Assembly: GCA_964510225.1 (NCBI GenBank)
Contig: CAZEAN010000007.1
Coordinates: forward strand, 4,047-68,046
Source of the DNA: an uncultured Isosphaeraceae bacterium
GTDB taxonomy: Bacteria > Planctomycetota > Planctomycetia > Isosphaerales > Isosphaeraceae
Length of the DNA stretch: 64,000 nt
Direction: 5' to 3'
Shown: in pieces, positions 1 to 64,000 of the stretch
Position numbering within the stretch: the first letter of the stretch is position 1
How the letters are laid out: each line of letters opens with the position of its first letter
The notes under the pieces: model-generated
Told to the model about the DNA's origin: nothing
Seen by the model: the letters and a program-made list of their open reading frames with translations, nothing else
The model's database searches: none
Program-made: the position numbers and the translations under genes

Positions 1-15
1 GCACGAGTAACCGAG

Positions 16-885
16 ATGGGAGTTGAGCTGAATCTGATGTTGAACGAAGAGAGCGAGGCGAGCCCCCAAGGGGCTGGTGATGTTGCTCCGCCAGAGAAAT
101 CCAAGGCCCCGCTTCATCCGAGCGACCGACGCTGGGATCGTGAGAATCCCCCTCGAGAACTCGATATGGTCCCGCACCCGGATTACCGGATCCAGCCACC
201 GGACAAAATTCGGGTCGAAGTCTTCGAGGCTCTCCCTGGTCGACCAATCACCGGGGAACGAGTTGTGCGTCCTGATGGTACCATTTCCCTCGATTTTTAT
301 GGTGAACTCAGAGTTTCAGGGATGACCACCACAGAAGTGGAGGAGGCCGTCATTCTCCACCTCCGCAACTTTCTCAATGACGAGACGTTGGGGCTTGCAT
401 CAACCGATCCGGTCTCGGGAGAAATTGTCTATCGAACTCCGGCCGACTCGGATCTCGTCTTTGTCGACGTCGCAGCGTACAACAGCAAAAATTATTATGT
501 GTTCGGAGATTTTGTTCAGTCAACAGGTCGAGTTGTTCTCACCGGTCACGACACGGTACTTGATGCGATTACTTATTCGGGAGGTCTTCTGCCAACCGCA
601 GATCCAACCACTTTAAGGCTAGTCCGACCGGCGCCCAAGGGGAGCGATCGAAAGCCCCTAACGTTGAAGATCGACCTTGATGGGATCCTCAATCGCGGTG
701 AGACCACCACCAATTATCAGCTATTTGACGGTGACCGGCTCATTGTCGACCGCAAACCACCGGTTGAGTTCTTCCAAAACGGCGACGATCCCAGATCAAG
801 CTTGAAACCACCGGTTGAGTTCTTCCAAAACAGCGACGATCCCGGATCAAGCTTCGTCCCACGGTTCCAATCGGGCGGTGGTTAA
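16..885 (+). CDS. Polysaccharide export protein (Wza-like; Poly_export + SLBB), probably 5'-truncated by the window edge
   Basis: 'YRIQPPDKIRVEVFE...VVRPDGTISLDFYGELRVSGMTTTEVEEAV' fits the Poly_export signature, and an SLBB-like 'VFGDFVQSTGRVVLTGHDTVLDAI' follows. There is no signal peptide at the annotated Met. The frame stays open to nt 1, so the true start may lie upstream. Confidence 0.75.
   Translation: MGVELNLMLNEESEASPQGAGDVAPPEKSKAPLHPSDRRWDRENPPRELDMVPHPDYRIQPPDKIRVEVFEALPGRPITGERVVRPDGTISLDFYGELRVSGMTTTEVEEAVILHLRNFLNDETLGLASTDPVSGEIVYRTPADSDLVFVDVAAYNSKNYYVFGDFVQSTGRVVLTGHDTVLDAITYSGGLLPTADPTTLRLVRPAPKGSDRKPLTLKIDLDGILNRGETTTNYQLFDGDRLIVDRKPPVEFFQNGDDPRSSLKPPVEFFQNSDDPGSSFVPRFQSGGG
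754..855 (+). repeat. Tandem direct duplication, 2 x 51 bp, inside the 3' end of the export gene
   Basis: 754-804 and 805-855 differ at 3 of 51 positions. They encode KPPVEFFQNGDDPRSSL and KPPVEFFQNSDDPGSSF. Confidence 0.95.
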
Positions 886-902
886 GGAGTAATTTAACCA
901 CC
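877..902 (+). terminator. Hairpin spanning the stop codon of the export gene (weak terminator candidate)
   Basis: GGTGGTTAA (877-885) pairs perfectly with TTAACCACC (894-902) across an 8-nt loop. The downstream tract is only weakly T-rich. Confidence 0.3.
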
Positions 903-1067
903 TGAATGTTCTGCTAGGTCGTCGTCGACGCGGACTGACTCGACGGGACTTGAGACCAAGACGATGACGAAGGTGGGTTGGTTAGACCATAATCAAGCGG
1001 AGGGAGCTGCTCGACGTCAACCGGCAGTTCCTCCGACGATGATCCAGCGCGACCGAGTAAATCCACC

Positions 1068-3155
1068 ATGCCCCACGATCCGACTCGTCCCGCCAACCGA
1101 CTCGGCAACGAAACCAGCCCCTATTTGCTTCAGCACGCGTTCAATCCGGTTGACTGGTTCCCTTGGTCTTCGGAAGCGTTTGAAAAAGCGGAGACTGATG
1201 ATAAGCCGATCTTCCTCTCGGTGGGTTATTCGGCATGTCACTGGTGCCATGTGATGGAGCGGGAGAGCTTCGAAAATGAGTCGATTGCGGCGTACCTCAA
1301 TGAGTACTTCATCTCCATCAAGGTTGATCGCGAAGAACGCCCTGATGTCGATCAAATCTATATGAACGCCGTCCAGGCAATGACGGGTCACGGTGGTTGG
1401 CCGATGTCCGTCTTTATGACTCCCGACGGAAAGCCATTCTTCGGCGGGACCTACTACCCTCCTCGAGACGCCCGAGGAATGCCCGGCTTCGACCGGGTTC
1501 TCTCAAGCGTCCTGAATGCCTGGAAAGAGCGTCGGGAAGCGATCGAGACCTCAGCCGTCGAACTCACCCGTCATCTTGCAGCGTCTGCTGAGGTCCAGGC
1601 CACGGAAGGATCCCTTGAGTTCGCCCTTATCGACAACGCCGTCAAGGAATTGACCCGCGCGTTCGATCCGATCCACGGTGGTTTCGGCTCGGCCCCGAAG
1701 TTTCCACACCCAATGGATCTCCGGTTGCTCCTGAGGCAGCATCATAGGACGGGCGATGTTCACGCCCTCCATATCGTCACTAAAACGCTCGATCAGATGT
1801 CCTTAGGTGGTATTTATGATCATCTCGGTGGCGGATTTGCGCGCTATTCGACTGATGCCGAATGGCTTGTCCCTCACTTCGAGAAGATGCTCTACGATAA
1901 TGCCTTGTTGGGCTCGACCCTAATCGAGACCTACCAGGTCACAGGAGAAGATCGCTTTGCCCGAGTTGCCCGAGAGACCTTCGACTACGTCCTCGATCGG
2001 ATGACGGCCCCCGAGGGAGCATTCTACGCGACCGAAGATGCTGACAGCGAAGGGGTCGAGGGAAAGTACTACGTCTGGACTCTTCCGGAAGTGATGGAGG
2101 TCCTCGGGGAGGGTCGAGGCTCGACGTTCGCGCGGGTCTTTGATGTAACTCCTGGAGGCAATTGGGAGGGAAACTCGATCTTGAACCTCCCGAAGCCGAT
2201 CGAGTCAGTTGCGGCGGAGCTTGATCGTGAGCCCGCTGAATTACGGGCAGCGCTTGACGAAGATCGAGCGAAGCTTCTCCGAGTCCGCGAACAACGCGTA
2301 CCGCCCGGCAAGGACACGAAAGTTTTGACCTCTTGGAACGGCCTAATGATTGCCGCCCTCGCTGATGGAGGTCGGGCTCTTGGCGAGCCTCGCTACATCG
2401 ACGCGGCCGCCGGTGCGGCCGCGTTCCTTTTGGACAACCTCCGGACTGCCAACGGTCGCCTCCTCCACAGCTACAAAGACGGTCAGGCCCGGTTCAATGC
2501 TTATCTTGACGACTATGCAAACTTGATCGACGGTCTCACAAGACTCTTTGAAGCTACGGGAACCTATCGATGGATCGCCAGTGCACTCGAACTCACAGAG
2601 ATCATGGTCAAGCACTTCCAGGACGAGGCGAAAGGCGGTTTTTACTACACGAGCGATGACCACGAAACCTTGATCGCAAGGACCAAAGACGCTGACGACA
2701 ATGCGACCCCTTCTGGAAATGCGATGGCAGCAACCGCCCTCGCTCGGCTTGGTGCCCTCACTGGACGCGCGGAACTTGAAGAAACGGCTCGGCGGGCCCT
2801 TCAATCAATTCTCCTGATCATCCAGAAAGCGCCGAGAGCGGCCGGACAGTCTCTCATCGCCCTTGACTTCTTGCTGGGATCCGTTCAGGAGATCGCCGTG
2901 ATCGCTGGAGATGATCGCAGTGAGTTCGTAGCCGCGTTCCGACTGCTCGGAGAACAGTTTCGACCGAATGTCGTCGTTGCCCGCTCAACCGACGATGATG
3001 AACAGCGCGCGGAATTAACGCAAGTTGTGCCGTTGCTCGCTGGTCGGACCGCACGTCAGGGCCGAGTCAGCATATACATTTGTGAAAACTTTAGTTGTCA
3101 GGCACCATTGATTGGGATCGATGAGCTGGAGTCGGAGATCCTTCGCCAAGGATAA
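1068..3155 (+). CDS. Thioredoxin-domain protein (DUF255 / YyaL-SPATA20-like, N-terminal thioredoxin fold plus six-hairpin glycosidase-like domain)
   Basis: '[29 protein letters not shown]' and '[18 protein letters not shown]' are the typical DUF255 N-terminus. The 695-aa length fits the family. Confidence 0.85.
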
Positions 3156-3392
3156 TTCAACTCTGTTGCGTCGAACTTATGGAATCAAATAGCTTCCGAA
3201 CGGGCCCCTGACTATAATTAGCATCGTGGAGCTGGGGTTTGCTGAAATTCCAGCGATCAGACCAAATCACTGATCCCATCGACACGGTGGCAGTCGTGCT
3301 TGATTCCCGTCGAATGTCGAACGCCATCCACAAATCCCCGCCCAATCATTCTTTCCTTTGATCTTATTTCCGAACTCAATAAGGGGCCTCGA

Positions 3393-4253
3393 ATGCTCCG
3401 CCGATCGATTGCAAAAAAAGCTGTCGTTGCCGTGACGGGTCTGCTTCTCTTCGGCTTCGTGATTTTCCACATGATCGGAAATCTCCAGATCTTTCTGGGG
3501 CGAGAGTCACTGAATCACTACGCTGAACTGCTCCATGCGGTCCCGGAACTATTGTGGGTCGCACGATTCGTGCTTTTGGCTGCTGTCGGACTTCACATCC
3601 TTTTCACGATCTTGGTTTGGACTGAGAATCGCCAATCTCGCCCACAACGTTACGTGAAAGAGCGCACCACACGCGCTAGCCGAGCATCCAGGACGATGAT
3701 CCTTTCTGGTCTCACGGTCTCTGCGTTTATCGTCTACCACTTGCTTCACTTTACGGTACAGGCAACCCATCCTGAGTATCAGAAGCTCCACGAACTCGAT
3801 GGGCAACCCATTATCCTAGTCGGATACGAATCAGAGGGCTCGGCTGAGATGATGGCAACGACCGAGGGTCCTGAAGCCGAGGACAGCGATTCGTCGCCCT
3901 CGGAATCAGCGACTCCGCGTTATGTCCAGGTTGCTACGGAAGTTCAGCGTGAGCAATTAACCGAGACTGACGAGCTGAAGCTCCGTCGTGATGTTTATGG
4001 GATGGTTGTCGCCAGTTTTCGATCTTGGCCGATCGTCGTTGTCTACGTGATCGCCCAGATCCTGTTAGGATTCCACCTCAGCCACGGCGCGAGTTCGATG
4101 TTTCAGACACTCGGACTGACCAGTCCTTTGCATCGCCCCTGGATGATGAAGGTCGGACCCGTCTTCGCCGCGATCATCGTTTGTGGCAACCTTGCCATCC
4201 CGACTGCTGTCTTGGTCGACTACCTCGCGGGTATTGGCTACTTTTCAGTCTAA
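3393..4253 (+). CDS. sdhC: Succinate dehydrogenase / fumarate reductase cytochrome b subunit (b558-type, single membrane anchor)
   Basis: It lies directly upstream of sdhA/sdhB and has multiple TM helices with conserved His ('FGFVIFHMIGN', 'AAVGLHILF', 'VYHLLHF', 'LGFHLSHG'). The start was moved to the ATG at 3393 (MLRRSIAKK...); the track ORF begins at 3300. Confidence 0.8.
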   Translation: MLRRSIAKKAVVAVTGLLLFGFVIFHMIGNLQIFLGRESLNHYAELLHAVPELLWVARFVLLAAVGLHILFTILVWTENRQSRPQRYVKERTTRASRASRTMILSGLTVSAFIVYHLLHFTVQATHPEYQKLHELDGQPIILVGYESEGSAEMMATTEGPEAEDSDSSPSESATPRYVQVATEVQREQLTETDELKLRRDVYGMVVASFRSWPIVVVYVIAQILLGFHLSHGASSMFQTLGLTSPLHRPWMMKVGPVFAAIIVCGNLAIPTAVLVDYLAGIGYFSV

Positions 4254-4369
4254 CGTTTCAAAATCTCGATGCCGCCCGTTCATCGGATCGATCTGCGTAC
4301 GCTGTGGCAACATTTCTTTTTCGGTTCGGCTGCCACGGCACGCAATAACCTCTCAAGGTGATTTACGCG

Positions 4370-6298
4370 ATGAAGCTACTGGATGAAAAACTCGATGCCA
4401 GGATCCCCGAGGGGCCGCTCGATCAGAAGTGGACTGAATACCGTGGCACGATGAAGTTGGTCTCACCGAGCAACAAACGCAAGTATTCGGTAATTGTGGT
4501 CGGGACCGGTCTCGCAGGCGGTTCCGCGGCAGCGACGCTCGCGGAACTCGGCTACAACGTCATGGCATTCTGCTATCAGGATAGTGCACGGAGAGCACAC
4601 TCAATTGCTGCCCAAGGCGGAATCAACGCCTGTAAGAACTATCAAAATGACGGGGATTCGGTCGGCCGATTCTTCTACGACACGATTAAGGGTGGCGATT
4701 TCCGGAGCCGCGAGGCTAACGTCTACCGCTTAACCGAGCTCTCCGAAGAGATCATCGACCAAGCTGTTGCTCAGGGTGTCCCCTTCGCTCGAGAGTATGG
4801 CGGAACGCTCGATAACCGGAGTTTTGGTGGTGCTCAGGTTTCGAGAACGTTCTATGCGCGTGGACAGACAGGTCAGCAGTTGCTCTTGGGCTGCTACCAG
4901 GCAATGAGTCGACAGATTGCGGCCGGCAAAATTAAGATGTTCCCCAGGACGGAAATGCTCGACATCGTTGTCGCCAATGGTCGAGCGATCGGAATCATCA
5001 CCCGTGACATGATCTCTGGGAAGATTCAAAAGTGGTCGGCGGATGCCGTCGTTCTGGCGACCGGTGGTTACGGTAACGTCTTTTACCTCTCGACCAACGC
5101 CAAAGGCTGTAACGTAACCGCGACCTTCCGGGCCTATCGTGAAGGTGCCTACTTCGCCAACCCTTGTTTCACGCAGATCCACCCGACCTGCATTCCGCCG
5201 CACGGTGGTCAGCAGTCGAAATTAACGTTAATGAGCGAATCGCTCCGGAACGATGGTCGCGTTTGGGTTCCGCTGAACGTCGGTGATAAACGCGCCCCTG
5301 GTGATATCCCTGAGGAAGAGCGTGATTATTACCTAGAGCGGATCTATCCGGCCTTCGGGAATCTTGCTCCCAGAGACATCTCAAGTCGCGCCGCGAAGCG
5401 GGTCTGTGACGAAGGCCGAGGGGTCGGTAAGACCGGGATCGGTGTTTACCTTGACTTCCGTGACGCGATCCAACGTCTCGGTGCCGATACGATCAAGTCG
5501 CGATACGGGAACCTCTTCGATATTTATCAGCGGATTACAGATGAGAACCCGTACGAAGTTCCGATGCGGATCTACCCCGCGAGCCACTACACCATGGGTG
5601 GTCTCTGGGTGGATTACAACCTGATGAGTACGATCCCGGGCCTCTTTGTGATCGGAGAAGCAAACTTCTCTGACCACGGAGCAAACCGGCTTGGTGCCAG
5701 TGCCTTGCTCCAAGGGCTTGTCGACGGTTACTTCGTTCTTCCCTACACCCTGGGCGACTTCTTCGCGCGGTATCCGAAGCTCAAAGTCGACACCGATCAT
5801 CCTGAGTTCGACCAAACGGAAGCCCGGGTTAACGAGAGGATTCGGACCCTCCTCGCGGCTAACGGCAAGCGGACGCCGGATTCGTTCCATCGGGAACTCG
5901 GGCAGCTTGTATGGGACACCTGTGGGATGTCCCGGAATGCTGAGGGACTCCGAGCGGCGATCGAGCGGATTCCAGCGCTCCGGGAAGAGTTCTGGCAGAA
6001 CGTCAAGCTCGTCGGTAGCGGTGAAGAACTGAACAACTCGCTTGAGCAAGCTGGCCGTGTTGCCGACTTCATCGAACTCGGTGAGTTGATGTGTCGTGAT
6101 GCTCTCGATCGTGAAGAGTCGTGCGGGGCTCACTTCCGCGAAGAGTATCAGACCGAAGATGGCGAAGCTGTCCGGGATGACCAAAATTACTGCTACGTTT
6201 CCGCATGGAAGTCAAACGGTGGCTATCACGAGCCTGATCTGGTCAAGGAACCTTTGATCTTCGAGAACGTCGAACTCGCCACTCGAAGTTACAAATAG
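4370..6298 (+). CDS. sdhA: Succinate dehydrogenase / fumarate reductase flavoprotein subunit
   Basis: FAD-binding '[21 protein letters not shown]', '[13 protein letters not shown]' (His for covalent FAD) and '[16 protein letters not shown]'. The ATG at 4370 is preferred over the GTG at 4358. Confidence 0.95.
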
Positions 6299-6364
6299 AT
6301 CATTCCAAAACTCGATGAATCCGTTCACATCGGTGTCCGCCCCAACGGTGATTCAGACTCAATC

Positions 6365-7108
6365 ATGAAACTGACATTACACATTTGGCGTCAGAAATCG
6401 ACGAAACAATCGGGGAAGATGGTGACCTACCCCGATCGTGAAGTCAGTCCGGATCAGTCCTTCCTTGAGATGCTCGATGGACTCAATGAAGACTTGATCC
6501 TCCGAGGTGAAGACCCTGTTACGTTTGACCATGATTGCCGCGAAGGGATCTGTGGTGCGTGCGGGATGGTGATTAACGGTGTTGCACACGGTCCCGAGCA
6601 GACGACGACCTGCCAGCTTCACATGAGAAGCTTCAAGGACGGTGATGAAATCTACATCGAACCGTGGCGGGCCAATGCCTTCCCAGTCGTGAAAGATCTC
6701 ATGGTCGACCGTTCCGCTTTCGATCGCGTGATCCAGGCTGGTGGCTACATTTCAATCAACACCGGCTCGGCTCCAGAAGCGAACTCGATTCCGGTTCCGA
6801 AAGATAACGCCGAGCTAGCCTTTGACGCGGCGACTTGCATTGGGTGTGGTGCTTGCGTCGCAGCCTGCAAGAATGCCTCTGCGATGCTCTTCACTTCTGC
6901 CAAAGTCGCACAGCTTTCCAGACTTCCGCAGGGTCAAGTGGAACGGAAGCGACGGGTCATGAATATGGTACAGCAGATGGATGAAGAAGGTTTCGGCAAT
7001 TGCACCAATTATCAAGAGTGCTCTGCCGTTTGTCCGAAGGAAATCAGCACTCAGAATATCGCCGTGATGAACCGCGAGTTCCTTAGAGCATCACTCACCG
7101 GCGTTTGA
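6365..7108 (+). CDS. sdhB: Succinate dehydrogenase / fumarate reductase iron-sulfur subunit
   Basis: Cys clusters '[15 protein letters not shown]', '[11 protein letters not shown]' and 'CSAVCPKEI' (2Fe-2S, 4Fe-4S, 3Fe-4S). Confidence 0.95.
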
Positions 7109-7176
7109 TCATCAGTTGAGTCAGATTGGGCCGGGCTCGTCTCAACCCGTTGCTCATTTCAGAATTACCAATTGCG

Positions 7177-7220
7177 ATGGTCGTGAAGGCTTGCCTTAAG
7201 CTTCACGACCATTTTCTTGT
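7177..7220 (+). terminator. Rho-independent terminator after sdhB
   Basis: ATGGTCGTGAAG(G)CTT pairs with AAGCTTCACGACCAT (12 bp, a 1-nt bulge, then 3 bp; 5-nt loop) and is followed by TTTCTTGT. Confidence 0.6.
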
Positions 7221-7344
7221 GGGTAACATTATTGGATCTGGCAGTGTTTCGCGGTAGCTTCTTAAGTTCCAATCTGTTCTTGTCACTATCGAAGCCCAAT
7301 ACAGCCTTGAGACATGCAGACTCACCACAGACAATACCACGCCG

Positions 7345-8118
7345 ATGGTTGAACGACTCGAAGCACAGGCTGAACTTGTCCGAATTAACGGAATCTCAAT
7401 TACGAACGTCACCATGGACGACGCGATTGAGACGATCTTTGATGCGGTTGAGCGGGGCGAACGTCGGTTCATTTGTTTCCTCAATGCCCATTGTGTGAAT
7501 GTCGGAGCTTCAGATTCCGAATACAAGGCGATCATGAACCGAGACGATGTGATCGTTTTTGGTGATGGAGCGGGTGTCCGACTTGCCGGCAAGCTGAGCG
7601 GTCAACCGATCCGTGAAAATGTGAATGGAACCGATATGTTTCCGCTCCTTTGCGAGCGTGCGGGAGAGCGTGGGAAGTCGCTTTACCTTCTGGGTGCACG
7701 CCCCGAAATCCCGGAGGAAGCAGGGCGTCGGATGGTCGAACGTGTGCCGAGCCTAAAGATTGCGGGTACCAGACACGGCTACTTCAACGCGAGCGAGACC
7801 GACGAGGTCATTGAACAGATCAACGAGGCTAAGGCTGATCTGCTCCTCGTGGCACTCGGTGTCCCAAGGCAGGAAAAGTGGATTGCTGCACACCGCGATC
7901 GGCTCAATCCGACAGTGGTCATGGGGGTCGGCGGTCTCTTTGACTACTATTCGGGGAGGATCCCTCGGGCCCCTCGGATCCTCCGCGTCACTTCGCTCGA
8001 ATGGGTCTGGCGACTGGCGATGGAGCCAGGCCGGATGTGGAAACGCTATCTTGTTGGGAACGTCGTCTTTGTTTGCCGAGTATTCTGGTGGACACTCCGC
8101 GGAACGATTAAGAAGTAA
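7345..8118 (+). CDS. WecB/TagA/CpsF-family glycosyltransferase
   Basis: 'FLNAHCVNV...', 'VFGDGAGVRLAGKL', 'GTDMFPLL', 'LLLVALGVPRQEKWI', 'VMGVGGLFDYYSG...RAP' match the GT26 family pattern. Confidence 0.85.
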   Translation: MVERLEAQAELVRINGISITNVTMDDAIETIFDAVERGERRFICFLNAHCVNVGASDSEYKAIMNRDDVIVFGDGAGVRLAGKLSGQPIRENVNGTDMFPLLCERAGERGKSLYLLGARPEIPEEAGRRMVERVPSLKIAGTRHGYFNASETDEVIEQINEAKADLLLVALGVPRQEKWIAAHRDRLNPTVVMGVGGLFDYYSGRIPRAPRILRVTSLEWVWRLAMEPGRMWKRYLVGNVVFVCRVFWWTLRGTIKK

Positions 8119-8283
8119 CGTTGGCCAGCCAATAATCGAGGGCCGGGGCTGGTTGCTTCGTTAGTTTTGATTGATTTACTAAGTTTCGTGAGCCTGATGA
8201 CGGTCAGCCAGCACTACTGAAGCGAAGCTGCATTATACCGCGTTAAATGGATCGATCTCCAAGACGGCAGGTGTGTTGACGCG

Positions 8284-8892
8284 ATGATGAATGCAGCGAC
8301 AGAAGGTCGGGAAATTGAAAACCCTGTCGCTGACCGCACAATGAGTCTTGATCCTTCAGAATGGCTCGATGCATTTGGCGATCGGCTTTTTCGCTATGCG
8401 TTGGCACGCGTCTCTTGTCGAGCCGAGGCCGAAGACCTTGTTCAAGAGACGTTCCTCGCCGCGATCAGTGCCCGTGATCGCTACCGAGGCGAGGCAGCGG
8501 TTGAGACCTGGTTGATCTCGATCTTGAGGCGGAAGATCGTCGACCACTATCGGGCCTCGCGATCAGACTCCTCAGAAGACCAGAAGCCAACGTTCGCCGT
8601 CGAATCTCCGTTCGACGAGCACGGCTTTTGGAAGGTCCAACCGAGCCACTGGAAGTCACCTCCGGACGAACTCACACTCCAAGAATTTCTCCGGAGTCTC
8701 GACGCTTGCCTGACGCAGTTGCCAACCGCGTTGGCCGAGGTTTTCGAACGCCGAGAGATCGGTGGCGAAGATCCAGCGGCGATCTCTCGGTCACTCGGGA
8801 TTTCGAAAGGGAATCTCCGTGTCCGCTTGCATCGAGCCCGTCTCCTACTCCGTGCCTGCATCGAACGTAAGACGATGAGCACAAAGCCATAG
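8284..8892 (+). CDS. ECF (group 4) RNA polymerase sigma-70 factor
   Basis: Region 2 'AEDLVQETFLAAISARDRYRGEAAVETWLISILRRKIVDHYR' and region 4 'ISRSLGISKGNLRVRLHRARLLLR'. Confidence 0.9.
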   Translation: MMNAATEGREIENPVADRTMSLDPSEWLDAFGDRLFRYALARVSCRAEAEDLVQETFLAAISARDRYRGEAAVETWLISILRRKIVDHYRASRSDSSEDQKPTFAVESPFDEHGFWKVQPSHWKSPPDELTLQEFLRSLDACLTQLPTALAEVFERREIGGEDPAAISRSLGISKGNLRVRLHRARLLLRACIERKTMSTKP

Positions 8893-8924
8893 GCAAGTTA
8901 CCGTTGCCGTGCTAAATTCAATAC

Positions 8925-9284
8925 ATGACCTGGTTCAAATCGCTCTGGAAAATATTGACGCTTCGGTGTAGTGCTGCGTCCGCGTTGGCCTCGGATGAAC
9001 TCGATGAGCCACTCGGTTGGGTCGACACGCTTGCGTTGCGTGGGCATTTGTTGGTCTGTCGGCCGTGTCGCGCTGCGCAGCTTCAATTCAAGCGGATCAA
9101 GACGAGCCTTCAAGAAGCCCGGTCTCCATCGAGTTCCCCGATCGGTTCTATGGAAGCGGAGCGGCTTTCCGAGGAATCGAAGGCCAGGATCCGTAGCTTG
9201 ATCGCAGCGTCGACCCGAAAGGAATCCTCCGATCCGAGCCCCCGACCTGAATCCAACGGCCAACACAAGACCAGTGGCCGCTAA
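8925..9284 (+). CDS. Soluble zinc-binding anti-sigma factor (ZAS, zf-HC2)
   Basis: It lies 32 nt downstream of the ECF sigma gene. It has an H-x3-C-x2-C motif ('GHLLVCRPC': H41, C45, C48) plus C15, and no TM helix. Confidence 0.7.
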   Translation: MTWFKSLWKILTLRCSAASALASDELDEPLGWVDTLALRGHLLVCRPCRAAQLQFKRIKTSLQEARSPSSSPIGSMEAERLSEESKARIRSLIAASTRKESSDPSPRPESNGQHKTSGR

Positions 9285-9291
9285 GTGATCG

Positions 9292-10557
9292 TCAGACCAA
9301 CCTCGGGAGAACCGGCCCTCGGGGTTGATCACGGGTCAAGCAGTGGATGGTCCCGAGCCCCCAGACGAGGTCAACGGCATGAACGCCGATGACCTCACGA
9401 TCCGGGAAGAGTTCCCCGAGAATCGAGAGCGCCTCGCGGTCGGCAGGATCGTTAAAGGTGGGGACCAGGACGACCCTATTCGCGATATAGAAATTGGCGT
9501 AGCTCGCGGGAAGCCGCGTGCCGTCGAAGACAACCGGTCGCGGCATCGGAAGTTCGACAATGTGGAGCGGGTCTCCGTCAAGATCGACGGCGTTGCGGAG
9601 TCGGTGGAGGTTCTCGATCAAGACTCGGTGATTCGGGTCGTTCGAATCGCGCTCAACAACCGTCAGAATTGTCGAGGGTCCCACAAAGCGTGCGACATCA
9701 TCAATATGTCCATGAGTGTCATCGCCGACGATTCCACCTTCGAGCCAGATCACCTGCGTGATTCCGAGGAACTCGGCGAAAAGAGCTTCATAGCCTACGC
9801 GATCGAGCCCCGGATTTCGTTCTTGGACGTCGGAGAGGAGGCATTCTTCGGTTGTTAAGAGGAGGCCACGACCGTTGACATCGATGGCGCCACCTTCGAG
9901 GACGACCCGAGTTTGCGTCCCGTTGACCTCAGCCCGAGGGCGGATCCGCTTGAAATCGAGGCGTTTCGCAATGAATCGGGGAATCCGCTGATCTCGCTTC
10001 CAGTTGTCGTACTTGGCCCAGGCGTTGAACTTCCAGTCGACGACCCGGACGCTCGGCGTTTGTTCCGCCGTGGCTGGAGCGGAGGGATCGGGGAGCAGGA
10101 ACATCGGCCCGGAGTCGCGAAGCCAGGCGCGGTCGGTCGGGCACGGAAAGAAGCTGACTTGATCAAGATCGACCCCCGCCCGCTCAAGCAACGCAGTGGC
10201 TTGATCGCGCGTTTTCGGCGAGCCTACAAGGATCCGGACCGGCTCAGAGCGGCTTAAAAGTCGGACCATCTCCACAAAGACCCAAGGAATAGGGCCGAAC
10301 TTCCCAGGCCAGTCGTCTTGGTTGCGAGGCCAGGCGATCCAGGTCGCTTCATGCGGCTCCCATTCGGCCGGGAGTCGGTAACGATGGGGAGCCGGCTCGG
10401 GCTCTGGCGGAAGCCCAGGTTCAGGGGAGGGTCCGGCAACACGTTCAGATTCCGGTTCTGGTTCAGATTCCTGTCCCGGTTCCGGTTTCAGAGTGGGTTT
10501 GGTGCGTTCGTCCTCCGTCGTCGGAGCGTCTCTTTCGAATTCATCCTCGGGGGACAT
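9292..10557 (-). CDS. aguA: Agmatine deiminase with a Pro/Glu-rich N-terminal extension
   Basis: 'YRLPAEWEPHEATWIAWP', 'EGGAIDVNGRGLLLTTEECLL..RNP', 'DDTHGHIDDVARF' and C-terminal 'GTIHCLT' (catalytic Cys) are classic for the agmatine deiminase/PAD family. Confidence 0.9.
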   Translation of the reverse strand: MSPEDEFERDAPTTEDERTKPTLKPEPGQESEPEPESERVAGPSPEPGLPPEPEPAPHRYRLPAEWEPHEATWIAWPRNQDDWPGKFGPIPWVFVEMVRLLSRSEPVRILVGSPKTRDQATALLERAGVDLDQVSFFPCPTDRAWLRDSGPMFLLPDPSAPATAEQTPSVRVVDWKFNAWAKYDNWKRDQRIPRFIAKRLDFKRIRPRAEVNGTQTRVVLEGGAIDVNGRGLLLTTEECLLSDVQERNPGLDRVGYEALFAEFLGITQVIWLEGGIVGDDTHGHIDDVARFVGPSTILTVVERDSNDPNHRVLIENLHRLRNAVDLDGDPLHIVELPMPRPVVFDGTRLPASYANFYIANRVVLVPTFNDPADREALSILGELFPDREVIGVHAVDLVWGLGTIHCLTRDQPRGPVLPRLV

Positions 10558-10693
10558 CGTCGCACCTCGCCTCTACCTACCGGGGTCAACCTGCTGCAAA
10601 CGACACTATTAGGACAAGGTCCTCTTGTTCAATCAAGCAACTGGGCTATGCTGTCAGGCAATTTGAGGATTCGCTACCAAGGGAGGACGCTCC

Positions 10694-11842
10694 ATGGATG
10701 GGGTACTCAGCGCAGCTCAGCAGGGTTGGTTTGACATCGCCCGGAAGTTCGCCGCCGCGGAGCTGAGCGACGACGTCATCGAACGGGACCAGGAAGGGAC
10801 GTTCTGGCGTGATGGTTATCGCGCCTGTGGCCGGAACGGGATCCTCGGGCTGACGGTCCCTCGACAGTACGGTGGCCAAGACGTTGATCTCCCGACGGCG
10901 GTCGCCGCAATGGAAGGGCTTGGCTACGGATGTGCCGATACCGGCCTTGCGTTTGGGCTCAATGCCTCGCTCTGGACGGTGACGATGCCGATCCTGACCT
11001 TTGGCACCGAGGATCAAAAGCGGCGCTGGTTGCCCGGCCTCTGTGATGGGACCTTGTTTGGCGCGAATGCCGCGAGCGAACCCAGCGCCGGCTCGGACAT
11101 CTACGCGATGAAGACAGAGGCCGAACAACGGAGCGATGGCTCCTGGGTCTTGAACGGTCGGAAGATCTGGATCACCGGCGGTCCGGTCGCTGACGTCTTC
11201 TTAGCCTTCGCGACGATCGACTCCAGCAAAGGGGCGTTGGGGCTGACGGCCTTCATCATCCCTGGAAACACGCCCGGTCTTCGCATCGTCCGCACGATCA
11301 ACAAGCTGGGAATGCGCACGGCCCCGATGGCGGAGATTGCCTTCGAGGACTGCGTGGTGCCGTCGGAAGGGCTCCTCGATCGGCCCGGCCGCGGCGCTCG
11401 GATCTTCAACGCCGCCTTAGAATGGGAACGCGGCGCGATTCTCGCCCCGGCCTTGGGGACGATGCGGCGTCAATTGGAACGCTGCATCGAGCACGCCCGC
11501 AAGCGGAGTCAGTTCGGCCAGCCGATCGGCAAGAACCAGGCCGTCTCGCATCGGATTGTCGACATGAAACTCCGCCTTGAAACATGCCGACATCTCGTTT
11601 ATGCCTTCGCATCCAAGAAAGGCCGAGGCGAGGATGCCACCCTCGAAGCAGCGCTGGCCAAGCTTCATGTTTCTGAGACGTTCGTGCAGAACAGTCTCGA
11701 CGCCGTCCGGACATTCGGCGCCAGTGGTTATATGACGGAAACCGGCCTGGAGCGTGATCTCCGCGACTCAGTGGGCGGCGTGATTTTCTCAGGGACCAAC
11801 GACATTCAGCGCAATATCATCGCCGCCCGACTCCGGCTCTGA
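10694..11842 (+). CDS. Acyl-CoA dehydrogenase family protein
   Basis: 'GANAASEPSAGSD', 'NGRKIWITGGPVADVF', 'QFGQPIGKNQAVSHRIVDM', 'IFSGTNDIQRNIIA'. Confidence 0.9.
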   Translation: MDGVLSAAQQGWFDIARKFAAAELSDDVIERDQEGTFWRDGYRACGRNGILGLTVPRQYGGQDVDLPTAVAAMEGLGYGCADTGLAFGLNASLWTVTMPILTFGTEDQKRRWLPGLCDGTLFGANAASEPSAGSDIYAMKTEAEQRSDGSWVLNGRKIWITGGPVADVFLAFATIDSSKGALGLTAFIIPGNTPGLRIVRTINKLGMRTAPMAEIAFEDCVVPSEGLLDRPGRGARIFNAALEWERGAILAPALGTMRRQLERCIEHARKRSQFGQPIGKNQAVSHRIVDMKLRLETCRHLVYAFASKKGRGEDATLEAALAKLHVSETFVQNSLDAVRTFGASGYMTETGLERDLRDSVGGVIFSGTNDIQRNIIAARLRL

Positions 11843-11860
11843 TTGAGGGGGACCGTGTGC

Positions 11861-12589
11861 TCACTCCCCAGCAAGTCGGAGGATCAACGTGGTGGTGTAG
11901 CGGACCTGTTCGTACTCTTCCCCTTCGTCTTCGCCAGCGTTTTCAGGCTCGACAACGGTAGCGCGGAAGGCCCATTGGCCAGGGTCGACGCCAGTCAACT
12001 TGATCGAGCCCGACTTATTCGTGGTCAAATTGGCGCGGAAGCGTCCCGGGCCGCTCACGTTCACCTCGATTTTGGGGACGGCCTTGCCATGGTCAAAGAC
12101 CGTGAGCTTGAGATCGCTCCCCTTCAGTTCAGGGACGATATCGTAATCCAGCTCTGAGGAACGGCTGAGGGCGTTGAGCGCTTTCTCGTCGGTGGTATCG
12201 ATGAATTTCGCATAGTAGAAGAGTAAGGCGTTGATGTCGCCGTAGGGATAGACGCCGAACTTGCCGTAAGTCTCGATGCTCCGAGGAGCGGCGACGGCAA
12301 CCTCGGCGGTCTGATAACGCAGCTCGTCGCGCTTCACTTCGGTGAGTTCCAGCGGCATGATCCGGTCGGAAGCGAGGGAGCGGACCCAGGTCCGGGTCTT
12401 GCCTTCAAAGTCATCGACGTAGAAGCCGTCACCGGCCTTGGGGGCTTCTTCAAAAATCCAGACGGCGGTGTTGGCCGACTCGCCATCCAAGCCGGTAGCG
12501 ATCCAGAGGAAGTGGGCCGAGGCGATCGATTGAACGCCGAGGCTGATGACAATGCTGAGGAGCAGCGCAGTCCAAGGAAGCGAGCGCAT
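11861..12589 (-). CDS. Secreted DUF4198-like protein (possible periplasmic metal-binding beta-sandwich)
   Basis: The signal peptide ends 'SIASA|HFLW', a start I associate from memory with the DUF4198 family. The remainder is beta-rich with an acidic C-terminal tail. Confidence 0.45.
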   Translation of the reverse strand: MRSLPWTALLLSIVISLGVQSIASAHFLWIATGLDGESANTAVWIFEEAPKAGDGFYVDDFEGKTRTWVRSLASDRIMPLELTEVKRDELRYQTAEVAVAAPRSIETYGKFGVYPYGDINALLFYYAKFIDTTDEKALNALSRSSELDYDIVPELKGSDLKLTVFDHGKAVPKIEVNVSGPGRFRANLTTNKSGSIKLTGVDPGQWAFRATVVEPENAGEDEGEEYEQVRYTTTLILRLAGE

Positions 12590-12633
12590 GGTGGCAATTC
12601 TCCGTGCTCAAGGGGTTGGGAAACGGCCACAGT

Positions 12634-13524
12634 TTAGGGCTTGAGGAAGCGTTCCACAATCGAGCCGTAGGCGTCGATGCGACGATCGCGGAGGAAGGGC
12701 CAGTTCCGCCGGGTTTCTTCGATCAGGTTGAGGTCACAGGAAGCGACAAGGACTGCTTCTTGATCTTGGGAAGCTTGGGCGAGGACGCGGCCGAAGGGGT
12801 CGGCAATGAAGCTCCGGCCCCAGAATTCGAGGCCACCGTCAGCCGGTCCTTCGTGACCGATCCGGTTCACGGCAGCGACGAAGACACCGTTGGCAATGGC
12901 ATGGGCGCGCTGCATTGTCTGCCAGGAGTCGACCTGAGCGGCGCCGAACTCGGCTTTTTCGGCGGGATGCCAACCGATCGCGGTCGGATAGAAAATGATT
13001 TCCGCCCCTTGGAGTGCTGTCAGGCGGGCGGCCTCGGGATACCATTGATCCCAGCAGATCAAGGTGCCGAGCTGTCCTCGACTAGTGGGGAAGGTCTGGA
13101 ACCCGAGATCACCGGGGGTGAAGTAATACTTCTCAAAGTAGAGGGGGTCGTCGGGGATGTGCATTTTGCGGTAGATCCCGGCGAGGTCGCCGTCCCGCTC
13201 CAGTACGACGAGAGAATTGTGGTAGATCCCCGCCGTCCGTCGTTCGAAGACAGAGCCGACCACCACAGTCCCCAGCTCTCGTGCCACGGCGGCGAGGGCA
13301 TCGGTGGTTGGGCCCGGGATCGGCTCGGCCTGGTCGAAGTGGGCTGGATCTTCCGTCTGGCAGAAGTATTGGGTCCGGAACAGCTCCGGCAGGCAGACAA
13401 TCTCCGCCCCTTGTGCTGCCGCCTCACGGAGCAGTTGGATGGCCCGTTCGAGGTTCACCTCCGGCTCCGGGGCACAACGCATCTGGACAATGCCAAGTTG
13501 AATCTTGTTGGCGTGCTGGTTCAT
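12634..13524 (-). CDS. aguB: Carbon-nitrogen hydrolase, most likely N-carbamoylputrescine amidase
   Basis: Nitrilase-superfamily E-K-C triad context: 'IVCLPELF', 'IYRKMHIPD' and 'LICWDQWYPE'. aguA lies about 2 kb away. Confidence 0.8.
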   Translation of the reverse strand: MNQHANKIQLGIVQMRCAPEPEVNLERAIQLLREAAAQGAEIVCLPELFRTQYFCQTEDPAHFDQAEPIPGPTTDALAAVARELGTVVVGSVFERRTAGIYHNSLVVLERDGDLAGIYRKMHIPDDPLYFEKYYFTPGDLGFQTFPTSRGQLGTLICWDQWYPEAARLTALQGAEIIFYPTAIGWHPAEKAEFGAAQVDSWQTMQRAHAIANGVFVAAVNRIGHEGPADGGLEFWGRSFIADPFGRVLAQASQDQEAVLVASCDLNLIEETRRNWPFLRDRRIDAYGSIVERFLKP

Positions 13525-13618
13525 CGGCTGATGGGGTACGGTCTCACTGTGTGGTGGTGAACTGGTATTGCTTGGTCGTAGTCAGTGGTAGCCGTCTCCT
13601 TGGGCAGCGGTGACGACC

Positions 13619-16600
13619 TCACCCTCCCCGCAGTTTCTTCAGTTGGCCGCCGAACACCTGGACAATCCGTGGATCCTGGATCTCCCGCCCAATCTTCAGG
13701 GCCTGCTCGTAGTAGTCGATGGCCTTGGTGACCTCGCCGAGACGGGCGTAGGCAGAGCCCAGATTGCCGAGGAAGCTCCCCTCGCCTTGTCGGTCGCCGA
13801 TCTCCCTTGAGATGACCAATGCCTGCTCGTAGTAGTCGATGGCCTTGGTGACCTCGCCGAGACTGTCGTAGGCAATGCCCAGACTGCCGAGAGCCTTCCC
13901 CTCGCCTCGTCGGTAGCCGATCTCCCGGGCGAGGGACAGATACTGCTCGTAGTAGTCGATGGCCTTGGTGACCTCGCCGAGACGGGAGTAGGCAATACCC
14001 AGATTGCCGAGAGCGTTCCCCTGGCCTTGTCGATTGCCCGCGGCGCGGTAATGAGCGAGGCTAGCTTCCCAGTCTCGGATGGCACCGACCGCATCACCGA
14101 GGTGAATCAGTGCATTCCCACGCCGAAAGGCTGCGCTTGCTTGGATTGCTTCCGGGATGGCGTGGGCGTGGTCCGGATCTAAGAACGGTTCGATGAGGCG
14201 AAGTCCCTCACGGACTCGGCCCCGATCCTGCAGCCAGTCTGATGCCGCATCGAGCAAGGTTATGGCCCGTTCGTACGCGCCGGCTTCGAAGAGATGGTGA
14301 CCGGCTTCGATGTCGACATCGATATATGGAGAGTGCTTCGCTTTGGCTTCAAGGAAGGTGCCGATCCGCTCATGGGCCACGCGGCGGAGGGCTTCATCGT
14401 CCCCATGCCGCGTGACAATGTACCGGGAGGTGGCGGGGTGGATGGTGAAGTGACGGATCGGCTTTGGCAGTTCGGCTTTTGACTGTTTGATGATGAGATC
14501 GACGCTCTCCAACAGTGAGCTTTGGCGGAGGCGATCGGCGAGGGCTTCGACCTCGGCCTCCGGTGCTGCCGGATCGCCAAGCTGGAGCATCAATTCCCAG
14601 TCCCAAGGCTGACGCAGCAAGGTCATCCGGTAGAGCATCCGGTGCGCCGGGGGATCGAACACCTGATCCCAGAGGGCATCAAAAAGCAAGTCGTCCCGGA
14701 TCCGGTCATCGACCTGGGGCAGTACCGGCTCCATCAGGGTCGTCCATTCCCGCTGACGTTCCGTCTCATCCTTGCTATCGATCCCCTGCCAGGGGCCGCG
14801 TCGTCGCGCGTGTCGCTTCAACGCTTCCGCAAGCAATTCATCAGCGAATTGCACCGCCCGAGGATGCCCTTCGAGTTGATTCACCAGCCGTGCCCGCGAC
14901 GGGATCGAGAGGCGACGCAACGCCGGGAACCAACCGACCATCCGGAACAGATCAGCGGCCGGCATTACGTTCACCGGCAGTAATGCTTCGCCAAAATCCT
15001 CATGCTCGTAGCGACAACTCGCCAGCAGTTGCAGCTTCCCGGCCGATTGCCTGGCCAACTGATCGAGCCCCCGCCAAATGAACGCTAACCCCTCCGTCTT
15101 CCAAGCGGCAAACTCGGCGTCTTTGGCTTCCTCCGGTCCAATCATCAATGATTCAAGGTTGTCCACATAAACAACCAGTTGCTCCACGTTCTGCACCAGC
15201 ACACTGAGGTACGCCAAGAACTGTTGGCTCGGATCTGGTTCCACCTGCCGATCGACGGCGTGCGTGACCCCTTCCCACTCCAATCTGAACCGCTCTCGGC
15301 AAAAGTGAAGCAACTGCCCGAGTAGCTCGGCCGCGATGGGATCGTCCCCTTCCGTTGCCTTCTCGGCCTGGTCTCCCCAGAGAATCAACCAGGACTCCGC
15401 TGGACCCATCAGCTTCAGCGCCTGGAGTGCCAAGGTCGATTTCCCCAGGCCACCGAGCCCTTGGAGCACAATCGAGCGGTGCCCTTCCCGGGTCATCCGC
15501 CTTAGCTTGTGACGCTCGGTCCGACGTCCGATGAACCCCTCTTCCAAAATCTTGAATCGGCCCAGATCGCGATAACCCCGCTCCGGCAGGATCTCCCCGC
15601 TGGGTCGCTGTCCCAACTGTTTCGGCGTTGGGCTCAACGGTCGATCCGGTCCGTGGTGGTAGATCACCAACTGTGCCCAGGCAAACGGGGCCGGATCCTT
15701 CTCCGCCTCTCTTGTCCCCGCGTCACGATGAACCAGCTCTCCAGTAGCGACCGCGAGTGGTTCGGCCAACGCCAACCGTGCTTGGCGGACTCCAAACCCG
15801 GTGGGGTATCCATCAGCGATCGCTTGATAGAGCTTCTCCTCCGCGAGCGTCGACTTCACGTCTAAAATCGGCCCCGTATAGCCGAGAACCTGAGGGACTC
15901 CCGACTTATGGAGGCCGATCGCCACCGCCTCCAGCGCCGTCTGTTCCTGCCCATTCTCCCCGACTAACCGCCCCGATTCCTGACCGTAGCAGCTTGCGAG
16001 GTAGACAAAGCCAGGCAATTCCTTGGCGTCGGTCTTGGCTTTGAGGGATGTGACCAAGTCTTGCACGGAGACTGGGGCTTGCCGCCCTTCATCATCCTCA
16101 AAGACCAACACGCCGGGGGCACCGTGGCCCGAGAAGTGAATGCCAACGGGGCTGGTTTTCTTGTCTTCCACCAGCTCTTTCTCTTCCGGAGCGAGCCGCT
16201 GGGCGACTTTCACCTTCCCGATGAGGTCATCGAGCGTCCCCAGGTCGGTGGTTTCAGTAGGACAACGCCCGGCGAGTGCTTTGACGATCCGGTAGCTTTC
16301 CCCTTCGTAATCAAGCTTGCCCCCCTCCGGCGCCGCGACATGGACCACCAGCTTGAGCGGAATCGTCGGCTCGGGAATGACAGGCCGATCTTCCTTCAAG
16401 TTGTCTTCCCGGACCGTCCGGACGAGGTCGAGCATGCCCTCTTTGACCAAAAACCGGCCGTCGAGGCGGATCAACTCCCAAGGGAGACCAAGAAGGACCT
16501 CTTCATCAGCGCCCGATCGGATCGTGATCTTTGGCGTTGGTCGACCGGGATGGGTCGCCTCTTCGAGCCGGGTTGAGTCCTCTCCGAAGAGCAAGCTCCG

Positions 16601-17281
16601 CAGTGCATCGCCGATCACTCCCGCCGATTTGCCGATCTCACCACGCTCGAAGTCGTCCAGGTCCGGCTTCCGGAGGAGTTTGTCAAAACGATTCAGTGCC
16701 TTCTTGAGTTCATCATTTGTTAACCATGGCACCGGGACAGGTCGCTGTTGTCCATCCGATGATTGGACATTGATCGACCGCTCGTCCCCCTCTCCAATGG
16801 TGCTGAGATCGAAGATTAAATCCTGCGCGAAGGTGAGCCGTCGGGTGTCGCTTTCTTGGAGTTCATCGAGCCGGGCGATCCGTTGTGCCAGGAGCTTGGC
16901 GGCTCGTTCCGCGTCTTGATCCTGGGCATCGATCCACTGCAAGGGAGCCAGTAAGGGTTGAATATCCTTCTTTTCCAGCTCTTTCAAGAGCACCGGAAAG
17001 ATCCGCCCCTTGGGTCCGTACATCGCCAAGAAGCTGGTCCATTCGCGCTGTACCCAATGCCGTTCCGCCGATCCAGGCGTCAGCACTAAGGCGAGAAAGC
17101 GGCTCCGCCCTAATGCCTCATTGAGCACGACGACATGATTCTCACTCGCCTCGATGTCTTGCTCATCAAGAAACACCGAGAGCCCCTCTGTTTGCAAAGC
17201 CTTATTGAACTCACGAACCCATTCTTTATCCGGAGTTCCATGCGAAAGGAAGATATCAAACTGCTCAGGAGATTGTGACAT
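13619..17281 (-). CDS. TIR - CHAT (caspase-like) - STAND P-loop NTPase - TPR multidomain protein (NLR-like)
   Basis: TIR covers aa 8-118 ('FDIFLSHGTPDKEWV...RFLALVLTPGSAERHWVQREW'). CHAT covers about aa 305-545 ('IHFSGHG' with H386; 'FVYLASCYGQ' with C431). Walker A is 'GLGGLGKST' (K614) and Walker B is 'LVVYVDNLE'. The C-terminus carries 40-aa TPR units ('LGNLGIAYSRLGEVTKAIDYYEQ'). Confidence 0.85.
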   Translation of the reverse strand: MSQSPEQFDIFLSHGTPDKEWVREFNKALQTEGLSVFLDEQDIEASENHVVVLNEALGRSRFLALVLTPGSAERHWVQREWTSFLAMYGPKGRIFPVLLKELEKKDIQPLLAPLQWIDAQDQDAERAAKLLAQRIARLDELQESDTRRLTFAQDLIFDLSTIGEGDERSINVQSSDGQQRPVPVPWLTNDELKKALNRFDKLLRKPDLDDFERGEIGKSAGVIGDALRSLLFGEDSTRLEEATHPGRPTPKITIRSGADEEVLLGLPWELIRLDGRFLVKEGMLDLVRTVREDNLKEDRPVIPEPTIPLKLVVHVAAPEGGKLDYEGESYRIVKALAGRCPTETTDLGTLDDLIGKVKVAQRLAPEEKELVEDKKTSPVGIHFSGHGAPGVLVFEDDEGRQAPVSVQDLVTSLKAKTDAKELPGFVYLASCYGQESGRLVGENGQEQTALEAVAIGLHKSGVPQVLGYTGPILDVKSTLAEEKLYQAIADGYPTGFGVRQARLALAEPLAVATGELVHRDAGTREAEKDPAPFAWAQLVIYHHGPDRPLSPTPKQLGQRPSGEILPERGYRDLGRFKILEEGFIGRRTERHKLRRMTREGHRSIVLQGLGGLGKSTLALQALKLMGPAESWLILWGDQAEKATEGDDPIAAELLGQLLHFCRERFRLEWEGVTHAVDRQVEPDPSQQFLAYLSVLVQNVEQLVVYVDNLESLMIGPEEAKDAEFAAWKTEGLAFIWRGLDQLARQSAGKLQLLASCRYEHEDFGEALLPVNVMPAADLFRMVGWFPALRRLSIPSRARLVNQLEGHPRAVQFADELLAEALKRHARRRGPWQGIDSKDETERQREWTTLMEPVLPQVDDRIRDDLLFDALWDQVFDPPAHRMLYRMTLLRQPWDWELMLQLGDPAAPEAEVEALADRLRQSSLLESVDLIIKQSKAELPKPIRHFTIHPATSRYIVTRHGDDEALRRVAHERIGTFLEAKAKHSPYIDVDIEAGHHLFEAGAYERAITLLDAASDWLQDRGRVREGLRLIEPFLDPDHAHAIPEAIQASAAFRRGNALIHLGDAVGAIRDWEASLAHYRAAGNRQGQGNALGNLGIAYSRLGEVTKAIDYYEQYLSLAREIGYRRGEGKALGSLGIAYDSLGEVTKAIDYYEQALVISREIGDRQGEGSFLGNLGSAYARLGEVTKAIDYYEQALKIGREIQDPRIVQVFGGQLKKLRGG
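13681..14040 (-). repeat. Three in-frame 120-bp tandem units encoding the C-terminal TPR modules
   Basis: Periodicity is exactly 120 bp. The 41-bp core ctgctcgtagtagtcgatggccttggtgacctcgccgagac is identical at 13703, 13823 and 13943. Confidence 0.9.
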
Positions 17282-17366
17282 CTGACTGCGTCATCCATTT
17301 TTAAAGATACGATGCTATTTACAGACCAAATGCTTAACCTAGCCTACTCAAAGCTGGTTTAACGTT

Positions 17367-17405
17367 CCAGGTACCACCAATGAGAAGCTGTGCGGCGGTA
17401 CCTGG
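17367..17405 (-). terminator. Hairpin between the esterase gene and the TIR-STAND gene (weak terminator candidate)
   Basis: CCAGGTACC(a)CC pairs with GG(c)GGTACCTGG, giving a 9-bp perfect stem plus 2 bp after one mismatch and a 15-nt loop. There is no clear U-tract on the minus strand. Confidence 0.3.
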
Positions 17406-17420
17406 AATCTCATGAATCTC

Positions 17421-18341
17421 TTACTCGTCGCGGAGGAACTGCGGTAGCTCCCCTTCACCCTTGAGGTGTCGGTCGAAGAACCGTTCGGTTAAGAGGAAAG
17501 TGCGTTCGAGATCAGGATCAGGCCAACCGTGGCCGGCGTTGATCAAGAGTTCGACGCGCCCTTGGCCATTGGCATTGGTCATTGCTTCCGTGAGCTTGAT
17601 CGCCTGGGTTGTTGGGATCAGCGGGTCCTTGGTCCCTTGGAACGTGAGGATCGGCGGATCATCCTCCGATACGTAAGTGAGCGGTGAGGCCGCCTTCGAT
17701 TCGGCTGGCTTTTCTTCCTGAGATCCACCGATGAAGTCGGTGAGAAGCGGAACTGAAACGTCCGGGATATCGTCGGCGGTGAGGTCGGTCGGACCAAAGA
17801 AGTTGACCACCGCTTGAATCCGGGTGCTGGTGGAGTCGTCGGCATCGGGCCCTTCGAGACCGTCATCTGCGTCAGTGACACCGAGCATCAGCGCCAGATG
17901 GCCTCCCGCCGAGAACCCAACCGCACCGATTTTCTCAGGGTCGACATTATATTCCTCCGCATGCTTCCGGAGCCAACGGACCGCTGCCTTTACATCATGA
18001 ACTTGTGCAGGAAAGGTGTGCGTTGGGCAGAACCGGTACTGTGGTGAGACTGCGACATAACCGCCTTCGGCAAATCGGCTCAACAGATCGCGCAACTGGG
18101 CCTTGTCTCCTGCCCTCCAGGCTCCACCATGAATCGCCATGATCGCCGGAAATGGCCCATCACCAGTCGGCTTCGCGAGGTCGATCTTAAGTTCCTCTTG
18201 GTCGACCACGGTGTAAGTGATGTCCTCCACCGTTTCGACGTGACCATCCAGACCAAAGGCCGGACTGCAATTGATGGAGAGGCCGAGAGCGACCACCGTG
18301 AAGGCAAGGGTCGCTTGTACTGTGCGTTGAGAGAGTTTCAT
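17421..18341 (-). CDS. Secreted alpha/beta-hydrolase (esterase/lipase, hydrolase fold-3 type)
   Basis: Oxyanion motif 'HGGAWRAGD' and nucleophile elbow 'GFSAGGHLA'. The start was moved to the ATG at 18341 (MKLSQRTVQATLAFTVVALGLS signal peptide), which removes the 29-nt overlap with the upstream gene. Confidence 0.8.
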   Translation of the reverse strand: MKLSQRTVQATLAFTVVALGLSINCSPAFGLDGHVETVEDITYTVVDQEELKIDLAKPTGDGPFPAIMAIHGGAWRAGDKAQLRDLLSRFAEGGYVAVSPQYRFCPTHTFPAQVHDVKAAVRWLRKHAEEYNVDPEKIGAVGFSAGGHLALMLGVTDADDGLEGPDADDSTSTRIQAVVNFFGPTDLTADDIPDVSVPLLTDFIGGSQEEKPAESKAASPLTYVSEDDPPILTFQGTKDPLIPTTQAIKLTEAMTNANGQGRVELLINAGHGWPDPDLERTFLLTERFFDRHLKGEGELPQFLRDE

Positions 18342-18393
18342 CTGAGTTTTGCTCCAGGCTATCAGTTCAGGGAATCGGTTCCAGGGTACTACA

Positions 18394-19401
18394 CTAAAAC
18401 CAGAGTGTTTTATCAACAACATTCATGAGCGGTTTGTTGTTAACAAAACGCCTGACGTTCTCGACCAGAGTTTCAAGGTGTCGCGCGGCAATGACGGTTG
18501 AATAGCCGGCCGTGTGTGGTGTCAGAATGACGTTCGGGAAGTCCCAGAGCGGGTGGTCTGAGGGTAACGGTTCAACTTCGAAGACGTCGAGCGCGGCACC
18601 CCCAAGCTGATTCGATTGAAGTGCAGCGACGAGCGCATCGAGTCGGACGATCGGCCCTCGCCCGATGTTGATCAAGAAACTCCCCGGCTTCATCTGATCA
18701 AATGCAGCCGTATCGAACAATCCGATCGTCTCAGGCGTTTGTGGTGCCGCGATGACGACGAAGTCAGCATTCTTGAGAAGTTCGGGGAGTCGATCGATCG
18801 GCCAGATGACACTCAGCGGTATGTTTCGATCTACACGGTCGGGAAACCGATCGACCGCCAAAAGACTGATCCCAAAGGCCGAAGCACGGCGCGCAATCTC
18901 CGCCCCAATTGCACCGAGACCGACGATCCCCATCGTCGTTTCAGGAAGATAGATGGTGGCACGATCCATCGCGTTCACGGTTCCCGGACCAGATGCGAAA
19001 CTCACTCGTGCAGCTTCTCCACCCGCCGGTTCATAACGATGCTCCAGTTGCTGGCGAATGTAGGTGTGCAGGTTCCGCGCGAAGCAGAGCACATAGCCCA
19101 TTACTTGATCGGCGATCACGTCCCCGAAGAGACCTCGCATGTTGGTCAAGACACAAGGGTGTTCCACGAGCCCTGGGAACAGATAGTGTTCCAAGCTTGC
19201 CGTGAACGACTGGACCCACTTGAGTTCATCGGCTCTGTCGAGCATCGCAGCGGTGATTTTACCGAGTACGCCTGCGGTCCCGGGCATCGCCGCAATCGCC
19301 GCAACTTCGTCTGAAGCATTGACGACGGTGGCACCCGGACAAACTGCAGCGATCGCTTCCAGCCTCAAGTTATCGACAGCAGGGTGGATGACCAACTTCA
19401 T
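18394..19401 (-). CDS. D-isomer-specific 2-hydroxyacid dehydrogenase family protein
   Basis: NAD-binding 'GIVGLGAIGAEIARRA', 'INIGRGPIV', 'GAALDVFEVEPLP' and 'NVILTPHTAG'. Confidence 0.85.
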   Translation of the reverse strand: MKLVIHPAVDNLRLEAIAAVCPGATVVNASDEVAAIAAMPGTAGVLGKITAAMLDRADELKWVQSFTASLEHYLFPGLVEHPCVLTNMRGLFGDVIADQVMGYVLCFARNLHTYIRQQLEHRYEPAGGEAARVSFASGPGTVNAMDRATIYLPETTMGIVGLGAIGAEIARRASAFGISLLAVDRFPDRVDRNIPLSVIWPIDRLPELLKNADFVVIAAPQTPETIGLFDTAAFDQMKPGSFLINIGRGPIVRLDALVAALQSNQLGGAALDVFEVEPLPSDHPLWDFPNVILTPHTAGYSTVIAARHLETLVENVRRFVNNKPLMNVVDKTLWF

Positions 19402-20642
19402 TGAGTCTCTCCCGTGTCTGGGTACTCGATCTCCCCACTTCCCTCAGCCAACGTGAGCCAGTCGTGATGCTGGTTGCGGCAGATTGCCGTGAGGTGTGTT
19501 GCAATCCTGGAGGCACCATCCTTCCGAAAGGGCGGTGGACCTGGCTCGATCTGGAAGGCTCTGTCGAGCATCCGTTCGATCCGGAGGCGATCGAAGGCTC
19601 GACGCGATGCCGGAACACCACCGCCCCAGGCATTCAAGGCCCAGGCGAGTACACTGTACTCGATGAATCCGGTCCGGGGCGGGTAGATCATCGGCGTCCC
19701 TGCGGACATCGCCTCGCAGACGGTGCCGTAGCCAGCCTTTGCAACAATCACATCAACTGAAGCGGAGAGGTCAGCACCATTCCAAGCGTCACCACTTACA
19801 AGGTGTAGATTGGAAGGTTTCACGATCGACTCAGGGGGGGCGTGGAAGCCAACAAAGTGAATCTTCTCAGTTTCAAGCTTGGCAATCCGTGACCATTCAT
19901 AGTTGTCTTGACCGTAGCGCCCAAGGTACATGTAGACCAATCGCTCCGAAGCTGAGAGTCCTAACTCCTTGCGCAACTCGGCTTGCCGAGGTTGCCCCGG
20001 GGTTACGACCATCCCGACGTCAATCAACGGTGCGATTCCATCCATTTCCATGTGCGGTGCAGCACGGAGAATGGCCGTGGCATGACGATACGCTTGACGG
20101 AGTTCACGGACAAATAACGGCCAACTTCCCCCAAGCTTTTTCGCGTGCGGATGGTAGATGTCAGCCCAAGTGAAGTTTGCGAGCAAGTATCCGGGGATCT
20201 CCGCCCGTTTTGCCGCAATTAGCGGGACCGGAGTCGAGTCGGCAAGCACCACTGCGACGTCAGAATCGCGGAGTTCGTCTGTGTACTCGTCGATGCGCTG
20301 CATCGCCTGAGCATGGACGTCCGCTGCACGGGCCAAACTTGCTGGGCCGTCTGTGTCTGCACTGTTACCCGGCGGATTGACTGCGCCAGCATCGGAATTG
20401 TGCGGAAGCAGTTCGGCGGGTCGGAGGAGTCGATCACGCCAGTGGTCGAAGAGGTCAGGAGCAGATCGGATGATCAGGGGAATTTCTGGTGGGATGAGAT
20501 TGAGGACGGCGATCGTGCGGTTAAGATGACCGAATCCATGGCTTGTAACATAAGCTGCTAGAGTCCTCCGCGTTGTTGACATCCTCCGCTCCTGAGAGAT
20601 TATGTGTCGTTTGGCCTCTGAGAATACAATCGACCTCCGCAA
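19398..20642 (-). CDS. GT-B fold glycosyltransferase-like protein (MJ1255/GT28-C-like)
   Basis: N-terminal 'YVTSHGFGHLNRTIAVLN' and C-terminal 'VIVAKAGYGTVCEAMSAGTPMI'. The likely start is the ATG at 20582 (MSTTRR). A 4-nt ATGA overlap joins it to the downstream dehydrogenase. Confidence 0.55.
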   Translation of the reverse strand: MRRSIVFSEAKRHIISQERRMSTTRRTLAAYVTSHGFGHLNRTIAVLNLIPPEIPLIIRSAPDLFDHWRDRLLRPAELLPHNSDAGAVNPPGNSADTDGPASLARAADVHAQAMQRIDEYTDELRDSDVAVVLADSTPVPLIAAKRAEIPGYLLANFTWADIYHPHAKKLGGSWPLFVRELRQAYRHATAILRAAPHMEMDGIAPLIDVGMVVTPGQPRQAELRKELGLSASERLVYMYLGRYGQDNYEWSRIAKLETEKIHFVGFHAPPESIVKPSNLHLVSGDAWNGADLSASVDVIVAKAGYGTVCEAMSAGTPMIYPPRTGFIEYSVLAWALNAWGGGVPASRRAFDRLRIERMLDRAFQIEPGPPPFRKDGASRIATHLTAICRNQHHDWLTLAEGSGEIEYPDTGETQ

Positions 20643-20766
20643 GTAGGCAAGTCACTGTTGTGCTCAGTCGGAACGCTTGCCCCCTGACTTCCTCTCGATT
20701 AGGTGTCAGAATGGGGCTCGGTCGGGCAACTCATTGCATTGAAATCAGCTTGAAAGAGGTCGAATC

Positions 20767-22227
20767 ATGATTCGATTGTTCACAATACTCATTGTCGCCA
20801 TCGGCGCTGTTGGCCCCGCTTGCGCCGAACGTTCGACACGACCGAATATCATGATCATCTTGGCAGATGATCTCGGTTCCGGTGATCTGGCTTGTTTGAA
20901 CCCCGAGTCCAAGATCGCTACACCGAACTTTGATCGACTGGCTTCGCAATCAATCCGATTCAACGACGCACACTCTCCCTCTTCCGTCTGTACCCCCACA
21001 CGCTATGCACTCTTGACGGGTCGCTACTCTTGGCGCTCGAGGCTGAAGCGTGGAGTCCTGGTCGGTGATAGCCGGGCATTGATCGAACCCGGTCGCTGGA
21101 CGATTGCCTCGATGCTCCAAGAGTTAAACTACGACACGATGGGAATCGGGAAATGGCATCTGGGCCTGACGGATACCCAGCCGACCAATTTTAAAGCGAC
21201 TTTACTACCAGGACCGCTTTCGGTCGGGTTTGACCACTACTTCGGAATTCCAGCATCGCTTGACATGACCCCCTATGTATACTTTAGAGACGACCGAGTT
21301 GTGGAGCTTCCGACCGATGAGATCGCTCGGAGTGCACATCGGAGACAGAATGGTGGAGGGTTCTGGCGCGGTGGTGCCATCGCGCCGGGATTTCGACACG
21401 ATGAAGTGCTGCCCAAGATCGAGGAAGAAGCGGTCTCATTCCTAGAATCTCGATCGAATAACGAGACTCCCTTTTTCCTGTATGTGCCACTCTCTGCTCC
21501 GCACACGCCTTGGCTACCGCTCGATGATTTTCGAGGAAAGAGTGGTGCGGGATATTACGGCGATTTTGTAATGCAAGTTGACGCGACACTCGGTGCAATT
21601 CTCGGAGCACTCGAAGAGTCAGGGAAAGCCGACAACACCCTCCTCATTGTGACCAGTGATAACGGTGCGCATTGGCCAGTGCCTGACATCGAGAAGTTTG
21701 GACACGCAGCGAATGCCTCCTGGCGTGGGCAAAAATCGGATATCCACGAGGGCGGTCACCGCATCCCGTTCTTCGTCCGTTGGCCTGGTGAAATTGAAGG
21801 AAACACGACCTGTGCGACAACAACTTGCTTTACTGACTTGATGGCTACAATTGCCTCGGTGGTTGGCCAGTCCTTACCAGACGACGCCGGTGAGGATAGC
21901 TTTGATCTCGCCCCCCTGCTCTTCAGCGAGGCTGACTCAATTGATCGCGCTCCAGTTATTCACCATTCAGGACAAGGGATGTTCGCGATCCGTGATGGCG
22001 ACTGGAAACTCATCGAAGGACTTGGTTCTGGTGGCTTTACCGCACCGCGACGGATTGACCCTGCGACACTTGGACCTGATGCTCCCCTCGGTCAACTGTA
22101 CAATCTCCGTGACGACCCCGCAGAAGAGCAAAACCTCTGGATCGATCGTCCCGAGGTCGTTGCCCGGCTCTCAGAGAAACTCGAGTCAATCAGAACTCAA
22201 GGACGGAGTCGACAGGCGGGTGAGTAA
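20767..22227 (+). CDS. Arylsulfatase (formylglycine-dependent sulfatase family), secreted
   Basis: Signal peptide, 'NIMIILADDLG', the sulfatase signature 'CTPTRYALLTGRY', and 'GKWHLG'. Confidence 0.9.
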   Translation: MIRLFTILIVAIGAVGPACAERSTRPNIMIILADDLGSGDLACLNPESKIATPNFDRLASQSIRFNDAHSPSSVCTPTRYALLTGRYSWRSRLKRGVLVGDSRALIEPGRWTIASMLQELNYDTMGIGKWHLGLTDTQPTNFKATLLPGPLSVGFDHYFGIPASLDMTPYVYFRDDRVVELPTDEIARSAHRRQNGGGFWRGGAIAPGFRHDEVLPKIEEEAVSFLESRSNNETPFFLYVPLSAPHTPWLPLDDFRGKSGAGYYGDFVMQVDATLGAILGALEESGKADNTLLIVTSDNGAHWPVPDIEKFGHAANASWRGQKSDIHEGGHRIPFFVRWPGEIEGNTTCATTTCFTDLMATIASVVGQSLPDDAGEDSFDLAPLLFSEADSIDRAPVIHHSGQGMFAIRDGDWKLIEGLGSGGFTAPRRIDPATLGPDAPLGQLYNLRDDPAEEQNLWIDRPEVVARLSEKLESIRTQGRSRQAGE

Positions 22228-22236
22228 GTGAGAAAC

Positions 22237-24099
22237 TCAATCTTCGATGGGTGTGTTGTCGATCCTGTTCGAGTCCCAACTCGGTGACTGACCTTCCTGC
22301 CATTTGATCAGTGTATCGACTGGCAGGTCGGTCGACTCTTCTTGTACCCCTGAGGGCCAAGTAATCGAGACGCTATCGACCCGTTGAATGAGACCAAGTC
22401 CAAGGTGGAGTCGTTTCGAAGACGATGAGGCATAACTGCCTCCTCCGACTATCGGATGCCGCCATGTCCTCCCTTGGGCTACAACTTCGATAACAGCACC
22501 GATGGCATCGCGATTGCCCCCTCCGCCTTGGAACTCGATGATGAGGCTGTGGTTGGATCCCGGATCCGTTTCGTTCCAGAGAATGAATGCGGGAGCATCG
22601 TGACAGACAACCACTGCGTCGAGGTCGCCATCACCATCCAGATCCCCCGCGGCGAGCCCTCGAGCTTGATGCAATCGTTGGAACGTACTCCCTAGCACTT
22701 CTGGGACTGCTTGGAATTGTCCCATGCCTTGGTTTGACCAAAGGCCGAGCGGGTTACCATACGGGTACCGAGCTGTAGGTTCACGTCGAAGATGGCCGTT
22801 GGCCGTTAGCAAGTCGAGGTCACCATCGAAGTCTAAATCGGCAAGTGTGCAGCCCCAGCCAGTAGTCGGAAGTGTCAGTGAACCAAGTCCACTTTGAGTC
22901 GTTAGATCGAAATATGTAAGGAGATCTTGTCCAGTGGAAATGCTCTTCCAAAGGGTGTCATGCTCATCCATAAGGTGAGTGATCAGTATGTCGAATTGCA
23001 GGTCGCCATCGACGTCGCCGATCGCAATTCCCATGTTTGCTTCAGGCGCACCTTGCCCATTGTACGCAATCCCCCGAGGCTCGGCTTCGTCCGTGAACTG
23101 TCCAGTACCATCGTTGATCCAGAGTGCATTGGGTTCGGCATCATTCGCGACCAGTAGATCGGTGTCGCCGTCACGATCAAAATCCGCTGCAAGGGTCCCC
23201 ATCCCTCGGGCATCATCGCCAAAACCAGCTTCCTGAGTTCGCTCTTGGAAAGTCCCATCATCAAGTTGTTCGAAGTAGACGTCAGGAACCCCTTGCCAAT
23301 CGGAGGGCAAGCCATAGTCTGGTTCGCCTTCTTCGTTCATGAAGAATGGCGCATCATCCGGATTGAAGGTGAAATAGTTGGCGACGTAGAGGTCAAGATC
23401 ACCATCGCCATCGGCATCGAAGAACGCGGCGCCAAGGCTCCAAAGGGAGGAGTTTACACCGGCTTCTACCGTCGCATCGACAAACAGTCCTTCGTCATTG
23501 CGCCAAAGTGTATTGGATCCATACCGTGTCACATAAATGTCGGGGTCACCGTCCGCGTCGAAATCGGCAATTTCAACCCCTTGTCCATAGCCTGCTGGTG
23601 TGATGCCAACGGACTCCGAGACGTCGGTAAAGTGCCGTTGGCCGTCGTTCCGAAGGAGTCGGTCACGACTCGGAGTTGAGTTCGGAGCATCACCCAGCCG
23701 TCCTCCCTGAGTGAAGAAGAGGTCGAGGTCACCATCTCCGTCATAATCGAGAATCCCGACGCCACCTCCGGTTGTCTCGACCGGCCAGGCCAGGCCGGTT
23801 CGACCACAGTCGTATACGAAGGGGAGTTCCGTCGTACTGAACTTGATGGCGATGGAATCTGTCGACGTCTTGCCAAACTCAGTCGGTAGCGCAGGGTCGA
23901 CGCTGCTTGACGTTGGTGGTCCTTTTGCTGGGCGGCTCGGCGCAGGATGATCACAGGCGAGCCCAAGACAGATCAAAACGGATGCAAACAAGCGGCTTCT
24001 GATCGAGCAGAGTTGATGACTGATTCGTTGACTCATCTTCGAGGCCAATTGGGTTGTGGACGCTTTGAGTGTAGTCCGCAACGGGACTGCCCTAGTCAT
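22237..24099 (-). CDS. CRTAC1-family protein (FG-GAP/VCBS repeats plus ASPIC/UnbV C-terminal domain)
   Basis: Repeated 'D.DGDGDLDL' calcium-binding loops occur at least six times. The C-terminal 'GGGSYASSSSKRLHLGLG' fits ASPIC/UnbV. Confidence 0.85.
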   Translation of the reverse strand: MTRAVPLRTTLKASTTQLASKMSQRISHQLCSIRSRLFASVLICLGLACDHPAPSRPAKGPPTSSSVDPALPTEFGKTSTDSIAIKFSTTELPFVYDCGRTGLAWPVETTGGGVGILDYDGDGDLDLFFTQGGRLGDAPNSTPSRDRLLRNDGQRHFTDVSESVGITPAGYGQGVEIADFDADGDPDIYVTRYGSNTLWRNDEGLFVDATVEAGVNSSLWSLGAAFFDADGDGDLDLYVANYFTFNPDDAPFFMNEEGEPDYGLPSDWQGVPDVYFEQLDDGTFQERTQEAGFGDDARGMGTLAADFDRDGDTDLLVANDAEPNALWINDGTGQFTDEAEPRGIAYNGQGAPEANMGIAIGDVDGDLQFDILITHLMDEHDTLWKSISTGQDLLTYFDLTTQSGLGSLTLPTTGWGCTLADLDFDGDLDLLTANGHLRREPTARYPYGNPLGLWSNQGMGQFQAVPEVLGSTFQRLHQARGLAAGDLDGDGDLDAVVVCHDAPAFILWNETDPGSNHSLIIEFQGGGGNRDAIGAVIEVVAQGRTWRHPIVGGGSYASSSSKRLHLGLGLIQRVDSVSITWPSGVQEESTDLPVDTLIKWQEGQSPSWDSNRIDNTPIED

Positions 24100-25149
24100 T
24101 TAGAAAGGAGTGCTGATGATCTCACCACCCGCACGCGTTGAGACCGCGCTCCAGAGGTTCGTTGCGATGGAGTCACGAATGAAGGTGACATGACCGTCGG
24201 CAAAGAGGAGGTTGACTCCGTCCGGGTGGAGACTTCGAGCGGTCTTCCAGCCAGGGTTATGAAAGGTAATACAGTCGATACTCACGTGGTTGGGAGGGAA
24301 GCGATGGTTGTACAGAGTGTTGAGATAATTACCGTCCCACCAGCCAGCGCCTTTATGAAGCAACCAACCCCGCTCAGCCGCTGCACATGATCCTGGATCA
24401 AGCGGACCCCGGTGAACTTGGGCAAAGATTCTTCTTGATTCAGAGGGAGCTGTCGCGGGTGGATCAAGTCGGTACGGTCCGGGGATTCCGAGTAACTGTT
24501 CGGAGGCAACGGCAGTATTGCTCGAACCATCTCTGAGGTCTCCGAGTGACCGCGGGGGACCCAAGACAAAAACACCGTTGGCACCGGTTGCCTCACCACC
24601 ATTCGAGCCATCTCCAGTACAAAAGCTATAATTCGTGGGACCCGAATTGGCTAAGGGCCGTTCTCCCGTATCGCTGGGACAGAGAAGGATTGCGAGCTGT
24701 GTCCCCATTGCGGTTGCATTGGGTGGGTAGTAGGGCCAGAACGGACCACTACCGAGTGGAGGTCGATGAGCGATCGGCCAATCAAAGTTGAATGAGGCGA
24801 ACAGATTGGACTGTTCCAAGAACGGTGCCATCTGAGCAAGGACTGACCAGCGGTACTGCGATCGTGAGGTCTCGGGCGGTGGTGCGAACTCGGGGACCAA
24901 GAACCCTACTGGGAATGAGCCGAGCGCATCATGATAGTTGTGCAGGCCGATGCCAATCTCTCTGACTTGATGACGACACTGTGTTCGTCGGGCAGCCTCA
25001 CGAGCTGCTTGGACTGACGGTAAGAGTAAGGCAACGAGAATTCCAATGATAGCGATTACGACTAACAGCTCGATCAAAGTAAATCCATTATTTGAGAGAA
25101 GACCGTTGCTCTTTGATGGAACGCTTGTTTGTAACGAGTTTGTCTTCAT
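24100..25149 (-). CDS. DUF1559 protein with prepilin-type N-terminal cleavage/methylation domain
   Basis: '[37 protein letters not shown]' plus C-terminal '[17 protein letters not shown]', the hallmark planctomycete DUF1559 layout. Confidence 0.9.
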
Positions 25150-25396
25150 CGTTTTATATATCGAAGTAGTAGTCTAAGTGTTGTATGTTGTTACGAGTGT
25201 TAAGTTTGTTTGTTCTGATGTAAGAATTTGAGGTGCATTGATTCTGAACTGATTTGGATCGGGGTGATCTCCATACGTGGGGTGATGTTGGCGTTGGAGG
25301 GATCAGTGCTGTATCTTGTTGAGTGGTTGAAACTCGTGTTGAATGATTTCCCAAGAGTAATTCGTCGAGTCGATTGCGAACCGCTCGCTACTACCG
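25150..25396. promoter_or_regulatory. AT/GT-rich divergent intergenic region (promoters for the DUF1559 gene and the HYExAFE-bioB unit)
   Basis: It is noticeably less GC-rich than its surroundings and lies between divergent genes. It contains the direct repeat GGGGTGAT at 25261-25268 and 25279-25286. Confidence 0.4.
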
Positions 25397-25975
25397 ATGG
25401 CCAACCGTGCAAATCATTACGAGGCAGCGTTCGAGGCGTTTATCCGATCGCTCCGAGTTCCTTGCGTCGCGATCGACGAAGCCAAACGAGCACTCGTGGA
25501 TCATGAGAATGGTCTGAAGTCTCCCGATTTTCTACTCTACCCAACGTTTGGGTCAAATTTGGTCGTCGAAGTGAAAGGGAAACGAGCGAAAAATGGGATT
25601 GGTCGGCGACGATGGGAGAATTGGGTCACGATCGATGATCTCGACGGCCTCGTACGTTGGCAATCTCTCTTTGGTCCTTCGTTTCGATCCCTCCTTGTCT
25701 TTACTTATGGCGAACGTCCGGTCAGTATCAACTTACTTCCCAGCGATGGTGGCTTCCTCTTCAGAGGCCGGATTTATTGGTTCTGGGCGATCGAGTTGGA
25801 TGACTACGTGACCGAACTCCGCTCGCGAGGTCCCGCCTGGAGAGCCGTTGCGATGGCTCGTCGCGCGTTCCGTACTCGGGTCCGCCCACTGGTGGAATGG
25901 CTCTCAGTAACCACAGATCAACAATCACCTGATCCATCCTTGCAATCGACCACTTCAAAGGAAATTGTCCGATGA
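25397..25975 (+). CDS. HYExAFE-motif protein with a PD-(D/E)xK nuclease-like core
   Basis: The N-terminal 'NHYEAAFEAF' matches the H-Y-E-x-A-F-E motif that I recall naming a PGAP family. 'SPDFLLYP...LVVEVKGKR' resembles a restriction-endonuclease-fold D...ExK motif. Confidence 0.55.
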   Translation: MANRANHYEAAFEAFIRSLRVPCVAIDEAKRALVDHENGLKSPDFLLYPTFGSNLVVEVKGKRAKNGIGRRRWENWVTIDDLDGLVRWQSLFGPSFRSLLVFTYGERPVSINLLPSDGGFLFRGRIYWFWAIELDDYVTELRSRGPAWRAVAMARRAFRTRVRPLVEWLSVTTDQQSPDPSLQSTTSKEIVR

Positions 25976-26175
25976 CGCTTAATCACGAGACGCTCGTCCG
26001 GAGCATCCGTGTCGCTGTTCTTACGCTGTTGATGGTCGTCACTTCGACCGCAGAAGTGCTTGCCCAGGCATCGGGTGAGGGTGAGGGTGAAACAAACCCC
26101 GTCTTCGGTTACATTGCGGCCGGCTTCATCAGCGTAGGAATCATCTTTTTTATCGGGATGTCTTCCCGTCGATAA
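25972..26175 (+). CDS. 67-aa micro-membrane protein (signal peptide plus C-terminal TM anchor)
   Basis: An ATGA start/stop overlap joins it to the upstream gene. The layout is a signal-like 'VAVLTLLMVVTSTAEVLAQA', the acidic 'SGEGEGE', then the TM 'FGYIAAGFISVGIIFFIGM' and a terminal 'SSRR'. Confidence 0.4.
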   Translation: MTLNHETLVRSIRVAVLTLLMVVTSTAEVLAQASGEGEGETNPVFGYIAAGFISVGIIFFIGMSSRR

Positions 26176-26203
26176 TGTTATCGAGATTGCAGAGGACTGC
26201 GGA

Positions 26204-27223
26204 ATGACGACCCCAGCGACCGCTCAAGAAAGCCCCACGCAGACCGCCCAGATTCCCCTTCGGTGGACTCATGACGAAGTTGCGACGATCTACAGGATGC
26301 CTCTCCTTGAACTGGTCCTGCGCGCCGCCGAAGTTCATCGACGGACGCAGGAACTTGGCGGCGTGCAGGTATGCCGGTTGCTCTCGATCAAGACCGGTGG
26401 TTGTCCCGAGGATTGTGCATACTGCCCTCAAGCGGCACGCTATCAGACCAGCGTCGAAGCCGAGCCGTTGATGGACGTTGATGCTGTCCTTGAAGCTGCA
26501 AAGACAGCCAAGGCTGAAGGCGCGACCCGATTTTGTCTAGGTGCCGCCTGGCGCGAGGTGAAGGATGACCAGAGGTTCGAGCAAGTTCTGTCGATGATTA
26601 GGGAGATCAAACAGCTCGGTGGGCTTGAGGTCTGCTGTACCCTCGGGATGATTAGTGCCTCCCAGGCATCGCGACTCTCTGAGGCTGGGCTCGACGCCTA
26701 TAACCATAACCTCGACACGTCGGAGTCGTTTTATCAGGAGATCATCTCAACCCGATCGTTCGATGACCGCCTCCGGACCCTCGGTCATGTCCGCAACGCT
26801 GGAATCTCGGTCTGCTCAGGCGGCATCTTAGGGATGGGAGAATCGGACGAGGACCGGATCGAGCTTCTCCGGACACTCGCGAACCTTCCCGAACCTCCGG
26901 AATCGGTGCCAATCAATGCGCTGGTTCCTGTCGAAGGGACTCCGTTGGGTGAGCAGCCCAAGATCGATGTCTGGCCGATGATCCGAGCGATCGCCACTGC
27001 CCGGATCTTGATGCCAAACTCGATGGTTCGGCTCTCGGCAGGCCGACTTCAGCTTTCTGAGGCTGAGCAAGCCCTCTGTTTCCTTGCGGGTGCGAATTCG
27101 ATCTTCGCCGGTGAGAAACTGCTGACAACACCGAATCCGGAGGTCGGTTCAGATCGGTTGCTGTTCGAACGGCTCGGGTTACACCCGATCACGCCGGCAC
27201 CGAGGCCAACGGCCAACACATAA
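26204..27223 (+). CDS. bioB: Biotin synthase (radical SAM)
   Basis: 'IKTGGCPEDCAYCPQ' (CxxxCxxC), 'YNHNLDTS' and 'CSGGILGMGE'. Confidence 0.95.
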   Translation: MTTPATAQESPTQTAQIPLRWTHDEVATIYRMPLLELVLRAAEVHRRTQELGGVQVCRLLSIKTGGCPEDCAYCPQAARYQTSVEAEPLMDVDAVLEAAKTAKAEGATRFCLGAAWREVKDDQRFEQVLSMIREIKQLGGLEVCCTLGMISASQASRLSEAGLDAYNHNLDTSESFYQEIISTRSFDDRLRTLGHVRNAGISVCSGGILGMGESDEDRIELLRTLANLPEPPESVPINALVPVEGTPLGEQPKIDVWPMIRAIATARILMPNSMVRLSAGRLQLSEAEQALCFLAGANSIFAGEKLLTTPNPEVGSDRLLFERLGLHPITPAPRPTANT

Positions 27224-27269
27224 CACTCGACAGTACGTGACAGACGGCCTCGTTGTGTAGTTGTTGCGA

Positions 27270-28616
27270 TTACTTCGACCTCGGCAAGAGCTCGACGACT
27301 GCGGCTGTCATAGCACGGACCCCTGTCGGAATCGTCACAGGAGCGTCGGGGAAGAAGAGCGGAGAGTGGAGCGATGGGAGCGAAGCGCCACCGTTTTGAG
27401 CGGCCTCAAAACGGTCGCTGCCGACCGCACCGAGCCAGAACATGAAGGCAGGTATCTCGCCGTCGAGGCTGTAGAGCGAAAAATCCTCAGCACCCATCAC
27501 TGGCTCCACTACGCCCACGTTCTCAGAGCCGATCTCCGCGCTGATCGCTGGGATTACGCGTTCCACCAATGCAGGAGCATTGATGGTCGGCGGGACTGTC
27601 TCGCTTACCTCGACGGTTGGGACCGGTGCTTGATGTCCTTGAGCGAGCGCGAGAGCTCGTCGTTCGATACCGTCGATTAGCTGCTGCATCACCTCCGATT
27701 TGTACGATCTGAGCGTGAGTTGTAGCTTCACTTCGGGTGGGATGATATTGTGTTTCGAACCACCCTGAATCGAGCCGACGGTTACTACTGCCGGGTCTGT
27801 CGGTGCGACTTCCCTACTGACGATCGATTGAAGATCAAGGACTAACGTGGCAGCGAGGACCACCGGATCAACTGTTCGGTGCGGGTAGGCCCCGTGCCCA
27901 CCACGGCCACGAACTAGGACGTCGACACTAGAAACACTGGCGAGGGCCGGCCCTGGACAATAGCGGACCGTCCCCGCTTCGGCATCAGCAGCGACGTGGA
28001 GAGCTAAGGCAAAATCGGGCCGAGGGAATCGCTCGTAGAGTCCATCCTTGAGCATCGCCCGCGCACCACCGACACGTTCTTCCGCGGGTTGAGCGACGAA
28101 GACTATCGTCCCCTGCCAGGTGTCGCGATGTGACGCGAGCCAGCGTGCCGTACCCACTAGGCAGGTCATATGAATGTCGTGACCACAGGCATGCATTACA
28201 CCGACGGTCTCGCCTTCGTCGTTCGTTGTCCGGACTTCACTAGCAAACGAGAGGCCGGTTTCCTCCACCACTGGGAGTCCGTCGAGGTCGCAACGAACCA
28301 AGACCGTTGGCCCCTCACCATTTCGGATGACACCGACCACACCGGTCCCACCGACCTCAGATACCACTTCTTCGATACCTGCTTCTTCAAGCTCTTGCTT
28401 GATCCTGGCAGCAGTCTCTCGCTCTACGTAGGACAATTCCGGATTCTGATGGAGGTCTCGGTAGAGTTCGAGGAGATCCTCCGCTTGACCCCGAACCCAG
28501 TCTTCGTCCGCACCCGAATGAGGTGCGGCGGCGATTGGTGGAAGGATCAGAGAGGGACTGCAAGCGAGGCTCACTAAGGCGAAAGCGGTCCGAAGAATCA
28601 TCCTAAAGCCCTGCAT
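27270..28616 (-). CDS. M20D-family amidohydrolase (aminoacylase/hippurate hydrolase-like), secreted
   Basis: Signal peptide, 'MHACGHDIHM', 'VFVAQPAEE' and 'GRGGHGAYPH'. Confidence 0.85.
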   Translation of the reverse strand: MQGFRMILRTAFALVSLACSPSLILPPIAAAPHSGADEDWVRGQAEDLLELYRDLHQNPELSYVERETAARIKQELEEAGIEEVVSEVGGTGVVGVIRNGEGPTVLVRCDLDGLPVVEETGLSFASEVRTTNDEGETVGVMHACGHDIHMTCLVGTARWLASHRDTWQGTIVFVAQPAEERVGGARAMLKDGLYERFPRPDFALALHVAADAEAGTVRYCPGPALASVSSVDVLVRGRGGHGAYPHRTVDPVVLAATLVLDLQSIVSREVAPTDPAVVTVGSIQGGSKHNIIPPEVKLQLTLRSYKSEVMQQLIDGIERRALALAQGHQAPVPTVEVSETVPPTINAPALVERVIPAISAEIGSENVGVVEPVMGAEDFSLYSLDGEIPAFMFWLGAVGSDRFEAAQNGGASLPSLHSPLFFPDAPVTIPTGVRAMTAAVVELLPRSK

Positions 28617-28685
28617 CGATGTTTGTTGTTAATCTGAAAGCGGTTGATGTCGTAAGCAAGGTTATCTGCAATGATCAGGAAGCAA

Positions 28686-29006
28686 TTAACCCAACCCATG
28701 TTCTTTGTTGTAAGCCACAGCCTTTGCTTCTTCAGCCTCGGGGATCCGACCACAGCGTTGGTAAATCACCGAGAGCGCGGTGTAGCTGAAGGTGTCGTTG
28801 GGTTCGAGTTCGACAACCTTTTTAGCATGAAAAATGGCGTCGTCAGCCAGCGCCAGATCAGCGCAGAGTTTTGCGAGCATCCCATGAATCAATGCATCAT
28901 TCGGATCGATTTCTAACGCTTCCTTGAGCTTTGCAATTGCGTCTTCCTTAGAGCCCTGATCACGGAGTTCGATTGCCTGGTCATAGAGTTCGCTTGTCGT
29001 CGCCAT
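28686..29006 (-). CDS. Small TPR-repeat protein
   Basis: 106 aa with repeated 'A...Y..A......G....A...L..AL..DP' TPR patterns. Confidence 0.65.
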   Translation of the reverse strand: MATTSELYDQAIELRDQGSKEDAIAKLKEALEIDPNDALIHGMLAKLCADLALADDAIFHAKKVVELEPNDTFSYTALSVIYQRCGRIPEAEEAKAVAYNKEHGLG

Positions 29007-29299
29007 GAAGAGCCTCGTTGTCTAGGACTGAGTGTGGGGTCGGGACCTTCGATCGCTCTGATGGCATTGTATCGCTCTGAGACTCGTCCGTCATACCGTC
29101 TCGCAGCACGAGTAAGTTGGAACGAACCTCTGTGATGAGATCGATCCGTCGTCAGGAGCGGGTCCGCGATCAGACGAGTCGACTTCGTGACGCTTACTCC
29201 TGGAGTCGCTCGATCCACTTCATCCGTCAGCTAATTCCATCCGATTGGGTGGGGATTCGCGAATCGTAGTGCGACTTGATTTGGAGCAGCGAGGGAGGG

Positions 29300-31648
29300 T
29301 CAGCGGCCACCGAGGCTGACCTTCGCCCAGTAAAGTTGGCTCCGGTCTCCCCGGATCCGGACATCTTCAAGCATGGACTCCAGGTTCGGTTTGATGACGG
29401 CGTTAACGTGGCGTCGTCCGTTAACAACAATCTTGAGTCGCTTCTCAAAATCGAAGAATTCGGGAGCAAGCCAGATATCGACGGCGTTGACCCCACTAAC
29501 GGAGAGTCGGAGCTGATTTGCGAGCTGGCTGACATCAGATTCGACGGTCGCAGATTTCAGTCCTTTGCCAAGCGGGTCAGCGGAAGCTGGATCGGTTGTT
29601 TGTCCTTGTGCAATCTCACGGAGGACGATTCCATAGAAGCGGTTGTCACTCGGTCGGCAAGCGACGACTTCGAATTCGTCACGGTGCGGTGTCCGGCGTC
29701 GACGGTCCATCCAGTCGAAGAGGTCTGGGGCTTCTTCCGGGAGTGCTTCGAGCCCTCGGACAAAGTACTCAACGTAAGTGACATCCCAATTCCTCCGGAT
29801 TAACTGTTTGAGTGGTTCGAAGAGAAACGTCTCAGTCGAGCCGGCCGCAAGATCGCCAGTCGCGACGTAGATCGGGATGAACTCTGCGTGAGACATGGTC
29901 TTCCAGACGTACTTTGCTGGAAGTCCTGAGATTGTTGCGATCCCTGCAAAGACATCAAAGTGAGCGAGCCCGATATCCCAGGCTGCCTGGCCTCCGATCA
30001 TGGTTCCGCCAATGAAGACACGATCCGGATCGATTGCGAAGCGTTTCCGTGCATCGCGGAGGGCTAACAGAACCGCGGCGTGCTCGTCAGGGGTGTATCG
30101 ATAGTCGGAGCCACCTGAAGTTGTGAGGTAGTCGGGAGCGATCACAATGTAACCGCGACGGCTCGACTCCGGTCCCCACCAGTCGAGGGCGTCTTCGGGA
30201 CCCTGACCGCCGTGCAAGGCGACCACTGCTGGGTAGGTGCGGAGCGGATGATACTCGGGAGGTAAGAGGACGCTATATTCAGTCGGCCTTGGGTTCGGAT
30301 CATCGAGGACCCGAAGACGAGTTGGTGCTCCAGGGGTTGGTGGGTCGGTTCCCGCTCTTGGCGGACTGAGTTGCCGGATCAACCCGGAAATCTCCAGGGG
30401 ACCAATAGACGAGGGTTGATCAGGAGCCTCCGGCTTAGGACTTGTCAGTACTTCAAGTGCATCAAGGATCGGTGCTCGGTCGGTCCGATCGCTTGATTGG
30501 AGATAGGCGGCGACCTCAGTCCGGGCTTCGATGAGACGGATCGCTTGTTCGAGTGATGTCGTCGCGCCGTTGGGACCAAGCAACCAACTCGAAATCACTA
30601 ATGCCGCTCTTGCCTCCGTGGAGAGATCTGTCGGTCCCTCCCGGAATCCTTGGAGCCGTGGAATCGAGGCGTCAGGGACATCACTCAGTGCTTGGACGAT
30701 CTCGAATGAGAGATTAGCGCACTGTTCCCGATCTGCTGCCGAGAGTTGGTCGATGACCTGGCGGACCTCCATGGCTAAGGCATTGCCTTCCTCCTCTTGT
30801 GCCTGGAGCCTCTCGAGGAGTTGATTGAATTCTCCGTCTACCTCGGGCGAGAGTGACCCGGATCGTCCTTGTGTCAGAAGCGTCGTCACGGTCCGAGGTT
30901 GTTGGGCTTGGATCCGGATCTCCGCTTCTTCGAGGAGATCGCGTGCCCTGAGGTCGATGACGACGTTCTTTGTCGATTCAATTGTTGCGCCGAGTTCGGG
31001 AAAGTCACGGCCGAGTTGCTCAAGCTCGGCGACAGCCTCGTCGTACCAACCTGCTTGGATGAGGAACCGGCCGACTCGGAGCCGCTCGCCTTGGTCGCTC
31101 TGGTCGATCTGGCTGAGGAGGTCGAGGATGACCTTCCGAGGAACTTGGTTCGTCCTAATTTGTCCCTTCCAGAAGCCGTCAATCCCTCGATACTTGACCG
31201 TCTCTGGCCCGATCTCATTGATCGCTAGCTTCAACTGATGGCGCCGGAGTGTCCGGTCGCGTCTGAGGGTTGAATATTCGAAGAGCCGCTGGCCGTACTC
31301 GTCCCATGGACCTGCATTGATCCGGATCGCATGGGTTGGCATTCGTCCACCATGGACCTCCAGCGGTTGAATGAGCTTGAACGATTCGAGATCGCGGACG
31401 TTTCCCCTCGGGTCTTCTTCAACTCGATCGATTCGGGTCTGTCGGATGACGACTCGACGGATCCCATCGTAGATATACGCGATTGAGTTCTCGCGATCGT
31501 AGATTCCTTCGAGTATTTGCCCATCCTTTAAGACGATCCGGTCCGTCCTGGCGATCGATTCTGGGAGACCAACGAGGAATGATCCGAGCAATGCCACAAC
31601 CAGCATTACAATCGTATTCAAGAACCGCCGGGTACTCTGCGCGGGCAT
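29300..31648 (-). CDS. Membrane-anchored protein with helical middle region and C-terminal alpha/beta-hydrolase (esterase/PHB-depolymerase-like) fold
   Basis: N-terminal anchor 'IVMLVVALLGSFLVGL'. The C-terminus has 'YPAVVALHGGQGPEDALDWW...GYIVIAPDY' and 'RVFIGGTMIGGQAAWDIG', which resemble esterase motifs. Confidence 0.55.
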   Translation of the reverse strand: MPAQSTRRFLNTIVMLVVALLGSFLVGLPESIARTDRIVLKDGQILEGIYDRENSIAYIYDGIRRVVIRQTRIDRVEEDPRGNVRDLESFKLIQPLEVHGGRMPTHAIRINAGPWDEYGQRLFEYSTLRRDRTLRRHQLKLAINEIGPETVKYRGIDGFWKGQIRTNQVPRKVILDLLSQIDQSDQGERLRVGRFLIQAGWYDEAVAELEQLGRDFPELGATIESTKNVVIDLRARDLLEEAEIRIQAQQPRTVTTLLTQGRSGSLSPEVDGEFNQLLERLQAQEEEGNALAMEVRQVIDQLSAADREQCANLSFEIVQALSDVPDASIPRLQGFREGPTDLSTEARAALVISSWLLGPNGATTSLEQAIRLIEARTEVAAYLQSSDRTDRAPILDALEVLTSPKPEAPDQPSSIGPLEISGLIRQLSPPRAGTDPPTPGAPTRLRVLDDPNPRPTEYSVLLPPEYHPLRTYPAVVALHGGQGPEDALDWWGPESSRRGYIVIAPDYLTTSGGSDYRYTPDEHAAVLLALRDARKRFAIDPDRVFIGGTMIGGQAAWDIGLAHFDVFAGIATISGLPAKYVWKTMSHAEFIPIYVATGDLAAGSTETFLFEPLKQLIRRNWDVTYVEYFVRGLEALPEEAPDLFDWMDRRRRTPHRDEFEVVACRPSDNRFYGIVLREIAQGQTTDPASADPLGKGLKSATVESDVSQLANQLRLSVSGVNAVDIWLAPEFFDFEKRLKIVVNGRRHVNAVIKPNLESMLEDVRIRGDRSQLYWAKVSLGGR

Positions 31649-31867
31649 CAGCTACGCCTCCGTGATGGCATCCCAAGTTAACCCGAGAATTCGGACTTCA
31701 GTATCGAGGGAGAGTGGTGACGACATTCTGCATTTTTTCGGGAGATTCGGCAGGTTCACGCGACTGAATTGGGGCGCGGCGCTTCGAAGACTGGCAAGAC
31801 GACCAGTGTAACCGTAACTTTGAATGCTCTGATTCCTTGAACGGTCCGCAATGACGAGCGATTCGAG

Positions 31868-32608
31868 ATGCCGCCGATTCCGCTAAAGTTCCGTTGCCAC
31901 CGCTGTTCACAACTGATCGGTGCCGCTCTTTCGAAGGCGGGGCAATCGGTCCGATGTCCCAGATGTGAGGCTCCTTTGACCGTACCGAACCTCGCGCCAA
32001 ACGCAAGCCCTCCGAATCAAGTGGAACAGGTCGAATCCTCTCCGTCGCCTCGCTCAGAAGTCCGTGAAACACCTAATCTCCCTCAGAACGAGCCAGCTCC
32101 CGAGATCCTCAATACACTCGACCTCGATCCTGGCGAGCTTCGGGAACTCGCGGCCTCATACCATCCGAAGGAAGAGAGACGTCGGGAGCGATCACGCCCT
32201 GGATTAAACCGATCTCCGAATCCGATGGAGTCGGTCGTTCACCCTTGGCCGTTGACTGAGCCCAAGCGACCAACTCCCGAATCAGAGTCAGATCTTGAGA
32301 CCACGATTGCGATCGAGACCGACGAAGAACAGCCTCGACGACCCCCAACACCGCCACCACTTCCTGATCGATCGCCCCCATCGTTGACCACAACAGAGTC
32401 TCAAGTCCCGAAAACCGCGCCCCTTGTCAGCACTGAATCGAGTTCGATCGCCAGCCCAAGGTCCCGACCGACTCGGGATGTGGTCATGCCCCGATCGGCC
32501 GTCATTGTCTGGTCGCTTTTCGTCCTGATGTCGTTATTCGTTGCCTTAGTTGCAGGGATCCTGATCGGGCACTTCCTCTGGATCGACCCCCCGCTTGAGG
32601 ATATTTAG
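31868..32608 (+). CDS. Zinc-ribbon protein with Pro-rich linker and C-terminal TM anchor
   Basis: 'CHRCSQL...VRCPRCEAP' (CxxC...CxxC), a long P/S/E-rich region, and the terminal TM 'VIVWSLFVLMSLFVALVAGILIGHFLWI'. Confidence 0.5.
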   Translation: MPPIPLKFRCHRCSQLIGAALSKAGQSVRCPRCEAPLTVPNLAPNASPPNQVEQVESSPSPRSEVRETPNLPQNEPAPEILNTLDLDPGELRELAASYHPKEERRRERSRPGLNRSPNPMESVVHPWPLTEPKRPTPESESDLETTIAIETDEEQPRRPPTPPPLPDRSPPSLTTTESQVPKTAPLVSTESSSIASPRSRPTRDVVMPRSAVIVWSLFVLMSLFVALVAGILIGHFLWIDPPLEDI

Positions 32609-32729
32609 AAGTTTGCCGTGTTGCGTTGTGAGTACGGTTGTCGAGACTTAAGAATTGGAGTATCTACCAAACATCGATTGCTAGCGGCCCTCAGTTCCAG
32701 AGTTGATTGGTCCGAAGGAGTTTCGATCC

Positions 32730-33455
32730 ATGGAAGGACCTCGATTGCTCTTTTCGGGCGAGCTGACCGATCCCGTCGTCCGCGAGATCATCAAGGCCCT
32801 CCCTGATTCAGTCAGGGTGATTACGGGGGGCGGGCTACCGGAGTTGGACAAGGAGCGATCAAGCCCTCATTGGCTCATCCTCCACCGAGGGACCTTAACC
32901 AACCGAGAGGGAGGGCGTCTCCGGAGACTCCGCGCCGCGTTCCCGACCCTCCAAGTGCTTTTGATTGTCGGTCCTCACGTCCGTCACCATCAGATCGTCG
33001 GCTGGTCAGAACTCTTTGACGAACTCCTCGATGAAGCAACTGCTTCGGAAACGATCAAACGGCGGTTCTGGACAGCGTTCGATGTGTCTCCCGACGATGG
33101 AACCGAAGATCGGCCCGAAGTTACGGTCGTCAGTAGTCAAAGGACGATTCAGGACCTTCTTGTCGAGATGGTCGAAGCCGGTGGGAGCTCGGCTCGACGC
33201 GCTCGGAACCTCCGGGAGCTCTCCCCAGCCCAGGGGCTCGTTGTTTGGGATCTCCCGATCTTAGAACCGGATTGGGAGATCCAATTGGGGAGGGCCTTGG
33301 TCGAAGACCGTAAGATTCTCGGATGCATCGGACTCGCCAATCGTGAGGTGGTCCGACGAGCCAAGACACTCGGGATCACGGCCTGCCTGAGCCTCCCTTG
33401 TGATCCGGATGATCTTACGTTTGCGCTGAGGAGTCTGGCGTTGGCATCATCATGA
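32730..33455 (+). CDS. Hypothetical protein with degenerate receiver-like (pseudo-REC) C-terminal half
   Basis: 'EVTVVSSQRT...GLVVWDLPILEPD...ILGCIG...ACLSLPCDPDDL' follows a CheY-like beta-alpha pattern but lacks the N-terminal acidic pair and the conserved Lys. The ATG at 32730 is preferred over the TTG at 32703. Confidence 0.35.
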   Translation: MEGPRLLFSGELTDPVVREIIKALPDSVRVITGGGLPELDKERSSPHWLILHRGTLTNREGGRLRRLRAAFPTLQVLLIVGPHVRHHQIVGWSELFDELLDEATASETIKRRFWTAFDVSPDDGTEDRPEVTVVSSQRTIQDLLVEMVEAGGSSARRARNLRELSPAQGLVVWDLPILEPDWEIQLGRALVEDRKILGCIGLANREVVRRAKTLGITACLSLPCDPDDLTFALRSLALASS

Positions 33456-33673
33456 TCGCAAGTAACCTCGATGCCAGGTTGATGTTCATCTAGACTTGGC
33501 AGAGGAGCACGTCGGTGGTTCCCGATCTTTTCAGTTGAATGACCGATTGTTCTCCCGTAGACCAGTTGCTTTTTCTGGTATGATTTTGAAGCTGACCCTA
33601 AATCGGCCGATCTTCCTATCCAGACGTCCTTGCTCTACTAGATTTGCGATTGAACTGAGAGTCCGTGCCGAAG

Positions 33674-34450
33674 ATGTCCGTAGCAACAACCCAAGAATCA
33701 ACCGTAGCGCCGCTTGATACCACCATTGAATTGGTCACACCGGAACGAATCACATTTCGTTATCCGTTAGCAGGGCCATTTCGGAGAGCGGTTGCCTATT
33801 TGATCGACTTATTGGTCCTGCTGTTACTTACACTGATTCTCGGGATTATCGCCACCTTGCTCTCGGTGATTACGACCGCTGGTTTTGGTCTTTTTCTTAC
33901 TTCGCTCTTTGTCCTCAGGTTCGGTTATGGAGCGATCTGCGAAGGATTGCTTTTCAATGGCCAGACACCAGGCAAGATGGCCCTGAAACTCCGGGTCGCC
34001 ACAGTTGAAGGGGTACCCATCACCGGAGCCCAAGCCTTCTTGCGGAACCTTCTTTGGTGCTTTGATGGCGCGATTCCGTTTGCTTATGTGCCGGCACTTG
34101 CGAGTATGATTCTCTCCGAACGCTTCCAACGACTCGGGGATCTTGCGGCGGGCACGATGGTCGTCGTCGAGCGTCGGACGCCCCGGTCGGGACTGGCCCG
34201 TGTTGACGATCGGGACCTCAGCAATCTCCTCTCAATCCTCCCAGGGAAGATCGAAGCGGGGCCTGAGTTGGCTCGAGCCCTCTCAGACTATGTCACCCAA
34301 CGCGCGCGATTCAGCCCCGATGCCCGCGAGCAGTTGGCAAGACCACTTGCTGATCCTGCCCGTCTCCGATTCGATCTCCCTCCCACAAGTTCAGCCGACT
34401 CGGTTGTCCGTGCCCTTTATCACCGCGTCTTCCTTGAGGATGGGTCTTAA
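33674..34450 (+). CDS. RDD-family membrane protein
   Basis: 'FRRAVAYLIDLLVLLLL', 'NGQTPGKMALKLRVATVEG' and 'LRNLL'. The ATG at 33674 lies within the track ORF that starts at the GTG at 33665. Confidence 0.75.
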   Translation: MSVATTQESTVAPLDTTIELVTPERITFRYPLAGPFRRAVAYLIDLLVLLLLTLILGIIATLLSVITTAGFGLFLTSLFVLRFGYGAICEGLLFNGQTPGKMALKLRVATVEGVPITGAQAFLRNLLWCFDGAIPFAYVPALASMILSERFQRLGDLAAGTMVVVERRTPRSGLARVDDRDLSNLLSILPGKIEAGPELARALSDYVTQRARFSPDAREQLARPLADPARLRFDLPPTSSADSVVRALYHRVFLEDGS

Positions 34451-34452
34451 CG

Positions 34453-35505
34453 ATGCGAGTCGCTGAACGCCTAGCGCGTCGAGAATCGAACTGGCGCGAA
34501 CTGGACCAGCTCCTCCTCAAGTTCGAGCGGACTGGTGCATTGAAACAACGACGGCCGTCTGCGCGGGGGGGGCAGCTCGGTCCCGACGAGGTGATTCGAC
34601 TCGGTGAACTCTACCGATCCGCGTGTGCCGACCTCATGCTCGCAGAAGCGCATGATCTTCCGGGGAACACGATTTCGTACTTGCATGCATTGGTTGGAAG
34701 AGCTCATAATACACTTTATCGATCACAAGGATTTCGATTCAAAACATGGTTTCAAATGGTTGCCGACGTAGTTCCCCGGAGACTCCGACGTGACCGCGCA
34801 CTACGGATCGCGGCCCTTCTCTTCTTCGGATCATTCTTGATCGCAGGGGCGATTGCGGCAGGTCAGCAAGGCTTTGCGTCGGACCTCGTCGGTCCTGAGC
34901 AGATCGATATGCTTGAAGCGATGTATGCCGAGCCGGTCTACCTGGAGGGATTGAGTAGCCAACGGAGCGATGCCTTGATGACCGGCTTCTACATCAACCA
35001 CAATGCGGGAATTGGGCTCAAGTGTTATGCCTATGGACTCTCCTTCGGGATCTTGACCGTATTCGAACTCTACTCGCAAGGAACCGCACTCGGCGCGATG
35101 TTTGGCCACATGGCGGTGACAGATTCAGCGCGGAACTTTTATCACTTCGTCACTGCCCATGCACCGGTTGAGTTGATGGCGATTGTCCTTGCAGGTGCAG
35201 CGGGGCTCCGACTCGGTTGGGGGCTCATTGCTCCGAAGGGTCGACGTCGGATCGATTCGCTCCGTGCTGAGGCCCGGGAGTCATTACCGATCGCGGGTGC
35301 GTCGGTCTGTTTGTTTGTCATTGCTGCGTTTATTGAGGGTTTTGTTTCGGCCTCAGCGCTCCCTTACGAAATCAAGGCAGTCGTCGCGCTCCTCAGTGCA
35401 ATCGGCATTGCAGCCTACCTGGTCCTCGGTGGTCGCTCCGGTGCAAGCGAACTGGCGAACCCAACCCCTCGGACAACGCCCCACCGACCGTTGATCGGAG
35501 CCTGA
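34453..35505 (+). CDS. SpoIIM/DUF95-family membrane protein
   Basis: 'FYINHNAGIGL', 'LYSQGTALGAMFG' and 'AHAPVELMAIVLAGAAGLRLGW' fit the stage II sporulation protein M-like family. The start lies 2 nt after the RDD gene stop. Confidence 0.7.
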   Translation: MRVAERLARRESNWRELDQLLLKFERTGALKQRRPSARGGQLGPDEVIRLGELYRSACADLMLAEAHDLPGNTISYLHALVGRAHNTLYRSQGFRFKTWFQMVADVVPRRLRRDRALRIAALLFFGSFLIAGAIAAGQQGFASDLVGPEQIDMLEAMYAEPVYLEGLSSQRSDALMTGFYINHNAGIGLKCYAYGLSFGILTVFELYSQGTALGAMFGHMAVTDSARNFYHFVTAHAPVELMAIVLAGAAGLRLGWGLIAPKGRRRIDSLRAEARESLPIAGASVCLFVIAAFIEGFVSASALPYEIKAVVALLSAIGIAAYLVLGGRSGASELANPTPRTTPHRPLIGA

Positions 35506-35508
35506 GCC

Positions 35509-36297
35509 TTGTCGATCGACTCCACGTTTGTGGTAATCCGCGAGCGGACGATCCTCGAAATCCTGGACCTTGCGTTGGTGGTGCTCCGCCGACGGCCATG
35601 GACCATTATTTCAACAGCACTCGCCGGAATCCTCCCATTCGAACTGCTCAACCAGGCGATTCTCTGGCAAGTGGATGCGATCGATCGATCATTTGTCCAT
35701 TTGCTTCTTTTGATCATGGAGAGTCCGATTGCGACTGCGCCGTTGACCTTAGTTCTCGGAGGCCTGATGTTTGGTTCGACGCCAAGCGCCAGGAGAGTCT
35801 TGGCGACGATCCTCACACGACTAGGACCCCTCCTGCTCTATCATGTGGTTTTTCGGTTTATTCTTTTGGCGTGTCCGATCTTGGTCTGGCTGATTCCAGC
35901 GCGATTGGTCTTCCTGAATGAGGTGGTGCTGTTGGAACGTCAGAAGCTATCGGCGGTCTCCTCACGATGCTGGACACTAACTCGGGATCGAGGATTTGAA
36001 CTCCTCGGGATCTGGGCGGTCCAGTTTTTTTTTGGTGGGTTGTTTTTTGTTGCGTTTTGGATTGCGACGTCACAGCTCAGTGCGCTGGTGGGGGGAGAAA
36101 CAACCTGGGTGGACCCGAGTTGGGAGATCATCCTGGATGCAAAAGCCTTTATCGCGATTTGGATTGCAGTTGCGTTCTTTGGAGTATCACGATTCCTCTG
36201 TTACCTCAATCAACGGATCCGCCTCGAAGGCTGGGAGGTGGCGCTCCGCCTGAAATCAGCTGGCCGCGCGCTCCGGATTGAAACGGAGTCCTGGTAA
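35509..36297 (+). CDS. Polytopic membrane protein, unknown family
   Basis: It has five to six hydrophobic helices. A TTG start lies 3 nt after the previous stop, in the same operon. Confidence 0.5.
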   Translation: MSIDSTFVVIRERTILEILDLALVVLRRRPWTIISTALAGILPFELLNQAILWQVDAIDRSFVHLLLLIMESPIATAPLTLVLGGLMFGSTPSARRVLATILTRLGPLLLYHVVFRFILLACPILVWLIPARLVFLNEVVLLERQKLSAVSSRCWTLTRDRGFELLGIWAVQFFFGGLFFVAFWIATSQLSALVGGETTWVDPSWEIILDAKAFIAIWIAVAFFGVSRFLCYLNQRIRLEGWEVALRLKSAGRALRIETESW

Positions 36298-37100
36298 TGA
36301 ACGGTTCCCGTTGGATTCAAGAACCGGTCCTGGTCCTTGCCTTGGCTTTCCTGTCGCCGCTTCTTGCTGCCGGTCGGAGCGGGGGACAAGAACTTATCGT
36401 GGATCATCAATCCGAGTCGCGGGAGCAGTTCCGGAATCGAGCGATCGGAGAAGTAAAGGACGGACTTCAGAAAGAAGATCCCCCTTGGTATGATCAGGAT
36501 CAAGATCAATTTGATCTGATTGAGCCTCCGGCTGATCGTTCTTCTGAGAGGGAGTTTGCCTTTGACTGGTCGTTTCCGACCATTGACTTGGCGGTCGCAG
36601 AGATTGGAAGGCTGCTGACTTTCGTGATCTTGGCCGTCCTCCTTTTGGGACTGGTGTTCGGAATCGCTCGGAGTTGGAACCAGTGGGGCAATCCGGACGA
36701 CCTCGACCGACTCCCGAAGGGGAGGGTCAAACCCAGAGAGGCATCCAAGGTCGGCTCGCTCTTGCCGGGCGTTTTTGATGTTGCGGAATCAAATCCGATG
36801 GAAGCAGCTCGTCGCGCCCATTTGCGGGGCGAATTAGATCGGGCGATCATCCTTCTCTTCGCACATCTCTTGCTCTTACTCGACCAACACGGTCTCGTCC
36901 GCTTGGCCCCCGGACGAACGGGACGGCAACTTGTCCGGTCGATTGCGGATCAGCCAACTCGGAAGACACTTCAGAACGCCCTCCGGATGTTTGAAGAGAT
37001 CTACTATGGACACCACCATCCTGATCCCCTGGCGTTTGAAACGCTCTGGGTAGAAGCTGAAGCACTCGACCGCAAGCTGAGGTCGAAGGGAAACCCATGA
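36297..37100 (+). CDS. DUF4129-domain membrane protein
   Basis: One TM ('LLTFVILAVLLLGLVFGIA'), then a C-terminal 'APGRTGRQLVRSI....LRMFEEIYYGHH' pattern typical of DUF4129. A TAATG gives a 1-nt overlap with the upstream gene. Confidence 0.6.
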   Translation: MNGSRWIQEPVLVLALAFLSPLLAAGRSGGQELIVDHQSESREQFRNRAIGEVKDGLQKEDPPWYDQDQDQFDLIEPPADRSSEREFAFDWSFPTIDLAVAEIGRLLTFVILAVLLLGLVFGIARSWNQWGNPDDLDRLPKGRVKPREASKVGSLLPGVFDVAESNPMEAARRAHLRGELDRAIILLFAHLLLLLDQHGLVRLAPGRTGRQLVRSIADQPTRKTLQNALRMFEEIYYGHHHPDPLAFETLWVEAEALDRKLRSKGNP

Positions 37101-38413
37101 TCAGTAACATTCCCTGTGGTCGTTGTAATTCGTCGGAGGCGAGTTCCAGACGCTGGAGTCGGACTGGGGTCCTGCTGATCCTGGGATCGCTCGGCGTCAT
37201 TGCGGTGGGTTGCACGCCTGATCTCGAAACGCGATATGGCCATGTCAGCGGTGAGAGTGTCAATGGAACGGGGGTTTTTGCTCGACTCCTCCAAAGTCGG
37301 GGGCATCAGGTCCGGAGTTCATGGCGATTGAACGATGAAGTCGGCAGTTGGGCGGATGTCATCGTCCGATTTGCGACAGCCCCAGGCGTGATCGATGCCG
37401 AAGAGGCTGCTTGGTACCAATTCTGGCTCGAGGGAGAGTCGAACCGCCTCTTGATCTACGTTTGTCGTGACGTCGAACTCGAGCACGAGTACTGGACCGA
37501 AGTCCTCGAGAACATCCCTCGGGATGCCGATCCGGACTTGATCCAGTCAATCGAGCGTAAGCAACGCGAAACGGCGAACTGGGCAGCGTCACTCCCCACG
37601 CCTTCCGATGACCCAGCCGATCGAATGACTTGGTTTGGGACCGAAGGGGGTACGCGAACGAAAACCTGCGCGACACTTGGCGGCCCTTGGGCCTTCGGAG
37701 TTGACCCGACTGCAGCCGCATTACCACGACGACAGAGCTTGAGAGTTAACTTTGGTAACCAAGCGGATTACGTCTTGCTAAGAGGCGATGGAGAACCACT
37801 CGTCCTGAACTGGATCCTAGAAGAGGATGCCGATGACTACACACTCGACGAGAGCGAATATTCAGAGATCTTGATCATCGCGAATGGTGCCTTCCTACTG
37901 AACGCAGGGATGGTCAATCCTGAGCGCCGGCTGATCGCAACGCACCTCTTGGACACGATCAGGGATCCGAGTCGGAAGATTGCGTTTGTGGAAGGGGAGG
38001 CGATCCTCATCAATCTGCCACAAGCACCAGACCTCTGGGAACGAATCCAGAGGCTCCCGATGCTCTCGCTTGTCGAGGCCCATTTCTTGGTGATCGCGAT
38101 CATCGCTGTTCTCGCTCGCGCCGTGACTTTTGGCCGACCAAAACCAGGACCTTCCTCGGCGGCAGATCGCCCCGCTGCTCACGCGTCAGCTCTTGGATAC
38201 TTGCTGAGCCGAACCCGAGAGACCGAGGCCGCTCGGATAATTCTAAGTGGTTATCAACGGTGGCGACGTCCTCCAACCCGCCACGAATTCGATCCAGGCA
38301 CCAAGGATCGCCCAGAAGGGTCGTCACAAAAGACAACGCTCAAAGATCGGGGCCCCGATCTTACTTACTTGGACGATCGTGCGGAGGATCGTTCAGAACG
38401 AACGGACACTTGA
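37097..38413 (+). CDS. DUF4350-like protein
   Basis: N-terminal TM/lipoprotein-like 'VLLILGSLGVIAVGC', then 'NGTGVFARLLQSRGHQV' and a late TM 'HFLVIAIIAVLA'. An ATGA overlap joins it to the upstream gene. The domain call is from memory of the family layout. Confidence 0.55.
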   Translation: MISNIPCGRCNSSEASSRRWSRTGVLLILGSLGVIAVGCTPDLETRYGHVSGESVNGTGVFARLLQSRGHQVRSSWRLNDEVGSWADVIVRFATAPGVIDAEEAAWYQFWLEGESNRLLIYVCRDVELEHEYWTEVLENIPRDADPDLIQSIERKQRETANWAASLPTPSDDPADRMTWFGTEGGTRTKTCATLGGPWAFGVDPTAAALPRRQSLRVNFGNQADYVLLRGDGEPLVLNWILEEDADDYTLDESEYSEILIIANGAFLLNAGMVNPERRLIATHLLDTIRDPSRKIAFVEGEAILINLPQAPDLWERIQRLPMLSLVEAHFLVIAIIAVLARAVTFGRPKPGPSSAADRPAAHASALGYLLSRTRETEAARIILSGYQRWRRPPTRHEFDPGTKDRPEGSSQKTTLKDRGPDLTYLDDRAEDRSERTDT

Positions 38414-38489
38414 CTCGTCAGTCGTCTCTAATTGAGTTTCCTCCGATCATCGCGTGCACTTCTGAGTCGATCACACAGGAGAGTTCACC

Positions 38490-40814
38490 TTGGGGCTTTT
38501 CTGGACGCTCCTGCTTAATGGATTGCTCTGGTTTGGCGGGCTCCAAGCCGCTCGAGGGCTTGGCCAACCTCGGGGCCTTACGTCTTGGCTTGCGGCTGCT
38601 GCTCTCTCCTGGAGCTGGCTGACACTCGGAATGGAGCTTCTTGGATCCTTCGGGTTTCTCAGCCGGGTGCCTTTGCTCGCATGGGTTGGTCTTGGAGTGA
38701 TGATCGGCCTAGTCTGCCGTTACGTTTGGCCGATCCAGGAAGAGTCGGGCCCTTCGGTAGCTGCCGGTCCCCAGGATCAGCGCTGGGGACCCTGCACGAC
38801 GATCGCGGTTGGAATCACACTCTGGACCTTTGCACTCTGGGGGTTCCGGTCTGCTTTCAACGCGGTCAAAGTGGTAAGTGATGGGCCGATCTATCATCTC
38901 TGGTTCGCGTCGCGTTGGTGGCAGGAATCGCGACTCAGTCTGGTTCCAACCCCTTTCGGCGATAATGTCGCTACCTACTTCCCAGCAGTCGGCGATCTCT
39001 GGTTCTGCTGGCTCATCATTGGCTCGGGGACCGATGCACTGGCAAAAGTTGGTCAGGCCCCTTTCCTCATCCTCAGTGGCTTCGCTTCCTTCGCGATCGC
39101 CCGGAGACTTGGGGGCGGGTTTTCCGGTTCGGTGATTGCGGCCTGCTGTCTTGTCACGGCATCCCCGTTGCTCGTTTTTGCCTTTGAGCCCAATGTTGAC
39201 TCGATTATGCTCGCCGGGTATCTGCTCGCTACCCTCTTTTTGCTGCGCTACTGCCTGGGCGACGGCGGTTTTGGAACCCTCGCGATCGGAGCGATGGTGG
39301 CAGGAGCTGCCTGGGGATGCAAACCTACGGGACTCGTTTTCCTCCCGCCGTTGCTCTTCGTTGTCGGGATCCGCATTCTCTACAAGCCGATGGGCCGGTG
39401 GACTCGGTTGGGCCACCTCGCTGCGTTGGCACTCCTACCGATGCTCAACGTCGGCTACTGGTACCTCCGTAACCTTCAGATCGGTGGAAACCCGCTATAT
39501 CCCTTGCAAGTTGAGATCGGTGGACACGTCGTGTTACCAGGCTGGTTTGGTCGTGAAGTGATGTCAACGACACGTTACTACATTGACCCAAAGAATTGGC
39601 GCGCATTCCTTGATGTGATGCTCCAGGTATTTGATCCCCGACTGGCCCCGCTTTGGGTGTCGGGATTGATGCTAAGCTTGTTCTCCGGCCTCGGACGTTC
39701 CCGATCGTGGCAAGGTAATTCCGGTGTGGAGCCGTCTTCCTCCACGCCGATCCTAATCAAGCGAGCGGTCGCGGTAATTGCGGTTCTCGGACTCGTGAAT
39801 GTCATCCTTTATTGGGCGGGCATTCCCTACCGGACTCAACAGCGCTTCGTGTTTCCTGCCTTAGGACTCGCAAGCATTTCGTTAGCACTCTTGATCAGCC
39901 GTGCCTCGGTTCTTCGACTTCTCGCCGTCGGACTTTTAAGTCTCCACCTCTTCACGGGGCATGGCTGGCCGTGGGCCGGACCAGGAGAGGATTCAATGAT
40001 ACCTTGGGATCTGACGCCGATGGTCCCCAATGCGATGCCGGCTGCCATCAGAATCCCAGTCGATTGGGAAGCGGTCCTGGAGGGTTCGGTCTCGGGATCC
40101 GAAAGCTTGAGCGGATTGATCAGTCCCCTTGCAGTCGGTGCGGGGGGGATCGTGGCTGCCCTGTGTTTCGGCATTGCCTGGAACCGTCGAAGCAGGATCA
40201 GGAACTGGATTCTCGCAGGGGGCAGTTTCCTCGGATTCCTCCTTATCGCGGGATTGCTTTTGTTTCCTTGGGAGACGCCGACCGCCCTCCGCTTCTACCC
40301 CGGATTTCCGAATGACCCCGGTGTCCCGCCCCAAGCCCGGTTTGGCTATACCCAAGGATGGCTGACGCTCCATCGTTTAGCGCGTTCCGACGAGCCAAGG
40401 GTTGCCTACGTCGGGACCAATCTGCCTTATTATCTGCTCGGTCCGGAACTGAAGAATCGGGTTCGGTATATCAATATTAATGAGCATCGCGACTGGCTCT
40501 TGCATGATTACCATCGGGAGGCGACTGCCCAAGGCCGCCCGAACTGGCCTGGCTATCGGCCGGAATGGGATCGGGAAGAGGCCGACTTGGGGGCTTGGCT
40601 GGGCAATCTTCGAGCCGAGCAGATCGAATGGCTCGTGGTTGCCCGACACAATGTGGACGAACCGTGGCCGATTGAACGTCAATGGGCTGACGAGTATCCC
40701 GAACTCTTTCGGTTACAAGATCAGAATAATCCTGCGAATCCGCTCTTCCTGATTTATCGATTCGAGCCCGAACAGATTAACTCTCGACAATTCAGCCTGC
40801 CGTCGGGGTTATAA
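38490..40814 (+). CDS. Large polytopic membrane protein with C-terminal soluble domain (possible GT-C fold glycosyltransferase)
   Basis: It has at least 12 predicted TM helices and a first-loop 'SDGPIYHLW' motif. A TTG start at 38490 is preceded by AGGAG about 9 nt upstream. No definitive family motif was seen. Confidence 0.45.
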   Translation: MGLFWTLLLNGLLWFGGLQAARGLGQPRGLTSWLAAAALSWSWLTLGMELLGSFGFLSRVPLLAWVGLGVMIGLVCRYVWPIQEESGPSVAAGPQDQRWGPCTTIAVGITLWTFALWGFRSAFNAVKVVSDGPIYHLWFASRWWQESRLSLVPTPFGDNVATYFPAVGDLWFCWLIIGSGTDALAKVGQAPFLILSGFASFAIARRLGGGFSGSVIAACCLVTASPLLVFAFEPNVDSIMLAGYLLATLFLLRYCLGDGGFGTLAIGAMVAGAAWGCKPTGLVFLPPLLFVVGIRILYKPMGRWTRLGHLAALALLPMLNVGYWYLRNLQIGGNPLYPLQVEIGGHVVLPGWFGREVMSTTRYYIDPKNWRAFLDVMLQVFDPRLAPLWVSGLMLSLFSGLGRSRSWQGNSGVEPSSSTPILIKRAVAVIAVLGLVNVILYWAGIPYRTQQRFVFPALGLASISLALLISRASVLRLLAVGLLSLHLFTGHGWPWAGPGEDSMIPWDLTPMVPNAMPAAIRIPVDWEAVLEGSVSGSESLSGLISPLAVGAGGIVAALCFGIAWNRRSRIRNWILAGGSFLGFLLIAGLLLFPWETPTALRFYPGFPNDPGVPPQARFGYTQGWLTLHRLARSDEPRVAYVGTNLPYYLLGPELKNRVRYININEHRDWLLHDYHREATAQGRPNWPGYRPEWDREEADLGAWLGNLRAEQIEWLVVARHNVDEPWPIERQWADEYPELFRLQDQNNPANPLFLIYRFEPEQINSRQFSLPSGL

Positions 40815-40923
40815 TGAAGAAGATACTTGGCCTCGCCACAAGTAGATCGTTCCCACGAGCGTCTTAATCTCCTCTGGGGCGACTGAGATCGGCCCGGCAT
40901 TTGCAATCGATCGAGGTTCTTCG

Positions 40924-42966
40924 ATGCGACTTACCCTCCGAACCCTGCTTGCCTGGATCGATGACGCACTCCCACCTGAGGAAGCTCGCCAAATCGGTAA
41001 GCAAGTCGACGAGTCTCCGTACGCGAACCAATTGGTCGAACGGATCCGACGCGTGACCCGGCGTCGTCGACTTACCATCCCCCCCAGCAGCGGACCTGAT
41101 GCTGTTGATCCCAACCTCGTTGCCGGCTACCTCGACAACGAAATTGACTCGGACCGGGTCGCTGAGCTTGAGAACCGATGCCTTGAGTCGGACGTTCATC
41201 TTGCCGAGGTCGCCAGTTGCCATGAGATCCTCAGCTTGATTAAGAACAAGGCCAAGGTTCTGCCTGAAACACGGATCCGGATGTATGGACTCGTCAAAGG
41301 TCAAGAGGCGAGGCAGATCGCTTCTGAAGCAGCGTTACCGACTGACGGTGAATTGTCGGGCGCGGTTCCGCCGTGGTACTTCGAGGAAACGGCGGGTCAA
41401 TCGATTCTCACGACGATTGGACCTGTGATTTTGGCCGCGCTTTTGATCATACTTGCATTTGGGATTGGCTGGGCAAACTTCCAGTCCGCCGCCCGGTCCT
41501 TAGGCGTTTCCGATGACTCTGAGTTGACCCAGCGAGCGGTCCTTGACCGCGAGGTCCCGATCGTCGAAGACCTTGGGGACCAGCAAGACGAGCAAGCTCC
41601 GGCTCTGAGCCCGGAGAACGAAGATCCTTCTGTTGAGAGTCCGACAGAATCACCTGAAGTCTCGGTAGTCGCAACTCCACCGAGTTCATCGGGGGATGAT
41701 CTGACCACTGATCGCCTGGAATCGACAGCAAACTCGGGGATGGTCGGTGAGACGTCAGTGGATCGTCCAACCGTTCCTGAGAGACCAGCGGTCGAGTTAC
41801 GCCGGTCCGAAATTCCCGAGGGATCTCTTGGGCTCGTCAACCGACTCACCGGGTTCCTCCTGATCACCAGAGACGAAGGTAACCGTTGGACCCCTCTTAA
41901 GGCTGGGGATACGCTTGGGTCTGGCGATCGAGTGGTCAATCTCGCTCCGTTCCGCGCCACCCTGCAACTCGGAGACGCATTGTTGACCTTGATTTCTCAA
42001 GTGGAGCTTCGAGTCAAAGAGCCCGAAGGCGATCAGACCTGCCAGATTGAGTTAATCGAAGGGACAATTGTTCTTGAGCCGACTGATCTCGCCGCTTCAG
42101 ACTCAACTGCAGCCGTAATGATCGGGGACCGAGTGATCGCGTTGCAGCCGGTCGACGATCAGCGAGTGGGACTCTCTCGGTTCGGCAACCGTCCTCCGGG
42201 GGATGCCAGCGGTGTTCCTCTCCTCTCGATCACGACCTCGACGGGTGAGCTTCAAGTCACTATTGACGACGAGACCGCAGACCCATTACTGGGGCCAATC
42301 GTTGCCCTCTATGATCAAGAGGCTGCCTTGATCGCTCTTGACCAAGGGATGGTTCCGCCCTGGCTCGATCAGACTGAAGCCTCTCCTGATGAGCTCCAAG
42401 CCGGCGACCGCTTTGCGACACTTCTCGAAGCCTATCCGGGGAACCTTACCTTCGGACTCTTAGAAGGGCTCAGAGACGAACGCGTGGAGGTACAATCTCT
42501 TTCGGTGGCGGCACTCGGAGCGATCGGTGAATTTGAACAAGTTCTCCCACTTTTAAGTAGCGAGAACACACCAGCACTCCGGGCGGCCGCAATCGGAGTC
42601 ATTTCTCGAGAGCTCGCGACGAGCGAAGTCGATGCCGCCGCTATCGTCGCCATGATCGAGGAGCTATTCTCGGGAGAGCCCGAAACCGCCGCGGATCTGA
42701 TCCGTCTTCTTGTTGGCTATGAAATCGAGCAACTCGAACGCAGCACAGCCGACCAGCGCCAGACCTTGTTTGCGAAACTCGTTGAAGACCTTGGTTCCGA
42801 GAATCCAAGCGTCCGCCAGCTCGCTATTCAGACGATCATGGGACTGACTGGACGGGGTTCGCTCGGCTATGATCCCGATGATCCCGAAGGAAGTGGCGGG
42901 CTTGAAGCATGGCAACAGTTGCTCAATCAAGGAGATCTCAACTTTCCAGGCCAACCGAGGCCTTAG
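40924..42966 (+). CDS. Single-pass membrane protein: anti-sigma-like N-terminus, FecR-like beta domain, C-terminal HEAT repeats
   Basis: N-terminal 'LLAWIDDALPPEEA' and 'VAGYLDNEIDSDRVAELENRCLESDVHLAEVASC', TM 'IGPVILAALLIILAFGIGW', FecR-like 'WTPLKAGDTLGSGDRVVNLAPFRATLQLGD', and HEAT-like 'VQSLSVAALGAIGE...ALRAAAIGVI'. Confidence 0.5.
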   Translation: MRLTLRTLLAWIDDALPPEEARQIGKQVDESPYANQLVERIRRVTRRRRLTIPPSSGPDAVDPNLVAGYLDNEIDSDRVAELENRCLESDVHLAEVASCHEILSLIKNKAKVLPETRIRMYGLVKGQEARQIASEAALPTDGELSGAVPPWYFEETAGQSILTTIGPVILAALLIILAFGIGWANFQSAARSLGVSDDSELTQRAVLDREVPIVEDLGDQQDEQAPALSPENEDPSVESPTESPEVSVVATPPSSSGDDLTTDRLESTANSGMVGETSVDRPTVPERPAVELRRSEIPEGSLGLVNRLTGFLLITRDEGNRWTPLKAGDTLGSGDRVVNLAPFRATLQLGDALLTLISQVELRVKEPEGDQTCQIELIEGTIVLEPTDLAASDSTAAVMIGDRVIALQPVDDQRVGLSRFGNRPPGDASGVPLLSITTSTGELQVTIDDETADPLLGPIVALYDQEAALIALDQGMVPPWLDQTEASPDELQAGDRFATLLEAYPGNLTFGLLEGLRDERVEVQSLSVAALGAIGEFEQVLPLLSSENTPALRAAAIGVISRELATSEVDAAAIVAMIEELFSGEPETAADLIRLLVGYEIEQLERSTADQRQTLFAKLVEDLGSENPSVRQLAIQTIMGLTGRGSLGYDPDDPEGSGGLEAWQQLLNQGDLNFPGQPRP

Positions 42967-43014
42967 CTTCCTGAGCGATCATTCCCTTAAGTCTGCAAGA
43001 GCCAGAGGCCCTCG

Positions 43015-43857
43015 TTGGTTGGTCAGCCTGGCAACAGAAGGAGATCGGTCTTGGCCGAAAACTATCAACACTATCGGACCATTGCCGAGTCGGTTGCCCG
43101 GAATGCCGGTGCTGTCCTCCGAGATCGCTTTGGTAGGGTCGACGTCCGGGAAAAGGGGCCAGGTGATCTCGTCACGGAAGCGGATCTTGCCAGCCAGCGG
43201 ATGATCGCGAAGGCCATCGCCGACGCCTTCCCGGAACACACACTACTCGCTGAGGAAGAAGGAGTTCGACCCGACCCGGACCGCCCTTGGCGTTGGATCG
43301 TCGATCCCCTCGATGGGACCGTCAACTTTGCGCATCGATTCCCATTCTGGACCGTCTCTATTGCGTTGGAACATCAGGGTGAACTGGTCGTCGGCGTCAT
43401 TCACGACCCCATCGCAGGAAGCCTCTATTCGACTTCGAAAGGGGGCGGCACGACCTTGGACGGATCGCCGATCCGTGTCTCAGAACCCTTAAAACTGGGA
43501 GAGTCTCTGATCACGGCAGCGTTCCCGACTCGCTTTGGTGACGACGCACCTACCCAGCTTGCGTTGATGGGAAGGTTCTCCACAAACACTCACTCGGTCC
43601 GAAGGACGGGTTCGACGGCCTACAACCTTGCGATTCTCGCTGCCGGTGGTTGCGAGGTCTGCTTCGGGACACATGTGCATCCATGGGATGTCGCTGCTGG
43701 TGTCCTCCTTGTCCGAGAAGCGGGTGGACGCGTCACCCAGCTCAATGGAGATCCCTACAATCTCTACGGAAAAGAGATTCTTGCGACGAACGGGTTGGTG
43801 CACGACGAGGCCGTTCGGGCGGTTGCGGAAGCAATGGCCTCACTCGCTCGATCGTGA
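43015..43857 (+). CDS. Inositol monophosphatase family protein
   Basis: 'LVTEADLASQ', 'LAEEEG', 'WIVDPLDGTVNFAH' and 'HPWDVAAGVLLVREAGG'. The start codon is uncertain (TTG at 43015 or downstream). Confidence 0.9.
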   Translation: MVGQPGNRRRSVLAENYQHYRTIAESVARNAGAVLRDRFGRVDVREKGPGDLVTEADLASQRMIAKAIADAFPEHTLLAEEEGVRPDPDRPWRWIVDPLDGTVNFAHRFPFWTVSIALEHQGELVVGVIHDPIAGSLYSTSKGGGTTLDGSPIRVSEPLKLGESLITAAFPTRFGDDAPTQLALMGRFSTNTHSVRRTGSTAYNLAILAAGGCEVCFGTHVHPWDVAAGVLLVREAGGRVTQLNGDPYNLYGKEILATNGLVHDEAVRAVAEAMASLARS

Positions 43858-43993
43858 TACGATTCCGAGTGTTCTGAAGGGCATTACCATTCGCTCACGG
43901 TTCCTCTCTAACGTCCAGCAAGGCGCCACAGTTCCCCTCGCTTGCGCCTCTTTTAAAACGATCACGAACCCGTCCCGCTTGAGGGCTCCGAGC

Positions 43994-46900
43994 GTGCGCG
44001 TCCGTTCCTCGGCTCCGAATTCTAGATCCGCGCTCACGAAGGTCATCCCTCCCCTGATCGGAGGTTTCCTCTTCGGCGTGATTAACAATGGAACAATTGC
44101 GGCTCAGTCAGCGTCCCCCGATGACTCTCAAACCGTCCGTGGTCAGGATCTCGAAAACGAAGAGCTTTTCTCCCTCGCTCCGCAAGAACTCAATCCGTTA
44201 CCAGGCGAGTCGTTCGATTCCTTTTTGGGACGCCGCGCTGAATCGCTCAATCAAGGTGTCGAGCGATCAGAAAGCTGGATCACTTCGATCGCACTTCAAG
44301 GCTCTGTCGTCGAAAAGAAGGATGGAACCGAGGAGGGAGTATGTCGGCTCCGATTTGGACTCCAGACCCGAGGTCGAGGACCCTACCGGATTCAAATCGG
44401 GCTCAATGGTTTGAACCTCCGTGAAGCGACGACCGGTACCGGGCGTCTTGTCGAGTGGCAGAATGATCCCGAGCAGGGTTGGTGGTTGATCCTCGAAGAC
44501 CCCATTAGGACGCCTCAATTTGTCGATGTCGACGTGATCGTTGACGTGGAAGCCTTCGGTGGGGAGCGTCTTCTTGAGTTCAAACTCCCCCCTGCTCCTG
44601 AGACGAAGATTAACCTCAAATTGCCCTACGAAGTGGAGACCGTTTTCATCGGTGAGGACGATCTGAGGCCTGTCCTTAACCTCCCAGACGGATCTCAACT
44701 GGATGCAATCCTCAAGATTGGCGATCCAGTCAGAGTCCGCTGGGAACCTCCGGAGGGGACGACTGAATCTGTTGCCCCATTGCTGCTCGCCGAGGGACAC
44801 CGAACCCTCGCGGTGGGCCCCGGGAGTCTGACAACCCGATCGACCTGGGAGGTCCGAGCCTTCCGTGGGGTTGTTTCGGAACTGATCGTCCGTCTTGATC
44901 CGGCTACGGAGTTCCTCGAAACCAAAGTCAACGGGATCTTAGTCGAACCAATACCGGTCTCGGAGACGGGAACTTCGACCAGTCTTGACCGCCTGGAACT
45001 CTTGCGGATTCCACTTGCAGACCCACTCGATGTTGGCGAATCGACCACGATCCGTCTCGAAAGCCAACGGCCTCTGAATTTGGAGAGTGCCGGTCCCCAA
45101 CCGATTCTCGATCGCGGCCATTGGTTCGAAGGGGTCACTATCCAAGAGGGGACGCTTTCGATCTCAGCTCCCGAACGCATCAGTGTTCGACTGCAACCAC
45201 CCCCTGGTCTGAACCCCATCAGCCCGCGAGCACTTCCCGAGGAGGCGAGATCGCTTGATCTGAATGAGGCGTCGATTGTTCATGCCTTCCGATTCGACAG
45301 TCCTGTCGATGCGCTCATGTTCCAAGTCGCCCGGAAGCCCTCGATGATTGTGATCGATCGTCTGCAAACACAGATCGAGTTCGATTTCGAGTCCGGCCTT
45401 GCTCAAGTTCTCTGCCAATTCACGGCGGAATCAGAACAAGGACCGATCGAGGAGCTTCGCGTCCTGGTTCCTGATGGTCTGCGACTTGACCGTGTTGAAC
45501 CTACCGAGGGCTTTCCTGGTTGGAGTCTTGAACAAGACGAGAGCACGGGCGAGACTACACTCGTCCTCCCGATCCCTCCTGAACCCGACGCTGAAGCCAG
45601 GAAATCGATTGTAGTCGACCTTAGTGGCCAAGTGGGTTTACCCGTCGCTGGAAACCAATTCAGGGATCAAGAACTCACAATACCATTGTTTCAACCAACC
45701 GCTGCTGTGTACCGGAGCGTCACGGTCGTTGCTAGAGCACCTCAAGGGATCACGCTCGGATCGAAGTTGACGACTTCACGAAAAGAATCGTTGTTCGACC
45801 ACGATACGCTTCTCCCAGCATTGCTCGATGACCGACCGTACGAGCTAAAAAGCCGCTTCCGCATTCCTCCCCCTGCAATCTCTATCGTCGCGCGTGCGCA
45901 AGGGAATGTTGTCCATCGGGAGGTCGATCTTCAAGCGAGAGTTGGCTTGGATGGTCTGGGGGTCCAGCAGACGGTCACGCTTCATGTCCTGAACGGCGAA
46001 CTAGCCGAAGCCGTCTTAGAAATCCCTGAAGCGATCGAGCGTCGATGGGAACTTCGGACGCCGGTCGACCGAAATCTTCCGCTGGAACCAGGGGCGTCCG
46101 GGGAGCAACGTCGGCGATTGGTGATCCGACCGATCTCGGCTGGTTCCTCGATAAAGCTCTCCTTCGTCTATCAGATTGAACCACCAGAGCCGTTGGTACC
46201 CGGGAAACCGTTTGAGTTCGAGATTCCCGAAATCGAAGTTCGGACACCTGGACACTCGTCAGCAACCCGGCTGAAAGTTGCTGCACCAGGGACGATTCAA
46301 CTTCAGCCTGAAGGGAACGGCTGGCGACGTCTGGATGGCACCCAGGCCGTTGCTGATCCGAGTGGTGGAGCCCCGGTCCCGCTACAACTCTCAAAGGTCC
46401 TAGCAGCGGGGATTGCCTCAGTTCGGGAACGAACTCCCCGACTGACGGCCGTTGTTTCTCCCCAAGCCGACCTCCCCAGCACCTTGGCATCGCGACTCTA
46501 TCTCAGAACAGAACAGGCGACGAATGGGAGCGTCCGAGTCACCGCCTTTTATCGGATGGAACGTTTCCAAGACGCAATTGGAGTGCGGCTCAACCCAGTC
46601 GCTGTCCTCGATCAGGTTTCATTGGACGGTCGATCACTAGTTTCTGGTGTGGTCAGAGATCCCGAACGTCCTGGAGATTTCTGGGTCCGACCGACGGGCG
46701 GGGCGTCGACCGAGTCGGAAGGTCTCCTCGAACTCCGGTACCGCGTTCCCCGATCGGCGGATTCTGATCGATGGCGTCCTCCACAACTTCTCGACGATGG
46801 CACGGTACTCGATTCGCTCTGGGAGATCCGCCTGCCTAGCAGTCTGGCGATGATTGGAACCCCGATCGGATATTCGGACGAGAATCGTTGGGCTTGGTCG

Positions 46901-47542
46901 GGGTTCGGTCGAGAGCGCCAGCCCTGGAAAACAGAGGAAGAACTTTTGGAGTGGGTCAACGCCCCTCTACAAGGTACCAAAGGCGATGAATCGGGAACCA
47001 ACTCAGTTCGCTTCCGCTTTCATAGCTATTTGTTCGCCACTCCTGGAGAGCCTGATGCGATTAATCCACTGATTGCTCCGTATGCGTTGGTGATCGGTTG
47101 CTGTTCAGGGGGAGTCTTCTTCGCAGGGATGCTTGCATTGTCTTTTCCAGGGCTTCCTCGACGATTGATCGTTGCCGCCTTGGTCTTAACGCTCGGAGGA
47201 CTCTCAGTTCTCGGGCCTGCAACCTCGATCTTGCTTGCAGAATCGTCAGTCATCGGGCTTTGTTTGATCCCGATTGCTGGGCTGATCCGACGCGCCGTGG
47301 ACCGACGGAGACCGATCAGTCAGTTCCCCGATGGAAGTAGCCTTGGCACCTTCGAACCGAATCCCATTTCAGACGAACTCCGGGTACCATCGGCTCCGAC
47401 GCCAGCGGTTGGATCCGACGACTCCACTGCCATCAGATCTCGGCCACCGATTCCACCCTCCCAAGGACCCAACCAAGACGCAATCATTGAGATCAAGGCT
47501 CCCGTTTCTGAACCAAAAGCATCCGAAACCGTGATCAAATAG
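43994..47542 (+). CDS. Giant envelope protein 1 (about 1180 aa): signal peptide, about 1000-aa ectodomain, 3 C-terminal TM helices, Pro/Ser-rich tail. No recognisable domain
   Basis: The track ORF starts at the TTG at 43628 but overlaps the IMPase gene. The GTG at 43994 is preceded by GAGGG 8 nt upstream and gives 'VRVRSS...VIPPLIGGFLFGVINNGTIAAQSA'. The TM cluster lies around 47068-47300. Confidence 0.65.
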   Translation: MRVRSSAPNSRSALTKVIPPLIGGFLFGVINNGTIAAQSASPDDSQTVRGQDLENEELFSLAPQELNPLPGESFDSFLGRRAESLNQGVERSESWITSIALQGSVVEKKDGTEEGVCRLRFGLQTRGRGPYRIQIGLNGLNLREATTGTGRLVEWQNDPEQGWWLILEDPIRTPQFVDVDVIVDVEAFGGERLLEFKLPPAPETKINLKLPYEVETVFIGEDDLRPVLNLPDGSQLDAILKIGDPVRVRWEPPEGTTESVAPLLLAEGHRTLAVGPGSLTTRSTWEVRAFRGVVSELIVRLDPATEFLETKVNGILVEPIPVSETGTSTSLDRLELLRIPLADPLDVGESTTIRLESQRPLNLESAGPQPILDRGHWFEGVTIQEGTLSISAPERISVRLQPPPGLNPISPRALPEEARSLDLNEASIVHAFRFDSPVDALMFQVARKPSMIVIDRLQTQIEFDFESGLAQVLCQFTAESEQGPIEELRVLVPDGLRLDRVEPTEGFPGWSLEQDESTGETTLVLPIPPEPDAEARKSIVVDLSGQVGLPVAGNQFRDQELTIPLFQPTAAVYRSVTVVARAPQGITLGSKLTTSRKESLFDHDTLLPALLDDRPYELKSRFRIPPPAISIVARAQGNVVHREVDLQARVGLDGLGVQQTVTLHVLNGELAEAVLEIPEAIERRWELRTPVDRNLPLEPGASGEQRRRLVIRPISAGSSIKLSFVYQIEPPEPLVPGKPFEFEIPEIEVRTPGHSSATRLKVAAPGTIQLQPEGNGWRRLDGTQAVADPSGGAPVPLQLSKVLAAGIASVRERTPRLTAVVSPQADLPSTLASRLYLRTEQATNGSVRVTAFYRMERFQDAIGVRLNPVAVLDQVSLDGRSLVSGVVRDPERPGDFWVRPTGGASTESEGLLELRYRVPRSADSDRWRPPQLLDDGTVLDSLWEIRLPSSLAMIGTPIGYSDENRWAWSGFGRERQPWKTEEELLEWVNAPLQGTKGDESGTNSVRFRFHSYLFATPGEPDAINPLIAPYALVIGCCSGGVFFAGMLALSFPGLPRRLIVAALVLTLGGLSVLGPATSILLAESSVIGLCLIPIAGLIRRAVDRRRPISQFPDGSSLGTFEPNPISDELRVPSAPTPAVGSDDSTAIRSRPPIPPSQGPNQDAIIEIKAPVSEPKASETVIK

Positions 47543-47598
47543 AGTTGTCCAAGGTGAGCTTCAGGGATCTTATTGGCTTGACGTTATCATTGCGACCG

Positions 47599-50500
47599 AT
47601 GAGAAAACGAACACTTCGGATTCGCCTTCTTTACACCAGTGTTCTCGTGGTCTCGCTCTTCGCCCCAAGAGTCGATGCTCAAGAGCTTGCAAAAGCCGGT
47701 ATTGTTCCAATAGGTGTCTCGGGAGCGACACTCGATCGCTGGATTGCAGAAGGTGCCGATCTAGTGGGGGTGAAGCGAGCGGAACTCGAGCGTTGGCTTG
47801 AGAATCTGGAGAGTAATAGCACCCACCAGAAATCCTCGACAGAGTACAGAAGGCCACTCCGGATCCGACATGAGCTGTACTGGGACGAAGGGGAATTGCT
47901 CGGTAAGTCAGCAGTACAGGTGGCCACCAGTCCAGCAGCAACAACACTTGTCGAAATCGCTCCCTGGACTCCTCCAGTTGAATCTACCCTACCCGAAACG
48001 TGGCAGTTGTTGCATCGTGATATTGACGGTCGGGCATACATCGTTGAAACACCCGGACGCGAGCCTCGAGAACTACAGTCATCGACCGAAGAAATCATGA
48101 TGGTGTGGCGGCTTCGGGCCCGCGATGGATCCCATGGTCGATCCTTCAGACTTGAGCTCCCCGAACTTCCTTCCACGGTAATCCAACTCAATCTTCCCGA
48201 GGGGTTGATACCTGAGCATCTCGTTGGTGGGGAGATTGTTCCTTCACAAGCGGACGAGCAAGGCCGCCAGATCTGGGAATACTACGAGACCGGAGGTACG
48301 GTCACACTCGACCTCCGAGAGGAGACAGATAACAACAGCGTCGGTCTCCCTTGGATCGAAGGGACCATGGAGATTCAGGTCGGTTCCAATCTTCGGTCAC
48401 CGAGCCCGACTGTTTCAGGCAATCCCTTCGCGCTCTGGAGTGCAGCGATCACTGTCGATCCCGATCCCACTGGCGGGTTTCTCCGACGGTTAATGCTCAA
48501 GCTTCCGGACTCGATGATCGTCTCCGATGTAGGACCGAAGTCTGTTGTAAGGGACTACCAGACCCTACCCGCTACCGACGGCATCGGGAACCATCTCGTC
48601 GTTCGGTTCGCCGATCCTCAAACGGGGCCATTTCAGCTGGAACTTGCTGGACTCGCCACAATTCCAAGACCCGAGCGTTGGATAATCCCGTCAATCGAGC
48701 CGGTCGATGCGATCTGGACCCGCGGAACCGTCCTAGTTCGGCTTGGTCCAAGCTGGTCTCTTACGGACTGTCAGACCCAGGGAGGAACCCGGATACCAGC
48801 GGAGACTCTACAGTATTCAAACTCGATTGGACCGAGTCCAGGACAGTCTACCGATCTTGCCTTTGCAGCACATCAGCCCACTCCTGTCGCGATTCTCGGA
48901 CTGCAACAGGCTGCCTCAACTCTCGAAGCCACGGTCCGAGGGACCCTGCTGGTGGGGACCGATCATCAAGACACCGCCTTGGTCGAGATTCTGCTTCTTG
49001 ACCAGTCTAACGAACTCCCTCCAGTCCTGGAGGTCGAGATTGGACCAGAGTGGTGGCCTCAACTTGGTACAGTCAGACTATCGGGAGTTTCGCCCGTTCG
49101 CGCTGACGTCCAATCCGATCCCAACCGGCCTGAACGTTCTCGCCTCAGCGTGACTCTCCCCAGCATCTCATCGACACTCGAATCGCCCGTCCGACTCACC
49201 TTCGAAGCAATCCCACGACAATCGAGTTCGCCGTCTCGAAGAGATGACGCTGTATCGGAGCTTGACGTCATCCAACTTCCGCAAATCCGCCCTTTAAACA
49301 CTCGGATAGTTGACGAAGAGTGGTCGGCTCGATCGCTCGGGAACGTCACGCTTGAGCCAGTCGAAGCGAGTGGCTTGGCTTGGTTAGACCCGAAGAACGC
49401 GTCGGCTTTTGACCTCAGTTCATTTCCTGAGACGAATCGAGGTCTCACGACGAGCCAGGTGTTATCCGGAGCGGAGAAAGCCCCACTACTTTCGTGGCGC
49501 TGGACGAGGGCGGATGCAACCGCTTCGGTGGTCCGACTTCGCGAGCAACAAGTGCCGAGGATTACGATCCAAAAGAAGGTAGTTCTAGCGCCTGGGAAAA
49601 CCAGAGTCGATTGGACACTGACGGTTGATCCATCTGGCAATACCCTGAGAAGGCTTCCGATTCGTCTGACCCCTCCAGGACGCTACAACGATGAGATCGA
49701 GTGGTCATTGATCGAGGATGGCCGCACCATTCCAATCCCCGGGCTCGATTCGGAAGGATTATTGCTGCCGCAGGCGACCGCACAACGGTTCACTCTGCAG
49801 GGTCGGGTCGTGACAGAGTTGCCAGCTGACTTTCAGGTTCCGGCCCTGACGGTTAATGGCTACAGAATGAGTGGAGAAGTTGTCTTCTTGGCCGATGATG
49901 CTACGCGCGCAGAACTAACTATCGATTCCTCGTACCGTCGACGGTTCGTATCTCATCCAAGAAGCGAACCGAACACGGTTGACACTGAACCGAGAAGACT
50001 ACGGATCCTTGAGGCCTTGGTGTTCGAAGGAGAACCTGTTCCCGTCCAGGTCCGATCCGAAGACCTGCGTCCAATCGAGATGTCGGGCGCGATCCTCCAA
50101 GCAGACCTCTTTAGTCTCGCTGCTCCCGAACGGTTTACTGTTCACCGCCTCAGTCTCGACGTTGTTCAAGGAACGCGGGACCATCTCGAGATTCGTTTGC
50201 CAAAATCCAGTGAACTGATTCAAGTCACCAACAACGGGGCTCGGGTTCATCCCGTACTCCAGAATGGCACCTTGCGGATCCCAATACTCGACCTTGCTCC
50301 GAGTGGAGCGGTGCTGGCGAGCGGCTTCGAGTCGCGACCCCGGATCGAGGTGAGCTATCGGACTCTGGCGACACCTCGCTTTCGCTCCATCGGTGCTGAA
50401 CGTCCCACGTTCTCTATCCCATGCCTTTCGTTCTGTTGGCAGCTGGCGACTCCTGATGATTATCGTCTCGTTTCTCCTGGAGAAGGGCTCTCCCCAGCGG

Positions 50501-53500
50501 GCCGATTTCAAGGGGGCCAGGAGTGGTTTTTGCCCTCTTGGAGTGCAAGAACGAGACGGCAACCACTGGGTGATTCCGAAATCGACCGACTCTTTGAACC
50601 GTACCGCCCTTCAGAAGGTACAGAAACTTTAGGCACGTTACTCGCCCGATGGGATGCGGGGAGACTCCCGATTTTGGTCGATTCATCGTCGATCGCCGAA
50701 CTTGGTCTCGGAGCGACGAGCCCAATACCAGACTCCACCAGTCTCGAACCCATCGCTGGATCGACGCTCTTGCGTTCTCTCGGGCTTACACTTGTTCCCT
50801 TTGGACAGTCTCTGCTCCTCACCAAGGTTGCAGATTCAGAATCGCCGCGTTCCGGACTCGGTTTCGGAGCACTCACTAGCAGAGCGTCTCCACTTAACCA
50901 AGCAGTCCTTGACGCGGTCACGCAGGGATCAGATCGATGGAACCAGGTTCTGACAGTTGAGCGTTGGCGATCGACTTGTTCATCAGATCCGACCATTGCG
51001 TATGAGCTTCCCAATAGTTCGTGGCATTTCCAACGATTTGTCGGTTCAGAATGGCCATCGGACGGTGCGTCGGTTCAAGTTCAGAGGCTTTGGCCTTGGT
51101 TCTGTGGTGGCACCGTCTGTGGTGTGCTTCTCCTCCTTGTTGCGGTGAGGAGAAGTCGTAGAGGATTCGGCTGGAGGAACTTTGGACTGACACTGGGGGC
51201 GTTGCTCACTGGTCTCTTCCTGTTGATGGGGAGTGATCCTCGCGCTGTTGTCTTCGGACTTGGCCCCGTTGCCGGTACCTCATTGGGCATGGCACTCCAA
51301 TTCCTCCTGGTCTTCCGCAGTCGCTTTGCTGCACCAAGAGTGCGGGGGGGGCGTCGTGGGTGGCTCATGCAAGCTGGAGTCCGTAGCGCCCTCGTTTTAC
51401 TATCGATTGGTACGATAGGTGGGGCTGCCTTCTCGGTTGCACCTGAAGTTTCCTCGACGATCCTGGCGTTCTACCCGTTGGACTCAACTGAGACTCAGTT
51501 TCCTCCGGGAACGCTCCTCATTCGGCGCGAGGTTTGGGAGAGGCTCCGAGCGACCAGAACCGGAGCGGTCTTAACGCGTGAAGATCCTCCCCGGAATCTG
51601 ACTAAAGTGGGTGCAGTTCGTGCTGTCCACTCCCTCTCTTGGGAAAATGCGGGGACGCTTCTCCTTGAAAGTCAGTTGAGCCTGATTCGGACCAGCGATG
51701 ATGCGGTTGACGAACCGGTCTGGTGGTCGATTCCAATTGATCGTCCGAGTCGTCTTGAAGTTATGATCGATGGCCAGATCGTGATGTCAAAGATCACAAC
51801 CGACGGGGATTGGGCTCGGATCCCTGTACCTGGAGGCGAACACGAACGGGCTGTCCAGATCCGGCAGTGGGTCGACCCACTTCGGAGTGGGCCAGACGCC
51901 TTGATTTGGGCAATCCCAATCAATCCTGTCGCCAACTCGACGGTCGCCCTCCAATCTGGTGGCGCAGAGTTGCTGGGTTATGCTGAGCCACGTGTGATGA
52001 CCCAGTTCGGCGAATCGGTACTGCTCAACGGCAAGACGGGTCCCGTGAGCCCAGGGGCAGTATCTCGACTCGAAATCCAAGTACCGCTCTCGGCAGATCC
52101 CGCCACGGAGAAAACGCTCCCGACTTCCGACTCTTTGAGCCTAGAGGGGACACTCACTTGGAGCCCGCTTCCGGCCGCCGATCGATTGGAGGCAAACCTC
52201 CAGTATTCGGGGCCTAGTCCTCTAGCGCAGATTCGATTCGCGATCGATCCCGAGACCTCCATTCGGGCAAGTGCGTTGCCGGACAACACCACAGCGCAGA
52301 TCAACCAATTTGATCAAGGTGAAGCAACGAGCATCGAAGTCCGGTTCGAGCCACCCATACCCCGCGGTGGTCAATTCGAGCTGAGTCTCTGGCGACCACG
52401 TAATACACCTAAGACCTCCAGTTCGAACCCTCGGACTCCACCACGCCTTGAGCCACTTAACATTCCCGAATATACAGGAACGCTCAAGCTATCTATCCCC
52501 AACTCGTTAGAGGGAACACTCGAGAGTGACCAAGGGGTGATTCGACTGCAGCGGCTTGAAGACAAAGCGCATCTTGATCGGATGCCGGGGTGCTACGACA
52601 CAAAGCCGATTGCTTTCGAGGAAGTCGTTGATTTTAGATTGAGCCTTCGACCGTTATCGGACCGACTTCAGGTGACTCCTGAACTTGAGATGACCTTGGA
52701 GCCGGGACGCTGGATCTGGGAATTGTCTGCCAGAGTGGACAATCTTGAAGGCCGACCAATCCGTGAACTTCTGGTCGATCTCCCTGAAGGGCTTACGCTC
52801 CTTGAAGCCAATGGACGCAATAGCGCTGGTGATTCCAGTTTGACCTTTCAATCCATAAACAGAGGAGGACAACGGTTGACCCTCCGCTTTGATGGACCGG
52901 AATCAGGAACACAATGGGTCGAGCTGAGCGGTTGGTTACCGATCGAGACTGATCCGATGATTGCAGGTCAGTCAACTTGGTCGAGTTACCTCCCCTGGCC
53001 AGGCTGGACTCGGACCACAGAAGTTTCAGGGACCGTCCGAATAACAGCGCCTCCTACAGCCGAGATTGAATATGAATCCCGCGACGGGACTCAAGCAACA
53101 CTTCGGGCTGATCCGACGAGTGCGGAACTCCGTGAGTTAGGGTTGATTCCAGTTGAGCAACCAGGGCGTCTTGGGATTACTCTTACCCCGGAAGTCCGTG
53201 TCAAGATCTGGAGCCGCCTAGAGATCGATGGCACCGTGGCAAACTGGGAAGCAATCGTGCGCTATGATGTCTCAAGTGGGCCACTGGAACGGATCAAACT
53301 CGCGCTTGACCCCGACTGGGCCTCGCGGGCCCAATTTGAGATCAACGGCCTAGAGTCGGTATTAAGCCATCAAACCGATGATCGTGTAGAACTTCGCCCT
53401 GATCGACCGATCTGGGGAGGCGCAGAACTCAGGATTCGCGCCTCGCGTCCCCTTGCGTCTAGCCAACGATCGTTCGAGTTTCCGACCCTTGTTCCTTACG

Positions 53501-54591
53501 GTCCTGGACGCCTGGAGGGCTTGATCGTCTCCCTGGTTGACACCACTGGAGAGCTTGAAATCCCCGAATCAACTGGTTTAGAGCCTGCCACCGATGAATC
53601 AATAGGCGAGCTTGATGAAGTGATCTCCTTCGAGCAAGATGCAAACGAGAATCGATGGGTTTATCGTGTTGTGGCACGTCGATCTGATGGTTGGTCCCTG
53701 ATCGTACCCTCCAATGACTCGGTACAGCAGACTGAGACCGACTCTACAGTGATTGGACTCGGAGACTTGAGATGCCGGATCGGAACGGAAGGGACTCTTG
53801 TCTGCCATGGTCGGTTTGAGTTGGATTTGGATCATTCGCCGTTCTTGCGTCTTTACCCTCCTGAAAGCGCTTCCCCCCTTGCGGCATCGGTGGATGGTCG
53901 GGAAGTCACTCCACAAATTGACAGGAAGGGCAACTGGGTGATTCCTCTCGGCCCGGGTCCGGTCCGACTAGTCGACCTCCTTTGGAACGATCCCGGAGTT
54001 CCTGAGACCCCAGAGTCGACAACATCGAGGAGGGAGTTTCAGCTTCCTCGACCAATTGGCTCTGAAACATCGCTCTTACTCACGGTCCGCACTCCCAATC
54101 AAGACCATCTTGTGATCACTGGCGGCGATGCGAAGCGGGGGCTTGCGACGAACCTTGGTGAACAACGTGCGGAACGCCTCGCTGGATTAATCTTGAGCCG
54201 ATTAACAGAAGACGATCGCTCCGAGGCGACCTTGGAACAGATCCGAGAGGATGTCCGCAGGCTTGCGATGAGAATCCGGACAGCAGACCGGTCAGCGCGT
54301 GGTGCGATGCTCCTCGGGTACGTTGACGGAGGTCGAAGTTCCCTCATTAGATCGGCAATACAACACCTAGAAGAACATCGGATCAAGGTAATCCAATCAC
54401 TCCGAGCAGCCGGCCTTGATTCTCTTTCCGACGAACTGTCACGGGACCGTGATCTTAGCGCCGTGGTCATTCCTGAACCCATACTTGACCCGTTTCCGGT
54501 CCAAGACCTCGGTATCCCCCATTACTTCCAAGCAACACTCTCTCCTGAAGCTCCTCTTGCCATCATCTGGGAGCCTGAACAGGTCGATTAA
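47599..54591 (+). CDS. Giant envelope protein 2 (about 2330 aa): signal peptide, about 1140-aa domain, central cluster of about 4 TM helices, second about 1050-aa domain. No recognisable domain
   Basis: The ATG at 47599 gives a classic signal peptide 'MRKRTLRIRLLYTSVLVVSLFAPRVDAQ' (the track ORF starts at the TTG at 47545). The TM cluster lies around 51085-51445. The reading frame is uninterrupted for 7 kb. Confidence 0.7.
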   Translation: MRKRTLRIRLLYTSVLVVSLFAPRVDAQELAKAGIVPIGVSGATLDRWIAEGADLVGVKRAELERWLENLESNSTHQKSSTEYRRPLRIRHELYWDEGELLGKSAVQVATSPAATTLVEIAPWTPPVESTLPETWQLLHRDIDGRAYIVETPGREPRELQSSTEEIMMVWRLRARDGSHGRSFRLELPELPSTVIQLNLPEGLIPEHLVGGEIVPSQADEQGRQIWEYYETGGTVTLDLREETDNNSVGLPWIEGTMEIQVGSNLRSPSPTVSGNPFALWSAAITVDPDPTGGFLRRLMLKLPDSMIVSDVGPKSVVRDYQTLPATDGIGNHLVVRFADPQTGPFQLELAGLATIPRPERWIIPSIEPVDAIWTRGTVLVRLGPSWSLTDCQTQGGTRIPAETLQYSNSIGPSPGQSTDLAFAAHQPTPVAILGLQQAASTLEATVRGTLLVGTDHQDTALVEILLLDQSNELPPVLEVEIGPEWWPQLGTVRLSGVSPVRADVQSDPNRPERSRLSVTLPSISSTLESPVRLTFEAIPRQSSSPSRRDDAVSELDVIQLPQIRPLNTRIVDEEWSARSLGNVTLEPVEASGLAWLDPKNASAFDLSSFPETNRGLTTSQVLSGAEKAPLLSWRWTRADATASVVRLREQQVPRITIQKKVVLAPGKTRVDWTLTVDPSGNTLRRLPIRLTPPGRYNDEIEWSLIEDGRTIPIPGLDSEGLLLPQATAQRFTLQGRVVTELPADFQVPALTVNGYRMSGEVVFLADDATRAELTIDSSYRRRFVSHPRSEPNTVDTEPRRLRILEALVFEGEPVPVQVRSEDLRPIEMSGAILQADLFSLAAPERFTVHRLSLDVVQGTRDHLEIRLPKSSELIQVTNNGARVHPVLQNGTLRIPILDLAPSGAVLASGFESRPRIEVSYRTLATPRFRSIGAERPTFSIPCLSFCWQLATPDDYRLVSPGEGLSPAGRFQGGQEWFLPSWSARTRRQPLGDSEIDRLFEPYRPSEGTETLGTLLARWDAGRLPILVDSSSIAELGLGATSPIPDSTSLEPIAGSTLLRSLGLTLVPFGQSLLLTKVADSESPRSGLGFGALTSRASPLNQAVLDAVTQGSDRWNQVLTVERWRSTCSSDPTIAYELPNSSWHFQRFVGSEWPSDGASVQVQRLWPWFCGGTVCGVLLLLVAVRRSRRGFGWRNFGLTLGALLTGLFLLMGSDPRAVVFGLGPVAGTSLGMALQFLLVFRSRFAAPRVRGGRRGWLMQAGVRSALVLLSIGTIGGAAFSVAPEVSSTILAFYPLDSTETQFPPGTLLIRREVWERLRATRTGAVLTREDPPRNLTKVGAVRAVHSLSWENAGTLLLESQLSLIRTSDDAVDEPVWWSIPIDRPSRLEVMIDGQIVMSKITTDGDWARIPVPGGEHERAVQIRQWVDPLRSGPDALIWAIPINPVANSTVALQSGGAELLGYAEPRVMTQFGESVLLNGKTGPVSPGAVSRLEIQVPLSADPATEKTLPTSDSLSLEGTLTWSPLPAADRLEANLQYSGPSPLAQIRFAIDPETSIRASALPDNTTAQINQFDQGEATSIEVRFEPPIPRGGQFELSLWRPRNTPKTSSSNPRTPPRLEPLNIPEYTGTLKLSIPNSLEGTLESDQGVIRLQRLEDKAHLDRMPGCYDTKPIAFEEVVDFRLSLRPLSDRLQVTPELEMTLEPGRWIWELSARVDNLEGRPIRELLVDLPEGLTLLEANGRNSAGDSSLTFQSINRGGQRLTLRFDGPESGTQWVELSGWLPIETDPMIAGQSTWSSYLPWPGWTRTTEVSGTVRITAPPTAEIEYESRDGTQATLRADPTSAELRELGLIPVEQPGRLGITLTPEVRVKIWSRLEIDGTVANWEAIVRYDVSSGPLERIKLALDPDWASRAQFEINGLESVLSHQTDDRVELRPDRPIWGGAELRIRASRPLASSQRSFEFPTLVPYGPGRLEGLIVSLVDTTGELEIPESTGLEPATDESIGELDEVISFEQDANENRWVYRVVARRSDGWSLIVPSNDSVQQTETDSTVIGLGDLRCRIGTEGTLVCHGRFELDLDHSPFLRLYPPESASPLAASVDGREVTPQIDRKGNWVIPLGPGPVRLVDLLWNDPGVPETPESTTSRREFQLPRPIGSETSLLLTVRTPNQDHLVITGGDAKRGLATNLGEQRAERLAGLILSRLTEDDRSEATLEQIREDVRRLAMRIRTADRSARGAMLLGYVDGGRSSLIRSAIQHLEEHRIKVIQSLRAAGLDSLSDELSRDRDLSAVVIPEPILDPFPVQDLGIPHYFQATLSPEAPLAIIWEPEQVD

Positions 54592-56329
54592 GTCCAACAG
54601 CAGTTTGATCGGTTTGATAGATCGCGATACTAACGTCGTCTGTGTAGCAAGCAGGTTCAAGCCGATCGAGTAGTTGGAAGTAGCCAGCCGGTGACCAAGG
54701 TCCGTGTTGTAGGGAGGCGGAGACGGGGACGTAGGTGGTGTCTGCCTCGATTTCGGGGGGGATGTTGTCGGGGGGGCCGTGGGCATCGATGACGTAACAT
54801 CGCCCCACCACACCATAGTAGCTTGGATCTGTATTGCCGAAGGTGTAGAAGGTGAGGTCGCGGTATTTCGGTGACTCCTGTTGTAGTCGTGCGAGCGATC
54901 GGGCACCTTGGCCCCAATCGAGGTTGGAGTCGGCTAAGATCAACCGTCCACCTTTGGTTCCACCAGCGAGTTGATTAAAGAAGCTCAAGTAGTGGGGATG
55001 TGTGGTTGCGACGGCAACGGTCATCATTGTGAGACCAAGAATCGTGATCCAGGTGGTGATACGAGACTTCGAAACGAGTCCCGAGATCCAGAGAATTGCA
55101 AAAGGGAAGGTCGGGAGGAGATAGCGGACGCCGTAGTTTCTCGAGGAGGCAAGCGCGGTGATTAAGATGAGGAATCCGATCGTCGTGACACAGATGATCC
55201 CTGGGATTGTAGGCTGTCGCCACTCACGTTGTCGGATGGCGTTCACGGTTCGAGTACCGAAGAACAAGAGCAAACCAAGCGGCACTTTGACGGCGAGTGC
55301 CACCAGGTAGTAGTACCACCAGCCTTGCATCCTCCGCTCTCCGAAGAGATAGCTGAGGCCCCCACTCCGCTGCATCCGGAGTTGGTTCCCGAACGCGACC
55401 CAGTCTTGTGGTAACGGTGTTTCGATGAGCGTGATCATGAGCTGATCCCAAGGCGCACCGAATCGATTGCTGAGAGTCGGGTGGACCTCGCCGACTCTCG
55501 GTGAAAAGGTGATCAATGCGCCACCTGTGATCACGAGGTCGGCTCCAAGCATCAAGACGCCATACCCGATCATCCCGAGGCCAATCCGAAGCAAGGCGCC
55601 GATCCATTGACTCAGGGATCGCTCTCTGCCATCGCGGTAGATCGACGTAACTAGCCAGGCGAGTCCGAGGACTATCGGCAGAATGACCGTGGTGAACTTG
55701 CACGAGAAAGTCACACCCGCAATCAAGCCCGAACCCAGAAACCAGCGTCTCCGTCCCGTCTCCAGAAATCGGCTGAAAAGGATCGTCGCGGCAAGCCAAC
55801 CAAGGACCAGTGGTAATTCCATCGTGATCAAGCCCGCATGAGCTAGTAGATTGGGGCTCAATACGAAGAGTGTTGCCGCCACGAACCCCGCTTTGGGGCC
55901 ATAAAGCGATCGGCCCCAGAAGGTCGTGAGGACCAAGGTGCAAATCCAAATCCAGAGTGCACCGATCCGGAGAATCGGAAGCAAGGTCGCTTGCTCCTCG
56001 ATCGGCTGGTCAATCAATCCTCCAAAGCCAGAGCGATCCAAGAGCCAGAGTGTCGCCGCCTGCTGGAGTTTCCAGAAGGTCAAGGGTGACCCCATCCGGC
56101 TGATCGTCTCTTCCGAACCCGTTCGCCACCAAGTAGTCGCAACCTCAAGATAGGTGACTTCATCATAGGTAGCCGAACTCGCCCACGCGGCATGGATCAG
56201 GAGTCCGAGTCCGAGCATGCCGACCAAGAACGCGCCTACATCCCAGCTTGTGAGGCCGCCCTCTACAACAAGGCGTGGTTTCGTCGATAGGACTTTAGCT
56301 GGGTTCTCACTTCGACTGATCTCAGACAT
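54563..56329 (-). CDS. GT-C fold glycosyltransferase (GT39/ArnT/PMT-like)
   Basis: First-loop 'SATYDEVTYLEVA' (DE motif), at least 10 TM helices, 'LYGPKAGF' and 'SPNLLAHAG'. The start may be the ATG at 56329 or the upstream start at 56401. Confidence 0.7.
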   Translation of the reverse strand: MSEISRSENPAKVLSTKPRLVVEGGLTSWDVGAFLVGMLGLGLLIHAAWASSATYDEVTYLEVATTWWRTGSEETISRMGSPLTFWKLQQAATLWLLDRSGFGGLIDQPIEEQATLLPILRIGALWIWICTLVLTTFWGRSLYGPKAGFVAATLFVLSPNLLAHAGLITMELPLVLGWLAATILFSRFLETGRRRWFLGSGLIAGVTFSCKFTTVILPIVLGLAWLVTSIYRDGRERSLSQWIGALLRIGLGMIGYGVLMLGADLVITGGALITFSPRVGEVHPTLSNRFGAPWDQLMITLIETPLPQDWVAFGNQLRMQRSGGLSYLFGERRMQGWWYYYLVALAVKVPLGLLLFFGTRTVNAIRQREWRQPTIPGIICVTTIGFLILITALASSRNYGVRYLLPTFPFAILWISGLVSKSRITTWITILGLTMMTVAVATTHPHYLSFFNQLAGGTKGGRLILADSNLDWGQGARSLARLQQESPKYRDLTFYTFGNTDPSYYGVVGRCYVIDAHGPPDNIPPEIEADTTYVPVSASLQHGPWSPAGYFQLLDRLEPACYTDDVSIAIYQTDQTAVGLNRPVQAPR

Positions 56330-56748
56330 CGGTCGATTCCATGACCCTGAGGCGGTGCAACGAGATCTAAACAAGAGACTCAATAAGCAGTTATTTAGCA
56401 AACTCTGAACGACGAGTGCAGGCCAACCTGGGGTCGGCCTTCGATTCCCAAGGTGTAAATTGTTAAACTCATGTCGAACGCAATTGCGATGGCTGAGGAA
56501 TTAAGATTGCCGCACTCTGACGAGTCGCTTACATTGTGTGAACGAGTCGTGATGACTCTGACGCGCGAACGAACAGACAAACCCGCCCGTAGTTAGCTAA
56601 GTTCGAGCAGCAAATTAGTTCAGCACCCGGAATTCGTTGAACTTGCTTCCATCCTTGGATCAAGATGCTGCTCGGCTCTCAATCGCCCTCCCGACTCGCC
56701 CTCCGAACGTCGTGCGAACACTGATAGGGATTGGCAGGTGACGTGATC

Positions 56749-59271
56749 ATGGGAACTGCGTCGAAGAAACTGAGAACGTCGGGTCCATCGCTGCAAAAAA
56801 CAAAGGTATCGAGTCCGAAATCGTTAAAGCCGGAATCAGACTCGACAAAAACGAAGGTGAAATCGCGATCATTTCTCGCTGATCCAATCAACTGGATTTA
56901 TCGATTCCTCGCCTCACTGAAGTTGGCAATCGTCAGTCTTTCTGCGTTGGCGATCGTGCTCGTGTTGGGGATGGTCTTCGAACGTCGTCATGGTAACGAC
57001 GCACTTCAAGAATACGTTTATCGGACCTGGTGGTTCGGCCTTATGATGGCGGCGCTGGGGATCAACATTCTCTGCGCGGCGACGATCCGGTTCCCTTGGA
57101 AGCGTCGACAAGCCGGTTTTGTTGTCACCCACGCTGGTCTCCTGGTCTTGCTGATCGGTTCTTGGATCAGCTTCCAGGTTGGGGATGAAGGCCAGTTGGC
57201 GATGGTCGAGGGAGATTCATCGCAGACGATGGTCCGGATGAACAAACACATCATCCGCGTCCGCGAAGTCGACGATTCGGTCCAGGATCGAGCACGAGAG
57301 GACCTCCGCGACGCAGCAGTCGTTCTCTTTAAAAATGTCAACATGGACGACAATCTTGACGCCGAAACGAACGAATTGATCAGACTCTTTACGCCGGTTG
57401 CCAACCCGAACAGGACACTTCGGGCTGAAGAAGTTCAGCAAATCATTGATCATCCAGCGCTCCAAGAAGCAGACAACGAGGCATTGCGGTCGACGTTAGT
57501 GCGGACCGTCAGACGACTCCAAGGAGTTGAAGAGGAGACCAAGTCTTACCCACTATACCCAGGGCCGTTCAAGTGGGATCAAGGTCGGGTCGCTCGGCTG
57601 ACAGATCCTGATGATCGAGTTCAAGTGGAGGTTACGGCGTTTTATCCTGCATCGATGGGTAAGCGGATCGCATTGCCGTCCTCCACAGGATCCCCGATGG
57701 CAAAAGTCTCGCTTGAGATGCAACCCCCAGCGTTTCTTTCACCGATGGATCCGCTTAAAGACCGGAGCCTGATCGATGGGCTCCGTTGGATCAAGACGGA
57801 TCGGAAGTATCACCGACGGGTCTTCCCGATCCGTTCCGGGTTTAGCTCGAGTGCACCCCTTCAGGTTCAGTTCCAACAGATCGATCGCGTGGACGGTTGG
57901 AGCCATCAACAGGACCATTTCCGGAATCTTCCAGGAGATGGTCGGCTTGAGGTGGTCTCGATCTACTACGATGACAACTCAGGGCAGACCCGGAGGGCCT
58001 CTTATTTCCCTGAAATGGACCTCTGGCAGATCACTGGCGGCAATGATGGTGTGATCGAGTCGGAGTCGTTCGAAACCGAACTCCCAGGGAGTGATCTAAA
58101 AGTTACCTACCGACGTTCGGGGCTTCTTTCTGACTTATCCGAAGATGCCCAGCTTGAGTTTGTTGAAAAAATCCAACTGCTCCAGGAGCCGGATGGTCCA
58201 TCGAGTTTGCCGACCTCTCGGACCTGGGGTTCGATCTTCCTTGAGATCCTCCAGCAAACCGAGGATGACCAACTCGCTATTGCAGAATTTGCGATTAGCG
58301 AAGCGGGAGGCCCCGAGACAATTCACTGGGTGACCCCACTCCCCTCCTCCGCACTCGGGATCCCGTTGAGCTACCGGACTGTACCGGGTGATTCTTACCG
58401 ATTCGAACCGGCGGAGCCGCTCGCAGATCTTGTCTACTTTCATCCTCCGGCGTTTGGCGAAGGGATGGAGGGATTGAAAGGGATCATTGATGTTCTCGCG
58501 ATTGACGATGACCGCTTTTTCTACCGATCAATCAACAAAGATGGAATCCAACATCAAGGAAAGCTTGATCCCGGCGATCCGATGGTCCCCGTCTTCGGGG
58601 GGGCTGGCGGCGACATGAAAGCATCCTTCGGCCTCGATGAGTTCGTCAAGAGTGCCGAAGATTCGTTCCGCTACGCACCGATCAATCTTCCCGTCGGGCA
58701 AGCAGGCCAAGGGATTCCAGCGGTCCGGGTTGAGCTAACCGTCGATGGTGAGAAACAAGTCCAATGGGTCCGCCTTGGTGTCACCCCTGGAACGTTGAAG
58801 CAAGATCTGGGGGCGGCCAAGGAATTCCGGTTAGGTCGGAAGACATTCGAGGTTCTTTATGACGTCGATCGCGTTGACCTTCCCTACAAGATTGAGCTGA
58901 TCGACTTCCGTCGACGGTTTGATCCTGGGACACAACAAGCCAAGACATTCGAAAGTGATGTCTACTTGACCGATCCCGAGCGCGGGATTGAGCAGGAAGA
59001 GGTTGCGATCTCGATGAACAAACCGTTGAGTCATCGGGGTTATTCGTTCTATCAATCCAGTTTCAATCCCCCGACCGACTCCAGCGGTGAGTTCGTTTCG
59101 GTCTTCCAAGTTCGCTACGATCCAACCTGGTACGTCGTTTACCTCGGTTGTCTGATGATCACCCTCGGAATTGTTCTCCAGTTCGTGATGCGTTCCGGGC
59201 TCTTCACTTCTGAGAAGTGGAAGACAATGGAAATGAAGAGCGACCCAAATTCTACGGTCCCAACCACCTAG
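56749..59271 (+). CDS. resB: Cytochrome c biogenesis protein ResB/Ccs1 (System II), expanded periplasmic domain
   Basis: 'LASLKLAIVSLSALAIVLVLGMVFE', 'WWFGLMMAALGINILCAT' and 'GFVVTHAGLLVLLIG', plus C-terminal 'MNKPLSHRGYSFYQSSF' and a terminal TM. It lies directly upstream of ccsA. Confidence 0.85.
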   Translation: MGTASKKLRTSGPSLQKTKVSSPKSLKPESDSTKTKVKSRSFLADPINWIYRFLASLKLAIVSLSALAIVLVLGMVFERRHGNDALQEYVYRTWWFGLMMAALGINILCAATIRFPWKRRQAGFVVTHAGLLVLLIGSWISFQVGDEGQLAMVEGDSSQTMVRMNKHIIRVREVDDSVQDRAREDLRDAAVVLFKNVNMDDNLDAETNELIRLFTPVANPNRTLRAEEVQQIIDHPALQEADNEALRSTLVRTVRRLQGVEEETKSYPLYPGPFKWDQGRVARLTDPDDRVQVEVTAFYPASMGKRIALPSSTGSPMAKVSLEMQPPAFLSPMDPLKDRSLIDGLRWIKTDRKYHRRVFPIRSGFSSSAPLQVQFQQIDRVDGWSHQQDHFRNLPGDGRLEVVSIYYDDNSGQTRRASYFPEMDLWQITGGNDGVIESESFETELPGSDLKVTYRRSGLLSDLSEDAQLEFVEKIQLLQEPDGPSSLPTSRTWGSIFLEILQQTEDDQLAIAEFAISEAGGPETIHWVTPLPSSALGIPLSYRTVPGDSYRFEPAEPLADLVYFHPPAFGEGMEGLKGIIDVLAIDDDRFFYRSINKDGIQHQGKLDPGDPMVPVFGGAGGDMKASFGLDEFVKSAEDSFRYAPINLPVGQAGQGIPAVRVELTVDGEKQVQWVRLGVTPGTLKQDLGAAKEFRLGRKTFEVLYDVDRVDLPYKIELIDFRRRFDPGTQQAKTFESDVYLTDPERGIEQEEVAISMNKPLSHRGYSFYQSSFNPPTDSSGEFVSVFQVRYDPTWYVVYLGCLMITLGIVLQFVMRSGLFTSEKWKTMEMKSDPNSTVPTT

Positions 59272-59441
59272 CGACCTTCTCCCGGAAAGATGTGTTTCTG
59301 GGTGGTGCGTAACGATGAGACCGATAGACGAGTCATCTGCACTTGCCAAAGATTCAATCACTTCAGTTGGCAGCAAACAACGTGGTTAATGAAGGAAGCG
59401 GCCTCTTTTCACACGGCGCTCATCCGAGAGGGAATCGATTC

Positions 59442-62318
59442 ATGAATAGCTCTTGGCGAATGGTCACAGCGAGTGAGGTCAGCCTGATGATCGTCGGGCT
59501 GGGGGCTTTATTGCTCGGAACTCCGGGTTCATCAATCGGGTCAGACGCGGACCCCAATCAGGGCGAGTCGACGTCGATCAACAATGATGTCTACCAGGTC
59601 CTCGGCAATATTCCCCAAATGCACAAGGGGAGAATCAAACCGAGCGATTCGGTGGCACGACAGGTTGTGAAGTCGATCACGGGACGGCAGTCGTTTGAGC
59701 CGATCGGGCCAGACGGGACTGAAGGAGCTGAGTGGAGTGCGATCGCAACGCTGATAAGCTGGCAAGCCGCTCCCGAGTTCTGGAACGAACAGCGGTTCAT
59801 CCTTGCCGAGTACTTACCCCTCAGGCAATTGATTCTCGCCGACTCCATGAAAGCCGCGTTGGCACAACTCGCCCGGGATTCGAGTGAGGCTGATGCAGCG
59901 ATCAAGCCACTCCTTGAGCAAGAGGTCGTGACCTCTGGTGATCTTAAAGGATTGGCACGAACAGGCTTGTTCGATGAGAAGGATCAGCGTCAAATCGAAG
60001 CCCTCGCTCAACGTCTTGATGGCCACGAAAAGTTTCTCTCACCAGCTGAATTGGAACAGTCCGAGCTTTCCGTATCAAATAAGAATGTGACACTCTTGCA
60101 GTGGTACATGGATATCGGACGGCGGTCACAGACCGGCCCTCTCGAAGAACCAGTCGCCTTAAGCCGGATGGAACGCAAGGTCCGTGAGGTTGTCAATCGC
60201 CTCTTGAGCTATCAGGCGATCCGAGGGGGAGATTCAGCGCGTCCGATGAGAAATGAACCTCCAGTCGATCACTTAATCCCCCGAGGCGTCGATGACTCTT
60301 ACATCGATTACCTTGAGGCGACGGTCGCAAAGTATGAGAAGTTCGTCGAGGAGAATGGACCGCAGTTTTTTCCGAGGATCCAACGCGTTAAGCGGGATCC
60401 GATGGCTCCTAAGGTTGTCCTGATTGAGCCTGAAGGTAGTTCGCAAGCGTTTCCTGCGAATCAGTACTTCAATGAAGAACTCCCGAGCTTTAGCAAAGGT
60501 GAGTTTAGTATTGTCGAATGTGATGCCTTGCTCACCCTCGCTGAGTTTTACTCTGAACTCGCCCTTGAGGATCGTCTCAGGCCCGGCGAGGACGATGTTA
60601 CGGCCCAGAATCTCCTAGTCTGGCTCCGAGAGGATGCCGACTGGGCACCGGTCTCGCTCTTTATCGAAGGGGATCTCGAAGAGCTTGTTAAGGCTGGTTA
60701 TGACCGCGAGAGCGTCACTACGTTTCGGGATGCCTACCAAGAAGTCATGAGCCTTGAGGCAACGAATCCGGGGATGCTCGAACTCGGGAGCGCAGAGCGT
60801 TTAGTACAAGCGTCCCGAGAGTTGGGATCAAAGGCGCCGGGATATCCCTCGGTTGCAACGATCGAACGTGAAGTTGCTTACAACGAGTTCGCACCCTTTT
60901 ATCGAGTTCCTGGTGTTTACGGACTCGCATTTCTACTCCTCGGCACCTCGATGATGCTCGGTGGTTTCCGACAAGGGATCGGTCGCGTTTTCCGCCTCGC
61001 GAGCTACACGGCCGGCCTAGCAGCGCTCATTGGCGGGATCGCGCTGGAATCCTACGGATTTGCGATGCGCGTCTTGATCTCTGGATGGGCTCCCGTCACG
61101 ACTCTCTATGAGACGGTTGTTTGGGTTGCGTTGGTCGCCGCCGTGATCGGCTTGATCCTCGAAGTCTTCCATGGCCGAGGTTATGCCGGTACAGCCGCTG
61201 CCGGAGTCGCGATGCTCTGTTCAATCATCGCGGCAAATGCACAGAGTGTGCTCGACCCCAACATCGAAGCACTGCAGCCAGTCTTGCGGAGTAACTATTG
61301 GTTGACAATTCACGTGCTGACGATTGTCTCAAGCTACGCCGCGTTTGCACTTGCCTTGGGCCTCGGGATGATCGGAACGCTGTTTTACCTCACGGCACCA
61401 AGTCGTCGTGACGCTAGTATCGCGACCTTGAGTCTGCCGCTCTTAGTTGCTCCGATTCCCGGTGCACTCGGGGCATTGGCAATCGTCGCTTCCAAGCAGG
61501 GTATTCTCTCGGATTCAACTGTCTTGGTCAGCCTCTGGGAGATGACCTTGACCGCCAAAGATGCGCTCTTCTTTACCGGTTGGTGTCATGCTGGAACCGG
61601 GATTGTGATGGCGGTAATGGGTGTTTCAGCGATTCTTGGTGAATTAATCGCACGGGGATCGGTCGGAGCCAAGGCAACGAGGACGACGAAGGAAGCAGTG
61701 ACGGCTGGCTTCGAGAACACAACCGAGGCTCAAGAAAAGTCGCTGGCTGCGGTTGATCAAGCTCAAGGTGCAACCCAACCTGCTTCCGCTCGGCCTTCCA
61801 TCGAGGAGATTAGGCGTCGAGTCTCAGATAGTGGTACAGCATCGAGTCAGGCTGACGATCCTCGCGAAGCGGCGATCTTGGCACGCTCGGAGGTGTTGAA
61901 ACCGCTCGGTAAGTTCATCGATCGTGCGATTCAGGTTGGGGTCGTCCTCGTCGCCGCCGGGACAATTCTTGGTGGTGTCTGGGCCGACGTTTCTTGGGGC
62001 CGATTCTGGGGCTGGGATCCGAAGGAAGTATCTGCCCTGGTCACCTTAGTGATCTACCTCATTCCGCTCCATGGCCGATTCGCAGGTTGGATTAACTCTT
62101 TCGGCCTGACTGCTGCCTCGGTCCTCTGCTTCAACTCGGTCCTTCTGGCGTGGTATGGGGTCAACTTCCTCCTCGGCGTTGGGCTACACAGCTATGGCTT
62201 CGCGGAGGGTGCCAACCAAGGAGCCGTACTCTTAACTGCTCTCTGCGTTAGTTCGGTGACGGGTGGCGCGATTTGGCGACGTCTTGTGAGCCAGCGGACT
62301 CTTGCCTCTACCACCTGA
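59442..62318 (+). CDS. ccsA: Cytochrome c biogenesis protein CcsA/ResC (System II haem lyase subunit), N-terminally extended
   Basis: Trp-rich 'WGRFWGWDPKEVSALVTLVIYLIPLHGR', 'TTLYETVVW', 'YWLTIHVLTIVSSYAAF' and a terminal 'GLHSYGF'. The ATG at 59442 (MNSSWRM) lies within the track ORF starting at 59343. Confidence 0.85.
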   Translation: MNSSWRMVTASEVSLMIVGLGALLLGTPGSSIGSDADPNQGESTSINNDVYQVLGNIPQMHKGRIKPSDSVARQVVKSITGRQSFEPIGPDGTEGAEWSAIATLISWQAAPEFWNEQRFILAEYLPLRQLILADSMKAALAQLARDSSEADAAIKPLLEQEVVTSGDLKGLARTGLFDEKDQRQIEALAQRLDGHEKFLSPAELEQSELSVSNKNVTLLQWYMDIGRRSQTGPLEEPVALSRMERKVREVVNRLLSYQAIRGGDSARPMRNEPPVDHLIPRGVDDSYIDYLEATVAKYEKFVEENGPQFFPRIQRVKRDPMAPKVVLIEPEGSSQAFPANQYFNEELPSFSKGEFSIVECDALLTLAEFYSELALEDRLRPGEDDVTAQNLLVWLREDADWAPVSLFIEGDLEELVKAGYDRESVTTFRDAYQEVMSLEATNPGMLELGSAERLVQASRELGSKAPGYPSVATIEREVAYNEFAPFYRVPGVYGLAFLLLGTSMMLGGFRQGIGRVFRLASYTAGLAALIGGIALESYGFAMRVLISGWAPVTTLYETVVWVALVAAVIGLILEVFHGRGYAGTAAAGVAMLCSIIAANAQSVLDPNIEALQPVLRSNYWLTIHVLTIVSSYAAFALALGLGMIGTLFYLTAPSRRDASIATLSLPLLVAPIPGALGALAIVASKQGILSDSTVLVSLWEMTLTAKDALFFTGWCHAGTGIVMAVMGVSAILGELIARGSVGAKATRTTKEAVTAGFENTTEAQEKSLAAVDQAQGATQPASARPSIEEIRRRVSDSGTASSQADDPREAAILARSEVLKPLGKFIDRAIQVGVVLVAAGTILGGVWADVSWGRFWGWDPKEVSALVTLVIYLIPLHGRFAGWINSFGLTAASVLCFNSVLLAWYGVNFLLGVGLHSYGFAEGANQGAVLLTALCVSSVTGGAIWRRLVSQRTLASTT

Positions 62319-62370
62319 TCTTTTCAGGGATCGAGCACTTTCTTCCAATATCGATCGATCTAGTTATCCG

Positions 62371-62418
62371 AGGGGAAGAGCCTGTAATCACAGGCTCTTC
62401 CCCTTCGTCGGTTTTCTG
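62371..62418 (+). terminator. Rho-independent terminator after ccsA
   Basis: A perfect 14-15 bp stem, (A)GGGGAAGAGCCTGT / ACAGGCTCTTCCCC(T), with a 4-nt loop (aatc), followed by TCGTCGGTTTTCTG. Confidence 0.7.
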
Positions 62419-62429
62419 AGGACGATTCC

Positions 62430-63833
62430 GTGAGTAGTGCTGCATCTCCCCCGTTGGTCTTGATAAGTGCAGTTGGATTAACTCCGAAGCTGTTGTCTCA
62501 GGCACCAAAGCTCCATGACTTGGCGACCTCGAACTGGTCCCGTCCGGTCATCGAACAGACTCCGACGGTCACCACAACGGCACAGGCAACACTCCTCACC
62601 GGAGCAGCGCCCGCCGTTCATGGAGTTGTTGGCAACGGCTGGCTCTTCCGAGAGACTCGCGAAGTCCGATTCTGGCAACAATCGAACACCTTGATCCAAG
62701 CCGAGCCGCTCTATGTCACGGCTCGCCATCGCGCACGGGAGCGGGGCCGATCGTTTCGGGTAGCCAAGCTGTTCTGGTGGTTTAATCAAGGCGCCGATGT
62801 TGAGTTTAGCGTGACCCCGAAGCCGCTTTATGGTGCGGATGGCGGCAAGCACTTTGGGATCTGGGGATGGCCAACATCACTCCCCAGTCAATTAGAGTCG
62901 AAGCTCGGTTCGTTTCCCTTCCAGAGCTTCTGGGGACCGATGGCGGGCCTCCCGGCAACCGACTGGATCGCGCGGTCAGCGGTCGAAGTGCTCAAGACGG
63001 AACGCCCCGACCTCACACTTGTCTACCTTCCTCATCTTGACTATGATCCGCAACGATTCGGGCCTACCGGGGCGGAGATGGGTCGACTCGTTGCCGAGCT
63101 TGATCAAGCCTGTGCACCATTGATAGATCTTTGCCAGTCAATCGGCGCTGAGGTCCGGGTCTTTGGGGAGTATGGCCATGTAGATGTCCAGCGGCCGATT
63201 CTACCCAACCGGAAGCTCCGGGAGAGAGGATTATTAACGGTTCGACCCGGTGTTTTTGGTGACCAGCTCGAGCTGTACCATAGCCGCGCGTTTGCCGTCT
63301 GCGACCATCAGATCGCACACCTTTACATCCGGAACCCAGCCGAGGATCTAGAACGTGTGAAAGAAATGATGGCTGGACTCCCCGGGGTGGAGCGTCTCTA
63401 TGTTGGTGACGAACGATCGGAGATTGGTCTCAATCACAACCGTTCTGGTGAGATCATCCTGATTGCCGAACCGGATGCTTGGTTTGCCTACCCCTTTTGG
63501 CTCGATGATCGGGATGCTCCCGACTACGCACGGACTGTCGACATCCACCGAAAACCGGGTTACGACCCTTGTGAGCTCTTCTTCGATCCCGGATTGAGGA
63601 ACCCGAAACTACACGCCGGCGTTCGGCTGATGCAAAAAAAGCTGGGGTTCCGGACCCTCTTCGATGTCGTTCCGCTCGATCCCAAGATGGTCAAAGGGAG
63701 CCACGGTCGCCCCTCAACCGTCGATGAAGAGCGACCGATCTTGATCGGTACGGGTTCCGCCCCTTCTGAAGGGCCCATCCCCATCCGGGGGATCCGCGAT
63801 CATCTCCTTGAAGCGTTAGGATTGGGTGATTGA
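62430..63833 (+). CDS. Alkaline-phosphatase-superfamily protein (nucleotide pyrophosphatase/phosphodiesterase type)
   Basis: 'TPTVTTTAQATLLTGAAPAVHGVVGNGW' (nucleophile Thr context), 'LVYLPHLDY', and 'HGYDP..' metal-site-like motifs. The start is GTG. Confidence 0.75.
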   Translation: MSSAASPPLVLISAVGLTPKLLSQAPKLHDLATSNWSRPVIEQTPTVTTTAQATLLTGAAPAVHGVVGNGWLFRETREVRFWQQSNTLIQAEPLYVTARHRARERGRSFRVAKLFWWFNQGADVEFSVTPKPLYGADGGKHFGIWGWPTSLPSQLESKLGSFPFQSFWGPMAGLPATDWIARSAVEVLKTERPDLTLVYLPHLDYDPQRFGPTGAEMGRLVAELDQACAPLIDLCQSIGAEVRVFGEYGHVDVQRPILPNRKLRERGLLTVRPGVFGDQLELYHSRAFAVCDHQIAHLYIRNPAEDLERVKEMMAGLPGVERLYVGDERSEIGLNHNRSGEIILIAEPDAWFAYPFWLDDRDAPDYARTVDIHRKPGYDPCELFFDPGLRNPKLHAGVRLMQKKLGFRTLFDVVPLDPKMVKGSHGRPSTVDEERPILIGTGSAPSEGPIPIRGIRDHLLEALGLGD

Positions 63834-63880
63834 ACCGACTGGGCCCAGGACTACAGAGTCCGGTTGATCGCTTCGTTTCG

Positions 63881-64000
63881 TTACAGACTAAAGCAACGGT
63901 CCATGCGGCCGGAGAGGTCGGTTAAGTACTTGGCATCACCACCAGCGACCTCGGCTGTTGCCCACCCTTCGTAACCAATTTCTTTGAGAGCGGCGGTTAC
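63881..64000 (-). CDS. C-terminal fragment of a xylose-isomerase-like TIM-barrel (sugar phosphate isomerase/epimerase) protein, truncated by the window edge
   Basis: The reverse strand translates to '...VTAALKEIGYEGWATAEVAGGDAKYLTDLSGRMDRCFSL*'. 'IGYEGW...E' is the usual C-terminal motif of this family. It is too short for the ORF track. Confidence 0.5.
   Translation of the reverse strand, partial: VTAALKEIGYEGWATAEVAGGDAKYLTDLSGRMDRCFSL

Follow-up and report, generated by a model that had tools for sequence, protein, structure and literature searches.

Gene, flanks and domain architecture

The gene described here is a single reverse-strand open reading frame in the window, by which we mean the whole 64,000-nucleotide stretch of DNA analysed, from an uncultured Isosphaeraceae bacterium. 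By the ORF list and its translation, it starts with ATG, encodes 1220 amino acids and has no internal stops. An earlier note, made from the sequence alone, had divided this ORF into four modules, and Pfam profiles together with AlphaFold2/Foldseek matches to solved structures bear this out: the order is TIR, CHAT, STAND NTPase and TPR (Table 1). The AlphaFold2 models were confident (pLDDT 89 and pTM 0.90 for TIR-CHAT, pLDDT 94 for STAND-TPR), and their matches overall were to Craspase, separase, SAVED-CHAT, AbTir and the PH0952 STAND-TPR protein. The key residues listed in the note were all recovered in the translation, namely E80 (RHWVQREW), H386 (IHFSGHG), C431 (LASCYG), K614 (GLGGLGKST) and D707 (Walker B VVYVDNLE).

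The gene lies alone between metabolic genes, an esterase upstream and aguB downstream, as had been described. GC content falls to 0.446 in the 139-bp upstream spacer, against 0.565 for the window, and a hairpin with 14-nt arms (inverted repeat I4) lies just after the esterase stop. The spacer presumably holds the esterase terminator and the promoter of this gene. The length and AT-richness reported earlier for this spacer are correct, but the promoter also proposed there found no match to the sigma-70 consensus in 17282-17420. The neighbourhood of the window copy is a housekeeping one, and its codon usage and composition are host-like.

Table 1. Positions of the gene, its modules, key residues and flanks in the window
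Feature	Position	Strand	Basis or remark
Esterase, BD-FAE/Abhydrolase_3	17421-18422	(-)	Upstream flank
Upstream spacer, 139 bp, GC 0.446	17282..17420	(-)	Sequence, GC value
Hairpin, inverted repeat I4	17365-17407		14-nt arms
Whole gene, TIR-CHAT-STAND-TPR	13619..17281	(-)	ORF list and translation; stop codon 13619-13621
TIR domain, aa 8-130	16892..17260	(-)	Pfam TIR_2, phmmer, Foldseek
W76 (WxxxE motif)	17054-17056	(-)	
E80 (WxxxE motif, catalytic-type)	17042-17044	(-)	phmmer
TIR-CHAT linker, aa 131-152	16826..16891	(-)	Family alignment; D145/R147 stretch kept in TIR-bearing members
CHAT caspase-like protease, aa 153-545	15647..16825	(-)	Pfam, AlphaFold2, Foldseek, family profile
H386 (CHAT dyad)	16124-16126	(-)	Family profile
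C431 (CHAT dyad)	15989-15991	(-)	Family profile
STAND NTPase (NBD-HD-WHD), aa 581-985	14327..15541	(-)	AlphaFold2, Foldseek, conserved motifs
K614 (Walker A)	15440-15442	(-)	
D707 (Walker B)	15161-15163	(-)	
C-terminal TPR sensor, aa 986-1220	13622..14326	(-)	Pfam TPR_12/TPR_1, Foldseek, AlphaFold2
120-bp tandem repeat (regular TPR units)	13679..14038	(-)	TRF; repeat search family D1
CN_hydrolase, N-carbamoylputrescine amidase (aguB)	12634-13524	(-)	Downstream flank

Predicted enzymatic domains, switch and sensor

Pfam TIR_2 matched aa 10-130 (E 1.6e-23), and Foldseek superposed the domain on AbTir (7uxu) with a TM of 0.84 on the target and an rmsd of 2.2. E80, earlier put forward as the candidate glutamate, aligns by phmmer with the WxxxE Glu of BtpA/TcpB (W..RE), BtTir and AbTir (DWTNYE). 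It is kept in 96% of 107 family relatives, while W76 is kept in 95% of them and is invariant in an alignment of the 83 TIR-bearing sequences. By its fold and WxxxE glutamate, the domain is predicted to be of the catalytic bacterial NADase type and to cleave NAD+. The best TIR matches in defence libraries were effector-type TIRs (PDC-S66 and TIR-SAVED in PADLOC, retron-TIR in NCBIfam), and the ThsB models of these libraries scored lower. The match to the PADLOC 'TIR-NLR' model was confined to aa 10-99 (E 0.0023).

The CHAT region divides into an N-terminal subdomain (aa 153-257) and a catalytic core (aa 258-545), which is the most conserved domain of the family. Pfam CHAT matched aa 258-540 (E 1.2e-9; 38.4 bits against a cut-off of 24). 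Foldseek matches with E-values of 5e-9 to 1e-6 included Craspase TPR-CHAT (Csx29; 7zoq, E 5e-9), separase and SAVED-CHAT (8tl0), and the non-immune CHAT protein DdvA was also among the fold matches. The catalytic dyad of CHAT and other clan CD proteases consists of a His and a Cys after strands beta3 and beta4. In the family profile, H386 (SGHG) and C431 (LASC) align with the GHG and LNAC motifs of SAVED-CHAT 8tl0, and the HFSGHG motif also aligns with HYSGHG of metacaspase-4. The dyad, which had been described as intact in its context, is kept in 96% (H386) and 98% (C431) of the 107 relatives. Fold and dyad place the domain in CHAT/clan CD, with protease activity as the predicted function. 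Profile and structure searches thus back both the TIR and the CHAT folds, and the catalytic residues, 96-98% kept across the family, hold their alignment with solved enzymes.

STAND NTPases carry Walker A (GxxxxGK[ST]) and Walker B motifs, preceded by an hhGRExE motif (Leipe et al. 2004). The corresponding motifs here are FIGRRTE (583-589), GLGGLGKST and VVYVDN, followed by a sensor-1-like R757, GHP (805-807) and the WHD histidine H948. These residues are 99-100% kept in the family, with GHP and H948 invariant. Its P-loop motifs, and an NBD-HD-WHD fold with a repeat sensor after it, place the protein in the STAND superfamily (NLR-like). The top Foldseek match to the STAND-TPR model was the PH0952 STAND-TPR protein (6mfv) over the full length (E 2.3e-14), and other matches to the NOD were MalT (8bob) and the NRC1 NB-ARC (8bv0). 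In sequence, the NOD has no recognisable similarity to any solved STAND, its profile match to 6mfv being marginal (E 0.038) and running through the stretch FiGRRrEl...GlGGlGKstLA. The fold and this marginal match point to a PH0952/MalT-like STAND group. The P-loop had earlier been called STAND/NB-ARC-type; the STAND assignment, K614 and Walker B stand, but NB-ARC (PF00931) gave no Pfam match to the window protein even at E<=1. NACHT (PF05729) did not match it either, and the sole NTPase Pfam match was AAA_16 (aa 583-711, E 3.6e-4, under its cut-off). One relative (P0128) scored 23.2 bits with NB-ARC against a cut-off of 23.5. Walker B has the form hhhhDN, with N708 (99% kept) in place of a second acidic residue directly after D707, and E710 at +3; its DNLE seems to resemble the NACHT DGxDE only loosely. 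Since the usual second acidic residue is missing, ATP hydrolysis may be weak or unnecessary.

Strong Pfam matches to TPR_12 and TPR_1 (aa ~1047-1204), Foldseek matches to LGN/Pins TPRs and an all-helical AlphaFold2 model agree with the C-terminal TPR array proposed before, for which a sensor role is predicted. It consists of irregular TPR-like helices, then a degenerate 40-aa repeat of the LGN/Pins type and three more that are nearly identical. The underlying 120-bp repeat has three copies of 82-86% nucleotide identity (TRF: period 120, 2.8 copies, 86% matches). Across the family, TPR repeat number ranges from 1 to 9 (mode 6). Repeat positions 2, 3, 9, 12 and 13 are the most variable, and one helix face is hypervariable.

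Family, N-terminal exchange and genomic context

Full-length relatives number about 107, at 40-55% identity and in several phyla, and the CHAT-STAND core was found in 188 cluster representatives at E<=1e-30. The arrangement had been called unusual and without a characterised counterpart. It is indeed uncharacterised, with no model covering the full-length protein in PADLOC or NCBIfam and no entry describing the TIR-CHAT-STAND-TPR architecture in PADLOC, NCBIfam or the literature, but it is not rare. E80, H386, C431, K614 and D707 are 96-100% kept across the 107 relatives, and 298 columns of the family alignment are at least 90% conserved. The distribution over these phyla is patchy. One MAG has two paralogues, whose divergence is greatest in the sensor-proximal region. 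No relative was found among the IMG/VR viral contigs.

The N-terminal slot on the CHAT-STAND chassis holds TIR (about 91 sequences), SIR2_2 (about 41), DUF4062, a second caspase (Peptidase_C14) or nothing. A preprint reports that DUF4062 is an NADase resembling TIR (bioRxiv 10.64898/2026.05.01.722283). Three unrelated NAD+-consuming folds in one slot point to NAD+ depletion as the output. From the slot variants, we argue that the TIR is a NAD+-consuming effector added to a protease-NLR chassis, and we propose that CHAT-STAND-TPR is the constant chassis and the N-terminal NADase an exchangeable second effector. Native TIR-less members start with a Met directly past the linker region (aa 131-152) and have an intact CHAT dyad; P0086 is a native CHAT-only version called complete on an 8.4-Mb contig. 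Since such native CHAT-only versions exist, the protease can act as effector on its own.

Among 33 upstream and 21 downstream flanks, no family of neighbouring genes occurs repeatedly, which makes the system a single-gene one. The gene lies outside conserved core synteny and is absent beside aguB in the nearest aguB-bearing planctomycete contigs. Ordinary metabolic surroundings were seen for the window copy and in three of seven relatives' contexts. Some relatives are found in islands with restriction, toxin-antitoxin or transposon genes. One relative (L135) adjoins type III R-M-like genes, AAA_15/DUF4276 and transposases, another (L136) adjoins Mrr, PIN/PhD and integrases, and a third (L080) lies in an integrase/IS21/Prim-Pol island.

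Proposed function and relation to known systems

We consider it somewhat probable that the product of the gene combines sensor and effector in one NLR-like (STAND) chain, with protease and NADase outputs and an immune or cell-suicide role. The profiles, confident AlphaFold2 models and alignment and conservation of catalytic residues support this, as do the module swapping, the lack of partner genes and the relatives in defence or mobile islands. Further support comes from the patchy distribution, the paralogues, the variable TPR number and hypervariable helix face, and the effector-type TIRs as best library matches. The fold and synteny checks did not refute the earlier suggestion of an NLR-like defence or conflict sensor, in which the immune function is a prediction. 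Several observations count against the proposed sensor-effector: PADLOC and NCBIfam have no model of the full protein, some contexts are metabolic, the composition is host-like, IMG/VR yielded no relative, the sensor is short and Walker B reads DN. For an immune sensor, the family also shows unusually high conservation from end to end.

We infer as follows how the protein would sense a ligand, oligomerise, use both of its enzymes and serve immunity. The TPR array and the preceding helical region would act as ligand sensor, the ligand probably being an extended peptide or invader protein. Binding would free the NBD-HD-WHD switch for ATP binding and oligomerisation, and the oligomer would gather the N-terminal enzymatic domains and turn both on, CHAT by induced proximity and TIR by self-association into an active NADase. 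Proteolysis and NAD+ loss would then cause cell arrest or death, as abortive infection or a conflict response.

The protein could instead be a non-immune host STAND regulator or stress/developmental death switch, like the MalT/AfsR-like TPR STANDs or the non-immune CHAT anti-sigma factor DdvA, sensing an endogenous peptide or metabolite and using TIR as an interaction or regulatory module. The housekeeping neighbourhood and native codon usage of the window copy, the structural neighbours of the NOD (PH0952, MalT), the conservation along the full family length and DdvA among the CHAT fold matches would fit such a role. We regard it as unlikely, since the protein has two degradative enzymes with intact catalytic residues and beyond these no output domain, DNA-binding or otherwise, and TIR/SIR2/DUF4062 swapping is typical of conflict systems. 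The patchy distribution, the paralogues in some genomes, the relatives in mobile or defence islands and the non-conserved synteny also speak against it.

It is quite unlikely that CHAT and the swappable NADase form a wired two-step circuit in one bacterial NLR rather than parallel weapons. Either the STAND oligomer would activate CHAT, which would proteolytically license TIR or SIR2, or a TIR product would gate CHAT. If true, one polypeptide would unite apoptosome-like (caspase) with TIR-NLR-like logic and would sense an extended peptide through a recombining, hypervariable 40-aa TPR array.

Rather than killing, CHAT might on activation cut its own chain (the conserved Arg-rich linker between TIR and CHAT being one conceivable site) or a particular partner, and so, as an internal processing or licensing protease, free the NADase as the real effector. 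Clan CD proteases such as separase and metacaspases commonly autoprocess, among the parts of the family CHAT is invariant and the best conserved, and TIR-bearing members conserve the D145/R147 linker stretch. Yet TIR-less members keep the dyad, so that CHAT has a role there with no NADase to release, and SIR2-bearing members lack the RRL-type linker motif, which makes this very unlikely.

There is similarly a slim chance of a built-in TIR-to-caspase cascade, in which the STAND trigger would make TIR produce an ADPR-derived signal, N7-cADPR for instance, and this would allosterically turn on the neighbouring CHAT as sole killer: the two domains lie side by side, are conserved together and form a compact unit in the model, but SIR2_2, DUF4062 or nothing can fill the same slot, NAD+ depletion fits better than a cyclic signal, CHAT-only members need no TIR, Pfam recognised no SAVED, SLOG or Macro domain between TIR and CHAT, and the closest TIR profiles are effector TIRs, with ThsB lower. 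The precedent for such a fused analogue is type IV Thoeris (TIR + ThsE), where the TIR generates a signal for an effector of the caspase-like type (bioRxiv 10.1101/2024.10.24.620036). It likewise has a TIR and a caspase-family protease in one immune pathway, but as two genes linked by diffusible N7-cADPR, without STAND/TPR, whereas here the two are fused and SIR2 can replace TIR. We rejected membership in type IV Thoeris, whose TIR and caspase-like effector genes lie apart in one operon, because a single STAND protein contains both domains here and no partner gene is conserved.

The proposed sensor-effector is most likely of the bacterial NLR-like/Avs-type kind, in an uncharacterised family and with a predicted function. 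Avs (AVAST) and other NLR-like STAND proteins (PMC13581612; PADLOC 'TIR-NLR') have the same single-chain order of effector, STAND and TPR-like sensor and the same shuffling effector repertoire (TIR, SIR2, caspase-like), with oligomerisation as the expected activation logic. Avs-type proteins have one catalytic domain, whereas two (NADase and CHAT) stand in tandem here; characterised Avs sensors are longer than the one here (~235 aa), which is made of regular 40-aa repeats, and the NOD differs in its DN Walker B and lack of recognisable similarity to solved STANDs. The comparison covered the Avs models in PADLOC-DB v2, which gave 0 matches, only TIR/TPR models matching; the Avs6-21 clades (PMC13581612) are newer.

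PH0952, the best full-length structural match, and MalT share the NBD-HD-WHD-TPR order, and PH0952 further has the N-terminal motif FxGRxxE...GxGGxGKT(S)LA in common with this protein, as well as the WHD His (hHD versus LHP). Unlike the protein here, both lack N-terminal enzymatic effectors, and sequence similarity is marginal. MalT is a transcription activator. Csx29 of Craspase and SAVED-CHAT, the closest solved folds for aa 153-545, have the same His/Cys motifs and are regulated proteases of antiviral pathways. What activates them is Cas7-11/target RNA or filaments driven by cA3, not a STAND, and their substrates (Csx30, PCaspase) are specific and encoded nearby. We rejected membership among type III-E/III-B CRISPR CHAT proteins: Pfam found no SAVED domain, no cas genes occur among the window neighbours or in seven annotated relatives' contexts, and no neighbour is conserved.

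To our knowledge, bacterial NLR-like proteins carry one effector each. [quoted passage not shown] The family would show how one receptor can drive the two hallmark outputs of innate immunity in eukaryotes, the activation of caspases and the cleavage of NAD+ by TIR. It is large, spans several phyla and lacks a full-length model in PADLOC v2/NCBIfam, and its natural TIR, SIR2, DUF4062 and effector-less variants are ready controls for telling apart what each of the two effectors does. If immune in function, the protein would be a further compact system made of one gene, and its short, regular TPR sensor may be readily re-targeted. DGR targets carry C-type-lectin variable regions. A DGR-diversified target protein with CHAT and TIR and a putative conflict role is known from Thiohalocapsa PB-PSB1 (PMC10907252). 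Compared by its description, in which no STAND-TPR appears and the sensor context is another one, this DGR target is the sole literature mention we found of both domains in one conflict protein.

Domains and predicted folds of the window protein

The earlier note described a single ORF combining TIR, CHAT, STAND and TPR modules, and this was borne out by the translation, which contains no internal stop, and by Pfam matches (Table). All of the residues it named were located as claimed. These included E80, which lies with W76 in the TIR motif RHWVQREW, the CHAT dyad residues H386 (IHFSGHG) and C431 (LASCYG), the Walker A residue K614 (GLGGLGKST) and the Walker B motif VVYVDNLE with D707. The window protein differs from its relatives at 15 of 195 near-invariant columns. 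Eight of these deviations are common to its closest relative, P0002, indicating that it belongs to a divergent subclade. Since the catalytic residues are all intact and 8/15 deviations are shared, we rejected a pseudogene or decaying copy, and the window protein is a divergent yet intact family member. The TIR-coding segment (16892-17281) has a GC content of 0.53 (GC3 0.61), compared to 0.60-0.62 (GC3 0.69-0.72) in the remaining gene. The swappable N-terminal module could have originated separately, or the difference could stem from effects on expression at the 5' end.

We then compared AlphaFold2 models with structures in the PDB. The model of residues 1-580, based on 83 family sequences (pLDDT 89, pTM 0.90), matched the type III-E CRISPR CHAT protease Csx29/TPR-CHAT (7zoq, E 5e-9), as well as separase, the SAVED-CHAT filament (8tl0) and DdvA. 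Its N-terminal 135 residues matched bacterial TIR NADases, including AbTir (7uxu; TM 0.84 on target, rmsd 2.2), BtpA/TcpB, BtTir and PdTIR. In sequence alignments, E80 corresponds to the WxxxE glutamate of BtpA, BtTir and AbTir, which is the catalytic residue of TIR NADases (E208 in AbTir). HFSGHG and LASC of the CHAT family profile aligned to GHG and LNAC of SAVED-CHAT, and HFSGHG also aligned to HYSGHG of metacaspase-4. Profile and structure searches thus agree with the note on both folds and the alignment of their catalytic residues.

The very confident model of residues 556-1220 (pLDDT 94, pTM 0.88) had as its top, full-length match PH0952, a STAND protein with a TPR sensor (6mfv, E 2.3e-14). 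MalT (8bob) and the NRC1 NB-ARC domain (8bv0) ranked lower, and the C-terminus matched LGN/Pins-type TPRs. A phmmer search of the NTPase module (NOD) against the PDB returned no match, and the NOD family profile found only PH0952, marginally, via FiGRRrEl...GlGGlGKstLA (E 0.038). The NOD is therefore divergent at the sequence level. STAND hallmarks are nevertheless present and each 99-100% conserved in the family: hhGRExE (FIGRRTE), Walker A, Walker B, a sensor-1-like R757 in ASCRY, the GxP motif GHP (805-807) and the winged-helix H948, which aligns to the hHD of PH0952. Walker B reads DN rather than DD/DE, with N708 99% conserved. The NB-ARC and NACHT profiles did not match the window protein. 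Of the "STAND/NB-ARC-type P-loop" proposed earlier, the STAND part stands on these hallmarks and the PH0952 fold, while the NB-ARC part does not.

Table. Features of the window and of loci carrying relatives (nucleotide positions unless marked aa)
Feature	Position	Strand	Remarks
TIR-CHAT-STAND-TPR ORF	13619-17281	-	ATG start, 1220 codons, uninterrupted
TIR_2	aa 10-130		Pfam, E 1.6e-23
CHAT	aa 258-540		Pfam, E 1.2e-9; 38.4 bits vs cut-off 24
AAA_16 P-loop, weak	aa 583-711		Pfam, E 3.6e-4, under cut-off
TPR_12/TPR_1, strong	about aa 1047-1204		Pfam
BD-FAE/Abhydrolase_3 esterase	17421-18422	-	upstream
CN_hydrolase (aguB)	12634-13524	-	downstream; homologues named N-carbamoylputrescine amidase
Agmatine deiminase (aguA)	9292-10557	-	
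Acyl-CoA dehydrogenase	10694-11842	+	between aguA and aguB
DUF4198-like ORF	11861-12589	-	between aguA and aguB
Hairpin	17365-17407		14-nt arms TTCCAGGTACCACC / GGCGGTACCTGGAA, 15-nt loop
Giant ORF, 1304 aa	43628-47542	+	no Pfam at E<=1e-5, no PADLOC
Giant ORF, 2348 aa	47545-54591	+	adjoins 43628-47542; no Pfam at E<=1e-5, no PADLOC
Equally unannotated ORFs	38490-40814, 40924-42966, 29300-31648		
DinB-family gene, contig L085	13273-13743		within few bases of stop of relative
DinB-family gene, contig L091	4973-5440		within few bases of stop of relative
DinB-family gene, contig L096	9363-9833		within few bases of stop of relative

Family conservation and exchange of modules

A protein search revealed about 107 clusters with the same domain set, at 40-55% identity over 50-100% of the query. 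They derived from Thermoanaerobaculia, Myxococcales, Nitrospira, Alphaproteobacteria, Pseudoxanthomonas, Pirellulaceae and Planctomycetes. In a MAFFT alignment of 107 sequences, 298 query positions were at least 90% conserved, and conservation was 96% for E80 and H386, 98% for C431, 99% for K614 and 100% for D707. An exhaustive HMMER search with the CHAT and NOD core (aa 150-985) found 188 representatives of 50% identity clusters at E<=1e-30 and 1187 at E<=1e-3. A search of genome contigs gave mostly TPR-only matches and two true full-length loci, both in one Thermoanaerobaculia MAG. No relative was found among IMG/VR viral contigs with the NOD profile, or in metagenomes searched with the esterase neighbour. 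Looking up contigs by the exact protein likewise yielded no match for the window protein or for P0002. On three related metagenome contigs (L116, L117 and L118, about 5770-9058), two overlapping ORFs take the place of the family gene, one for query aa ~128-471 and the other for 519-1204, which points to frameshift or decay of the copy, or else to an error in assembly.

We classed the relatives by whatever precedes the CHAT domain. A TIR was found in about 91 sequences and SIR2_2 in about 41 (for example P0013, P0079, P0094 and P0111, with SIR2 at aa ~100-250), while DUF4062 (P0187) and a Peptidase_C14 caspase (P0109) occurred once each. In natively TIR-less proteins, the initiating Met lies at the CHAT N-subdomain; one of them, P0086, is called complete and is encoded on an 8.4-Mb contig. 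CHAT-STAND is thus a constant chassis with an exchangeable N-terminal slot. DUF4062 is reported as a TIR-like NADase in a recent preprint (bioRxiv 10.64898/2026.05.01.722283). Three unrelated NAD+-consuming folds therefore share one slot, which we read as evidence that the TIR probably acts as an effector by depleting NAD+ rather than as a dedicated generator of signals. We likewise read the TIR-less proteins as evidence that CHAT may serve as sole effector.

The C-terminus is modular too. Family members carry 1-9 regular 40-aa repeats (mode 6), but no TPR was matched in some, P0090 (complete, 1219 aa) among them. The window protein has three repeats and one degenerate repeat, encoded as a 120-bp tandem array with 82-86% nucleotide identity. 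Across 484 repeats, entropy was highest at positions 29 and 31 and at five positions on a single face of helix A (2, 3, 9, 12 and 13), while the remaining scaffold was near-invariant. Two paralogues in one Thermoanaerobaculia MAG (L001 and L002) are 58% identical in the sensor-proximal region versus 70-80% elsewhere.

Genomic context of the window gene and its relatives

Annotation confirmed the esterase and aguB as flanking genes. The 139-bp spacer upstream (17282-17420) is AT-richer, as the note had observed, with a GC content of 0.446 versus 0.565 for the window. The hairpin in this spacer, 14 nt past the stop codon of the esterase gene, looks like the terminator of that gene; a terminator scan of it found no T-run. 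The spacer has no match to the sigma-70 consensus, and it is plausible that it holds the window gene's own promoter. A 318-aa GTG ORF antisense to aguB (12604-13560, +), with no Pfam match, can almost certainly be dismissed as a spurious shadow ORF of high-GC DNA.

The window otherwise contains housekeeping genes (sdhA, wecG, bioB, DUF1559, sulfatase and cytochrome c assembly genes). With no tRNA, integrase or flanking repeats around the window gene, codon usage like that of its neighbours and a host-like composition, we rejected a recent horizontal insertion. Further defence genes among the large Pfam-less ORFs were also rejected, as these had 0 PADLOC matches. The top aguB homologues are 71-76% identical (Isosphaeraceae, Singulisphaera and Paludisphaera), indicating a planctomycete host without a close sequenced relative. 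Two such planctomycete contigs keep aguB-x-aguA, differ in the genes on the other side and lack a TIR-CHAT gene, so that the gene is not part of conserved core synteny. On contigs L087 and L088, a single gene of ~220 aa on the opposite strand lies between aguB and aguA, unlike in the window.

Among relatives, no neighbour family recurred in the 33 upstream and 21 downstream flanks, except a DinB-family gene abutting the stop codon at three loci. Two of the adjoining CHAT-STAND-TPR genes are TIR-less and one has a TIR; the window has no DinB gene. We therefore rejected a multi-gene system and conclude that TIR-CHAT-STAND-TPR is a single-gene system, in line with the standalone gene described earlier.

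The annotated contexts of relatives are mixed. One adjoins a methyltransferase, ResIII helicase, restriction endonuclease, AAA_15/DUF4276 pair and transposases (L135), another has Mrr, a PIN/PhD toxin-antitoxin pair, integrases and IS elements nearby (L136), and a third lies within an integrase/IS21/Prim-Pol island (L080). A fourth has YopA and RadC as neighbours and duplicated gene pairs on either side (L082), and those on L081, L085 and L134 lie amid ordinary genes. On L082 (4318-18318), the TIR-CHAT-STAND-TPR gene, RadC and a YopA-like gene are enclosed by two near-duplicate CLIPPER-domain gene pairs, which looks like insertion into, or duplication around, a surface-protein locus.

Proposed mechanism and comparison with known systems

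The model that we favour, with somewhat better than even confidence, is that a ligand would bind the TPR sensor, upon which the STAND switch would open and oligomerise. Proximity would then turn on the CHAT protease and TIR NADase, and proteolysis and NAD+ loss would lead to cell arrest or death. To the observed anatomy, conservation and module swaps, this best-supported model adds sensing, oligomerisation, both enzymatic activities and an immune role by analogy with Avs/NLR proteins, AbTir-type TIRs and clan CD proteases. The dual-effector defence gene of the earlier note is thus supported as a candidate by its domains, residues and swaps, with its function inferred.

A host function outside immunity, as a regulator or cell-death switch, would fit the housekeeping context, high conservation and MalT/PH0952-like NOD, but is unlikely considering the degradative outputs, effector swapping, patchy distribution and island-borne relatives. 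Less probable still is a fused cascade like that of type IV Thoeris, in which a TIR signal switches on CHAT, as SIR2, DUF4062 and effector-less variants speak against it. TIR-less members make it just as doubtful that CHAT is a licensing or self-processing protease.

STAND/NLR-like proteins that combine a TPR sensor with TIR, SIR2 or caspase-like effectors are known from bacteria (PMC7159879, PMC8195603, PMC13581612), and the conceptual frame of NLR-like abortive-infection sensors is already established. Neither the Avs models of PADLOC v2 nor any full-length NCBIfam model matched the window protein. We found no description of a TIR-CHAT or CHAT+STAND+TIR architecture in the literature, except for a DGR target of Thiohalocapsa, the sole published mention found of CHAT and TIR in one protein (PMC10907252). 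These searches agree with the earlier statement that no characterised system has this exact arrangement. What sets the window protein apart from every characterised system found is its tandem of NADase and CHAT protease: type IV Thoeris has the same two enzyme families, but in separate genes coupled by N7-cADPR, and CRISPR CHAT proteases have the same fold but lack the switch. Although "unusual" holds in the sense of uncharacterised, the architecture is not rare, as about 107 clusters share the domain set. It is real, widespread and experimentally tractable.

A solved 824-aa "tetratricopeptide repeat protein" (PDB 9m0n / 9umd), whose N-terminus weakly matches the window TIR (E 7e-4), equals the PADLOC "TIR-NLR" profile in length and may be a characterised bacterial TIR-STAND-TPR.

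Follow-up and report, generated by a model that had tools for sequence, protein, structure and literature searches.

The adjacent genes P1 and P2 encode members of a seemingly undescribed protein family that is widespread in planctomycete bacteria, has so far been found in these bacteria, and is described in no library. By profile comparison the two proteins are true and ancient paralogues, and P2 is a fusion of two P1-like modules, giving a locus that encodes three homologous arms. The features that define the family, namely a five-sandwich module with a transmembrane (TM) cluster and a P1-to-P2 gene pair, are all present. Our preferred reading, to which we give slightly less than an even chance, is that P1 and P2 form a single heteromeric, planctomycete-specific complex of three modules, tethered to the cytoplasmic membrane, which acts as a periplasmic scaffold.

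Both genes are intact within the window, by which we mean the whole 64,000-nucleotide stretch of DNA analysed. P1 (43994–47542, + strand; 1182 aa from a GTG start) represents one module of the family, and P2 (47599–54591, + strand; 2330 aa from an ATG start) two fused modules. P1 is identical to the NCBI protein P0001, which shares its GTG start at 43994, and P2 is the same as P0003. The genes lie on the same strand with 56 nt between them, just as a first, sequence-only reading of this DNA had described (adjacent same-strand ORFs of about 1180 and 2330 aa, at most 56 nt apart). That reading had also considered that frameshifts might mark the ORFs as pseudogenes. No frameshifts were seen in P1 or P2, and homologues are equal in length (1093–1204 aa for P1, 2313–2428 aa for P2), with full-length family members staying at about 1100–1200 aa. 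Only missing annotation speaks for spurious or decaying ORFs without function, against which stand the intact frames, hundreds of homologous clusters at conserved length, and the persistence at about 25% identity of gene order and of invariant Trp, Gly and Pro positions. The fragmented copies seen come only from "MFD" metagenome assemblies, where the genes alongside are broken up as well. As far as comparative data allow, decay is refuted, and we regard its probability as negligible. A scan of the locus for promoters and terminators returned counts equal to shuffled expectation.

At the sequence level P1 and P2 have no recognisable domains, in line with the sequence-only reading. Pfam (E ≤ 0.1) finds no domain in either protein, NCBIfam has no match for either, and sequence-profile searches of the PDB with P1- and P2-family profiles, including a 77-sequence profile, returned nothing. 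Pfam was equally silent on 41 diverse family members, and the anti-phage defence models of PADLOC match neither P1 and P2 nor the neighbouring genes HEAT680 and PMT774. No profile of a well-characterised family therefore claims P1 or P2, and literature searches did not find a description of the family.

Paralogy of P1 and P2 is evident from profile–profile alignment. BLASTP between the two proteins is not significant (best E 0.068), and its best match, P1 aa 386–498 with P2 aa 1645–1752, falls in register with the alignment of the P2 C-module. Using hhalign with profiles of 14 sequences each, P1 aligns to the P2 N-half over 768 colinear columns (E 2.2e-24); it aligns to the C-half over 800 (E 4.1e-20), and the two halves of P2 align to each other over 789 (E 2.7e-13). 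Reversed, column-shuffled and block-shuffled controls gave E values of 0.058–0.94. Smaller alignments agree (P1 versus P2, E 3.7e-17 with five sequences each), and a P1-family HMM matches P2 proteins directly (E 1e-14 to 3e-22). The paralogy first suspected by eye, for which a pairwise alignment had been proposed as the check, is thus invisible to BLASTP and significant against controls in hhalign. Both pairs of landmarks on which it had rested are also in register in the profile–profile alignment, the early pair being GERLLEFKLPPAPETKINLKLP with HGRSFRLELPELPSTVIQLNLP and the late pair LWEIRLPSSLAMIGTPIGYSDEN with FCWQLATPDDYRLVSPGEGLSPAG. P1 matches both halves of P2 at the level of whole modules, so that P2 consists of two fused P1-like modules. 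Taken as a whole, the sequence-only reading stands as to paralogy, the undescribed family and the predicted topology, and its one-to-one relationship between the two proteins does not.

Each module consists of about five tandem beta-sandwich repeats of 165–190 aa. Self-alignment of the 77-sequence P1 profile by hhalign gave off-diagonal matches at E 1.2e-17, 5.6e-17 and 1.6e-6. The AlphaFold (AF2) model of P1 has a mean pLDDT of 79.8, and 589 of its residues reach at least 90. Between aa 93 and 1029 it contains beta structure only, with most of the arm at pLDDT > 90, and it continues into three confident TM helices. The model of the P2 N-half is weak (mean pLDDT 54.8), and its arm is all-beta at this low confidence. 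Sequence that had first been read as beta-rich and unassignable is thus beta-rich in the AlphaFold models as well; it is not featureless, being organised as tandem sandwich repeats. In P1 the repeat arm, predicted to be periplasmic, spans 44288–46798 (+ strand) and divides at aa 99–263, 264–448, 449–636, 637–825 and 826–about 935; the motif LEFKLPPAPETKINLKLP, already noticed in the sequence-only reading, lies inside it at aa 194–211.

Foldseek places the P1 model closest to the integrin alpha legs (E 3e-10) and ribophorin I/OST1 (E 2e-9), with the N-domain of M1 peptidases also among the matches, and we read these as matches to generic multi-sandwich stalks only. Integrin alpha legs (thigh, calf-1 and calf-2) resemble P1 in that consecutive sandwiches form a stalk, which leads to a membrane anchor and then to a short tail in the cytoplasm; the integrin alpha tail carries a conserved motif. 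In contrast to P1 and P2, integrins are eukaryotic and have a single TM helix; the bacterial proteins have no N-terminal head in the form of a seven-bladed beta-propeller, and the global TM-score of P1 to integrin is about 0.1 at 8–11% identity. Integrin alpha identity was rejected: FG-GAP matches are absent from P1, P2 and 41 relatives, and the AF2 model shows sandwich repeats only. The likeness is most likely generic or convergent. Bacterial alpha-2-macroglobulin, BatD and the antigen I/II adhesins are likewise long, multi-sandwich extracytoplasmic proteins, and weak Foldseek matches include 4u4j (an alpha-2-macroglobulin; probability 0.11, TM-score 0.07), 3qe5 and 4tsh. Their anchors are a lipobox, a single TM helix or a sortase signal, as opposed to the three-helix cluster of P1 and P2, and we know of none that occurs as a pair of one-module and two-module genes. 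Pfam matches to A2M/MG, BatD and adhesin domains were sought in P1, P2 and the 41 relatives, and none was found; identity with alpha-2-macroglobulin or BatD was rejected. Nor were BatA/BatB-type VWA genes, which mark the aerotolerance (Bat) operon, present among the Pfam-examined genes of the window or those listed for ten homologous loci (L001–L005 and L031–L035).

P1 can be divided into five parts from its N-terminus to its tail. Its first 40 residues (43994–44113, + strand) combine a basic N-region with a hydrophobic helix at aa 11–30, seen both in hydropathy and in the AF2 model, and lack a clean AxA cleavage site; they may be a signal peptide or may stay uncleaved as an anchor. After the repeat arm comes a juxtamembrane domain (aa 936–1029; 46799–47080, + strand), which is Trp-rich, has beta structure at high pLDDT and ranks with the best-conserved stretches of the family by conserved columns and information content per block. 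W943, G955, P957, W960, D962, N964, W966, R975 and W987 are near-invariant. The TM cluster follows (47081–47308, + strand), with helices at aa 1030–1050, 1056–1072 and 1075–1105 supported by hydropathy, conservation and AF2, and with Arg-rich loops that are predicted to be cytoplasmic. Helices 1 and 3 are among the most conserved blocks of the P1 family and retain residues that are small or polar, namely C-S-G in helix 1 and Q-S-S..G in helix 3. The predicted cytoplasmic tail (47309–47539, + strand) is probably disordered, with low pLDDT for aa 1108–1182, and contains the near-invariant motif GSDDSTAIRSRP (aa 1140–1151; nt 47411–47446), in which S1144, T1145, R1148 and R1150 are kept in at least 90% of 77 sequences.

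P2 follows the same plan twice over, with some departures. It starts with a classical signal peptide, MRKRTLRIRLLYTSVLVVSLFAPRVDA|QE (aa 1–27, …APRVDA|QE; 47599–47679, + strand), read from the sequence; of the two signal peptides originally proposed, that of P2 was thus upheld and that of P1 might instead be an anchor. The N-module repeat arm (aa 103–968; 47905–50502, + strand) is homologous to P1 aa 118–964 by hhalign at 13.9% identity. A P2-specific insert of about 190 aa follows (aa 975–1160; 50521–51078, + strand), delimited in the alignments, predicted as mixed alpha/beta and poorly predicted in structure by AF2; its conserved motifs are RWDAG..P.VVD, GL..VP..G.LLITT and GSD..DRFQS..RWR. 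A resemblance of this insert to STN (PF07660) or the secretin N0 domain was rejected: a profile of 12 inserts found an unrelated protein as its best PDB match (E 0.78), and Pfam gave no STN match on any of the 12. TM helices 1–3 (aa 1165–1239; 51091–51315, + strand), assigned from hydropathy and sequence, have the architecture of the P1 cluster. A fourth TM helix (aa 1263–1281; 51385–51441, + strand), found by hydropathy, is preceded by the basic loop RSRFAAPRVRGGRRGW. It lies at the place expected for a signal sequence of the second module, and, given the homology of the modules, we interpret it as the signal anchor which that module kept on fusion. The C-module repeat arm (aa 1302–2174; 51502–54120, + strand) is homologous by hhalign to P1 aa 69–956 (15.1% identity) and to P2 aa 56–968 (14.5%). 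The fourth TM helix and second outside domain of the sequence-only reading were thus recovered, the second domain being itself the third copy of the module. The C-terminal region (aa 2175–2330; 54121–54588, + strand) is probably helical, as judged by eye.

A similar TM cluster in both proteins had been proposed; its architecture held (P1 aa 1030–1105, P2 aa 1165–1239), and the sequence similarity of the TM parts, at E 0.0037 against 0.023 for a reversed control, was no better than that control, so the clusters are alike in architecture only and not demonstrably homologous. P2 homologues have about seven TM helices, and the P2 of the window ends without the two or three C-terminal helices seen in 13/13 aligned homologues; the missing tail was sought downstream in all frames and was not found. 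With no terminal cluster in P2, the three modules of this locus do not have exact three-fold symmetry. One alternative is a membrane transporter or channel in which the 7–10 TM helices of P1 and P2 form a pore and the arms a periplasmic conduit. The strong conservation of P1 helices 1 and 3, with their Ser, Gln and Gly, and the seven or so helices of P2 homologues fit such a pore; conserved small residues would be expected just as much where helices pack together, the P2 of the window does without one TM cluster, and neither protein shows likeness to any transporter family in Pfam, NCBIfam or PDB profiles. A conserved ATPase or other energising partner is likewise absent from the P1–P2 neighbourhoods of the loci examined, and we regard a transport role as improbable.

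The beta-rich domains of about 1000 aa are predicted to lie outside the cytoplasmic membrane. In keeping with the positive-inside rule, the Arg-rich loops of each helix pair in P1 and P2 face the side predicted to be cytoplasmic, and the original topology proposal survives as a prediction. The arms are probably periplasmic and anchored in the cytoplasmic membrane rather than exposed on the cell surface, because their anchors are multi-helix. Surface adhesins or S-layer-like cell-wall proteins outside the outer membrane would also be large, repetitive and built of beta-sandwiches, and streptococcal antigen I/II adhesins are among the weaker fold matches. The three-helix anchors, positive-inside loops and cytoplasmic tail instead fit the cytoplasmic membrane, secretion-system or sorting signals were not found by Pfam or NCBIfam, and the strict conservation of length and architecture contrasts with what fast-evolving adhesins show. 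A surface location of this kind is very improbable.

We return to the preferred reading of a membrane-anchored scaffold, which would work as follows. Each module would be exported by its N-terminal signal sequence, or, for the second module of P2, by TM helix 4 acting as a signal anchor, and would fold into an elongated periplasmic arm of about five 165–190-aa beta-sandwich domains. The arm would end in the juxtamembrane region, Trp-rich and strongly conserved in P1, and the three-helix cluster would anchor the module; here P2 has lost this cluster from its second module. Because no sequence match in Pfam, NCBIfam or the PDB and no enzyme-like fold was found, the arms are most likely a structural scaffold, spacer or binding platform in the periplasm. 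The scaffold role is in part a default, drawn from absent catalytic signatures. The S-T-x-I-R-x-R motif of the P1 tail could serve as a cytoplasmic docking or regulatory site. Physical association of P1 with P2, like the scaffold role and any link to glycosylation, is something we infer. The complex would probably help to build or monitor the envelope in partnership with a co-inherited GT-C glycosyltransferase and an anti-sigma-like HEAT protein.

The family is large, and its gene pair recurs. An exhaustive homologue search with P1 alone as query returned 721 representative clusters at 50% identity; a word-index search for P1 brought up a single relative, also when a profile served as query. 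The size of the family, the steady length of its full-length members and conservation peaks that take in the juxtamembrane and TM regions point to selection. P1–P2 pairs recur in Isosphaerales and other planctomycete assemblies, with P1 immediately preceding P2 in the window, in L001–L005, on the P0002 contig, in 19/25 GTDB loci and in L031–L034, and this order is kept at only 24–29% identity. The P1 stop and P2 start very often overlap by 4–8 nt in homologous loci, frequently by 4 nt. Gene order and overlap speak for co-expression and for a joint complex. Adjacency is not obligatory, since 6/25 GTDB loci have a P2 without a P1 within 10 kb upstream and L035 has a P1 without an adjoining P2. 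The GTDB scan used three closer P2 sequences as queries and is biased towards Isosphaerales-like sequences, and the real spread across taxa is probably broader than it shows. Gene order that is conserved inside one phylum may stem from shared ancestry and not from shared function. The survey of distribution and neighbours that the sequence-only reading had proposed thus returned a large planctomycete family, a recurrent pair, and HEAT, GT-C and inositol-monophosphatase (IMPase) genes as neighbours; in most cases the HEAT and GT-C genes precede the pair, and often the IMPase gene does too.

Linkage to GT-C genes raises a second role for the arms, as accessory subunits of a periplasmic glycosylation machine. 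GT-C (PMT_2-like) glycosyltransferases work outside the cytoplasmic membrane with polyprenol-linked sugars. The arms might hold substrates or position such an enzyme, as ribophorin I/OST1 does for STT3. Two PMT_2-like GT-C genes accompany the pair in the window, and L004 and at least 10 other loci also have such a gene linked to it. Those of the window are PMT774 (38490–40814, + strand), a divergent enzyme with at least eight TM helices identified by Pfam and synteny, and a second, convergent PMT_2-family gene (54563–56401, − strand; Pfam E 2e-11) that overlaps the P2 stop by 29 nt; in L004 the PMT774 homologue lies downstream of P2, in a position comparable to that of the second gene. Ribophorin I/OST1 (6s7o_E, 6c26_1) itself works beside a GT-C enzyme and, like P1 and P2, has tandem large beta-sandwiches outside the membrane and then an anchor, and it is among the top Foldseek matches of both models (E 2e-9 to 4e-6). 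It differs in having two sandwiches and one TM helix, whereas a P1/P2 module has about five sandwiches and three. The Foldseek match has probability 1.0 and E 2e-9, with a target-normalised TM-score of only 0.24–0.33 and an rmsd of 14–24 Å, and integrin legs match equally well, which argues for a generic fold signal. Profiles of human RPN1 plus yeast Ost1 reach no better than E 0.09 against P1, P2-N and P2-C, no improvement on reversed profiles, and Pfam Ribophorin_I matches 0/41 members. Several loci, for example L001, L006 and L026, have no GT-C gene within 10 kb, and the Pfam PMT_2 match of PMT774 (E 6.9e-5) is itself under the curated cut-off. We consider an accessory glycosylation role unlikely. 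Sequence homology to ribophorin I (PF04597) was rejected as a separate matter (hhalign E 0.09–0.22 versus 0.49–0.85 reversed; no Pfam match in P1, P2 or the 41 members).

More specifically, P1, P2, the GT-C enzyme and the HEAT protein might make up a planctomycete periplasmic glycosylation or envelope-assembly complex in which ribophorin-I-like arms scaffold the GT-C, a proposal that we hold to be quite improbable. If true, bacteria would have, by descent or convergence, an equivalent of the eukaryotic oligosaccharyltransferase's accessory architecture, and this in a phylum where eukaryote-like cell biology has been debated for a long time. Planctomycetes divide without FtsZ and have an unusual envelope, with crateriform pits and a periplasm that is enlarged and invaginated, and a 2025 review (PMC12673574) emphasises how large a share of their genes is of unknown function. 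The locus adds to this a large conserved family new to the libraries, with a clear building plan and a conserved gene partnership, and a candidate periplasm-spanning structure or envelope-glycosylation scaffold. Singulisphaera acidiphila DSM 18658 and Tundrisphaera lichenicola are cultured, fully sequenced relatives. Were the proteins only passive and structural, the family definition would still be useful and the general interest modest.

The neighbour HEAT680 (40924–42966, + strand) suggests a further alternative, a trans-envelope sensor whose arms detect an envelope or extracellular cue and which signals through the S-T-x-I-R-x-R tail of P1 and HEAT680. By Pfam, HEAT680 has a weak anti-sigma-like zf-HC2 N-terminus, one TM helix (aa 161–179) and a HEAT-repeat domain of about 500 aa that is predicted to be periplasmic; its gene lies upstream of P1 in many loci, directly before P1 or the IMPase gene. 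This proximity and the near-invariance of the P1 tail motif in 77 sequences would suit a sensor. The zf-HC2 match is, however, very weak (E 0.049), P2 lacks a tail of this kind, no ECF sigma gene was seen adjoining the cluster in the window, and kinase, cyclase or other output domains are absent from P1 and P2 in Pfam and NCBIfam; we rate a sensor as rather unlikely. The inositol-monophosphatase-family gene (43015–43857, + strand; Pfam E 5e-64) scores under all equivalog cut-offs in NCBIfam and is a frequent neighbour of the pair, some loci doing without it.

The locus holds three homologous modules, not two. P1 (forward strand, GTG at 43994 to stop at 47542, 1182 aa) and P2 (forward strand, ATG at 47599 to stop at 54591, 2330 aa), two adjacent large membrane proteins, are intact ORFs separated by 56 nt, as the sequence-only reading had described (about 1180 and 2330 aa, no more than 56 nt apart), and an 88-kb NCBI contig carries identical protein calls for both. 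That reading also took them for apparent paralogs. Pairwise BLASTP does not bear this out (best E = 0.068, not significant, for P1 386–498 and P2 1645–1752, in the C-terminal half of P2), whereas profile–profile comparison does: P1 matches the whole of P2 over 718 colinear columns (E = 3.7e-17, 5+5 sequences). With 5+5 and 14+14 sequences, respectively, P1 matches the N-terminal half of P2 at E = 7.5e-18 and 2.2e-24 and the C-terminal half at 4.7e-18 and 4.1e-20, and the two halves match each other at 2.3e-8 and 2.7e-13; the 14+14 alignments span 768–800 columns each. Reversed, column-shuffled and 10-column block-shuffled controls gave no E better than 0.058, and P1-family HMMs match P2 proteins directly (E = 1e-14 to 3e-22). 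Residue mapping pairs P1 118–964 with P2 103–968 (13.9% identity), P1 69–956 with P2 1302–2174 (15.1%), and P2 56–968 with P2 1306–2182 (14.5%). P2 is two fused P1-like modules. The proposed paralogy is thus confirmed and goes further than first suggested, and both motif pairs picked out by eye as colinear landmarks fall in register in the profile–profile alignment.

P1 is itself repetitive. A 77-sequence P1 profile matches itself at off-diagonal shifts of ~165–190, ~360, and ~545 residues (E = 1e-17, 2e-6, and 8e-4), and P1 therefore contains five tandem repeats (approximately aa 99–263, 264–448, 449–636, 637–825, and 826–935). The AlphaFold2 model from the 77-sequence alignment (mean pLDDT 79.8; 589 residues at 90 or above) is all-beta across aa 93–1029, followed by three confident TM helices (1030–1050, 1056–1072, and 1075–1105) and a disordered tail. 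A model of the P2 N-terminal half, built from five sequences, is weak (mean pLDDT 54.8) and likewise all-beta, in line with the beta-rich character first noticed. Conservation is strong, peaking in one repeat block (426–450), in a Trp-rich juxtamembrane domain (W943, G955, P957, W960, D962, N964, W966, R975, and W987), and in TM helices 1 and 3, and the cytoplasmic tail of P1 carries a nearly invariant motif (window form GSDDSTAIRSRP). That ORFs so intact and so conserved have no function is close to inconceivable.

The building block of these arrays is a familiar sandwich fold. Foldseek searches of the PDB with both models returned the same match classes, namely integrin alpha legs, ribophorin I/OST1, and the M1 peptidase/LTA4 hydrolase N-domain, as well as streptococcal adhesins, PIG-T, and, more weakly and in one run only, alpha-2-macroglobulin. 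E values reach 3e-10 with TM-scores of just 0.1–0.33, and we read the matches as indicating chains of large beta-sandwiches rather than a specific relationship. The adhesin matches would fit a role on the cell surface, and we consider a surface adhesin very improbable. A profile of human RPN1 and yeast Ost1 sequences (from the PDB) gave E of at least 0.09 against the P1, P2 N-half, and P2 C-half profiles, much like reversed controls, and ribophorin-family membership is therefore not supported at the level of sequence profiles; a resemblance in fold may exist. The structural matches and the linked glycosyltransferase gene (below) are compatible with a ribophorin-like accessory in a GT-C glycosylation complex, a reading that we regard as unlikely.

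Predicted topology agrees with the earlier proposal, in that Arg-rich loops obey the positive-inside rule. The TM clusters of P1 and P2 had also been called similar; this holds for architecture only, because their sequence similarity, compared alone, is no better than control. TM helix 4 of P2 (aa 1263–1281) is preceded by a basic loop and lies exactly where the signal sequence of the second module would be expected, and we infer that it is a signal anchor retained from a gene fusion. A conserved P2 insert of ~190 aa (975–1160), N-terminal to the TM cluster, matches nothing known. All 13 aligned P2 homologues have two to three further C-terminal TM helices; P2 of the window (54121–54591) lacks them, and no remnant of this tail was found downstream in the window. 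A PMT_2 GT-C glycosyltransferase gene (54563–56401), convergent to P2, overlaps its last 29 nt, including the stop codon. A transporter or channel would fit this many predicted helices, and we judge it quite improbable.

P1 and P2 belong to a sizable family. A word-index search found four P2 homologues (2313–2428 aa, 24–29% identity) and one P1 homologue, and every homologue contig carries a gene of ~1100–1200 aa directly 5′ of a ~2300–2400-aa gene on the same strand. An exhaustive phmmer search of 1.84 billion representatives with P1 gave 721 clusters at E ≤ 1e-3, 306 at ≤ 1e-10, and 101 at ≤ 1e-30, nearly all full-length members being 1100–1200 aa. Scanning GTDB species genomes gave 25 loci, each assigned to Isosphaerales, Isosphaeraceae, or unnamed Planctomycetota, and every relative with a name belongs to Planctomycetota. 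Among them are the complete or near-complete isolate genomes of Singulisphaera acidiphila DSM 18658, Singulisphaera sp. Ch08 and GP187, and Tundrisphaera lichenicola; because the scan used patterns drawn from Isosphaerales-like sequences, which the window's own P2 would not match, these loci do not define the real taxonomic range. In a set of MFD-labelled metagenome assemblies, P1/P2 genes and their neighbors are split into many short ORFs, while in isolate genomes and several other assemblies they are unbroken; the breaks look like assembly frameshifts rather than pseudogenes.

As first noted, the proteins have no recognizable domains. Neither P1 nor P2 matches Pfam (E ≤ 0.1), NCBIfam, or PADLOC, 41 diverse P1 relatives do not match Pfam, both family profiles lack matches among PDB sequences, and full-text literature searches did not find the family described. 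Neither this family nor the gene cluster around it occurs in the libraries and papers that were searched, and we therefore regard both as new at family and system level. One more conserved hypothetical from a planctomycete would not astonish a specialist; the one-plus-two module design, family size, and GT-C linkage make P1/P2 a concrete, testable candidate for envelope structure.

Gene order is also conserved. Local HMM searches over all ORFs of the GTDB loci recovered a recurrent order: a PMT_2-like GT-C glycosyltransferase, an anti-sigma-like HEAT-repeat membrane protein, at some loci an inositol-monophosphatase-family gene, then P1 and P2. P1 lies directly 5′ of P2 in 19/25 GTDB loci (in the other six, none was found within 10 kb upstream) and in all additional contexts examined except one (L035), where no P2 adjoins P1. 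A distant subfamily is also paired, its downstream partner recognizable only by profile–profile comparison (E = 7e-21). P1–P2 overlaps of 4–8 nt are common and suggest translational coupling. In the window's HEAT protein (40924–42966, forward), the N-terminus weakly resembles a zinc-finger anti-sigma domain; the protein also has one TM helix and ~500 aa of HEAT repeats, for which a periplasmic location is predicted. Such a neighbor would suit a trans-envelope sensor; no sigma-factor gene lies beside it, the nearest ECF-type sigma gene found being at 8284–8892, and we hold this reading to be improbable. Directly 5′ of the cluster (33665–38413, forward) are RDD-family, SpoIIM-like, 262-aa unknown, DUF4129, and 438-aa unknown genes; this run was not seen upstream at another locus of the family, L033. 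Near the P2 homologue on one metagenomic contig are two adjoining PycTM-domain genes (contig positions 25739–26892, reverse; PycTM is the transmembrane effector of Pycsar-type defense), probably unrelated to P1/P2.

The best overall explanation, plausible and tentatively held, is a three-armed membrane complex. P1 and P2 would come together at the cytoplasmic membrane and extend three homologous arms into the periplasm. An arm, built of about five successive sandwich domains, may reach roughly 20 nm (a rough estimate from typical sandwich-domain dimensions), and the arms could act as scaffold, spacer, or binding platform. The P1 tail would provide a cytoplasmic contact point. The complex may help to assemble or survey the envelope, in partnership with the HEAT-repeat, anti-sigma-like protein and the GT-C glycosyltransferase whose genes are linked to it.

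Elsewhere, the gene content of the window has a planctomycetal look, with sulfatases, FG-GAP/ASPIC proteins, and a DUF1559/N-methyl protein. A 1220-aa protein (13619–17281, reverse) has a TIR domain at its N-terminus, TPR repeats at its C-terminus, and a CHAT protease-like domain, an architecture typical of conflict/defense signaling proteins. The system-II cytochrome c biogenesis proteins at 56731–62318 (forward; ResB-like, 846 aa; CcsB-like, 991 aa) are unusually long, with recognized domains spanning just part of each.
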